A stretch of 32,636 bases of DNA, from assembly GCA_031267435.1 (NCBI GenBank), contig JAIRZB010000019.1:1-32636 (forward strand). Direction: 5' to 3'. Each line of letters starts with the position of its first letter. The stretch's first letter is position 1. This DNA comes from Puniceicoccales bacterium. Its GTDB lineage: Bacteria; Verrucomicrobiota; Verrucomicrobiia; Opitutales; LL51. The notes beneath the pieces were generated by a model, which was not told where the DNA came from, made no database searches, and was given only the letters and a program-made list of their open reading frames with translations. Of this stretch, positions 1-32,636 are shown in pieces. The translations under genes and the position numbers were made by a program.

Positions 1-523
1 TTAGCTCCATCTTCAACCGCGTCAATCGCATCCCGTATGCGTTGCTCCGGGGAAGGATCCAGGGCTGATATGACTTTAACCAATAGAGATTTTTCTTCCG
101 ATGTATGCGGCCTCCCTGGAGACAATGAGCAAAGGAGGTTTATTTCGCGGAATCTTTCGAAATCAATATCCATCTGGTGTAGTTCCTCTGAAGAAAACTT
201 CTCTTTAAATTCTTTTGCTATCGGAAATAGCTCACCACACTGCCCATTATTAAGCCGATTACGACTCTCTTCATTGTGCAAGGTGGAAGGAGCAGGTACT
301 TCTTGGTCCGAAGTGGAAAGTACTTCTTCGGAAGTGTTCAATAAAAATGCCTTTAAGCTTTCTGTTAAATGGCGCTGATATTTCCCATCGGCAGGACTTT
401 TACCTTCCGCGAAATCTCTCACCTTTTGACTTAGGGCTGAGTATAGTGGGGCTAGGTCCTCTGAGGGCGGTAGGACATCACTATCTCCATCACTATCCAA
501 ATATTTTGCTTCCTCCGATGTTC
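1..523 (-). repeat. Copy 1 of a long intragenic tandem repeat (period ~792-798 bp)
   Basis: Aligns base for base with 793-1321, with offset 792 at the left end and 798 at the right end. I count 7 mismatches in the first 60 aligned nt, roughly 85-90% identity by eye. Protein-level example: DLAPLYSALSQKVRDFAEGKSPADGK(Y/C)QRHLTE occurs in both copies. Confidence 0.85.
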
Positions 524-1421
524 CGTGGTCGATCAGTAATCTTACGATTTCAATATTTTCGTGCCTTAGTGCACTATGTATCGCCCACTCTATGTCATCG
601 GACATGTTTGCGTCGGCTCCATGGTCCAGTAAAAATCGTGCGATTTCGAGTCCTTTATTTTCTTCTAACTCAGCGGCAAGACGCAAAAATGAGGATCTGT
701 TGACATATGTTATAGGCTTGTATGGCGAAATTATATCCACATTTCCTTCTTCGACAGCTGATTTTAGTATTTCGAACGCTTCTTCGGGAGTTTTAAATCC
801 ATCTTCGACCGCAGCAATCGCATTCCATATGCGTTGCTCCGGGGAAGGATCCAGAGCCCATGTGGCTTTATTCAATAGAGATTCTTCTTCCGACGTAAGC
901 GGTCTCTCTAGAGGCATTGAGTAAAGGAGGTTTATTTCGCGGAATCTTTCGAAATCGATATCCATCCGATGTAGTTCCTCCAAAGAAAACTTCTCTTTAA
1001 ATTTCTTTGCTATCGGAAATAGCTCACCACGCTGTGCATTATTGAGCCGATTGCGACTCTCTTCATTGCGTAAAGTGGAAAGAGTAAGTACTTCTTGGTC
1101 CGAAGTGGAAGGTTCTTCCTCGGGAATGTTTAATAAAAACGCCTTTAAGATTTCTGTTAAATGGCGCTGACACTTCCCATCGGCAGGACTTTTACCTTCC
1201 GCGAAATCTCTCACCTTTTGACTTAGGGCTGAGTATAGTGGGGCTAGATCCACTGAGAGCGGCAGGACCAGGTCGTTACTATCCTCACCACTATCCAAAT
1301 GTTTTGCTTCCTCCGAATGTTTTTCTTCCTCGCTCGAATGCTCACTTTCGCTGGCGAGAGCCAAGCCCGTGGAGCACAAAACCACCCATCCCATCCTGAT
1401 TAACCATCCTTTCGCATCCAT
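1..1421 (-). CDS. Secreted ankyrin-repeat protein, partial (C-terminus lies beyond the left edge), built from tandem ~265-aa modules
   Basis: Absent from the supplied ORF track because it has no stop in the window. Manual minus-strand translation from ATG 1421-1419 stays open for all 473 codons down to nt 3. The N-terminus MDAKGWLIRMGWVVLCSTGLALASESEH looks like a signal peptide. NKGLEIARFLLDHGADANMSDD...SALRHENIEIVRLLIDHGT (nt ~505-720) matches ankyrin repeat consensus. The + strand ORFs at 37..924 are its shadows. Confidence 0.75.
   Translation of the reverse strand, partial: MDAKGWLIRMGWVVLCSTGLALASESEHSSEEEKHSEEAKHLDSGEDSNDLVLPLSVDLAPLYSALSQKVRDFAEGKSPADGKCQRHLTEILKAFLLNIPEEEPSTSDQEVLTLSTLRNEESRNRLNNAQRGELFPIAKKFKEKFSLEELHRMDIDFERFREINLLYSMPLERPLTSEEESLLNKATWALDPSPEQRIWNAIAAVEDGFKTPEEAFEILKSAVEEGNVDIISPYKPITYVNRSSFLRLAAELEENKGLEIARFLLDHGADANMSDDIEWAIHSALRHENIEIVRLLIDHGTSEEAKYLDSDGDSDVLPPSEDLAPLYSALSQKVRDFAEGKSPADGKYQRHLTESLKAFLLNTSEEVLSTSDQEVPAPSTLHNEESRNRLNNGQCGELFPIAKEFKEKFSSEELHQMDIDFERFREINLLCSLSPGRPHTSEEKSLLVKVISALDPSPEQRIRDAIDAVEDGA
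793..1321 (-). repeat. Copy 2 of the long intragenic tandem repeat
   Basis: Same alignment as above. Differences are mixed substitutions (a/g, c/t and others) plus 6 nt of net indels, and the reading frame is preserved. Confidence 0.85.
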
Positions 1422-1497
1422 ACTAACGAAAGGATGTACGTTGTTAATGTTTTGTCAAGTTATTTCGAGCTATTTATACGTCTCATATTTTCTGTTT

Positions 1498-1917
1498 TCA
1501 TATGTTTTTTATGTTGTTGACCTGCTGTTCCTCATTTTTTGTTGCTTCTGCACAAAACTCCTTGTATTGTCTTCGAATTTTGTTGTGCCTTGCTTTTTCT
1601 TGTTGCTTTCTTTTTTGCTTTGCTTTTTCCTGTGCTTCTTCTCGTTGTTTTTGTTCGTTAACCCATTTTTCTTTTTCTTCATCTGTCATTTTCGCCCACA
1701 TTGCCAATTCTTCGGGAGTCAGGCTCGCCGGCTCATTTCTGCGTTTACGATTTTCCTGTACATTTCTCCCTATCTGAGGAATACGGGAACCTCGCGAATG
1801 CTGCGGACCTTGCGTGGCCTTACGGCAATCGAAGAGAGTGGAGGCGGGTGTTGATGAATGTTGGAAAATTTTTAGAAAATAAAAGTTTTCGAATTCGGAC
1901 ATGCCGTTCGCTCCCAT
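1498..1917 (-). CDS. Hypothetical highly charged K/E/Q-rich protein (139 aa)
   Basis: ORF track entry with ATG at 1917-1915. The C-terminal half, TDEEKEKWVNEQKQREEAQEKAKQKRKQQEKARHNKIRRQYKE, is coiled-coil-like. It sits 76 bp upstream of the ankyrin gene on the same strand. The true start may be an internal Met. I recognise no family. Confidence 0.4.
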   Translation of the reverse strand: MGANGMSEFENFYFLKIFQHSSTPASTLFDCRKATQGPQHSRGSRIPQIGRNVQENRKRRNEPASLTPEELAMWAKMTDEEKEKWVNEQKQREEAQEKAKQKRKQQEKARHNKIRRQYKEFCAEATKNEEQQVNNIKNI

Positions 1918-1972
1918 CCTTTACTTTCAGCATTGGAATCATTTACGAATCTGTCAAACGAATTTATCAATT

Positions 1973-2006
1973 AAAAGTCCTCTGAACTTTATGGCGAGGA
2001 CTTTTT
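1973..2006. other. Perfect 10-bp hairpin (aaaagtcctc / gaggactttt, 13-nt loop) flanked by A-run and T-run; bidirectional terminator-like
   Basis: Read directly from the sequence: aaaagtcctc-tgaactttatggc-gaggactttt-t. It lies in the divergent intergenic region between the 1498..1917 (-) and 2108..4216 (+) genes, so no annotated gene ends there. Confidence 0.35.
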
Positions 2007-2107
2007 GGGGGCCAGTAAAGAAAACATTGGCTTAACAGAAATTTAATGAAAATATATGTTTCAAAAAAAAGAAAAATTGTAATAATAGAGTAATACAGGG
2101 AAAAATT

Positions 2108-4216
2108 ATGGGTGTAGGTTTAGGTTTAGATCCTCATCGAGGCGCTCCCAAAATAGTGGATACGCAAGCTCCCCCATCAACGGACGGAATAGCAGAATCG
2201 AGACAAGGAATAATTAAGCAAGGATCGGTGCATGGATCACGCAATCCATTCAAAAATCTGGCGGCCTCGTTCGTAAAGATGGCGACCTGGTTGAGCGGCA
2301 AACTCAAGGGAAAGGCAATGACAAGCCGAACCAAAGCAAAAACAGAGCCCCAAAGTTTTGACTCTAGTAAAAAGGCAGCGGTTGCAAAGCTCTCAGCCTC
2401 AGCCACAAAGTCTGCATCAATTGCCCCACCGACTCCAAAGCCCGAAGAGCTAAACAAGAGCCATGGTATTGGGCCTACAGCACCTGCAACTGGGGGCACA
2501 GTAATATTAGATGTGGAAAAAATGAGAGACCCAAAACTCATTGCCCAATCGGATGCTATGCGGCCAGAAGCGGACCTTCAGAGTGTTTTTGAAGGTATGG
2601 ACCCGGACAAAGCAAAGGAAGCTGCTGGAGGACTAAAAGACCATCAGGAGTTAGGACTATTGGCCGGCGCCCAAAAGCCCGTCGCAAGCCCCCCAACGGC
2701 AGCTGCAACAGACCCAGCGAAATCGGCAGCGCCAGCAACAACCGCAGCCCCAGCACCAGCTGGAGGCTTGTCAATTGGTCAACGCGCAGAACATTACCAA
2801 AACGAAGCCCGTAAGGCAATAAAAGCTGGAAACCCCGAGTTGGCCCTTGCATGCCTTCAGAAGGCTAACGAAGAATGCAGCACCCCTGATGGTCGAAAAG
2901 CTTACCTGGCCATGAAAAAACCAGCTAGAGTAGCATTTCATGAGGAGCAAGAAAAACTTTATAACGAGCTTGGAAATTCTGAAGCTGTCCAACGGCATCA
3001 AAATCAAGCCACCGATGAACACTTTGGATTTGGCTCAACAGGCAGAGGTTCTTGTCGAGAACGAACCTCTAATGCAATAAATGACGGAAATCTCGACTTG
3101 GCCCTTGAATACCTTCAGGTGCTTGAGGACCAACGACAGCACACCCCCGAAGGTCGGCAAGTCTGGTGGGGAATGTCCAACGAAGCACGCTCGAATTATT
3201 TCGAAGCCATGGCTACGCTATGTGACAAGATTAATAATGAGTCGGGCAAAAAATTGGCGGAAAATATGCGTCAACTGGCCGCTGAGGCATTGAACCCACC
3301 TCCGCCAGCGCCAGCCGCAGCGCCAGCCGCAGCGTTAGCAAGTGCAAGTCTGTCAGAGATGCTAGCAAGTGCTATGAGTGAGCTAGAAAAGGTTGAAAAC
3401 TTTACTAGCTGTACGCCCGAACAACAGGTATATATTAAAGAATATGCACGGCAAATGATCGAAGGTGGTGATAAACCAGAGTTTGCCATAGCCGTATGCA
3501 AAGACATGGCACTTCTCTATCAAGAAGGCATAGATAGGACGATGCCTGATGCCATTAATGTTGCAGGTACAGCTAAAAATGATCAACAAATGAGAACGAA
3601 TGCTGTTGCGCAGTTGCGCGATATCATGAAAGCAAACGGAGGCGATTATGGTACTATTGCGAGTTATTTGCGGGCTCAACAAGAAGGTAGTGATAAGGCG
3701 CTATCTGTTGTGATGCGATATTTTTTAATGCAACAACGTCAAAATCCAGGTGAAGAGCGTTTTCTAGCGATAAATGAAGGGAAAATGAAGGAGGCATTTG
3801 AAGCATTTGAAGGAAATACAGAAGAATATGCTAAAACTGTTGCCATGTATAAAGCATTTACTGCTATTGCTCTAAATAAAGTTGGTTTTGAAGGTCGTAA
3901 TCCTCAAAATCACACATGTACTGTTTATCGTGGGATGTCGACTGAAGCCTTGAATGCAGCATATCCGGGTTATGATCAGAAACGAGACGGGGATACTTTT
4001 ACGATCAAGCACAATCCACTGGAATCGACATCTATTGGAGGTCCGATTGACACTTTTAATGGTCCGGGAAAGGATACACATACGACGGAAGTTCCTTTCA
4101 GTAGAGTTCTTGTAGCTTATTTTATGTCGCCGGAAATGTGTGCTTCTTTTTGTGCCACAGAACATGAATTTATTTGTGATTTAGTTGGTATTCCTGCCAA
4201 GATTAAACATAATTAA
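2108..4216 (+). CDS. Modular 702-aa protein: disordered Ser/Thr/Pro/Ala-rich N-terminus, two ~75-aa helical repeats, Pro/Ala linkers, and a C-terminal R-S-E type mono-ADP-ribosyltransferase-like domain
   Basis: ORF track entry. The C-terminus carries TVYRG (R608, nt 3929-3931), LESTSIG (S640-T-S642, nt 4025-4033) and ATEHEFI (E685-x-E687, nt 4160-4168). Spacings are 32 and 45 aa, consistent with the R / STS / ExE triad of C3/Vip2/ExoS-type ARTs. There is no signal peptide. Internal repeat: AIKAGNPELALACLQ..TPDGRK versus AINDGNLDLALEYLQ..TPEGRQ. Confidence 0.6.
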   Translation: MGVGLGLDPHRGAPKIVDTQAPPSTDGIAESRQGIIKQGSVHGSRNPFKNLAASFVKMATWLSGKLKGKAMTSRTKAKTEPQSFDSSKKAAVAKLSASATKSASIAPPTPKPEELNKSHGIGPTAPATGGTVILDVEKMRDPKLIAQSDAMRPEADLQSVFEGMDPDKAKEAAGGLKDHQELGLLAGAQKPVASPPTAAATDPAKSAAPATTAAPAPAGGLSIGQRAEHYQNEARKAIKAGNPELALACLQKANEECSTPDGRKAYLAMKKPARVAFHEEQEKLYNELGNSEAVQRHQNQATDEHFGFGSTGRGSCRERTSNAINDGNLDLALEYLQVLEDQRQHTPEGRQVWWGMSNEARSNYFEAMATLCDKINNESGKKLAENMRQLAAEALNPPPPAPAAAPAAALASASLSEMLASAMSELEKVENFTSCTPEQQVYIKEYARQMIEGGDKPEFAIAVCKDMALLYQEGIDRTMPDAINVAGTAKNDQQMRTNAVAQLRDIMKANGGDYGTIASYLRAQQEGSDKALSVVMRYFLMQQRQNPGEERFLAINEGKMKEAFEAFEGNTEEYAKTVAMYKAFTAIALNKVGFEGRNPQNHTCTVYRGMSTEALNAAYPGYDQKRDGDTFTIKHNPLESTSIGGPIDTFNGPGKDTHTTEVPFSRVLVAYFMSPEMCASFCATEHEFICDLVGIPAKIKHN

Positions 4217-4232
4217 ACATAATATTTGACTT

Positions 4233-4607
4233 ATGTTCAATATGGTTACCTTGAATAAAATCATGGGTGACGTAGGAGAGATTGATAATAATTATGTGAA
4301 AGAATCACCGATTGAAATCGTAGAGATTTTGCCGATGGGTATGGTCGAAATGAAAATTGGTCGTAAATTAGCAAGAATTTGTGAACCGAAACCACAGTTT
4401 CTCCAAAAAGGAGTTGTTTTTTTAGTGACTCCTGACGTTGGGAGTTGTGATTGGGAGAATTTGATTTCATGCGATCTTCCTGAAAGGAATGGGTTAAAAG
4501 GGTTTACAGATGATCCTCGCTTGGTAGATATAGGGAAACAAGTGTTTACTGGTGAATCATTAAAATTAAAACCAGGGACAATTATTCCTCCCTTAAAAAA
4601 GGAATAG
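4233..4607 (+). CDS. Hypothetical 124-aa protein directly downstream of the ART-like gene (possible immunity, chaperone or partner)
   Basis: ORF track entry on the same strand, 16 bp after the ART-like stop. No recognisable motif, no signal peptide, roughly neutral to slightly acidic. Start is ambiguous, with several Met codons among the first 11 codons. Confidence 0.45.
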   Translation: MFNMVTLNKIMGDVGEIDNNYVKESPIEIVEILPMGMVEMKIGRKLARICEPKPQFLQKGVVFLVTPDVGSCDWENLISCDLPERNGLKGFTDDPRLVDIGKQVFTGESLKLKPGTIIPPLKKE

Positions 4608-4637
4608 GCGTTAGTTGGGATATGTTTAGGAGGTATT

Positions 4638-4750
4638 CTGTTGATCATAGGTAAGGGGAGATTTCGTTCCCATTCCGAACACGATCGTTAAGCCCTAAAT
4701 CGCCGATGGTAGTGCCGCCACGATAGGATGCGAGAGTAGGTCGTTGCCAG
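4638..4750 (+). rRNA. rrf: 5S rRNA-like gene, orphan (no 23S/16S in window), possibly degenerate
   Basis: The stretch cccattccgaacacgatcgttaagccc...cgccgatggtagtg...gcgagagtaggtcgttgccag matches the conserved 5S loop C, loop E and 3' segments (compare E. coli CCCAUGCCGAAC...CGCCGAUGGUAGUG...GCGAGAGUAGG). By hand, the helix IV segment ccgccacgatagg is not self-complementary, and helices I and II have mismatches. Ends are approximate, within about 5 nt. Confidence 0.65.
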
Positions 4751-4759
4751 TATTCCAGT

Positions 4760-4915
4760 CAGGTGCTGCGCGCCGAGCTGAAAAAAAGTCAAGGAAGCTG
4801 CGACTCCTTGCGGGGGGCACGGGGCAGAAAATAAAAGCTACACGCCCTTAAGAATCCGGTCCCGGGTTCTCGCCCGAGATTGCGGGGAGCCGCAGGGCTG
4901 CACCCATGGTGGCTT
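4760..4915. repeat. GC-rich mosaic hairpin element (locus 1 of a family)
   Basis: The core gtcaaggaagctgcgactccttgcggggggcacggggc (4788-4825) is near-identical to 32408-32443. In addition, cgcccttaagaatcc (4843-4857) resembles cgcccttaggaatcc (32218-32232), and gctgcgcgcc is shared. It fills the gap between the 5S-like gene and the glgP stop. Confidence 0.6.
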
Positions 4916-4919
4916 CATA

Positions 4920-7481
4920 CTATTCCCCAACGCTAGTACTTTTTAATCTCCAGATGTCTTTGGCATACTCTTTAATGGTTCTATCGCTGGAAAATTTTCC
5001 CAGGAGGGCCGTATTTAAAATGGCCATTTTCGCCCATTGGGTTCGGTTCTTGTAGGCATCGTTGATGCGGCTGTGCGCCTTGCAATAGGCGCGAAAATCC
5101 GCTAAAACGCAGAAAGGATCATCGATAATAAGACTTTCTGCGATTTCTTTCATCGGGTTTTCGCCATTCGGTGTAGCAAAGAAATCAGAACGCATCCAAT
5201 CGAGGATCGCTTTCAATTCCTCGTCATTGTTGTAATAGTTTTGTGGGCTGTATCCGTTATTTTTCAGAGCGGCGATTTCCTGTTCCGTATTACCAAAGAT
5301 GAAAATATTTTCATTGCCCACTTCCTCTAAAATTTCCACATTCGCACCGTCGAGTGTGCCGATTGTGCATGCGCCATTCAAGGCAAGTTTCATGTTTCCC
5401 GTTCCGGAAGCTTCCTTGCCGGCTGTGGATATTTGTTCCGACAGGTCCGCTGCGGGGATGATCTTTTCGGCAACCGTTACGCAGTAGTTGGGAATAAAAA
5501 CGACCTTAATCTTGCCATTGATTTCCTGATTATTATTGATAAAATCAGCCGCAAGATTGATGGCGTGGATAATTCTTTTTGCCATAACGTATCCCGGCGC
5601 TGCCTTGGCACTAAAGATAAAGACACGCGGATGAACGGAGTCATCATTGGGGTTTCTAGCCACGCGGCGAAACAGTGCGAGAATGTGTAAAAGATTGAGG
5701 TGCTGTCGCTTGTATTCGTGTAGGCGTTTGATTTGGACGTCAAAAAGCGCGTCGGGATTGATCTCGATATTCAATTTTTGTAGGATATATTCCGCCAGCG
5801 CAGTCTTATTGGCATGCTTAATCGCCATGAATTGTTCTTGAAATATTTTATCATTTGCAAATTTTGTGAGCTCTCTGAGTCGATCTAGATCGGTTATCCA
5901 ATCCGGACCAATCTTCGAGTCAATGAGTTTGGAAAGTTTGGGGTTGCAGAGTTTTAGCCAGCGGCGCGGCGTAATACCATTGGTTTTATTGTTAAATAAT
6001 TTGGGATAAAGTTCGTGGAAGCTCGGGAAAAGCTGCGATTTAAGTAATTCCGAGTGCATTCGTGCAACGCCGTTTACCGAATGGCTTCCTACGACCGCCA
6101 GATGGGCCATGCGAATGACGGGATGTTCGCCTTCCGTAATGATCGATAATTCCCGTTTTTTTTCATCATCATTGGGCCATTTTTGCGCCACATCTTCGTC
6201 GAGAAAACGGCGATTGATTTCGCAAATGATCTGGTAATGCCGAGGTAAAACTTTCTGGAAAAGTTCCACACTCCACGTTTCGAGTGCTTCCGGTAAAAGC
6301 GTATGATTGGTGTATGCGAAAATTTCTTTGCAAATGCTCCAGGCTTGTGGCCAGGGCATTTTTTCTTCATCGATAAGGACACGCATCATTTCGACGATTG
6401 CGATGGTTGGATGGGTATCGTTGAGTTGTAGCGCTACCGTTGCTGTTAGGTTTGACCAGCCGTCATTGAGATTTTTATAGCGCCGAAGAATGTCTTTTAT
6501 CGAGCAGGCTACAAAGAAGTATTGCTGCATCAGGCGAAGCTCTTTCCCCTGGGCAGTGGCGTCGTTGGGGTAAAGAATTTTCGAAATGGTTTCCGTTTCA
6601 ACCTTATCGCGGACCGCCTGGATATAATCGCCACGATTGAAGTTTTCCAGGTTGAATTCTTCCGTTGCGTGGGCTTCCCATAGGCGTAAAAAATTGACGG
6701 TTTCGGCGCCGTAGCCCACGATGGGGATGTCCCAGGGAATTCCAATGATATCCTGGGTATTTTCCCAGATAGGAACCCAGTCGCCTTGCTCATTGTAATG
6801 GCTTTTAACATTGCCATATAATTTGATGCGTTGGGCATTTTCGGGGCGGGCAATTTGCCACGGACTTCTTCCCGCGGTCATCCAATTGTCGGGATGCTCT
6901 ACCTGTTTGCCATTGGTAATTTCCTGTCGAAATAACCCAAATTCGTAGTGAATGCCATAGCCTATGGCAGGGTAATTGAGTGTGGCGAGGGAGTCGAGAA
7001 AGCAGGACGCGAGGCGACCGAGTCCGCCATTACCGAGTGCGGGATCCTGTCCTTCGTCAAAGGTAAGATCCAGGTCTTGACCTAGTTCTTTGAGTGCTTC
7101 GCGCATTTCCTCGAAAATTCCTGAGTTGTACAAGTTATTTTTCAGCAAGCGCCCAGGAAGATACTCGAGCGACAGGTAGTACAGTCGGCGAATATTCGAT
7201 TCGTGTTGAGCCCGCTGTGTTTTAATATAGCGGTTAAGAATTTTATCGCGGATGGTATAGCAAGTCGCGAGCCACCATTCATATGGCGATGCCGAAGTTT
7301 GTTCTCGAGCGAGTCGGCATTCCAGATGGTGTAGGATGGTCTCTTTCAATTCTTTAGCCGTTGCTTTTATAAAAGAATCCGATGCCCGTGTGTCTTTGGA
7401 TGTATCCGTACAGCACCCACAGCTGCCGTCCGATCGATTTGCTTTTTTTGTACTATCGCTACAGGATTTAACTTGTTCCAT
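4920..7481 (-). CDS. glgP: Glycogen/maltodextrin phosphorylase
   Basis: 853-aa ORF. It carries the GT35 PLP-lysine signature [14 protein letters not shown] plus family-typical segments ([31 protein letters not shown]). Confidence 0.95.
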
Positions 7482-7570
7482 AAATATCCCCTAGTAACTA
7501 TTATTTAATTTTTTCTTTTTGCCAATAAAAATATTACATTTAGATTTGTGGAAAAAACGAAAATGTTACG

Positions 7571-8149
7571 ATGATGTTTTGGCGGAAGTATATGGCGAGG
7601 TGTATTCTATTGGTTTTAGTTTTATTGGGTTTAGTGCGGACATACGGAGCGAGAGATCATCGCCGGACGTGTTCATCTACCGTTGCAGGATCCATGGAAA
7701 ATAAGATCCAGCCGATCAAGGATGTCGTTATCACCACTAAAAAAAATCGCGATTTTGAGTATTTGTCGACGATTTGGCGCTCATTCGGCGGAGGTCCCTA
7801 TCAGCTCAATTGTATCGGAGACCATCGAGAACAGCGCTATGTTCTGGGGAGGGATTCGGGGCAAGACTTTGCCGGAACTTATATTATAGTCGTGCTCCAT
7901 GACTCGCTAGAAAAAATCGCGGAGCATGGGAAATTAATGGTATGGTATGTGGTGCTCGGTGAGTTGGACCCCCGGTGTCTGACTTATTTTTTGCCGAAAA
8001 AAAATGTGGCCGACGATCGGGAAATTTTTCTTCGTTTAGATGCCTCATGCCAATTTGTAGAGAAAATTGTTGCCTGGAAAGTCGTCATTCAATCCGGCGA
8101 AAAGGAATATGCACAGTCAAGTTTACTTTGGAATAAACTGGTTCAATAG
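7571..8149 (+). CDS. Hypothetical secreted protein (192 aa)
   Basis: ORF track entry. The N-terminus MARCILLVLVLLGLVRTYGA|RD looks like a Sec signal peptide. I recognise no family. Confidence 0.55.
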   Translation: MMFWRKYMARCILLVLVLLGLVRTYGARDHRRTCSSTVAGSMENKIQPIKDVVITTKKNRDFEYLSTIWRSFGGGPYQLNCIGDHREQRYVLGRDSGQDFAGTYIIVVLHDSLEKIAEHGKLMVWYVVLGELDPRCLTYFLPKKNVADDREIFLRLDASCQFVEKIVAWKVVIQSGEKEYAQSSLLWNKLVQ

Positions 8150-8310
8150 ACAAAGTCCTTCCGATGTTTGCTAGGCAATGGGTGTTTTCATATTAGCCCT
8201 TTTGCGCATAATATTCCAAGAAATTTTTCGTACTATTCTTGCTTTTTCTTGGAACTATCCAAGCTATTCCGAGTTTGCTTCGCGGAATTTTCTGTTAAAA
8301 CTTGTAAATC

Positions 8311-8350
8311 AATCCCTTGCCTGGAGGCGCGGGCGCGAGGGGCAACTTGA
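8311..8350. repeat. Single GC-rich imperfect hairpin, probable third locus of the GC-rich element family
   Basis: The sequence ccttgcc-tggaggcgcgggcgcgag-gggcaact shares its flanks (ccttgcc ... ggggcaact..tga[a/c]c) with 32312-32359. It is an isolated GC spike in AT-rich intergenic DNA. Confidence 0.4.
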
Positions 8351-8634
8351 ACGTTAAATCGTAGGTTGGATTGGCATTTGAGATCATTTCGTCCCGCTCA
8401 TAATCTTGCTTTGTTTTGTTGTCATCAATTTGGGATAAGGCATGGGTTCCATCATTTTTGGTGGTCCAATATCCTTCTTTCACTCCCTAGGAAGGGAGAC
8501 TCTCGTTTAGGTAATAACTGGTTTTCTGCGTAATGTCGTTGTTGTAAGGATAGTTATGCCGAACGGTTGAGGTATGTGTTTAGGTAGATTGGCGATTGAC
8601 ATCTTTTTTTAAGCGTTAATGAAGGGAATCGGAT

Positions 8635-9096
8635 ATGTTTATTTGTAAATCAAGGATTTTGATCGAATATCTAGGGAAGTTTCTGTTGTTAGAGCGGCAA
8701 TTTGGTGATCGGTCAATGTTTATTTTACCCGGTGGAAAAGTTGAGCCTTTCGATGAGACACAGAGTGAGGTGGTTCGCCTACTTAACAATGATGGTGCGG
8801 AGCGCAATTACGATGATGTTTTGCTTAATACTATTCGCCGCGAAGTCTATGAAGAGTTGAAAATTAATCTGCCTCACGTTATTGATTATTTTTGTAGCAG
8901 CTTCTTTATTAATACGCAGGAAGAACAGGTTATTGATGTTGTGTTTTATACGGAGTTGCAAGAACGTCCAGAGATTATTGTGGACGGTACCGAAGTTGAG
9001 TCTTTTGTCTGGATGGATCAAAAGGAGATATTGAACTCGGGCCAGGTCCATGACTGGCTCAAGAAAGCTCTAAAAATCTTTGATCGCGTCGATTGA
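8635..9096 (+). CDS. Nudix-family protein with an atypical (interrupted) Nudix box
   Basis: LPGGKVEPFDET...[~22 aa]...IRREVYEELKI resembles the Nudix box G-x5-E-x7-REUxEExGU. It has an insertion between the two halves and K in place of the final G. Confidence 0.65.
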   Translation: MFICKSRILIEYLGKFLLLERQFGDRSMFILPGGKVEPFDETQSEVVRLLNNDGAERNYDDVLLNTIRREVYEELKINLPHVIDYFCSSFFINTQEEQVIDVVFYTELQERPEIIVDGTEVESFVWMDQKEILNSGQVHDWLKKALKIFDRVD

Positions 9097-9151
9097 TATT
9101 ATTCTTTTGTATTCTTTCGACGAATGAAGCAAATAGCTGATGAGTTAGTTT

Positions 9152-9622
9152 TTAGATACAAATATCTTTTTTTAGTGTGTCGTCGAAATTTTGTATCCGA
9201 TCAAAAAGCATGGGGTCGTTATTTTCTTCTTTAATTTCAATAAAATCCTTGTCTTCTTGGTCTCCTCGGAAATCTATGTAATAGGCATGTGCCTTAATTG
9301 TTTCCAAGCTCTCTGATAGAAGATTGTGTAGTTGTGAAGATTTTTCTTGCGGCGAAATATCGCAATCAATAAAAATAGCTTTTTCTTCCCTAAAAAGTTT
9401 GCACTGTTCGGTTATTATTTTTGCCATTTCTTCAATGTTCATATTGCAAAGTGGAAAAATGCTTTTAAACTGGCAAGATTCTGGCAGAAGGTTTGTCTCT
9501 TTTTCGCTTTCATTGCAAATAACAAAAACAACTTCAAAGACGAAGTTGGCACTCATTTCTCGATTACTATCACGGGCGATGGAAGCTTCTGTAACTAAAA
9601 AGTACGTCATCTCATCCTTCAT
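9152..9622 (-). CDS. Hypothetical acidic cytoplasmic protein (156 aa)
   Basis: ORF track entry only. No motif recognised. It is convergent with the Nudix gene. Confidence 0.45.
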   Translation of the reverse strand: MKDEMTYFLVTEASIARDSNREMSANFVFEVVFVICNESEKETNLLPESCQFKSIFPLCNMNIEEMAKIITEQCKLFREEKAIFIDCDISPQEKSSQLHNLLSESLETIKAHAYYIDFRGDQEDKDFIEIKEENNDPMLFDRIQNFDDTLKKDICI

Positions 9623-9747
9623 ATGCTTTATAACTTTATGTTTTTATATGATATGTACAGATAAAAGTGTTGGTTGCGGGACTTTTCGTAAAAACGGTTT
9701 ATTTTTTGCTGGTATTGTTGTTTTTAGAAAGTTTGACTATATTTTCC

Positions 9748-9776
9748 TTGACAGGTAGATTCAATTCAAATAGAGT
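9748..9776 (+). promoter_or_regulatory. Sigma70-like promoter candidate for the first OMP gene
   Basis: TTGACA (9748-9753), a 17-nt spacer, then TAGAGT (9771-9776), located ~70 nt upstream of ATG 9849. Confidence 0.4.
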
Positions 9777-9848
9777 ATAAACAGTATCGGAGTCGTTGCG
9801 CCCAGGCGAGAGTGGGAGCACTGTTCTTTGGTTGAAAAGGAATACAAG

Positions 9849-10877
9849 ATGAAAAAGTTATTAACAATTACAAGTAGTTTGTTGGTTGCAGGGAGAATGT
9901 TCGCTGAATTCTCAACGCATGCGCTGACAGTTGATTCTAAGATTGAATTTAATACGGCTCGCGTAAGCGAGGGACGTCGACTGGGGGATCATAATTTTGC
10001 GCCCAGTGTTGAAGTAGGGGTTCCTGCGTTAGGTGTTGGTGAATTTTATGTTGGCATCGATGGTTATTTGATTTTTGATCAGCAAAAAACCGCAAGGGAG
10101 CTGTCTCATAGTAAGACAGATGCTAAGGGACGGGATGAAGTTGCTCCCTATGTTGGCTTTTCCTATGATGTAAGTGATATGTTTACCATTGATCTCGGGT
10201 ATACCTATCACCACTATAGCGATAAAGATGCCTGGATTACGGAAGTCGCTGGTCGGCCATTTAAGTTGTTCGACGGGGATGGTAAAATTAAGGTTCCGGC
10301 CGGTGAGGATGAGGATGCGAAAAGTATGTCGGTGGAAGAATTTAATGGGGGTGAGAAGAAGGATGAACTATGGGGGCAATCGGGTGATAATCTTGGGGCT
10401 AAGCGTAGGGGGCATGAGATTTTTGTTGGAGGAATGATCGATGTGCTATTAAGCCCTGCGGTTTATTTTGCCTATGATTTTAGTCAGAAGAAAGCTAATA
10501 TCGAGGGGACACTCAGTTATACCCTTGATTTAGGGTCCGTTGGTGCTAATGGTTTTGCGATTGATTTAGGCTCAAAGGTTGGTTATAGTCGCGTTAATAA
10601 GCCCTACGGAATCAGTCGCACCACCCAAGTTGCTTTTGCGAGGTATGATAATGATGGTAATATCGCTGGGGTGCAGTCTGGTGGTTTGTTTGATAAGAAA
10701 GGTTGGGGGTACATTGGCGCTAATGCCGATTTGGTATATGCTTTGAATGAGCATACGAAGGCGCGTGCCGGTGTTGGTCTTTCTTTGAATAATGCTGGGA
10801 AAAATTCATGGATAAACGATTTTAATTTTAAAAAACATAATGTTTGGTTTTCGTCCGCCGTGGAGTTTTCCTTTTAG
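9849..10877 (+). CDS. Outer-membrane beta-barrel (porin-like) protein, paralog 1
   Basis: The ORF track starts at TTG 9828. ATG 9849 follows aaggaa and yields MKKLLTITSSLLVAGRMFA (signal peptide). The body shows alternating beta-strand patterning and the C-terminus is ...VWFSSAVEFSF (terminal Phe OMP signature). The family name is unknown to me and it could be TorF/Gcw_chp-like. Confidence 0.75.
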   Translation: MKKLLTITSSLLVAGRMFAEFSTHALTVDSKIEFNTARVSEGRRLGDHNFAPSVEVGVPALGVGEFYVGIDGYLIFDQQKTARELSHSKTDAKGRDEVAPYVGFSYDVSDMFTIDLGYTYHHYSDKDAWITEVAGRPFKLFDGDGKIKVPAGEDEDAKSMSVEEFNGGEKKDELWGQSGDNLGAKRRGHEIFVGGMIDVLLSPAVYFAYDFSQKKANIEGTLSYTLDLGSVGANGFAIDLGSKVGYSRVNKPYGISRTTQVAFARYDNDGNIAGVQSGGLFDKKGWGYIGANADLVYALNEHTKARAGVGLSLNNAGKNSWINDFNFKKHNVWFSSAVEFSF

Positions 10878-10924
10878 GAGCGTGTGCGAGTTGGGTGATG
10901 CTTGGGGAGGGCGTTTGGTTTGAT

Positions 10925-10946
10925 GAGGGCAGATTGCCCTCTTTTT
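10925..10946 (+). terminator. Rho-independent terminator after OMP paralog 1
   Basis: gagggca-gat-tgccctc forms a 7-bp stem followed by tttttgtattttt. Confidence 0.7.
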
Positions 10947-11022
10947 GTATTTTTGTGTTATATTTTCTTGACGAGCGGTGGTCTGTGTTTATGGCTGTCA
11001 TATTTGTAAAGTGATGTGCAAG

Positions 11023-12003
11023 ATGAAAAATTTATTAATCGTTGTTGGTGGTATATTGGTTTCGGGATATGTCTGCGGTGGATTCCAGATGCCTACTTTA
11101 AGTGTGGATTCTAAGATTGAATTTAATACGGCTTCAATCAGTCGTGGGCGTTATTCGATGGGGAAGAATGTGGTGCCTAATCTGATTGTTGGTATTCCTG
11201 TTTCCGATTCCAGTAAGCTATCGCTTGGCGTTGAGGGGACTTTTAAGACGGATAGCGCAGCCCCCGGCGGCAATGATGTTTTATTTTTAATTGAGTTTCG
11301 CCATGATCTAACGGATTTATTTGCCATTACTTTTGGTTATAGCTATGATTACGGTGTCGAAAAGAATTGTAGTGTTCCTTCGGTCAATAACAGAGCGTTT
11401 GCTCTCGTCAATGGTGATGGGAATTTCATTCTGGACTCCAACGGTAACGATGCGGGTGGCCATGATGATGCTACGTTTCTTGCGAAGGATGAGGATGCCG
11501 TGCGTAAAAGTGTTCAGGCAAAGCGTTTTTATCATGAAGTTTCCGTGGGGTTGAGTGCTAATGTGCTATTGCATCCCGGAGTGTATTGTAAGTATGATTT
11601 CACTCAGGGCAGGGTAAATCTGGGTAGTCGTATCGGACATACTATTAATTTACATGGATTGGAGGCATCCGGTCTTTCTATCAGATTAGGTGCCGAGTTA
11701 GGATATGTTCATGTTAAGAAGCCTAACGGTATCGCCGGTACGACGCCTGTTATTTTTGAGACTCTGGGTGCGGATGGGGCACACAATGGTGTCGAAGATT
11801 ATATCAGTAACTTGTACGGTAGGGAAAATTGGACCTATGTCGGCAGTAATGCGGATTTGGTTTACTTTTTTAATGAGCACGCGAAGGCTCGCGTTGGCGC
11901 TGCGGTTATTTGTAATAGTGCGGCAAATAATTCTTGGGTTAATGCGAATAACGGGAAAAAACATAAGGTATGGTTTTCGTCGGCCGTAGAATTTGCATTC
12001 TAA
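11023..12003 (+). CDS. Outer-membrane beta-barrel (porin-like) protein, paralog 2
   Basis: The ORF track starts at GTG 10978. ATG 11023 gives MKNLLIVVGGILVSGYV (signal peptide). It shares LxVDSKIEFNTA near the N-terminus and KKHxVWFSSAVEFxF at the C-terminus with paralog 1. Confidence 0.75.
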   Translation: MKNLLIVVGGILVSGYVCGGFQMPTLSVDSKIEFNTASISRGRYSMGKNVVPNLIVGIPVSDSSKLSLGVEGTFKTDSAAPGGNDVLFLIEFRHDLTDLFAITFGYSYDYGVEKNCSVPSVNNRAFALVNGDGNFILDSNGNDAGGHDDATFLAKDEDAVRKSVQAKRFYHEVSVGLSANVLLHPGVYCKYDFTQGRVNLGSRIGHTINLHGLEASGLSIRLGAELGYVHVKKPNGIAGTTPVIFETLGADGAHNGVEDYISNLYGRENWTYVGSNADLVYFFNEHAKARVGAAVICNSAANNSWVNANNGKKHKVWFSSAVEFAF

Positions 12004-12139
12004 ATGGATAATTTAGACGGAAGAATGGGATTAGATGCGACGAAAATAAAAGTTTTTTTGTTATTTTGCCTAGCAGTTTAGAGGGTGAGAACATTTTTTC
12101 TTGCATATTTCGGGTTAATTCGCAATCTGGGTAAACATT

Positions 12140-14665
12140 ATGGAGCCGCTTAATTTTACGCCAAGATCGCAGCAAGTTTTTGTATTAGCGCGGCAGGCGG
12201 CTGATCGTATGCACAATAATTATGTCGGGACGGAGCATATTCTCATAGGATTAGTCGAGTTGGGGCAAGGCATTGCCGTCAATGTGCTTAAAAAAATGGA
12301 TGTGACTTTGGAGGTTATTCGGGAAAAAGTTCAGAAGATACTCAAAGAACAACTGCGAGATTCTATTGCGCAAGCGTCTGTCCCTTTTATCGAGAATATG
12401 CCTTTTACTCCTCGAGTTAAAAAAGTGCTTCTTCTGGCCGCAAACGAAGCTCGTTCCTTGCAGCATCCCTATATCGGTACGGAGCATTTACTCCTTGGTA
12501 TTTTGAGGGAAGGCGAAGGGATTGCTGCAAAGATTCTTGAAAAATTGGGTGTTAATGTCGATCGTTGTCGCCAGGAAATTTTAGAGGAATTGGATCCTAA
12601 TTTTGCAAGTTCGCATGCAACGGAGGGTGATGCATTGGTATCTGAAGAATCATCTTTACCCGCGGAAGAAGGTCAGGTTACATCGATGCCAAAGTTGACC
12701 GCATTGCGTGCGTTTGGCCGAGATTTAACTGCGATTGCCAAGGAAAAAGAGCTGGATCCTGTGATCGGACGAACGAAGGAAATTGAGCGTGCGATCCAGG
12801 TCCTTTGTCGGAGAACAAAAAATAATCCGGCGTTGATCGGTGAGGCAGGGGTCGGTAAGACGGCCATTGTGGAGGGTTTGGCGCAAGCGATTGCCGACGA
12901 AAATGTTCCCGATGTGTTGATCGGTAAGAAAATTATTGCTCTCGATTTGGCATTGATGGTTGCCGGAACGAAGTATCGCGGGCAATTTGAGGAGCGTCTT
13001 AAGGCTGTAATGGATGAGATTAGGCGCTCAAAAAATATTATTTTGTTTTTGGATGAGTTGCATACCATTGTTGGTGCAGGGTCATCCGAGGGGGCGATGG
13101 ATGCCTCCAATATTTTAAAGCCAGCGCTATCGCGCGGAGAAATTCAGTGCATTGGCGCGACGACGTTGGTGGAGTATCGTAAAAATATTGAAAAGGATGC
13201 CGCGTTAGAACGGCGGTTTCAATCGATTCAGATCGAACCCCCTTCCAAGGCGGATGCTGTGAAAATATTAAATGGAATTAAAGAGCGTTACGAAGAATTT
13301 CACAGTGTTTCCTACTCAAGTGAGGTTATCGATTGGGCCGTTCAGTTGTCGGATCGTTACATTAGTGGGCGGTTTTTGCCCGATAAGGCGATTGATATTA
13401 TCGATGAGGTGGGGGCGCGAGCTCGTATCAATTCCATGAGTCGCCCATCGAAAATTGAAAAACTTTCTCAAAAAATTGAAAATATTTGTCGCGAAAAAGA
13501 AAAGGCGATTGCTGAGCAAAAGTTTGAGGAGGCTGCGAAATTTCGTGACGAAGAGAAGCAGTTACGGGAAGAACAGAATAAGGCTCTTAAGAAATGGCGT
13601 AATGATAAGAAATCAGTTTGTATTAATATTACAAAGGAGGATATTTGTAGGATTGTTTCCGATTGGACGAAGATTCCATTAACGCGCATAGAGCAAACGG
13701 AAAGTGAAAGACTATTGCATATCGGAGAAGAATTGCGTGGTGCAGTCATTGGGCAAGAGGATGCGACCGAGGTTATTGCACGCGCATTGCGGCGCTCACG
13801 TTCAGATTTAAAGGATCCTAAGCGCCCAATTGGTTCTTTTTTGTTCCTTGGTCCGACGGGGGTTGGAAAGACTCATCTCGCAAAGGTATTAGCGGAGAAA
13901 ATGTTTGGTAATACGGATGCGCTGGTTCAAGTTGATATGTCGGAGTATATGGAAAAGTTTGCTGTTTCCCGGATGATCGGTTCGCCTCCGGGGTATGTTG
14001 GCCACGAAGACGGCGGACAGCTGACTGAGACGATTCGTCGGAAACCCTATTCGGTGGTATTGTTTGATGAAGTAGAGAAAGCTCATCCCGATGTTTTGCA
14101 AATCTTACTGCAGGTTATGGATGAGGGCCATTTGACGGACAGTGTCGGCCGAAAGGTTGATTTCAGAAATACAATTTTAGTAATGACGTCGAATGTTGGC
14201 GCCGAAATGCTTCAAAAAAATGCTACGCTGGGTTTTTGTTCGGGAATTTCTGACGGATTTGAGCGGGCGAAGGAAAAAATTTTAGAAGAGGCGAAACAAA
14301 CATTTAAACCGGAATTCTTAAATCGATTGACAGACATTGTCGTATTTCGGTCTTTGGGGCATGATGAATTGGTCAAAATTGTCGATCTAGAATTCCGTAA
14401 AATCGATGAACGAATGAATGCCAAAAAAATTTCCGTTCGTTTGAGTGATGATGTCCGTGAGTTTTTGATTAAAAAAGGTTACGATGCAAGGTATGGTGCG
14501 CGTCCATTGCGTCGGGCTATGGAGCGTTATATTGAGGATTTTCTAGCGGAGGAGTTTTTGAAGGGTGTACTGTCGGAAGGTGCAATGGTTCAGCTAAACT
14601 TGGGTGAAAATGAGCAAGTTTTTCTTGAAAATACGGAAGTAAAAGCGAAGGAAATGAAGAAGTAG
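12140..14665 (+). CDS. clpC: ATP-dependent Clp protease ATP-binding subunit ClpC
   Basis: 841 aa. It has two Clp_N repeats ([22 protein letters not shown]), two Walker A motifs ([16 protein letters not shown]) and a UVR-like linker ([17 protein letters not shown]). Confidence 0.95.
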
Positions 14666-14701
14666 TATTTCCCAATGCATTTGTGTACGGTTTTTGGGAA
14701 A

Positions 14702-16036
14702 TTATTTCTTCTTTATTGTTATTGGTGGCTTCTCCTGGGAGATTGCGGATACGCTTTTGATGTGATGTGTTTTTTCTAAAATTAACCGTTTTGCCTCAAA
14801 GTGGCTTTCCAAAAGAGGGTGCTTTCTGTGAAGCATGGTTGATCCGGAGCTTTTAGGCTGCAATTTTTGCATTTTTTCCGAAGTTGATTGTTTCCCGTGA
14901 TCATTGTTCTTCGCTTGCCGTGTTTTTTTTAAATTTTCTTCGTATTTTTTTAGACCATTGATTAATCCTTGAACGATTTTTTCTTGGAAAGTTGGGTTGT
15001 TTAGCTTTGCGGCTTCCTCGTCGTTGCTAATAAATCCGAGTTCTATTAAAATTCCTGGGCATGGTAATTCTTTGAGTACGGCAAAGTTAGCTTTTTTTAC
15101 GCCGCGATTGGTGAGTTTGGTCTCCTTCTGTAGGGCGGAATTCATACAATATGCTAGGGGTATGTTCCATAGCGGCGAGATTTTCTGGGAGGAATTGTTT
15201 TTTATGTTTTCAAGAAGGCTATCTTTTGGGGTATATATATAACATTCCATTCCATGAGCCGATGCATTTTGTGCGGCATTTATATGGATACTTATAAAAA
15301 CGTCCGCATTTGCGGCATCTTTTGACCGATCTTTTAAGTTCTTATAGATATCGGTTTCCCGTGTCATTATCACGTTTTTTTGCTGTTTTATTAGGTGTTT
15401 TTGGAGTAATTGCGCTGTTTTTAATGTTAACGTTTTTTCTGAAATATTGAGACGTTGGTTGATTGCTCCCGAATCCTTGCCGCCGTGCCCTGCGTCGATG
15501 ACAACCGTTTTTAACTTTGGCGTTTCGCCTTGAATGAGATTCGTTGCTAGTAGCGGTATGAGGACTGACGAATAATCGGTGTAGCTAACGAAGATTTCTT
15601 TGTTGTTTAGTTTTGGTTTATTGATTAAATTAATCGGCACATCTTGATAAACTATATGGTCCTGTCTCGTATTAAACTGTACCGTTGCGCCACCTTTGGT
15701 CATCGTCGCCGACCCTTTCCCATTGTTTAATAGAATTTTGCTTTGCAGTGATTGGGCAATATCTTTCATGGAGAGATGGGTAATGCCATTAATGATTAAA
15801 AATGGGGTCGCGGAATCACTTTTGGGGGCCTGAGTAGCCGAGGATTTCTTCGTGGGAGTTTTTTTCGATAAATTTTTGTTTTTAGTCGAAGCTGTTTCCG
15901 TTGTTTTTGGGCGGGACAAAATCATTGCTCCAAGGAGAGTATTTAAAGATAGATGCAAAGTAAGCGAAAACCCAAGAAGAACGTTTCTTTTGTTATTCCC
16001 TATTGTGTTTTGTTTGTTCCATTTTTCCAGCATCAA
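14702..16036 (-). CDS. N-acetylmuramoyl-L-alanine amidase (Amidase_3 family) with an N-terminal membrane/signal segment and a basic C-terminal tail
   Basis: VVIDAGHGGKDSGAI ... FISIHINA ... ILIELGFISN are Amidase_3 hallmarks. The start ATG (16036-16034) overlaps the infC stop by 4 nt. Confidence 0.88.
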   Translation of the reverse strand: MMLEKWNKQNTIGNNKRNVLLGFSLTLHLSLNTLLGAMILSRPKTTETASTKNKNLSKKTPTKKSSATQAPKSDSATPFLIINGITHLSMKDIAQSLQSKILLNNGKGSATMTKGGATVQFNTRQDHIVYQDVPINLINKPKLNNKEIFVSYTDYSSVLIPLLATNLIQGETPKLKTVVIDAGHGGKDSGAINQRLNISEKTLTLKTAQLLQKHLIKQQKNVIMTRETDIYKNLKDRSKDAANADVFISIHINAAQNASAHGMECYIYTPKDSLLENIKNNSSQKISPLWNIPLAYCMNSALQKETKLTNRGVKKANFAVLKELPCPGILIELGFISNDEEAAKLNNPTFQEKIVQGLINGLKKYEENLKKTRQAKNNDHGKQSTSEKMQKLQPKSSGSTMLHRKHPLLESHFEAKRLILEKTHHIKSVSAISQEKPPITIKKK

Positions 16037-16644
16037 AGTATGGTATTCCTAATGCTTTCCTCGACGCCAGGCGCTTTGGGATTTTGTTTTTGTTTTAAGT
16101 TTTTTACGGGAGAATAGATTGCAACAATATTGCGTCCTACTAGTTTTGCTTCCATTTCTAGGGTTGCATAGCTAGCGAGATCTATTGTCATTTTTCGCAC
16201 TAGTTCGAAACCCAATTGCGTCTGATCTAATTCTCGTCCTTTAAAAAAGACTGAAATTTTTACCTTATTGCCATCGTTTAGAAATTCGGTAATATGGCGC
16301 AATTTGGTTGCATAGTCGTGTGCTTCCGTGCAGAAACGAAATTTTACTTCCTTTATTTTTGTTGCGGCTATTTTACTCGTCTTTTGTTTTTTCGTTGTTT
16401 CATATTGGTATTTGCCGAAATCAAGGATACGACAAACGGGGGGTGTTGCATTGGGACTGATTTCGATGAGATCGAGTCCCGCTCGACGGGCTTCCATTCG
16501 GGCTTCTTCAATCGGGACGACACCAATCATCTCTCCATTGGCACCGATCAGTCGAACTTCCTGGACCCGGATTCTGTCGTTGTACCGAACGAACGCTTCC
16601 CTTTGTCCTTTTGCGTAATTGCGTCTTGGTCGATTATTTGCCAT
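16033..16644 (-). CDS. infC: Translation initiation factor IF-3
   Basis: IRVQEVRLIGANGEMIGVVPIEEARMEARRAGLDLIEISPNATPPVCRILDFGKYQYE is a close match to IF-3 consensus. It is annotated with an ATG start preceded by aggat. Confidence 0.95.
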   Translation of the reverse strand: MANNRPRRNYAKGQREAFVRYNDRIRVQEVRLIGANGEMIGVVPIEEARMEARRAGLDLIEISPNATPPVCRILDFGKYQYETTKKQKTSKIAATKIKEVKFRFCTEAHDYATKLRHITEFLNDGNKVKISVFFKGRELDQTQLGFELVRKMTIDLASYATLEMEAKLVGRNIVAIYSPVKNLKQKQNPKAPGVEESIRNTIL

Positions 16645-16829
16645 TAATAGTATCCTATTTTTGATGCTACTGTGGAGATTAAAATGTGTTTTTCAATCCT
16701 TTTTAAGGTGTTTTTCGTTCGCAGCGCGATTCGATAGGGCGATCCTTGTTTTTAAACTAAATTCAGTGAATGGTTTATTCGCGGCTTGACAAATGTCGCG
16801 CGCTGAAAATGGTACGCCATATACGTGTT

Positions 16830-16905
16830 GGGGTTGTAGCTTAGGTGGTAGAGCGCGTCGTTCGCAACGACGAGGTCGTCGGTTCGAATCCGATCAACTC
16901 CACCA
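16830..16905 (+). tRNA. tRNA-Ala (anticodon CGC), CCA encoded
   Basis: Hand-folded 76-nt cloverleaf. The acceptor stem ggggttg/caactcc includes the G3:U70 Ala identity pair, the anticodon loop is ttCGCaa, the T-loop is ttcgaat, and the discriminator is A73 followed by CCA. Confidence 0.9.
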
Positions 16906-17079
16906 GTTTTATGTTTTATTTATTCGTTATCGTATTCGATTATTTCATTCGCTTCGTTTTCCGTTTAGTGGCGGTGCATCTCGAGGAGGGCGAGCGTTTT
17001 TTGTGTGTGGGGAGATCCGTGCCGAGCTTAGCCGTTGATTCAACTGTGTTCTGTTTTTTTAGGAAATCTGTGGAATATC

Positions 17080-17727
17080 ATGAATCCCTATTATCTAACG
17101 ACGATTCTTTTCGGTGACCTTTGCTTTAGGGAGTTGTTTGGGGGCCGAGTTTATGGCCAAGAAAATATTCCCATATCGGGGCCATTTATTGTCGCCTCTA
17201 ATCATCTCAGCCATCTCGATCCTCCATTTATTGGTGCCGTATTCCGCCGACGCGAATTGATGTTTCTCGCGCGGAAGACACTGTTTAAGTCGCGGTTTTG
17301 GAATTTTTTACTTTCGCGTATCAACGTTATTCCTGTCAATAAAGAAAATTCCGCGGATATCAGTGCGGTTCGGATAGCTCTTTCTTTGCTTAAAAGTGGG
17401 TTTGGAATTGCGATTTTTCTTGAAGGTACGCGATCGTTGGATGGTCATTTCGGTATGGCTCAACCGGGCATTGGATTTCTTGCCTGCAAAAGTCAGGTCC
17501 CCGTGCTACCTGTTCGTATTTTTGGTACCTATAAAATTTTGAAAAAATATTCAACCCTTCCTGATATTCGCCAAAGGTCGGAAATTGTCATTGGTAGGCC
17601 GTTATTTCCCGGGCAATACGATCTATTTCAATCGGAAAAAGAACGCTATTTGCTGACTGCAAATTATATTCTCGATCGGATTAAACAAATCCAGGAGCCG
17701 CATCGTAGGCTGTGCAGCATTTATTAG
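17080..17727 (+). CDS. plsC: 1-acyl-sn-glycerol-3-phosphate acyltransferase
   Basis: It has the NHLSHLD (HX4D) and FLEGTRS acyltransferase motifs. The ORF track starts at TTG 17035, but ATG 17080 (MNPYYL) is preferred. Confidence 0.85.
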   Translation: MNPYYLTTILFGDLCFRELFGGRVYGQENIPISGPFIVASNHLSHLDPPFIGAVFRRRELMFLARKTLFKSRFWNFLLSRINVIPVNKENSADISAVRIALSLLKSGFGIAIFLEGTRSLDGHFGMAQPGIGFLACKSQVPVLPVRIFGTYKILKKYSTLPDIRQRSEIVIGRPLFPGQYDLFQSEKERYLLTANYILDRIKQIQEPHRRLCSIY

Positions 17728-17748
17728 TTCCATCTAAGCAATGGGGGC

Positions 17749-18291
17749 TTGGAGAGTGGAGTGCTTCTGGCGCATTTTTGTAGTGCCTATGAGTATTGGG
17801 GGATTTTAATGGAGCCTGTATTGGGGCTTTTTTTTGAGTTTTTGTGTATTATTTGCGGTTATTTGCTTGCATTTTATTTGTATTTTTCAAACTGGGTTCC
17901 GTATCCGGTTGCAATGATAGCGAATAATTACATTGAATTTTGTACCCGATTTTATGAAAATCTATATCGGCGACGGTGTACCGATTTGTCAATCATTCAG
18001 ATCTTGAGTAATCTTTATGCGTCTCAGGGCGATAAGGAAGGTAGTTTTAAGATGGATCGTCGCCATGTACAGTTAGATCCGCTGAATCCAATTGCCCATT
18101 ACAATCTGGCCTGTGGTCTATCGCTACACGGTAAAACAAACGCAGCAATTGAATCTTTGGAAACGGCGGTCGTATTGGGATACAACGATTTACAATGGAT
18201 TTGTGACGACGTTGATTTGGATCCTATTCGGAAAAATGAAAAATTTAAGGCGCTTTTAGTAAATCATTTTTCGAGAATTTCATCAAAATAG
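17749..18291 (+). CDS. Hypothetical membrane-anchored protein with a TPR-like C-terminal region
   Basis: It has a hydrophobic segment (LGLFFEFLCIICGYLLAFYLYF) followed by HYNLACGLSLHGKTNAAIESLETAVVLGYND...LDPIRKNEKFKALL, which is TPR-like. The start is uncertain: TTG 17749 or ATG 17809. Confidence 0.5.
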   Translation: MESGVLLAHFCSAYEYWGILMEPVLGLFFEFLCIICGYLLAFYLYFSNWVPYPVAMIANNYIEFCTRFYENLYRRRCTDLSIIQILSNLYASQGDKEGSFKMDRRHVQLDPLNPIAHYNLACGLSLHGKTNAAIESLETAVVLGYNDLQWICDDVDLDPIRKNEKFKALLVNHFSRISSK

Positions 18292-18294
18292 AAT

Positions 18295-19536
18295 ATGAGT
18301 CCCTTTTTTTTAAAATCGAAGGATGATTCGGTCCCGGTGAGTGATATTGAGCGAAAAACTTTTCGTTTGGATTGTGTCCGTTTTATTTTTCAGGGATTTA
18401 TTGATGCCGAATTCAAAACCTATGTTCTTTTATTTGCTATACGCATTTTTGATATGCCGGATCGTGTAAAGGGTATTTTGTCGGCGACTGTCTACCTTGG
18501 TTTAGTCATGGCTCCTTTTGCGCTTAAGTTCTTTTCAAAAATTTGGCCTCTTAAAAATAACCAAGCCATTGCGGCTTTGCTCTGTCTGGTCGCGGCGAAT
18601 ATTGCTATTGCCGCGTGGACAAAGTATGGAGTGGTTTTTTTGATTTGTATTGCTTTGGCTCAAATGTTATACAAATTGACGCTGCCTTTTGTTACGGATA
18701 TTTACAATCGCAACTATCCACGGGTGCGGCGTGGACAAATTATTGGTACGTTATTTACGATTTTGGCCGTAGCCGGTGTTTTGCTGTCCTATTTTATCGG
18801 AAAAATGCTCGATCGCTCCTTGGGTAATTATCGCTTTATTTTACTTTTAGCGGTTTTTTCGGCTTTGATTTGCTGTCGTGTTTTTATGGCAATGCCCAAT
18901 GGACGGGTGATTGCCGAAGAATCTACTTCTGTTTTTCGGTCAAATTTATCAATTCTATTGAATGATAAACTTTTCTCATCTATTCTATGTTTATGGTCGC
19001 TAATGAGCGTTGCATTTCAGATGATTTTCCCGCTGCGCATGGAATATGTTGCGAATGCGAAGTACGGTATTAATTTATCCAATGCTGATATCACGACACT
19101 CATGGTGGTTGTGCCAACTATTACAAGAGTTGCGAGTGCATTTTTTTGGGGAAAGATTTTTGATGCGCAAAACTTTGCCGTGATGAAGATCCTGGTTAAT
19201 TGTTGTTATTTAGTGAGTATTCCTTTGTTTTTTTTCGGAAAAAGTTTTTTTGTTTTGGTGCTTTCTGCTACCATTTTGGGGATAGGTTTCACCGGTAATT
19301 TGACTGCCTGGCAGCTCTGGGTAACGAAAATTGTACCATCTTCGGAAAAATTGGGTGCCTACGTCAGCATCGATATGATTGTTATGGGATTGCGTGACGC
19401 TTTTTCTGCCGGATTGGGATATTATTTACTTTCGAAGTCTTTTTCGCTACACACAATTTGTTTAATCTCAACGGCTCTAATTGCAATTTCGATTGTCGGT
19501 TTTTGTTGTTTTATAAAAAATCCTCGGTTGCGTTGA
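18295..19536 (+). CDS. MFS-type transporter (multi-pass membrane protein)
   Basis: 413 aa with about 12 hydrophobic segments and a central loop, an MFS-like layout. Substrate unknown. Confidence 0.7.
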   Translation: MSPFFLKSKDDSVPVSDIERKTFRLDCVRFIFQGFIDAEFKTYVLLFAIRIFDMPDRVKGILSATVYLGLVMAPFALKFFSKIWPLKNNQAIAALLCLVAANIAIAAWTKYGVVFLICIALAQMLYKLTLPFVTDIYNRNYPRVRRGQIIGTLFTILAVAGVLLSYFIGKMLDRSLGNYRFILLLAVFSALICCRVFMAMPNGRVIAEESTSVFRSNLSILLNDKLFSSILCLWSLMSVAFQMIFPLRMEYVANAKYGINLSNADITTLMVVVPTITRVASAFFWGKIFDAQNFAVMKILVNCCYLVSIPLFFFGKSFFVLVLSATILGIGFTGNLTAWQLWVTKIVPSSEKLGAYVSIDMIVMGLRDAFSAGLGYYLLSKSFSLHTICLISTALIAISIVGFCCFIKNPRLR

Positions 19537-19617
19537 TAATTTTTGGCTTTTTTCTATTGCTTCTGTGGTATCTTCTTCAACCTTTTGATCCAATACCCGT
19601 ATCCGGTAAACTAAAAA

Positions 19618-20583
19618 TCAATTTGCCGGGATATGCTCTTCGATAATCGCAATTACCTGTTCCAATGTATTTCCCGATGTATCGATGATAATCGCATGGG
19701 GATCGAAATAATAATGATCCATGGCGTCACGTTGTTCCACTTCATCTTTTTCTCCTTCGCTAGCTCGACGATGGGCACGAATTCGAGAGTCGGCTGTCAG
19801 AAAAAATTTTGCACTTGCTTTCGGCATAATAATGGAACAAATATCCCGGCCTTCCATCACGATGCCCGTGAAATTCATTTTTTTTGCTAATTCAACAAGA
19901 CTTTGCTGATAGGTTTTCAGTTTCTGTCGCAATTCCGGGATGCGTGCAAAGGAAGCTACTTTTTGGTTGAGCTCCTCCGAATGCAGTTCCGTGTGGTGAA
20001 GAATTTTGCCATTGATGGACAAATGTTCCGCAGTGCCATCTAATTGTGTTGCTAGGACAAGGCTGGTTAGTTCTTCTGGAATGCGTGGGTCGGCTGCCGT
20101 TGGAATGTTTTTTTGTAAAAAATAAAATGTCAGTGAACGGTAATGATCACCGGTATTGACATTTAGTAGGTAATGTTTTTTTGCCAGAGCACGTGCCGTC
20201 GATGATTTTCCTGACGCCGCCGTACCGTCGATTGCTATGGACAAAAAAAGCTTCGAAGAATCGGCGCACATATGCAGAAATTGGTTTCTAAGTAACCAAA
20301 AATTGGGAAGAATTCCCTTTCGCGCAATGACTAAGTAATCATTTTGGGGATTCAAACGGGATTGTTCCCCATGAAATATTTCCCGGAAAATACGTTTAAC
20401 GCGATTGCGTTCGTGGGCTTTTCCCACTTTTTTTCCCGTAATAATAGCGAACCGCGGCAGTGTATTCGATTTGTTTTTTTTTATTTTCACAAAAAAATCA
20501 CGCACATTGCGATGAATACTGTTCGTTCGAAACTGTTCAAAATCAGCTTGTTTTTTTATTCGCTGACATTTTTGAAGGCGCAT
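19618..20583 (-). CDS. rnpA/cmk: Single ORF fusing RNase P protein component (aa ~1-110) to cytidylate kinase (aa ~113-321)
   Basis: The N-terminal part has GKKVGKAHERNRVKRIFRE (RnpA RNR motif) and lies 2 nt downstream of rpmH. The C-terminal part has IAIDGTAASGKSS (P-loop), MEGRDI and ADSRIRAHRR, which are Cmk hallmarks. No stop separates the two. An internal in-frame ATG (M105) is at 20271-20269. Confidence 0.85.
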   Translation of the reverse strand: MRLQKCQRIKKQADFEQFRTNSIHRNVRDFFVKIKKNKSNTLPRFAIITGKKVGKAHERNRVKRIFREIFHGEQSRLNPQNDYLVIARKGILPNFWLLRNQFLHMCADSSKLFLSIAIDGTAASGKSSTARALAKKHYLLNVNTGDHYRSLTFYFLQKNIPTAADPRIPEELTSLVLATQLDGTAEHLSINGKILHHTELHSEELNQKVASFARIPELRQKLKTYQQSLVELAKKMNFTGIVMEGRDICSIIMPKASAKFFLTADSRIRAHRRASEGEKDEVEQRDAMDHYYFDPHAIIIDTSGNTLEQVIAIIEEHIPAN

Positions 20584-20585
20584 GG

Positions 20586-20735
20586 CTAGAAACGGGTAAC
20601 GCTGGCGGATAGTTTTTTGCGGCCCTTGCGACGTCGGTTCGATAGTACTTTTCTTCCTCCTGAAGTTTTCATGCGGGCGCGGAATCCAAATTTTCTTGCT
20701 CTTCTAATTTTTGACGGATTATAGCTCGGCTTCAT
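20586..20735 (-). CDS. rpmH: 50S ribosomal protein L34
   Basis: Not in the ORF track because it is under 60 aa. Manual translation: [49 protein letters not shown]. It has the classic L34 GFRxRM motif and the rpmH-rnpA gene order. Confidence 0.9.
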
Positions 20736-20847
20736 ATGTATTCCAGAAAAGGTTAATCGAAAAAATTGTCAAGTCTGAAGGTAAAACTTCCGAAAAGGAG
20801 GTGATTTTATATCATGGAGGCGAAAATGAGATTTTGCGATATGATAA

Positions 20848-20877
20848 TTGACATTTCCTTGCATATTCCTGTAGTAA
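20848..20877 (+). promoter_or_regulatory. Sigma70-like promoter candidate for tRNA-Asn
   Basis: TTGACA (20848-20853), an 18-nt spacer, then TAGTAA (20872-20877), located 17 nt before the tRNA. The -10 element is weak. Confidence 0.3.
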
Positions 20878-20893
20878 GGAACGCCTTAAGCGA

Positions 20894-20968
<75 letters not shown>

Positions 20969-21015
20969 AGGTTCTATTGCGGTGAATGTGTTGAGGGGTC
21001 ATGGGCGTGTGTACT

Positions 21016-21219
21016 TTATTGTGGTTTTTGCGTTGACTTGCCTTTGGTGAGTAGCGTATTACTAGTTGTCATCTTTTTTCGTCTCATTTTTGTCCTGATC
21101 TTCTTTGTCTTCATCGAGATTTTCGTCGCTATTTTTTTGTTTTCATCGTTTTTCGGTTTGTTGTTGGTGAACAGTGCTTCGGGTTTAAATATTATTGCTT
21201 CCACGGTTGGTTTTTTCAT
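21016..21219 (-). CDS. Possible small lysine-rich basic protein (67 aa from ATG 21219)
   Basis: MKKPTVEAIIFKPEALFTNNKPKNDENKKIATKISMKTKKIRTKMRRKKMTTSNTLLTKGKSTQKPQ. The sequence is low complexity, and the ggagg abuts the ATG with poor spacing. It may be non-coding A-rich DNA. Confidence 0.2.
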   Translation of the reverse strand: MKKPTVEAIIFKPEALFTNNKPKNDENKKIATKISMKTKKIRTKMRRKKMTTSNTLLTKGKSTQKPQ

Positions 21220-21434
21220 CCTCCGAAGGTATATCTCTAAAAAAAAACTGCATGATTGCGGCAATGGCTTCGAGGGAATAGATTTTGGCCTTTTTTTAGG
21301 CGATCGAAACCTTTCAGGAAGTCGTTCCTAATGGTTAGCTTGGGGCGCAGACGGTGTACATCTAAGACGCATTGTTTTCCCAGTAAAATGGAGGAAAGCA
21401 TTACTCCTGAGCGCGGACAGTTCTGGTAAAATCG

Positions 21435-22220
21435 CTAGGTGGTCCGTTTTTTTAAGGATCCCCAATCGATTAGCTTGGGAGTAAAGGAGGAATCGTTTGG
21501 GATAACCATTATGTTTTTTGGATTAGAGTCGGTATTCGTGTAGCTGCAGCCGTGTAGCATCATTGGAGTTTTGGCTAGTTGTAGCGATAAATTGAAAGCA
21601 ACGATTTCGACCGTTTCGCTGATTATGGTTCCGGGATGCAATTTGTTCTGATGCTGAGCTTGGGCAATACCAATAATGGGAACAATATTACTTAATCCGG
21701 CGAGTTGGCTTCGAATATGTTGGGTTCGTGATTTTTTCTCCTCGGAAAGGGCGTCGTCGTTTTCGATTGCCGCCGGTTTCCGTAATTTTTGTTTTACGCC
21801 ATCCATAAAAAGGTGAAAATATTGTTGGTCGTTTTGTTCAGTGTTGTCTTTTGAGCGCTTCAGCACAATTTCGCCGTCGCCGATTCGTCCCATAGTGACA
21901 TGGGTCCTATTATCGAGCACTTTGTGAGCGGTAACGATTTCGGTTCCATTTGGGGAATCGCATGGGGTTAGGGATGTTCCTATAAAATTATGGAATTCTT
22001 CTAGGCATGTCGGCAAAAAATCATAGGTCTTTTGGTGGGCTAATTGCTTTGGCAAAAGTCCCCAGCTCCTTGCCATCGGAGGCTTTGGGAAATCATTAAT
22101 CTTCTTCTGTGGCCCGATGGTAAGCCTTATCGGCTGTTGGCTAGGTTTCTGGGGATGCGAAGCCTTTGTGCTAACCTTTTGGAGGATCATTGTCAATCGC
22201 GTCGGTTTAGATTTTTCCAC
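21435..22220 (-). CDS. Minimal eukaryotic-like kinase fold protein, ending 9 aa after the DFG-like Asp (effector-like; possibly interrupted)
   Basis: Catalytic-loop-like TNTDSNPKNIMV (D231..N236, an HxDxxxxN-type loop). Mg-loop-like KLIDWGS (D252). SNIVPIIG resembles the HPNIVxLxG segment. The N-terminal ~50 aa are disordered and there is no signal peptide. After the TAG at 21437-21435 the same frame stays open to 21240. Confidence 0.55.
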   Translation of the reverse strand: MEKSKPTRLTMILQKVSTKASHPQKPSQQPIRLTIGPQKKINDFPKPPMARSWGLLPKQLAHQKTYDFLPTCLEEFHNFIGTSLTPCDSPNGTEIVTAHKVLDNRTHVTMGRIGDGEIVLKRSKDNTEQNDQQYFHLFMDGVKQKLRKPAAIENDDALSEEKKSRTQHIRSQLAGLSNIVPIIGIAQAQHQNKLHPGTIISETVEIVAFNLSLQLAKTPMMLHGCSYTNTDSNPKNIMVIPNDSSFTPKLIDWGSLKKRTT

Positions 22221-22452
22221 CTGTATTGGATTAGTAATGTTGCCTTTACCGTGGGTGGAGGATAATTGGGTATTGAATCTTCATCGGTTGTCAGCATGAT
22301 GATATTTGACGATTAATTCGCGATGCTTTTTGGATAACTTAATTTGTTAACGTTTTTTTGCACTCGAAAATGGTCTTAGTAAGGCGAGATCGGAGGACAG
22401 GTGAGCAATTAAGAAGATGATCGACCTTGAGCGACTTTGCCAATATTTGCGC

Positions 22453-22480
22453 TTGACGACGTTATACATTGCTCTAGATT
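22453..22480 (+). promoter_or_regulatory. Sigma70-like promoter candidate for the nusA operon leader
   Basis: TTGACG (22453-22458), a 16-nt spacer, then TAGATT (22475-22480). Confidence 0.35.
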
Positions 22481-22515
22481 CTCCGTTCAGTCGAAGACTT
22501 TACGTGGTTGATTGG

Positions 22516-22540
22516 GCGGAGTGGTCGCACTCCGCTTTTT
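22516..22540 (+). terminator. Intrinsic terminator/attenuator hairpin inside the nusA 5' leader
   Basis: gcggagtg-gtcg-cactccgc forms a perfect 8-bp stem followed by ttttt. It ends 29 nt before the nusA ATG, and the upstream gene is on the opposite strand. Confidence 0.6.
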
Positions 22541-22569
22541 GGGCTTCTGTAATGGACTTTTATTGAAAT

Positions 22570-23826
22570 ATGAAAACCGGTAGCGAAATTTTAGCCGTGC
22601 TTGAGTACATGGAAAAGGAGAAGGGTATCCTTCGCAACGATATGATTCAAACCATCGCCGAAGCTATTCGTTCCGCCGCAGTGAAAAGTATTAATGCCGG
22701 ATATGATATTCGTGTGGAAATTAATCCGAAAACGGGTAATCTTAGGGCTTGGGCGATCTTAGATGTTGTGGATTCCGTTAGTGATCCCCAGGCGCAAATT
22801 CATGTTTCCAAGGCAAAGGAGCTTAATCCCAGTGTCGATGTCGGCGATGTGGTCGAGAAAGAAGTCGATCCCGCTTTTCTCGGCCGTATTGCTGCCCAGG
22901 GGGCTCGCCAGGCCATTACTCAAGGAATTCGCCATTTCGAGCGCGAAAAGTTGTACGAAGATTTTAAAAGTTCTATCGGTGATATCGTCAGCGGTGTTGT
23001 CCGTCACCAGGATTCGGGCAATATTTACGTTGAATTGGGAAAGTCGGAGGCTGTTTTGCCCTATCGTGAGCGTATCCCCGGTGAAGAATATGTGCCCGGC
23101 GATCGAATCCGCTGTCTGCTGCTCAAAATTGAGCAGACATCCCATGGACCGGAGATTGTTCTGAGCCGTTCCCAGGGGCGCTTTGTACGGCGTTTACTGG
23201 AAATCGAAGTGACGGAAATTGCCGATGGTACGGTGGAAATTTATGCCATGGCAAGGGAGCCGGGGTATCGCACCAAGGTCGCCGTTCGCAGTTTGGATCC
23301 CAAGGTGGATGCGGTGGGATCCTGCGTTGGAACGCGAGGTGTTCGCATTCGCAGTATCGTAAAGGAGTTAGGTGGTGAAAAAATTGATGTCATTCGCTAC
23401 TCCGCCGATCCCATAGAATTCTTGCAGGAAGCTCTTCATCCGGCTATTCCACGCAATATTCACGTGGATGAGGTCAGCCGGCAAATCAGTTTCGAAGTAG
23501 GCGAAGATGATCTTGCCGTCGCCATTGGGAAGCGTGGTCTGAACGCTAGATTGACTTCGCGCCTTATGAATTGGAAGTTAGATATAAAGAAAGCGGAATC
23601 GGAAAAAGAAAAACATCTTAATCGAAAAATTCAGCAGGCAACGGCGGGGCTCAATAATATTCCGGGGGTTAGTGATGAGTTAGCCCAGCGATTGGTTGCG
23701 TGTGGATTTACGGATATCGATGTTTTCGATGGAGTTTCTCCGGAAGATTTGGAAGATGCTGGTTTTTCTGCGGAAGAATCGCGTTTAATTCTTGAAAATA
23801 TAAAGAATATCAAGAATTTTTCATAA
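22570..23826 (+). CDS. nusA: Transcription termination/antitermination factor NusA
   Basis: 418 aa with an S1 domain, KH domains (GxxG: [10 protein letters not shown]) and a C-terminal HhH-like region, in the conserved position before infB. Confidence 0.95.
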
Positions 23827-23831
23827 AAAGC

Positions 23832-26531
23832 ATGAGTGTTAGGGTATATCAGTTAGCAAATGATTTAGGCATGGACAGTAAAGATGTTATGGTATTGCTT
23901 CGTGAGCGTGGATTGAAGGTTACAAGCGCATCCAGTTCAATTCCTAATATCTATGCCGATGCCCTGGTCGAAGAATTGGCGGGGAGCTATCCAGCTAGCA
24001 TGCCTTCAAAGAAGACCGGGCAGGCAGGACCTGGGAAAGCGAGTTCTATCCCCAATCGCACTACAATATCTAGTTCTTCGGAATCTAGTTTTTCGGAAGA
24101 GTCCGATGGCGGTAATACGAATGGTTCTAGCGATCATAATCCGTCAGTACAAGGAAATGGTTCTTTCTCCAATGCTGTAAGTGTTGTTACCAATCTCAGA
24201 AGGGAAGGAGATCACAGAAGGGAAATGGCTCCTGAGGTTAAAGTTGTTTCCGAAAACAAAACCATTAGCGTAGCAGAAAAGGAGCGGGAAGAAAAGGGAT
24301 TAAATATAGAGTCGGAAATATCTTTGGATGTTTCTAGTCCGGCAAGGAATCCGTCGAAGGGCATGCCGAGTCCGGGAGGTCTCATAAAAATTCCACTACC
24401 TAAGGCAGCTCCTAGGATGCCAGTTCTGTTTGTGGCAAAGGATCAAGGGCATCGTCCCGGAAAAGTTGCCGAATCGAATGTGGATTTGTCCCCAAGGGAA
24501 AGTTTTGCCGATAAGGGGAAATTTGTTGCGACAAAGCCACCAGAGGTTTCTGCGAAAAGTCAGGCTTCTCCCGATTTAATCGGTACTTCGAATCATGTGC
24601 AGGAGGCAAGAAGAAGATCGCCGGTAATTAATTTTCATGAAAAACGTGCGGCACCGATGGTCCGCTTTCAGTTTGCACCAAAGGGCCAACATAATGACCC
24701 TTTTAATACCCTAAAAATTCCGAGTATTCCTGTGGGCTCTTCGGCTAAAAATAACGCGGAAAAGCCTAAGGAAAATAAAGCAGTTGTTTGTAAGGCGCCG
24801 CTTATTGTGCGCGATTTTGCTCAGAAAATTGGATTGAAGCCCTTCCAGCTTATTTCCGAGCTTATGCGGCGAGGGATTTTTGCTTCAATGAATCAGCAAA
24901 TCCCTGATGATATTGCTTTGGGTGTGGCAGAAAAGTATGGATTTAAACTCGAAGTCCGTCAAAAGTCCGATGGGGCCAAACAAAATATTCCAAAAGTTAA
25001 AATTGAGGTTCCGCAAGAATTACTCCCCCGGTCGCCCGTTGTTTGTGTTTTGGGGCATGTGGATCACGGTAAAACTACGCTCCTTGATATGATTCGCCAT
25101 GCTAACGTCGTTGCAGGGGAAGCCGGAGGTATTACGCAGCACGTCGGTGCCTATCAGGTGGAGCATGAAAGCAAAAAAATTACGTTTCTCGACACGCCGG
25201 GACATGCGGCGTTTTCAAATATGCGTGAGCGGGGGGCCAATTTAACCGATATCGCCATTCTAGTCGTTGCGGCCGACGATGGTTTTATGCCGCAGACCGA
25301 CGAGGCCTTAAAATTTGCGCAAAAGGCTGGTGTGCCGATGGTTGTTGCCATCAATAAAATTGATGTCAAAGGGGCCAATTTGGAACGGGTCAAGCAGCAG
25401 ATGCAGCAGCGTAGCATCGCTCCCGAGGAATGGGGGGGCGATACGCTATGCGTTGGCATTTCTGCGCTCAAAGGTATGCATATTAACGAGTTGCTATCGG
25501 CGGTCTTACTCCAAGCGGAAATCATGGAATTGAAAGCAGATTACAAATGTCCCGCTGCAGGAGTAATTATTGAATCGCAAATGGATGTAGGTCGTGGGAC
25601 TACGGCTACGGTTATCGTTAAAAAGGGGACATTGAAGATGGGCGATGCCATCGTCTGCGATGGGGAGTATTGCCGTGTTCGTTCGATGCTTAATGAGCGT
25701 TCCGAAGTGGTGGCAGTGGCCACACCGTCGATGTCGGTTCGTGTTATCGGTTGGAGTGGTGTACCCGGTGCTGGTAATGTTTTCGAGGTCGTGAAAGACG
25801 AAAAGACTGCTAAAAAACAAGCCGAGGAAAATAAAAATAATGCCAAGCTTATCGCCGCGGAGCCGGTGCCAAGAATCGCTAGCGTGAAAGCATTGTTCGA
25901 GGCCATGGAATCGCAAAAACAAAAAGTTTTACAAATTGTCATGAAGTGTGATACCCAGGGGACTTTGGAGGCTCTCATTGGCTGTCTCAATGGAATCAAG
26001 AGCGATAGAGTGAAAATCGAAATTTTAAGTTCAGGAGTGGGGCCCGTATCTAAAAGCGATGTGGAATTTGCCAGTTCTTCGGAGGCGATTATTGTTGGGT
26101 TTAATGTGAAGGTAGACAATGGCGTAGCACCGCTTTTAAAAAATAAGGGCGTACGCGTTATTCTACACAATATTATTTACGAATTAGTCGATCGGGTCAA
26201 GGACGAGATGGCGGAATTACTTGATTACGATTACAGCGAAAATCATCTCGGAACGGCAGAAATTCGTCGCGTATTCGAACTTGCTCGGCTAACGATTGCG
26301 GGATGTATGGTGATCGATGGGCAGATCGAGCGCGATAAACAAGCCCGCGTTTATCGGGGGAAAAAGGTTTTATTCGAGGGAAAAATTAATTCCCTAAGGC
26401 GCGAAAAGGAAGATCATTCGGAAGTTCGTTCCGGGTTTGAATGTGGCATAAAAATTGATGGATTTTCGGCATTTGAGGAAGGCGATCGCATTGAATGTTT
26501 TGAGATTCTTCAACGCCGCCAGATATTATGA
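23832..26531 (+). CDS. infB: Translation initiation factor IF-2
   Basis: 899 aa. It has an IF2_N-like N-terminus (VYQLANDLGMDSKDV), a low-complexity linker and a GTPase domain (GHVDHGKTTLLD, DTPGH, NKID). Confidence 0.95.
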   Translation: MSVRVYQLANDLGMDSKDVMVLLRERGLKVTSASSSIPNIYADALVEELAGSYPASMPSKKTGQAGPGKASSIPNRTTISSSSESSFSEESDGGNTNGSSDHNPSVQGNGSFSNAVSVVTNLRREGDHRREMAPEVKVVSENKTISVAEKEREEKGLNIESEISLDVSSPARNPSKGMPSPGGLIKIPLPKAAPRMPVLFVAKDQGHRPGKVAESNVDLSPRESFADKGKFVATKPPEVSAKSQASPDLIGTSNHVQEARRRSPVINFHEKRAAPMVRFQFAPKGQHNDPFNTLKIPSIPVGSSAKNNAEKPKENKAVVCKAPLIVRDFAQKIGLKPFQLISELMRRGIFASMNQQIPDDIALGVAEKYGFKLEVRQKSDGAKQNIPKVKIEVPQELLPRSPVVCVLGHVDHGKTTLLDMIRHANVVAGEAGGITQHVGAYQVEHESKKITFLDTPGHAAFSNMRERGANLTDIAILVVAADDGFMPQTDEALKFAQKAGVPMVVAINKIDVKGANLERVKQQMQQRSIAPEEWGGDTLCVGISALKGMHINELLSAVLLQAEIMELKADYKCPAAGVIIESQMDVGRGTTATVIVKKGTLKMGDAIVCDGEYCRVRSMLNERSEVVAVATPSMSVRVIGWSGVPGAGNVFEVVKDEKTAKKQAEENKNNAKLIAAEPVPRIASVKALFEAMESQKQKVLQIVMKCDTQGTLEALIGCLNGIKSDRVKIEILSSGVGPVSKSDVEFASSSEAIIVGFNVKVDNGVAPLLKNKGVRVILHNIIYELVDRVKDEMAELLDYDYSENHLGTAEIRRVFELARLTIAGCMVIDGQIERDKQARVYRGKKVLFEGKINSLRREKEDHSEVRSGFECGIKIDGFSAFEEGDRIECFEILQRRQIL

Positions 26532-26872
26532 GTTTACGTTTAAATCGAGTTAACGAGGCTATTGAACACGAAATAAATCATGTTTTGCGGACCTATTTCC
26601 GCGAAGAAGCGCTTTGTGTAACGGTTGTTGGTACCCTTGTTTCCTCTGATTTTAAATTTGTTCAGGTCAAGTTTTCGGTTATTGGTGATGATGCGATTCG
26701 CCGGCGTATGGTTAAGTTTTTCAGGAAATATAAAAATTTTATCAAGCAGAAATTGCATGAAAAGATGCAGTTTCGCCATATACCGGAGTTGAAATTTGAA
26801 ATGACGGATGCCATAGTCCAAGGAAATCATATGATTAATTTGCTGAATACCATTGCCGAAACGGAGGGTTGA
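26528..26872 (+). CDS. rbfA: Ribosome-binding factor A
   Basis: 114 aa with an RbfA-like pattern (R..RVNE.I..E....L, FRHIPELKFEMTD). It has an ATGA overlap with the infB stop. Confidence 0.88.
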   Translation: MSLRLNRVNEAIEHEINHVLRTYFREEALCVTVVGTLVSSDFKFVQVKFSVIGDDAIRRRMVKFFRKYKNFIKQKLHEKMQFRHIPELKFEMTDAIVQGNHMINLLNTIAETEG

Positions 26873-27241
26873 ATGGTGAGGCAAATGCTGATTTTGTTAC
26901 TGCTCTTTGGGGGCTGTGCTTCAAATCAGACAGCAGAGGATTCATCATTGCCTTGGAATAAGCCGGCGCCATGGGAGTATCGCCGAGATATTTCGACTTC
27001 CTTGAACTTTCATAAGGAATATAGGCCAAAAGCTTTTACCCGAGAAAAAATAAGAAATGATCAAAGTCAGGTGCGCATAACCGTGGATCGGATGGTACCC
27101 GATACGTCGGAGGCATTGCGCTCACGCATTATTTACCATGAACCTGAATTTTTTCAAAAACCTCAAGAGCCTATCTCTGTTAGCGTTATAAAGGAATTTC
27201 CCGTGGAACCTCAGCCCTACGATTTTAGTAAAAAAGAGTGA
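26873..27241 (+). CDS. Small putative lipoprotein (122 aa)
   Basis: MVRQMLILLLLFGGCASNQ has a signal peptide and a lipobox-like FGGC. Its ATG immediately follows the rbfA TGA (tgaatg), and ggaggg lies upstream. Confidence 0.6.
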   Translation: MVRQMLILLLLFGGCASNQTAEDSSLPWNKPAPWEYRRDISTSLNFHKEYRPKAFTREKIRNDQSQVRITVDRMVPDTSEALRSRIIYHEPEFFQKPQEPISVSVIKEFPVEPQPYDFSKKE

Positions 27242-27322
27242 GTGCTCTGTGAAGAGTTTAATTCATAATTGACGTTTTGCGCGAAACTTTTAGTTTTACA
27301 ATCAAGAGAGTTGAAATTGGGG

Positions 27323-29050
27323 ATGGCGAGGGATCGGAGTAAAATGGTATTATGTGTGGCGGACGCTGGCGTATGTCTTTGCAAGGTTACCGATCAGAAA
27401 GGTCGCGCATTTATTCTTTCAAGCCAGATTGTTCCGGCGGAACATTTTGCGACAAGCAAGAAAGATTGGTTGCGGGCAGCATTGAAAAATTTTAAACCTA
27501 AGCTGCTCGGGCAAGTGACGGATATTCTTATTTCAACGACGTTGATCCACTATATTCCCTTTGAAGTTTTTTATCTGCGCGAGGAAAATTTTAACCGAGC
27601 TATGCTATTGGAACTGAAAAATTTGCTTGGTGATAAAATTTCGCAATTTAAGTTCGGGATCTATCGGACCGAGGGAAATAATATTGCCCACATATTTGGG
27701 GCTCAACAATCGATGATTACGAGCTTAAACACGGTATTGGAATCCGTGGGCATTAAAAAAGCGAAGATTTTACTTTCTCCGGTTATGTTTATCGAGGAAG
27801 GTAGGCGGCAGATCGTAAATGCGGATGTTGTTTTCCTCTATATCGGTCGCAATCTCATTTCTTTTGTTTTGCGCAAAGGGAGCGAAAGCGTTTCCCATTT
27901 GATGCCCATACAATTGGGGGCGCTGGCTAAAAAAATGTCGCAAATTATGAATCGAAATTGTTCCGAGGAGAATGTGTATCAATTCATCAAGAATTCCCAG
28001 GAACAGAAATTGGATCAGGCTATCCAGTATGTATTGGATGAATTTTTCGAGGAGCTTCGTTTGGCTATTATCCAAGTTGTGGAGCGGTATTTTGGCGAAG
28101 GAGAGCGTATCACATGGGTTGTTGGTGGCTGCTATGACCAACTGTATGGCATTCGCCAGCGGCTCGAAAACAAAATGGAACGAAAAATTATTCCATACCA
28201 TGTCGCATTTAAACAACAAATTTCACCGTCCATCGAAACAGATACCGCTGCGATAATAGAACCTTTCGTTCCCGGTTTGCTCGCAACGGCTACGCTCGAT
28301 AAAAAACAACTCACGAAAATCGTTAATTTGCAAACGGATGCACTTGTTACCAAATTAAAAAAGGAAAAACCATTTTTTTATCAAAATTTCGTTGCAGGTT
28401 CAGTTTGTGTTGCGTCGGTATTGCTATATTTTTCCCAGCACCTCAATTGCCAATACATTGCCAGCGAGACCCAAAATAAGAAATTGCTTACAGAACAGAG
28501 CGAAATGGTACGCATCACTAAGCAAATCGAAGATATCAATAGTCATATCAGGGAGCAAAAAAAAATGTTGGGTGATGTTTTAGTATACATCGAACAAAGT
28601 CGAAAATGGTGCGAATTGTTCAATGCTCTGCAAAAAATTTTAGCCGAAGCGGAAAACGTTTATCTGACCTCGTTCATATGGAATATGCAAATGAATAAAG
28701 CGAAGGAAGGAGAAGTGCGTAAGGCGAAGGAAGGGAATTCATCCGCTAAAAAAACTCAGAAAACTCCCCCTAAAAAAGAGGTGGATGAGACTGATGAGAC
28801 TACGCCTAAACTCCCTAAGGTAACTTCGTCGATCGCTATGATGGGGAGCATGTTCATTGGCAATGTGACGATTACTAAGGATGTGGAACAGGAATTTAAT
28901 GCCAAATTCAATGAAATGTTTGACAAAATTCGCAAGCTATTGCTTTGTGCCGAGCTCGGCGATATAAAAGTAAATGTTCCTGAGAATGGTAAAATCACCT
29001 TTCGGTGTACCATGGAAGTCAATGCGAAATCGAAAATTATGGCGCTATGA
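27323..29050 (+). CDS. PilM-like actin-fold ATPase fused to a PilN-like TM plus coiled-coil plus C-terminal domain
   Basis: The N-terminal ~340 aa show PilM/FtsA-like patterning (VLCVADAGVCLCKV; VVFLYIGRNLISFVL; IQLGA..; ITWVVGGCYDQLYGIRQRLE). These are followed by a TM segment (FVAGSVCVASVLLYF), a coiled coil and a K/E-rich linker. The start is ATG 27323 or 27344; the ORF track uses TTG 27269. Confidence 0.65.
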   Translation: MARDRSKMVLCVADAGVCLCKVTDQKGRAFILSSQIVPAEHFATSKKDWLRAALKNFKPKLLGQVTDILISTTLIHYIPFEVFYLREENFNRAMLLELKNLLGDKISQFKFGIYRTEGNNIAHIFGAQQSMITSLNTVLESVGIKKAKILLSPVMFIEEGRRQIVNADVVFLYIGRNLISFVLRKGSESVSHLMPIQLGALAKKMSQIMNRNCSEENVYQFIKNSQEQKLDQAIQYVLDEFFEELRLAIIQVVERYFGEGERITWVVGGCYDQLYGIRQRLENKMERKIIPYHVAFKQQISPSIETDTAAIIEPFVPGLLATATLDKKQLTKIVNLQTDALVTKLKKEKPFFYQNFVAGSVCVASVLLYFSQHLNCQYIASETQNKKLLTEQSEMVRITKQIEDINSHIREQKKMLGDVLVYIEQSRKWCELFNALQKILAEAENVYLTSFIWNMQMNKAKEGEVRKAKEGNSSAKKTQKTPPKKEVDETDETTPKLPKVTSSIAMMGSMFIGNVTITKDVEQEFNAKFNEMFDKIRKLLLCAELGDIKVNVPENGKITFRCTMEVNAKSKIMAL

Positions 29051-29925
29051 AAAAAATACTTTACAGAAGTTTGCAGGTATGTTTTCCGATTGCACTATTA
29101 CTGGTGATTTTTTTTCTAGGCCATTGGTGTTGGAATCGGTATGCCTGTATCGTCACGATGAATGACAGCGATGTTAAAGCAAGGGAAGAAATCCAAAAAT
29201 TGTCCAAGGGAAAACCTTTCCCCTCGGAGGAAAATTTACAGAAAGTTATTCAAAAATCAAAGAATTACGATATCGATTATCAACTTTATACCGCAGCGCG
29301 TCAGCAGTTTGATTTGGAATTCTTAAAGTCAAAGAGACCTAGAAATGAAGTGGATTTTTATTTCTTATTGATGGCTTATATTAATTTCTTGACGAATTAT
29401 GCCAAAGAATCGGCCGTTACTGTTCCTGCTAATACGGCATTTGGCTTCGAGCCCTATTCGCAAAAAGATGTGATTCCGATGCAGGCCCATATCGATGAAC
29501 TCTATAAGCAGAGTAAGATTATTGTGAAATTATTGCTTTTGCTTTTTGATTCCAATGTCTATGGCATGGATTTGCTTAGCCTATCCCGTGAGAGTGTCGA
29601 CGGCAATAGCGGTAATCAAAAATCCGGTGATAGTGTGGGCACTTTGGATCGAAATAAAGTAGCTCTTAATCGTAAGGATACTGTAAAGTCTTATTTCTTT
29701 AGCATCGAATTTTCCTGCCATACTAATGCTCTCCGGAATTACATCAATAAATTACAGGAGTATGGTTTGCCTGTAATTGTGCGTTCATTGGCAATCAATA
29801 GCGAAAGTAAAAATTCCTCGGGGGATGTAATTTCGCTGACGGAAAAAGTTAAAGTTTCGATGGTATTGGAGTGGTTGTTTATTCGAGACGAAAAGAATGC
29901 TTTAAAGTCGGAAGATAAAGAATGA
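29047..29925 (+). CDS. Membrane-anchored PilO-position protein; resembles, from memory, the Akkermansia Amuc_1100 family
   Basis: It has an ATGA overlap with the upstream gene and an N-terminal TM segment (VCFPIALLLVIFFLGHW). The segments AFGFEPYS... and ALRNYINKLQEYGLPVIVRSLAINSE recall Amuc_1100 (LGFQVYS..., ...FTVNSIRIRNE) as I remember that sequence. This is unverified. Confidence 0.55.
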   Translation: MKKILYRSLQVCFPIALLLVIFFLGHWCWNRYACIVTMNDSDVKAREEIQKLSKGKPFPSEENLQKVIQKSKNYDIDYQLYTAARQQFDLEFLKSKRPRNEVDFYFLLMAYINFLTNYAKESAVTVPANTAFGFEPYSQKDVIPMQAHIDELYKQSKIIVKLLLLLFDSNVYGMDLLSLSRESVDGNSGNQKSGDSVGTLDRNKVALNRKDTVKSYFFSIEFSCHTNALRNYINKLQEYGLPVIVRSLAINSESKNSSGDVISLTEKVKVSMVLEWLFIRDEKNALKSEDKE

Positions 29926-30764
29926 TAAAAATAGCGAAATTTTTGATATTCATTGCTCTTGTTTTTATAATGATGTCCGCGGAGCGGGCGATAGAAGCCT
30001 GGCAGCTGCAGTTGCGGAAAGATGAGCAACGTAATGCTAGTCAAGCGGCCCCGAAGCAGCCCGTGGTGGTCGAGAGAGAAACGATCGATATTTCAGATGT
30101 TCCTTGGAAAAATCCACAAATTGCACCCAAGGGTAAAAACTGGACATTTGATCTTTTTACTTCGCCTACTATCCTACGCGAAGGAACGGAATTCAAGGCG
30201 ACACTCCCGTGGATGGAAAAAAGTCAATCGACAATTAATTTTGAAATTATTGAATTGGGCAAAAAAGTTTATCCTTTGCAATTCTCTGGTTACTTCTCTC
30301 AGCCTATGGTCGATGGCAAAAAATCTGAAGATTATTCGTTTTCATTCATGCTGAGTGATGTGCAAAACCGTGAATCGTTACAGGTCCAATTGGGGCAGGT
30401 CATCGAGCGCTATGATGTTGAAATTTTGAGTTTTACCGAAAAAGGCCCCAATGGGGAAGTTCAGGGGTATCCGCAATTAAAAGTTATGGATCGCAATATC
30501 GGGCGGGAAATAATTTTAACGCCGGAAAAAAGATATTATGACCAGCTATTTGTTATTCGTTTGCGTTCAAAGGTTGACGAAAAGGAGTTTTTTTTATCCC
30601 ACGTGGATGAAGAGTTTTCCGTAGGTAGTGATCAATATGTACTCAAAAAAATCGATGAAGAAAAAAAGATGCTTGAATTCTCGCAAAAAATGGGAAAAGA
30701 TTCCTGTGTTTTTTCGTTGGGAATTGTTTTAGGAAATACTCCTGGAATTACAAAACCAATTTAA
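29922..30764 (+). CDS. Membrane-anchored periplasmic protein in the PilP position (280 aa)
   Basis: It has an ATGA overlap with the upstream gene and an N-terminal TM segment (FLIFIALVFIMMSA). The remainder looks beta-rich. No family recognised. Confidence 0.5.
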   Translation: MIKIAKFLIFIALVFIMMSAERAIEAWQLQLRKDEQRNASQAAPKQPVVVERETIDISDVPWKNPQIAPKGKNWTFDLFTSPTILREGTEFKATLPWMEKSQSTINFEIIELGKKVYPLQFSGYFSQPMVDGKKSEDYSFSFMLSDVQNRESLQVQLGQVIERYDVEILSFTEKGPNGEVQGYPQLKVMDRNIGREIILTPEKRYYDQLFVIRLRSKVDEKEFFLSHVDEEFSVGSDQYVLKKIDEEKKMLEFSQKMGKDSCVFSLGIVLGNTPGITKPI

Positions 30765-30856
30765 GTCAATAGCAAAGTCGAATTTAGTTGACATTTTATA
30801 AAATTTTCCGCTAATAGCATTGGGTTTGTTGGCAAGACAAAACTGGGTTTATTATA

Positions 30857-32191
30857 ATGGAAAAAGAGCATACAATTTCGCGGGATTTTATTAGACCTTC
30901 TTATGCGTATCTTATTGAAAAAAAACGTGACGGCGAAGAATTTTCCGATGACGAAATTCGATTTATTACGAATGCGATTTTGGACAAAACAATCCCGGAT
31001 CATCAACTCGCTGCATTGGCTATGGCGGTCTATTTTCAAGGTATGACGCCTCAAGAAATTGCCGTATTTACGGAAGAAATGATGTTGACCGGAGAGGTGT
31101 TTGAACTTCCACGTATTACGAAACCGAAGTTAGATCGTTATGCAACCGGTGGTGTTGGCGATAAAACAGGGTTAGTTTTAGTTCCTTTAGCCGCAGCCTG
31201 TGGCATTGCCGTTCCATCGATGATTGGCGAAGAGGAAGGCTTTATTATTAGTGATCTCGATAAATTACGTTCCATTCCAGGATTTCGGACGAATATTCCC
31301 CATGATCAATTTGTTAAACAGTTGCAGCAAACAGGGTGCGCGGTCATTGAGCAATGTTCGGAAATTACACCAATTAATACACTTCTTTTTAAACTGCGTA
31401 AGGAAACGGGGACGGTGCCGAGTTTACCGTTGTTGACGAGTAGTTTGTTGAGTAAAAAATTTTCGGAGGGCGCGGATGGATTAGTAGTCGACGTGAAATG
31501 GGGCAATGGGGCCTATGTACGCGATGTGGAGAGTGCAAAACAATTGGGGCGTATGGTAACTCGTGTAGCGAAATCGATGAATCGGAAATGTGTCGCTCTG
31601 ATTACGGATATGAATCAGCCCCTAGGGAGCTGTGTGGGAACGGGACTTGAAATGCAGGAAGTTTTACAGCTTTTGCGCGGCGAAAGTGATCCGGAGTTGG
31701 ATGAATTAATTTTGCGCTTGGGCATGGAAATGGTGCGTTTAGCCGGAGTTGCCGGTTCGACACTTTCAGCAAAACAAATGGTACGCAAGCATTTGAGTGA
31801 CGGTGTTGCGTTAATAAAATTGCGCGAGATGGTGGAATCACAGGGAGGCGATCTGAGTTATATCGACGACCCTGATAAATTTTCTAGAGCAAAATACATA
31901 AAAAAATTACCAGCGGCAAAGCGGGGCTATGTTCATACGATTGATTCGAGTATGTTAGCCCATGGTGTACAAATTTTAGCCCGGAAAAGAGATGGATCGA
32001 TTGATCATGCGGTTGGAGTTTCCGAGATTAAGAAAATTGGATACCAAGTGAAACAGGGCGAAGCGCTTATGATGATCCACTACAATGACGAAATTAATTT
32101 GGAGTCGGCGTTAGAATTTTTACGCTCATCCTATCGTTTGGCGCCTAAGCGGCCGACGCAAAATGATTTAATCGTGGAGCGAGTGGCTTAG
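30857..32191 (+). CDS. Thymidine/pyrimidine-nucleoside phosphorylase family protein with a divergent active-site signature
   Basis: Homology is clear: LIEKKRDGEEFSDDEIRFI, ATGGVGDK, DLDKLRSIPGF, LLSKKFSEG, DVKWGNGA, ITDMNQPLG. However, the family signature SGRGLGHTGGTLDKLE reads IGEEEGFIISDLDKLR, and KHSTGG reads RYATGG. Confidence 0.8.
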   Translation: MEKEHTISRDFIRPSYAYLIEKKRDGEEFSDDEIRFITNAILDKTIPDHQLAALAMAVYFQGMTPQEIAVFTEEMMLTGEVFELPRITKPKLDRYATGGVGDKTGLVLVPLAAACGIAVPSMIGEEEGFIISDLDKLRSIPGFRTNIPHDQFVKQLQQTGCAVIEQCSEITPINTLLFKLRKETGTVPSLPLLTSSLLSKKFSEGADGLVVDVKWGNGAYVRDVESAKQLGRMVTRVAKSMNRKCVALITDMNQPLGSCVGTGLEMQEVLQLLRGESDPELDELILRLGMEMVRLAGVAGSTLSAKQMVRKHLSDGVALIKLREMVESQGGDLSYIDDPDKFSRAKYIKKLPAAKRGYVHTIDSSMLAHGVQILARKRDGSIDHAVGVSEIKKIGYQVKQGEALMMIHYNDEINLESALEFLRSSYRLAPKRPTQNDLIVERVA

Positions 32192-32204
32192 ATTTATGGC
32201 AAGA

Positions 32205-32557
32205 CCTAAGGGCTGCGCGCCCTTAGGAATCCCCGCCAGGGGATCCTCTCCTGGACCTGGATTACGGCCGGCACCACGGGCTGATGCCCGTGGTGCCGGC
32301 CGATCAAGGGGCCTTGCCCCGCCCGCGGCGAAGCCGCGGGTGGGGCAACTAAGTTGACCCTGCGGCCAAGCCATGCGAACTTTCGCATGGTTTGGCCGCT
32401 GAACGAGGTCAAGGAATCCGTGACTCCTTGCGGGGCATGGGGCGGAGCCCCATGGGGAATCAAAAGCAAGAGGAATCCTTCCCCTTGCAATCCCCTTGCA
32501 AGGAACACAGTTCCTTGACCTAGGAATCCAGGCCCGCGGCGAAGCCGCGGGCCTGGA
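32205..32557. repeat. GC-rich array of at least 8 consecutive strong hairpins (locus 2 of the GC-rich family); the GC-rich tract continues to the window end
   Basis: Hand-identified stems: 32205-32227 (9 bp), 32265-32302 (17 bp perfect, loop tgat), 32317-32345 (13 bp, loop gaa), 32362-32399 (~16 bp), 32410-32430 (6 bp), 32436-32454 (8 bp), 32499-32517 (8 bp) and 32527-32557 (14 bp, loop gaa). The core cccgcggcgaagccgcggg occurs twice, and aggaatcc occurs 4 times. Confidence 0.75.
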
Positions 32558-32636
32558 TGAAAAGGACCGTTGCGGCCCAACCATTGGAAAGTTCGCGGGG
32601 GTTGGGGGCGGGACGAGGGGAAAGGGTGCGTGTCTC

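What the first reader, a model, noticed from the sequence alone, without database searches (positions are those of the whole stretch)
2108..4607. Modular protein with a C-terminal R / S-T-S / E-x-E ADP-ribosyltransferase motif set, followed by a small unknown ORF: candidate new effector or toxin-partner pair
The last ~100 aa of the 702-aa ORF carry three motifs in the correct order. These are VYRG (R608), ESTSIG (S640-S642) and TEHEF (E685/E687). Their spacings (32 and 45 aa) fit the R-S-E clade of mono-ARTs such as C3, Vip2/iota, ExoS/T, SpvB and HopU1. The other ~500 aa match nothing I recognise. They comprise a disordered S/T/P/K-rich N-terminus without a Sec signal, which resembles a secretion-substrate leader. 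They also include two ~75-aa helical repeats and poly-Pro/Ala linkers. A 124-aa ORF starts 16 bp downstream on the same strand. That is the classic position of an immunity protein (interbacterial toxin) or a chaperone (injected effector). Target, delivery route and partner function are all unknown.
Basis: partly seen in the sequence, partly recalled or inferred. Interest (0 to 1): 0.75.

Follow-up and report, generated by a model that had tools for sequence, protein, structure and literature searches.

The report
Uncatalogued ADP-ribosyltransferase-like effector with inhibitor partner
A termite-gut Puniceicoccales bacterium encodes a modular protein whose C-terminal domain looks like a previously uncatalogued ADP-ribosylating enzyme, always paired with a small partner gene; phages carry the same two-gene module on their head proteins, so the partner is most likely a protective inhibitor.

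Summary
The 702-aa ORF (2108-4216) has R608, S640-T-S642 and E685-x-E687, and a small ORF follows it. Sequence methods find no known family in Pfam, NCBIfam, PHROGs, PADLOC or PDB. An exhaustive search finds about 105 relatives. In 42 diverse cores the only invariant columns are R608, S640 and E687. AlphaFold models are confident (pLDDT 83-89) and place the three motifs on strands as in R-S-E ARTs. Foldseek top hits are dominated by ART folds (ExoS, PARP10/14/15, tankyrase), but none is significant, so the fold is strongly suggested rather than proven. The conserved unit is larger than "the last 100 aa": a ~223-aa core (aa 480-702) plus a 45-aa helical module that is repeated in some relatives. 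The partner (probably 114 aa, starting at 4263) abuts an ART-family gene in every symbiont locus examined. It also abuts 20 of 30 phage loci where the core is fused to MuF or portal head proteins (hhalign 97.5 %). That favours an immunity-type inhibitor over a secretion chaperone. Other members fuse the core to ankyrin repeats or SidE-PDE-like domains, which suggests host-directed effectors. Target and delivery route remain unknown.

The parts
2108..4216 (+). 702-aa modular ORF (P0001), an ART-like effector/toxin
   Evidence: ORF list; the identical gene call is on record.
2108..2752 (+). aa 1-215: basic, A/P/K/S/T-rich low-complexity N-terminus with no signal peptide or TM segment
   Evidence: Composition and pI 9-10; hydropathy maximum 1.12; unique among the fetched relatives.
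2816..3004 (+). Helical repeat copy 1 (aa 237-299)
   Evidence: Local self-alignment score 76, z = 10 vs shuffles; DNA direct repeat D3 at 2812-2860 / 3070-3118.
3074..3265 (+). Helical repeat copy 2 (aa 323-386)
   Evidence: Same evidence as copy 1.
3278..3364 (+). Pro/Ala-rich linker (aa 391-419)
   Evidence: Composition 41 % Ala and 21 % Pro.
3398..3529 (+). 45-aa helical module 'CTPEQQxYIxxYAxQMIEGGDKPEFA' (aa 431-474); single here, tandemly repeated 2-18 times in relatives
   Evidence: Domain table of the family HMM; alignment A1; predicted as two helices.
3545..4213 (+). ART-like catalytic core (aa 480-702): helical N-lobe followed by a six-stranded beta core
   Evidence: This is the part shared with phage MuF/portal fusions. 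AF2 pLDDT 83-89. Foldseek top hits are ART folds.
3929..3931 (+). R608 codon (region 1, 'VYRG')
   Evidence: Invariant in A2; R in 85/89; lies in a predicted beta-strand.
4025..4033 (+). S640-T641-S642 (region 2, 'ESTSIG')
   Evidence: S640 invariant in A2; S 86/89, T 64/89, S 60/89 with A 23/89; lies in a predicted strand followed by a helix.
4160..4168 (+). E685-H-E687 (region 3, [E/Q]-x-E)
   Evidence: E687 invariant in A2 and E in 83/85. E685 is E in 59, Q in 15 and G in 5. E687 opens a predicted strand after a loop.
4233..4607 (+). Partner ORF (124 aa from ATG 4233; more likely 114 aa from ATG 4263), pI about 5.1, about 12.7 kDa; proposed cognate inhibitor of the ART core
   Evidence: ORF. 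There are 33 homologues. It is adjacent to an ART-family gene in all symbiont loci and in 20/30 phage loci. Phage and symbiont partners are homologous (hhalign 97.5 %). Divergence is correlated with that of the core.

Best explanation
The 702-aa protein is a modular effector or toxin. Its C-terminal ~223 aa form an NAD+-using mono-ADP-ribosyltransferase domain of the R-S-E type, belonging to a family that no curated library describes. By analogy with known R-S-E enzymes, R608 and the S640-T-S642 turn would hold NAD+, and E687 would be the catalytic glutamate. E685 (the E-x-E form) predicts an arginine acceptor. All of these residue roles are inferred. The small downstream protein is a cognate binding partner of the catalytic core, and most likely keeps the enzyme inactive inside the producing cell, as an immunity-type inhibitor does. 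The two genes form an old module. In Mu- and SPP1-like phages the core is fused to portal or MuF head proteins, so it is probably packaged and injected, with the partner encoded alongside. In lower-termite-gut Puniceicoccales and Holosporaceae genomes the module is chromosomal, multi-copy and partly decaying. There the core is fitted with variable N-terminal regions: the disordered and helical-repeat region seen here, or ankyrin repeats, SidE-PDE/HD or FG-like repeats elsewhere. That pattern suggests export to, and action on, a eukaryotic (protist) host. What is shown: the conservation, the module structure, the co-inheritance and the phage link. What is inferred: the enzymatic activity, the inhibition by the partner, and the export and target.
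For: Triad conservation: in 42 cores with <55 % pairwise identity the only invariant columns are R608, S640 and E687. Across about 85-89 representatives, R is kept in 85/89, S640 in 86/89 and E687 in 83/85, and the first Glu varies E/Q as in known R-S-E ARTs.
Structure: AF2 models are confident (pLDDT 89.2, pTM 0.91; core alone 83.2, 0.79). They show six strands with R on strand 1, STS on strand 2 followed by a helix, and E687 opening strand 5 after a loop. This matches the split-sheet ART core as described in PMC9503650.
Fold search: ExoS is the top hit for the 283-aa model. For the core alone, 30 of the top 50 hits are PARP10/14/15 or tankyrase catalytic domains; CNFy and IcmQ chains, which from memory are also ART-like, are in that list too.
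Phage relatives: distant relatives are Phage_Mu_F or Portal_Mu fusions sitting in head-morphogenesis clusters. This is the documented context of head-packaged ARTs (PMC9503650).
Partner: it lies directly downstream of every symbiont copy examined, including tandem pairs and the ankyrin and SidE-PDE fusions. It abuts the ART gene in 20/30 phage loci. Phage and symbiont partners are homologous (hhalign 97.5 %, E 8e-12). Core and partner divergences correlate (r 0.63, Mantel 0/2000; r 0.88 among symbiont pairs).
Precedent: the MuF-ART Bxa is neutralised by the small adjacent non-enzymatic protein Bsi (PMC11699363).
Host-directed fusions: ankyrin repeats (P0020/23/27) and HD/SidE_PDE (P0050/96).
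Organism: Puniceicoccales. Related MAGs come from lower termites.
Against: No statistically significant link to any known ART was obtained. Pfam, NCBIfam, PHROGs and PADLOC give nothing even for 42 members scanned at E <= 10. Profile searches of PDB sequences give nothing. The best Foldseek values are E = 0.34-0.55 with TM 0.2-0.29. hhalign against T4 ModA, ModB and Alt is no better than against control proteins. Most Foldseek hits are H-Y-E-clade PARPs rather than R-S-E toxins. The residue two positions before the STS serine is aliphatic (L/I/V) rather than the aromatic residue that, as I recall, is typical of the CT/C3 group. No secretion-system or phage gene lies near the pair in the window, so the export route is unknown. 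Ten of 30 phage loci lack a detectable partner. No direct evidence shows that the partner binds or inhibits the core.
Confidence: 0.6

Rival explanations
1. The enzyme assignment is the same (ART-fold), but the partner is a dedicated secretion chaperone or export adaptor, as for class I type III chaperones (for example the ExoS chaperone), and not an inhibitor.
For: The partner is small (about 12.7 kDa), mildly acidic (pI about 5.1) and encoded directly downstream. The symbiont proteins look like exported effectors, with ankyrin or SidE-PDE fusions and a disordered N-terminus.
Against: The partner follows the catalytic core regardless of what the N-terminus is. It also accompanies phage portal/MuF fusions, which are packaged into capsids and need no bacterial secretion chaperone. 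An intact partner persists next to ART remnants (L010/L011), as orphan immunity genes do. No secretion-system genes were seen in the window or the loci.
Confidence: 0.12
2. The core is an ART-fold NAD+ (or NADP+) glycohydrolase or another NAD-consuming toxin that kills by depleting the cofactor, and not a protein-modifying transferase.
For: ART-fold toxins with cognate immunity proteins include NAD(P)+ glycohydrolases (for example the Tne5 family, PMC13285283, listed). Nothing here distinguishes transfer from hydrolysis. The need for an inhibitor inside the producer cell fits a generally toxic activity.
Against: From established knowledge, the full R / S-T-S / [E/Q]-x-E set, with E/Q alternation at the first position, is the signature of acceptor-specific transferases (Arg for ExE, Asn for QxE). 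Phage head-packaged relatives are expected to reprogramme the host rather than kill it (PMC9503650).
Confidence: 0.12
3. The domain is not an ART at all. The conserved R, S and E belong to a different active site or binding surface on a fold that only superficially resembles ARTs.
For: No significant sequence or structure match to any ART was found. TM-scores are in the random range. The loose motif occurs by chance elsewhere in the same protein.
Against: The three invariant residues are exactly the ART triad, in the right order and spacing and on the right secondary-structure elements. Foldseek's ranking is overwhelmingly ART-fold, drawn from several unrelated ART families. The genomic settings (MuF/portal cargo, adjacent small neutraliser-like gene) are those documented for ART toxins.
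Confidence: 0.12
4. The pair is a chromosomal toxin-antitoxin or abortive-infection defence module (like DarT-DarG or ParT-ParS) that acts inside the producing cell.
For: It is a two-gene toxin + neutraliser layout. It is multi-copy with decaying copies and has a phage connection.
Against: There are no PADLOC hits. The toxin carries long, variable, eukaryote-style N-terminal regions and repeat arrays that are atypical of TA toxins. In phages the core is a structural-protein cargo and not a defence gene. The partner has no DNA-binding or hydrolase domain.
Confidence: 0.04

Closest known systems
Bxa-Bsi/BAH of Bacteroides stercoris (prophage MuF polymorphic toxin; PMC11699363)
   Same: The ART domain sits at the C-terminus of a modular protein. 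Relatives of the present core are fused to MuF in head-morphogenesis clusters. A small, non-enzymatic, adjacently encoded protein neutralises the toxin by binding (Bsi). Bxa acts on both eukaryotic host and bacterial proteins, which shows that a host-directed ART can still need immunity.
   Different: The window protein has no MuF domain and is not in a prophage. No ADP-ribosylhydrolase (BAH-like) gene accompanies it. The geometry differs: Bxa's catalytic Glu (E820 of 869) lies about 50 residues from the C-terminus, against 15 here. No sequence relationship between the cores or between Bsi and the partner was tested or found.
Phage T4 Alt (and ModA/ModB), R-S-E ARTs, with Alt packaged in the head and injected
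   Same: They share the R / S-T-S / E-x-E motif style (Alt: LYRS...FVSTSL...NEMEV; ModB: LYRG...REQEW; sequences fetched). The phage branch of this family appears to use the same head-cargo strategy.
   Different: hhalign finds no significant similarity. tblastn of the core finds nothing in 50,697 phage records. Alt has no known dedicated inhibitor partner.
C3 / Vip2-iota / ExoS-ExoT / SpvB / HopU1 bacterial R-S-E mono-ARTs (Pfam ADPrib_exo_Tox and relatives)
   Same: The catalytic triad, its order and its spacing match. A helical lobe sits N-terminal to the beta core. E/Q alternation occurs at the first ARTT position. ExoS is the top PDB fold hit for the 283-aa model.
   Different: No Pfam or NCBIfam ART model matches any of 42 members, even at E <= 10. 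An aliphatic instead of an aromatic residue precedes the STS. This family has a dedicated conserved partner and a repeatable 45-aa helical module.
Interbacterial ART toxin-immunity pairs such as Tre1-Tri1 (from memory)
   Same: The toxin gene is followed by a cognate neutraliser gene, and there are multi-copy, orphan and decaying cassettes.
   Different: No T6SS, Rhs, PAAR or LXG trafficking domain occurs in any member scanned. Fusions are to eukaryote-interaction domains instead.

Membership tests
R-S-E clade of the ADP-ribosyltransferase superfamily | Conserved Arg on the first core strand (region 1, aromatic/hydrophobic-R) | tested here: met
   R608 lies in 'VYRG'. It is R in 85/89 relatives and invariant in A2, and sits in predicted strand 184-192 of the 283-aa model.
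R-S-E clade of the ADP-ribosyltransferase superfamily | S-T-S (S-x-S) motif on the second core strand | tested here: met
   S640-T-S642: S640 is S in 86/89 and invariant in A2. The motif lies in a strand followed by a short helix. The residue at -2 is aliphatic, not aromatic.
R-S-E clade of the ADP-ribosyltransferase superfamily | [Q/E]-x-E at the end of the ARTT loop / start of strand 5, with an invariant catalytic Glu | tested here: met
   E687 is E in 83/85 and invariant in A2. E685 is E in 59, Q in 15 and G in 5. The motif opens a predicted strand after a loop.
R-S-E clade of the ADP-ribosyltransferase superfamily | ART fold (split beta-sheet of two three-stranded units) with a significant structural match | tested here: inconclusive
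   The confident model has six strands. Foldseek top hits are ART folds (ExoS; 30/50 PARP/tankyrase; CNFy; IcmQ), but the best E is 0.34-0.55 with TM 0.2-0.29.
R-S-E clade of the ADP-ribosyltransferase superfamily | R, STS and ExE side chains cluster around one NAD+ cleft | not testable with these tools
   Model coordinates are not exposed to scripts, so distances could not be measured.
R-S-E clade of the ADP-ribosyltransferase superfamily | NAD+-dependent ADP-ribosyl transfer (or NAD+ hydrolysis) | not testable with these tools
   This needs a biochemical assay.
Curated ART families (Pfam ADPrib_exo_Tox, ART-PolyVal and others; NCBIfam; PHROGs) | A score above threshold, or any consistent sub-threshold hit, to the family HMM | tested here: not met
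   There is no ART family among the hits for the window protein or for 17 and 42 relatives at E <= 1-10. It is therefore not filed under any existing family.
MuF/portal-fused phage polymorphic toxins (Bxa/Apk2 type) | N-terminal MuF or portal domain and a location in a prophage head-morphogenesis cluster | tested here: not met
   The window protein has no MuF or portal domain and its neighbours are housekeeping genes. The feature is met only by distant relatives.
MuF/portal-fused phage polymorphic toxins (Bxa/Apk2 type) | C-terminal toxin domain followed by a small conserved ORF that always co-occurs with it | tested here: met
   The partner is adjacent in all symbiont loci with an intact 3' flank and in 20/30 phage loci. 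The two diverge in step.
Type III effector / class I chaperone pair | The partner is tied to the secretion-targeting N-terminal region and to a T3SS | tested here: not met
   The partner tracks the catalytic core across unrelated N-termini and in phage capsid-protein fusions. No T3SS genes were seen in the window. Whole genomes were not examined.
ART toxin-antitoxin systems (DarT-DarG, ParT-ParS) | A compact toxin plus an antitoxin with a macro/hydrolase or DNA-binding domain | tested here: not met
   The toxin has a 480-aa N-terminal extension. The partner has no Pfam, NCBIfam, PADLOC or PDB match.

The most novel reading that the evidence does not exclude
A previously undescribed ART family and its dedicated inhibitor originated as cargo on phage portal/MuF head proteins. 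Protist endosymbionts of termite guts from two unrelated phyla (Puniceicoccales and Holosporaceae) then captured it. They amplified it and rebuilt it into host-directed effectors, by fusion to ankyrin, SidE-PDE/PI-kinase-like and FG-repeat ('nucleoporin'-like) regions and to a repeatable 45-aa helical module. If these Puniceicoccales belong to the intranuclear 'Nucleococcus cluster', the family could be a set of nucleus- or nuclear-pore-directed ADP-ribosylating effectors. The inhibitor would be retained because the enzyme also hits bacterial targets.
Probability: 0.3. Interest if true: 0.7.

Novelty: new member of a known kind. Interest (0 to 1): 0.5.

Why it matters
If the activity is confirmed, this adds a family-level branch to the ART superfamily that current profile libraries miss entirely, together with a new family of small cognate inhibitors. 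It also gives a concrete example of a phage head-cargo toxin/immunity module being domesticated as a multi-copy effector family in uncultivated endosymbionts of termite-gut protists. Almost nothing is known about how those symbionts manipulate their hosts. The E/Q variation at the specificity position and the varied N-terminal fusions provide testable handles on target choice. The kind of system itself (an R-S-E ART with an adjacent neutraliser, and MuF polymorphic toxins) is already well established, so the advance is incremental and not conceptual.

Tried and rejected
1. The full-length homology search returned only the query itself, because low-complexity words saturated the prefilter. This was solved by searching aa 420-702 alone.
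2. Pfam, NCBIfam, PHROGs and PADLOC scans of the window proteins and of 17 and 42 relatives gave no ART or other consistent family.
3. phmmer and profile hmmsearch against PDB sequences, for the protein, the family (A1, A2) and the partner (A4), gave only chance hits.
4. Foldseek against PDB with the 283-aa model and the 223-aa core, and against BFVD, gave ART-enriched rankings but no significant hit.
5. tblastn of the cores against 50,697 phage and 72,556 plasmid records found no match.
6. hhalign of the family profile against genuine T4 ModA, ModB, Alt and a three-sequence profile was not above the control proteins. The ModB local alignment did put YRG on YRG and STS on TTS.
7. The IMG/VR scan with the diverse alignment A2 failed for lack of a conserved stretch. 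It was repeated successfully with phage-type cores only.
8. The idea that the partner binds the 45-aa helical module or acts as a secretion chaperone was rejected as the lead hypothesis. The partner also accompanies phage portal/MuF fusions, whose match to the family begins downstream of that module.
9. The idea that the pair lies in a prophage or a secretion island in this window was rejected, because the neighbours are housekeeping genes.
10. Identity with the Bxa family is not supported by domain geometry. It could not be tested by sequence because Bxa is not in the accessible collections.
Full report
**Observation.** The window encodes a 702-aa ORF at 2108-4216 (+) and a 124-aa ORF at 4233-4607 (+), 16 nt downstream. 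VYRG, ESTSIG and TEHEF each occur once, which places R608, S640-T641-S642 and E685/E687 exactly as reported, with spacings of 32 and 45 residues. The N-terminal 215 aa are basic and A/P/K/S/T-rich. No segment is hydrophobic enough for a signal peptide or membrane helix. The two helical repeats are real but about 64 aa long (aa 237-299 and 323-386; score 76 against 25.6 +/- 4.9 for shuffles). They are also visible as a DNA repeat. The bare motif pattern is not by itself beyond chance, because a relaxed regular expression also matches in the low-complexity N-terminus. The case therefore rests on conservation and structure.

**No known family by sequence.** Pfam, NCBIfam and PDB-sequence searches of both proteins return nothing meaningful. 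The full-length homology search was swamped by low-complexity words. Searching with aa 420-702 found 16 relatives in the indexed database and 105 representatives in the exhaustive HMMER search. None of 17 or 42 relatives hits any ART model in Pfam, even at E <= 1-10. None hits PHROGs or PADLOC, and family profiles find nothing in PDB sequences. All sources name these proteins 'hypothetical'.

**Family anatomy.** A family HMM resolves two units. The first is a ~45-aa helical module (aa 431-474 here; 'CTPEQQxYIxxYAxQMIEGGDKPEFA'). It is single in the window protein, but tandemly repeated in relatives, 7 times in P0018 and 18 times in P0048. The second is a ~223-aa core (aa 480-702). The most distant relatives match from about query residue 60-75 onward, i.e. 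essentially the core alone.

**The triad is the family's signature.** In 42 trimmed cores with <55 % pairwise identity (mean column identity 26 %), the only invariant columns are R608, S640 and E687. Across all representatives that cover these sites, conservation is as follows:

| Position | Conservation |
|---|---|
| R608 | R in 85/89 |
| S640 | S in 86/89 |
| T641 | T in 64/89 |
| S642 | S in 60/89, A in 23/89 |
| E685 | E in 59, Q in 15, G in 5, of 85 |
| E687 | E in 83/85 |

E/Q alternation at the first position is the known specificity switch of R-S-E ARTs (established knowledge). One Holosporaceae copy (P0007) has lost all three motifs (H, PTP, QEA).

**Structure.** AlphaFold2 gives confident models: pLDDT 89.2 and pTM 0.91 for aa 420-702, and 83.2 and 0.79 for aa 480-702. 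The core is a helical lobe followed by six strands. R608 lies on the first strand. STS lies on the second, followed by a short helix. E687 opens the fifth strand after a loop. This agrees with the split-sheet ART core described in PMC9503650. Foldseek against PDB finds no significant hit (best E 0.34-0.55, TM 0.2-0.29), but the ranking is striking. ExoS is first for the longer model. For the core alone, 30 of the top 50 hits are PARP10/14/15 or tankyrase catalytic domains. CNFy and IcmQ are also present; both are reported to contain ART-like domains, which I state from memory. hhalign against genuine T4 ModA, ModB and Alt was no better than against controls, although the ModB local alignment puts YRG on YRG and STS on TTS. 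I rate 'ART-fold NAD-using enzyme' at about 0.8.

**The partner.** Homologues of the small ORF (48-62 % identical) lie directly downstream, on the same strand, of the ART-family gene in 6 of the first 7 genomic loci. A profile search found 33 partner proteins, all from the same kind of MAGs and metagenomes, and many on the same contigs as ART genes. The gene call on record and the homologue alignments suggest that the true start is ATG 4263, giving 114 aa.

HMM scans of all six-frame ORFs gave 14 partner genes in 12 loci plus the window. Every full-length one is immediately preceded by an ART-family gene or its remnant, including two tandem pairs in L008 and the most divergent partners. The only exception is a partial partner-like ORF in L003 (4461-4784), which sits upstream of the ART gene and probably belongs to a neighbouring pair. 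Several ART copies are frameshifted or truncated (L004, L005, L007, L010/L011). In L010/L011 an intact partner outlives its toxin. The partner also follows an ankyrin-ART fusion (L013) and a SidE-PDE-ART fusion (L015).

**Phage link.** The weakest HMMER hits are long proteins with N-terminal Phage_Mu_F or Portal_Mu domains and this core at the C-terminus. They sit among Mor, gp27, terminase and portal genes. An IMG/VR scan added 26 viral loci. In 20 of 30 phage-type loci a partner homologue abuts the 3' end of the ART fusion gene, on the same strand in 16 and convergent in 4, and nowhere else in those loci. Phage-type and symbiont-type partners are homologous (hhalign 97.5 %, E 8e-12, 88 columns). 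Across 25 non-identical pairs, core and partner divergences correlate (r = 0.63, 0 of 2000 Mantel permutations reach it; r = 0.88 within symbiont pairs). In phages the partner evolves faster than the core (27 % vs 37 % mean identity).

The partner thus follows the catalytic core through unrelated N-termini and into capsid-protein fusions that need no secretion chaperone. An immunity-type inhibitor is therefore the better reading. This matches the experimentally characterised MuF-ART Bxa and its binding inhibitor Bsi (PMC11699363), and the general finding that ARTs are frequent MuF/portal cargo (PMC9503650).

**Biological setting.** The window's NusA clusters at >=90 % identity with that of a Puniceicoccales MAG. 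Relatives come from Puniceicoccales and Holosporaceae MAGs named Gsp477, Ncb351, Pcl387 and Cc175. At least the first two are lower-termite gut metagenomes (PMC11707648). Termite-gut Verrucomicrobia include intranuclear symbionts of gut flagellates (PMC8204192), and Holosporales are obligate associates of protists (PMC11909080). Whether these particular MAGs are such symbionts is an inference.

The window's neighbours are housekeeping genes, with no secretion or phage genes. Other members fuse the core to ankyrin repeats (P0020, P0023, P0027) or to HD/SidE-PDE and PI-kinase-like regions (P0050, P0096), and none has an Rhs, PAAR or LXG trafficking domain. The gene upstream of the ART gene also encodes ankyrin-like tandem repeats. 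These features favour eukaryote-directed effectors, but the delivery route and the target are unknown.

**Verdict.** The main caveat is that the ART fold is strongly indicated but not statistically proven. The finding is best described as a new, uncatalogued family within a well-known kind of system, namely an R-S-E ART toxin/effector with an adjacent cognate neutraliser that is related to phage MuF/portal cargo toxins. It is of moderate interest: useful for ART classification and for symbiont effector biology, but not conceptually surprising.

Noticed in passing
window 4637-4752 (+): A lone 5S rRNA gene (Rfam 56.4 bits) lies 30 nt after the partner ORF's stop. There is no 23S or 16S anywhere in the 32.6-kb window, so the 5S gene is unlinked from the rRNA operon.
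   Followed up: no
window 3-1454 (-), and 1498-1917 (-): A ~792-bp tandem direct repeat (1-300 vs 793-1092, 86 % identical) is the coding sequence of a minus-strand ORF that runs off the window start. It encodes ~264-aa protein repeats with an ankyrin-like motif ('LDHGADANMSDD...LLIDHG'). A Lys/Glu-rich 139-aa ORF lies between it and the ART gene. It may be another host-directed effector, divergently oriented from the ART gene.
   Followed up: partly
P0013 (Puniceicoccales MAG protein, 446 aa): NCBI names it 'nucleoporin'. It has N-terminal NPF/GQSPF FG-like repeats, followed by three copies of the 45-aa helical module and a truncated core. This is intriguing if these bacteria are intranuclear symbionts.
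   Followed up: no
P0048 (1112 aa) and P0018 / L008 2738-4918: The 45-aa helical module forms long tandem arrays: 18 copies in P0048 with no ART core detected, and 7 copies before the core in P0018. It is an independent repeat domain of unknown function.
   Followed up: partly
P0096 / L015 2991-7103: A 1370-aa protein from a termite-type metagenome combines SidE_PDE/HD-like and PI3/PI4-kinase-like regions with this ART core, and is followed by a partner gene. The architecture resembles that of Legionella-style effectors.
   Followed up: partly
P0007 / L002 4868-6307 (Holosporaceae MAG): An otherwise well-conserved full-length copy has lost all three catalytic motifs (R->H, STS->PTP, ExE->QEA). 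It is either a pseudo-enzyme or a decaying copy. A second ART copy with a partner lies in the same locus at 657-3018.
   Followed up: no
L004, L005, L007, L010/L011: Several ART copies are frameshifted or reduced to fragments. In L010/L011 only the last ~50 aa of the core remain, next to an intact partner gene, which fits the pattern of an orphan immunity gene.
   Followed up: partly
window 19618-20583 (-): A single 321-aa ORF combines a Ribonuclease_P protein domain (aa 3-92) with cytidylate kinase (aa 116-318). This is either an unusual RnpA-Cmk fusion or a missed stop or start.
   Followed up: no
window 7571-8149, 9152-12003, 17749-18291, 21435-22220, 27269-30764: Nine ORFs of 150-593 aa have no Pfam match, including a run of three overlapping or adjacent ones at 27269-30764. 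They were not examined further.
   Followed up: no
L018 7138-8061: In one MuF-ART phage locus that lacks a detectable partner, a patatin-like phospholipase gene lies just downstream of the head genes. Ten of 30 phage loci lack the partner and may use a different neutraliser.
   Followed up: no

Follow-up and report, generated by a model that had tools for sequence, protein, structure and literature searches.

The chain of GC-rich hairpins that follows a nucleoside phosphorylase gene at the right end of the 32,636-nt stretch of Puniceicoccales DNA analysed here (hereafter, the window) is a non-coding, lineage-specific composite palindromic repeat, probably of the REP/BIME-REPIN-MITE kind, non-autonomous and either selfish or semi-domesticated. 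The repeat family is new and its kind is familiar, and its host clade is a narrow group of uncultured Puniceicoccales. The entity that is repeated is the whole ordered block of seven hairpins, H1 to H7, not the single hairpins. The sequence-only reading of the window had taken the hairpins to be separate units that differ from one another, a view that had to be given up once the ordered H1-H7 series was found to recur elsewhere as a block of about 270 nt.

The gene preceding the array (positions 30,857-32,191, plus strand) encodes a 444-aa pyrimidine/thymidine nucleoside phosphorylase with the Pfam domains Glycos_trans_3N, Glycos_transf_3, and PYNP_C. The protein is 92% identical at the amino acid level to those encoded at two loci from Puniceicoccales MAGs, L001 (JAITJQ010000076) and L002 (JAIRLD010000060), both on contigs of 5.3 kb, and 60-65% identical to those of other Opitutales. 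Its stop codon is the TAG at 32,189-32,191, and the hairpin chain begins 13 nt further on; the phosphorylase gene is thus the context of the array and lies outside the element. The window otherwise contains ordinary chromosomal genes, among them glycogen phosphorylase, a Clp ATPase, nusA-infB-rbfA, infC, an rnpA-cmk fusion, a 5S rRNA, and two tRNAs. Local GC content is at least 0.56 in the hairpin tract and 0.34-0.52 elsewhere in the window, with the surrounding genome at about 42-43% GC, and the remaining 32 kb contains no further GC-rich stem of at least 10 bp.

From 32,205 to 32,612 the window is a near-unbroken chain of strong GC-rich hairpins, all given here on the plus strand, and every stem named in the sequence-only reading is present in its place. 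A full repeat unit (unit 1) spans 32,203-32,464 with H1-H7 in canonical order, matching positions 3-278 of our unit model in nhmmer with an E-value of 5e-74. H1 (32,205-32,227; CCTAAGGGC-TGCGC-GCCCTTAGG) has a stem of 9 bp, is followed by the linker GAATCC(CCGCC), and is the best-conserved hairpin over all copies. H2 (32,236-32,254; CCAGGGGA-TCC-TCTCCTGG) has a conserved stem base and a variable top, and H3 (32,265-32,302) is a perfect 17-bp stem with the loop TGAT. H4 (32,314-32,348; TTGCCCCGCCCGCGGC-GAA-GCCGCGGGTGGGGCAA) consists of 16 pairs including one G.T, with a core that is invariant in every full copy. The 18 pairs of H5 (32,362-32,399; GCGGCCAAGCCATGCGAA-CT-TTCGCATGGTTTGGCCGC) likewise include one G.T, and the L002 variant of this hairpin keeps the base GCGGCC/GGCCGC and has a top that is different yet paired. 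H6 (32,410-32,430; CAAGGAATC-CGT-GACTCCTTG) and H7 (32,436-32,454; CATGGGGC-GGA-GCCCCATG), the 3' terminal hairpin, complete the unit.

Unit 1 is followed by a junction block of three small hairpins (32,466-32,521, with hairpins at 32,466-32,488, 32,483-32,503, and 32,499-32,517). The last of these resembles H6 in inverted orientation, and its flank and that of H6 pair through 11-nt arms at 32,406-32,416 and 32,511-32,521. A second H4-type copy, H4' (32,526-32,558; ATCCAGGCCCGCGGC-GAA-GCCGCGGGCCTGGAT), is a perfect 15-bp stem, has the 20-mer GCCCGCGGCGAAGCCGCGGG in common with H4, and opens a partial second run of the unit in which 32,526-32,635 matches model positions 117-239 in nhmmer. This run ends with an eroded H5' (hairpin at 32,572-32,612) and the start of H6', cut by the window end (32,572-32,636 together), so that the window array holds about 1.6 units. 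The octamer AGGAATCC occurs four times in the array and five times in the whole window, where 1.24 occurrences are expected, and no shuffle out of 100 reached five. The window array, its second half included, is collinear with the left array of a related contig, L084, in which the junction block is also found at about 95% identity. The suggestion that the array continues past the window edge was borne out by this comparison: judged by homology to L084, it would run on for at least 100 nt through H6', H7', a small hairpin, and another H1. In the last 60 nt or so of the window, the differences from L084 are mostly changes to G, for which reason we read the window end as a low-quality contig end. 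The end of another related contig, L085, is noisy poly-G and resembles this segment, and the H5'/H6' sequence is probably degraded by G-biased errors.

The repeat unit, about 270 nt long and about 70% GC, runs from CCTAAGGGC..GCCCTTAGG (H1) to ..TATGGGGC..GCCCCATA (H7). Its hairpin order is identical at unrelated intergenic sites in L001, L002, and the related contigs L082-L085, at 80-91% identity. Six full units, the window's included, share this order with a mean column identity of 82%; unit 1 of the window, for instance, is 80% identical to positions 4,604-4,867 of L082. An nhmmer census with the unit model recovered every one of the copies described below and puts the repeat at over 10 intergenic sites of related contigs. 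Besides monomers there are head-to-tail dimers, inverted partial dimers, solo hairpins, and eroded stumps. These copies abut stop codons, lie upstream of promoters, or sit between convergent or divergent genes, and occur in both orientations relative to the neighbouring genes. More copies were found by searching with the antisense pseudo-ORF as a "protein", which retrieved JGI "hypothetical proteins" translated from such chains; a profile search against 1.84 billion representative proteins returned 8 true relatives of the pseudo-ORF. The clade DNA read comes to only about 75 kb, and most of the contigs were found through the repeat itself.

The arrangement of the copies differs from contig to contig. 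The L001 and L002 contigs end 150-240 nt after the phosphorylase gene, within a homologous chain, and at their left ends the chain appears in inverted orientation. L082 carries a complete 270-nt copy (4,598-4,870) between divergent aminotransferase and mnmG genes, together with a partial copy at its left end. On the 9.8-kb contig L083 there are three arrays, namely a partial unit followed head-to-tail by a full unit, two full units head-to-tail whose first base lies one past a stop codon, and a large palindrome, H1-H2-H3-H4-H3-H2-H1; a short solo stump is also present between convergent genes. L084 has arrays on either side of a single permease gene, at both contig ends, and L085 likewise has arrays at both ends. 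Altogether, 11 of the 12 observed ends of related contigs lie inside arrays, as expected of a multi-copy repeat that breaks short-read assemblies.

The window itself contains an eroded second copy at 4,760-4,911 (plus strand), between the 5S rRNA gene and the 3' end of the glycogen phosphorylase gene, in which H6/H7-like remnants are followed by H1/H2-like ones. It was matched by blastn at 4,788-4,828 and by nhmmer at 4,786-4,827 and 4,832-4,911, and it folds no better than shuffled sequence (z of -0.47).

That the tract is instead a GC-rich coding gene, a foreign insert, a CRISPR, an integron array, or an assembly artefact is highly improbable. Gene callers have indeed called ORFs on such arrays (P0001-P0011), and the window ends inside its array with some 60 nt that look error-prone. 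Against this, the array contains no credible ORF, as the sequence-only reading had also concluded: the long ORFs are all antisense and Arg/Pro/Gly-rich, and the relatives they have in databases, annotated as "hypothetical proteins", lack Pfam domains and shift frame from one to the next. Since frames are unconserved and domains absent, a coding gene or foreign insert was rejected. The earlier exclusion of a CRISPR also held, there being no repeat-spacer architecture; the direct repeats are irregular, the palindromes differ from one another, and the Rfam CRISPR-DR model scored 18 bits against a threshold of 50 bits. An integron attC array was rejected because there are no cassettes, the hairpins abut, and no integrase or recombinase was found. 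An assembly artefact is contradicted by the presence of the unit in five independent assemblies (the window, two NCBI MAGs, and two JGI samples).

The hairpins have kept their pairing through considerable sequence change. For the H1-H3 region of six copies, pairing holds in 93% of cells. Both sides are changed in 10 pairs, compared with at most 2 when the partners are slid by 1-3 columns. Three pairs of H2 are changed on both sides over the six copies, as are seven pairs of H3 in comparison with L001/L002. The H3 hairpins of the window and L001 agree at only about half of their bases, yet each pairs throughout. When 19 copies were scored over 91 pairs, Watson-Crick pairing was found in 871 of 947 cells. 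H4' in L084 shows a compensated change of GCGG/CCGC to GGCG/CGCC, with its loop flipped. Further copies and covariation among them, the two observations on which the initial proposal had been made to depend, are therefore both present.

These compensatory changes in H2 and H3 would also suit a different reading, in which the unit of about 270 nt is a multi-copy structured RNA, either a small-RNA gene family or a cis-acting 3'- or 5'-UTR element, with hairpins and maybe a long-range helix selected as RNA, e.g., for mRNA stabilisation, processing, or protein sequestration. We regard this reading as unlikely. The predicted stability is extreme, with folding z-scores against dinucleotide shuffles of -14.0 for plus-strand RNA and -13.2 for minus-strand RNA (-13.95 for DNA). 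RNAalifold predicts a pair of long-range helices that do not vary between copies, CCCCGC/GCGGGG and GACC-GG/CC-GGTC, which would enclose H2-H6 and close the unit into one domain; if real, they would speak for a role as RNA or as single strand. Three of the four stem mismatches in the window are G.T on the gene-sense strand, and a terminator-like H4 with a T-rich tail occurs in the L082/L083 lineage. The unit is also at least as conserved between genomes (80-91%) as the neighbouring coding DNA (76% at the nucleotide level), so a selected function is possible rather than selfish spread.

Several observations nevertheless weigh against a structured RNA. No Rfam 15 family reached its gathering threshold over the array, the best generic hairpin models scoring at most 27 bits, and the only Rfam matches in the window and L082-L084 were tRNA and 5S; the Rfam check proposed at the outset thus gave no family for the array. 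The unit occurs in both orientations, in one copy between divergent genes where no read-through is expected, and no promoter-like site was found in or beside it. Over the 19 copies, mismatches outside the base of H5, which was left out because RNAalifold adds dubious wobble pairs there, number 10 G.T and 11 A.C. Neither strand is therefore favoured; this balance would be expected of DNA palindromes but not if RNA were made from one strand. The tract also folds about equally well as RNA of either strand and as DNA. Many copies are shortened, inverted, or eroded. From one lineage to another, the loops of H3, H4, and H4' change strand: those of H4 and H4' are exact reverse complements between the window (GAA) and L084 (TTC), that of H3 is nearly so, and the flanks remain collinear, from which it follows that whole hairpins have flipped. 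In module orientation the H4 loop reads TTC in L082, L083, and L084, and GAA in the window. The GNA triloop of H4, which in almost every copy has GAA, GTA, or GCA on one of its strands, had suggested a strand rule, which was ruled out since the strand varies relative to both the unit and the neighbouring genes. With no family match, both orientations in use, balanced mismatches, and these flips, the sequence-only suggestion of a large structured RNA found no positive support. We also rejected a series of tandem intrinsic terminators, as there is no T-tract on the plus strand; no intrinsic terminator (GC-rich stem plus U-tract) was found on that strand between 31,900 and 32,636.

The composite DNA repeat that we favour shows signs of both mobility and homogenisation. 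L001 and L002 carry an inverted copy (H1-H2-H3...) upstream of a four-gene block shared with the window, whereas the orthologous position in the window (27,242-27,320) is empty; blastn collinearity with L001/L002 begins at window position 27,310. The site is therefore polymorphic between genomes. Compared over the H1-H3 region, the window copy and its orthologous-site counterpart in L001 (L001R) are 74% identical, whereas identity rises to 88-91% with most of the copies that L082, L083, and L084 carry at unrelated sites. L001R is in turn 87-89% identical to the left-end copies L001L and L002L, and the copies within L083 are 91-97% identical to one another. Copies thus cluster by genome and not by locus, which points to gene conversion among paralogous copies or to repeated re-colonisation.

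Host-domesticated DNA architecture, kept by selection and not by transposition, would offer another explanation for the conservation of the arrays, which might serve as clustered sites of binding or cleavage for nucleoid or topology proteins (as BIMEs do for gyrase, IHF, and Pol I) or as insulators of transcription units. We consider this quite unlikely. The arrays do lie at transcription-unit boundaries, often on both sides of a gene or operon, and their sequence is highly conserved between genomes. A short palindromic segment in the middle of the unit, AT-rich or CAACTAAGTTG, resembles a dimer-binding site. H1 faces the genes in three independent blocks (L001/L002, L083, and L084). A rule that H1 always faces the neighbouring gene is, however, broken by L085, and the cases are few and biased by ascertainment. 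Many intergenic regions of the window have no copy, eroded copies are tolerated, and related Opitutales manage without arrays.

The initial likening of the tract to a BIME/REP cluster stood in part. As in REP, BIME, and REPIN systems (PMC3733652, PMC3116915, PMC2817692), the elements are GC-rich extragenic palindromes forming mosaic arrays after stop codons and between operons, in tandem and inverted arrangements, with many copies per genome (within the roughly 75 kb of clade DNA read). They also keep their structure despite sequence change and belong to a lineage-specific family, with a precedent in the same class: GTAG-tagged REPs are abundant in Opitutus terrae (PMC3733652). What did not stand is membership of the classical REP superfamilies, which are defined by a conserved unpaired GTAG or CGTC at one end of the palindrome (PMC3733652). 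No GTAG/CTAC flanks the stems in the unit consensus, GTAG being found only inside the H1 loop of some copies, and CGTC/GACG is confined to the L083 lineage, where it is paired at the foot of H3. Because no unpaired tag flanks the stems, we place the unit outside those superfamilies. The stems also reach 17-18 bp, compared with 5-13 bp in REP families, and form a seven-hairpin block of fixed order where those families have one or two REP types that alternate in orientation, with conserved linkers. Finally, a RAYT gene, which in REP systems is single-copy and flanked by the repeats, was not found in the approximately 75 kb of clade DNA.

Other modular repeats offer partial parallels. Pneumococcal BOX (boxA-boxB(n)-boxC), rhizobial RIME, enterobacterial ERIC/IRU, Neisseria Correia elements, and Rickettsia RPEs (PMC2229807, PMC3049150) are all composite non-coding repeats of 100-300 nt with several stem-loops, and they share with the present unit a varying module content, an intergenic location, and probable co-transcription with neighbouring genes. 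There is no sequence similarity to any of them, and the GC contrast with the host is much higher here. Correia elements and MITEs have terminal inverted repeats and a target-site duplication, whereas the window repeat has no clear ones, and Rickettsia RPEs occur inside genes, where the window repeat was not found. By eye, none of about 10 copy boundaries showed a GTAG/CGTC tag, clear terminal inverted repeats, a target-site duplication, or a fixed target motif, and the flanks were AT-rich without direct duplication. Presence/absence polymorphism and near-identical copies of the MITE type were both found.

Yeast mitochondrial GC clusters and fungal mitochondrial double-hairpin elements are GC-rich, palindromic, and mobile. 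Like the window repeat, they stand out in an AT-richer genome, lie between genes, form arrays, and undergo hairpin-mediated rearrangement. In contrast, the present repeat resides in a bacterial chromosome, has a much longer and more ordered unit than the GC clusters, and shows no homology to them. Elements derived from IS200/IS605 (PATEs) are non-autonomous and move as single-stranded DNA. The unit resembles a PATE in that its two ends carry similar hairpins on one strand (H1, ..AGGGC-loop-GCCCT.., and H7, ..GGGGC-loop-GCCCC.., which share only the GGGC/GCCC core), in apparently lacking terminal inverted repeats and target duplications, and in forming head-to-tail tandems. It differs in having five further internal hairpins; no conserved tetra- or pentanucleotide target was found beside its left end, and no TnpA or TnpB was found in the DNA read.

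As to mechanism, both the spread and the homogenisation of the composite repeat would take place as DNA, by way of hairpins or cruciforms formed where that DNA is single-stranded or supercoiled; the GC-richness of the repeat is presumably what stabilises short stems in a 42% GC genome. The most likely route would be a trans-acting enzyme encoded elsewhere in the genome that reads hairpin shape rather than sequence. Our leading candidate for it is a Y1/HUH transposase of the RAYT or IS200/IS605 type, because such enzymes read hairpin shape and leave neither terminal inverted repeats nor target duplications, and because of the abundance of GTAG-REPs in Opitutus terrae (PMC3733652). We infer this mobilising enzyme wholly, given that no Y1_Tnp or other transposase domain was found in the window (Pfam) or among the called genes of L082-L085. 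Probable further contributors are template switching among the copies and gene conversion. A copy placed directly after a stop codon, as in the window, is probably transcribed as the 3' end of the mRNA. REPs of E. coli are established as blocks to 3' exonucleases and as obstacles to ribosome release. By analogy, the array in the phosphorylase mRNA might have a secondary role of either kind, interference with ribosome release being conceivable because the array lies within 15 nt of the stop codon.

A bolder proposal, which we think very unlikely, takes the long-range helices at face value. The unit of about 270 nt would then fold as a single strand into a nucleic-acid machine or a module for recognition, its H2-H6 segment held shut by the pairings CCCCGC/GCGGGG and GACC-GG/CC-GGTC. 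Two identities are conceivable for it: a large structured RNA of a new type, present in many copies, or the substrate of a hairpin-recognising recombinase, likewise new, that sets inverted arrays on both sides of genes or operons and flips hairpins. Either system, if true, would lack a described counterpart in Verrucomicrobiota.

As a composite palindromic repeat, the family adds to Verrucomicrobiota, in the order Puniceicoccales, where interspersed repeats are hardly described; our literature search found no earlier description of such repeats in Puniceicoccales. It departs from the REP canon in having no GTAG/CGTC tag, a fixed seven-hairpin unit of about 270 nt, and about 70% GC in a 42% GC genome, and it offers a compact natural case of compensatory stem evolution, hairpin flip-flop, and within-genome homogenisation. 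Its main use is in annotation and as a lead to a hairpin-specific enzyme. The arrays account for the fragmentation of this lineage's MAGs into contigs of 2-18 kb, and they are the source of Arg/Pro/Gly-rich "hypothetical proteins" from gene callers, so such ORFs should be masked. Should the mobilising enzyme be found, it would come from an unexplored clade and be a candidate for a transposase that acts on single-strand DNA in a structure-specific way.

The range of the family appears narrow. The exact 38-mer of H3 was absent from the genome contigs searched, and patterns for H1 plus linker and for H5 had no match in viral contigs, which gives no link to phages. The sole metagenome match of the H1 20-mer (L081) had raised the idea of a tRNA-derived element; it is limited to 20 nt and comes from a high-GC organism, one of whose tRNA genes has a palindrome at its 5' end by chance, outside the family. 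The nhmmer unit model found no match in 78 other Opitutales loci totalling 1.2 Mb. Most of those loci carry a single hairpin of about 13 bp after the phosphorylase gene, terminator-like in having a stem followed by a U-tract.

Within the repeat unit, hairpin H4 has a recurrent loop in that, on one strand, almost all copies carry a triloop and closing pair of the form C-GNA-G (with GAA, GTA or GCA as the triloop). These sites lie at 32329-32333 and 32541-32545 in the window, at 4735-4745 and 1838-1842 in L082 and L083 (contigs from related Puniceicoccales with copies of the repeat), and at 12-16 and 5270-5274 in L002 and L001, the two MAG contigs with the same phosphorylase gene. C-GNA-G is the motif of the GCGNAGC mini-hairpin, which is very stable. 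The strand bearing this motif varies from lineage to lineage.

The sequence 3' of H4 also differs between lineages. In the L082/L083 lineage, H4 is followed within the unit by an AT-rich palindrome, CTTTAATATTTTTAATTAAAG (L083 1826-1866 and 2100-2140; L082 4700-4760), and as a result H4 resembles an intrinsic terminator in this lineage. The lineage comprising the window and L084, a contig with a collinear array, has CAACTAAGTTG at that position.

Compared with collinear copies, array sequence at contig ends (window 32575-32636; L085, another related contig, 2370-2470) shows an excess of changes to G or of poly-G runs. This excess at repeat-induced contig ends is probably sequencing or assembly noise. 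The sole metagenome match to the H1 20-mer, at 276-295 of locus L081, comes from a high-GC organism, in which this palindrome overlaps a tRNA gene at its 5' end; it was rejected as a family member and attributed to chance.

Three consecutive plus-strand ORFs of 593, 306 and 280 aa (window 27269-30764) precede the phosphorylase gene, and none of them retrieved a match in a Pfam search. Together with the phosphorylase gene they form a four-gene block, which in L001 and L002 has inverted hairpin arrays on both sides.

Elsewhere in the window, a strongly A-rich region contains a 702-aa plus-strand ORF with no Pfam match (2108-4216), and a lone 5S rRNA gene (4637-4752, plus strand) follows directly downstream. 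An Rfam search detected no 23S rRNA nearby, and the 5S gene therefore appears unlinked from the remaining rRNA operon. Finally, a 321-aa minus-strand ORF (19618-20583) looks like an rnpA-cmk gene fusion, with an RNase P protein domain at aa 3-92 and a cytidylate kinase at aa 116-318.
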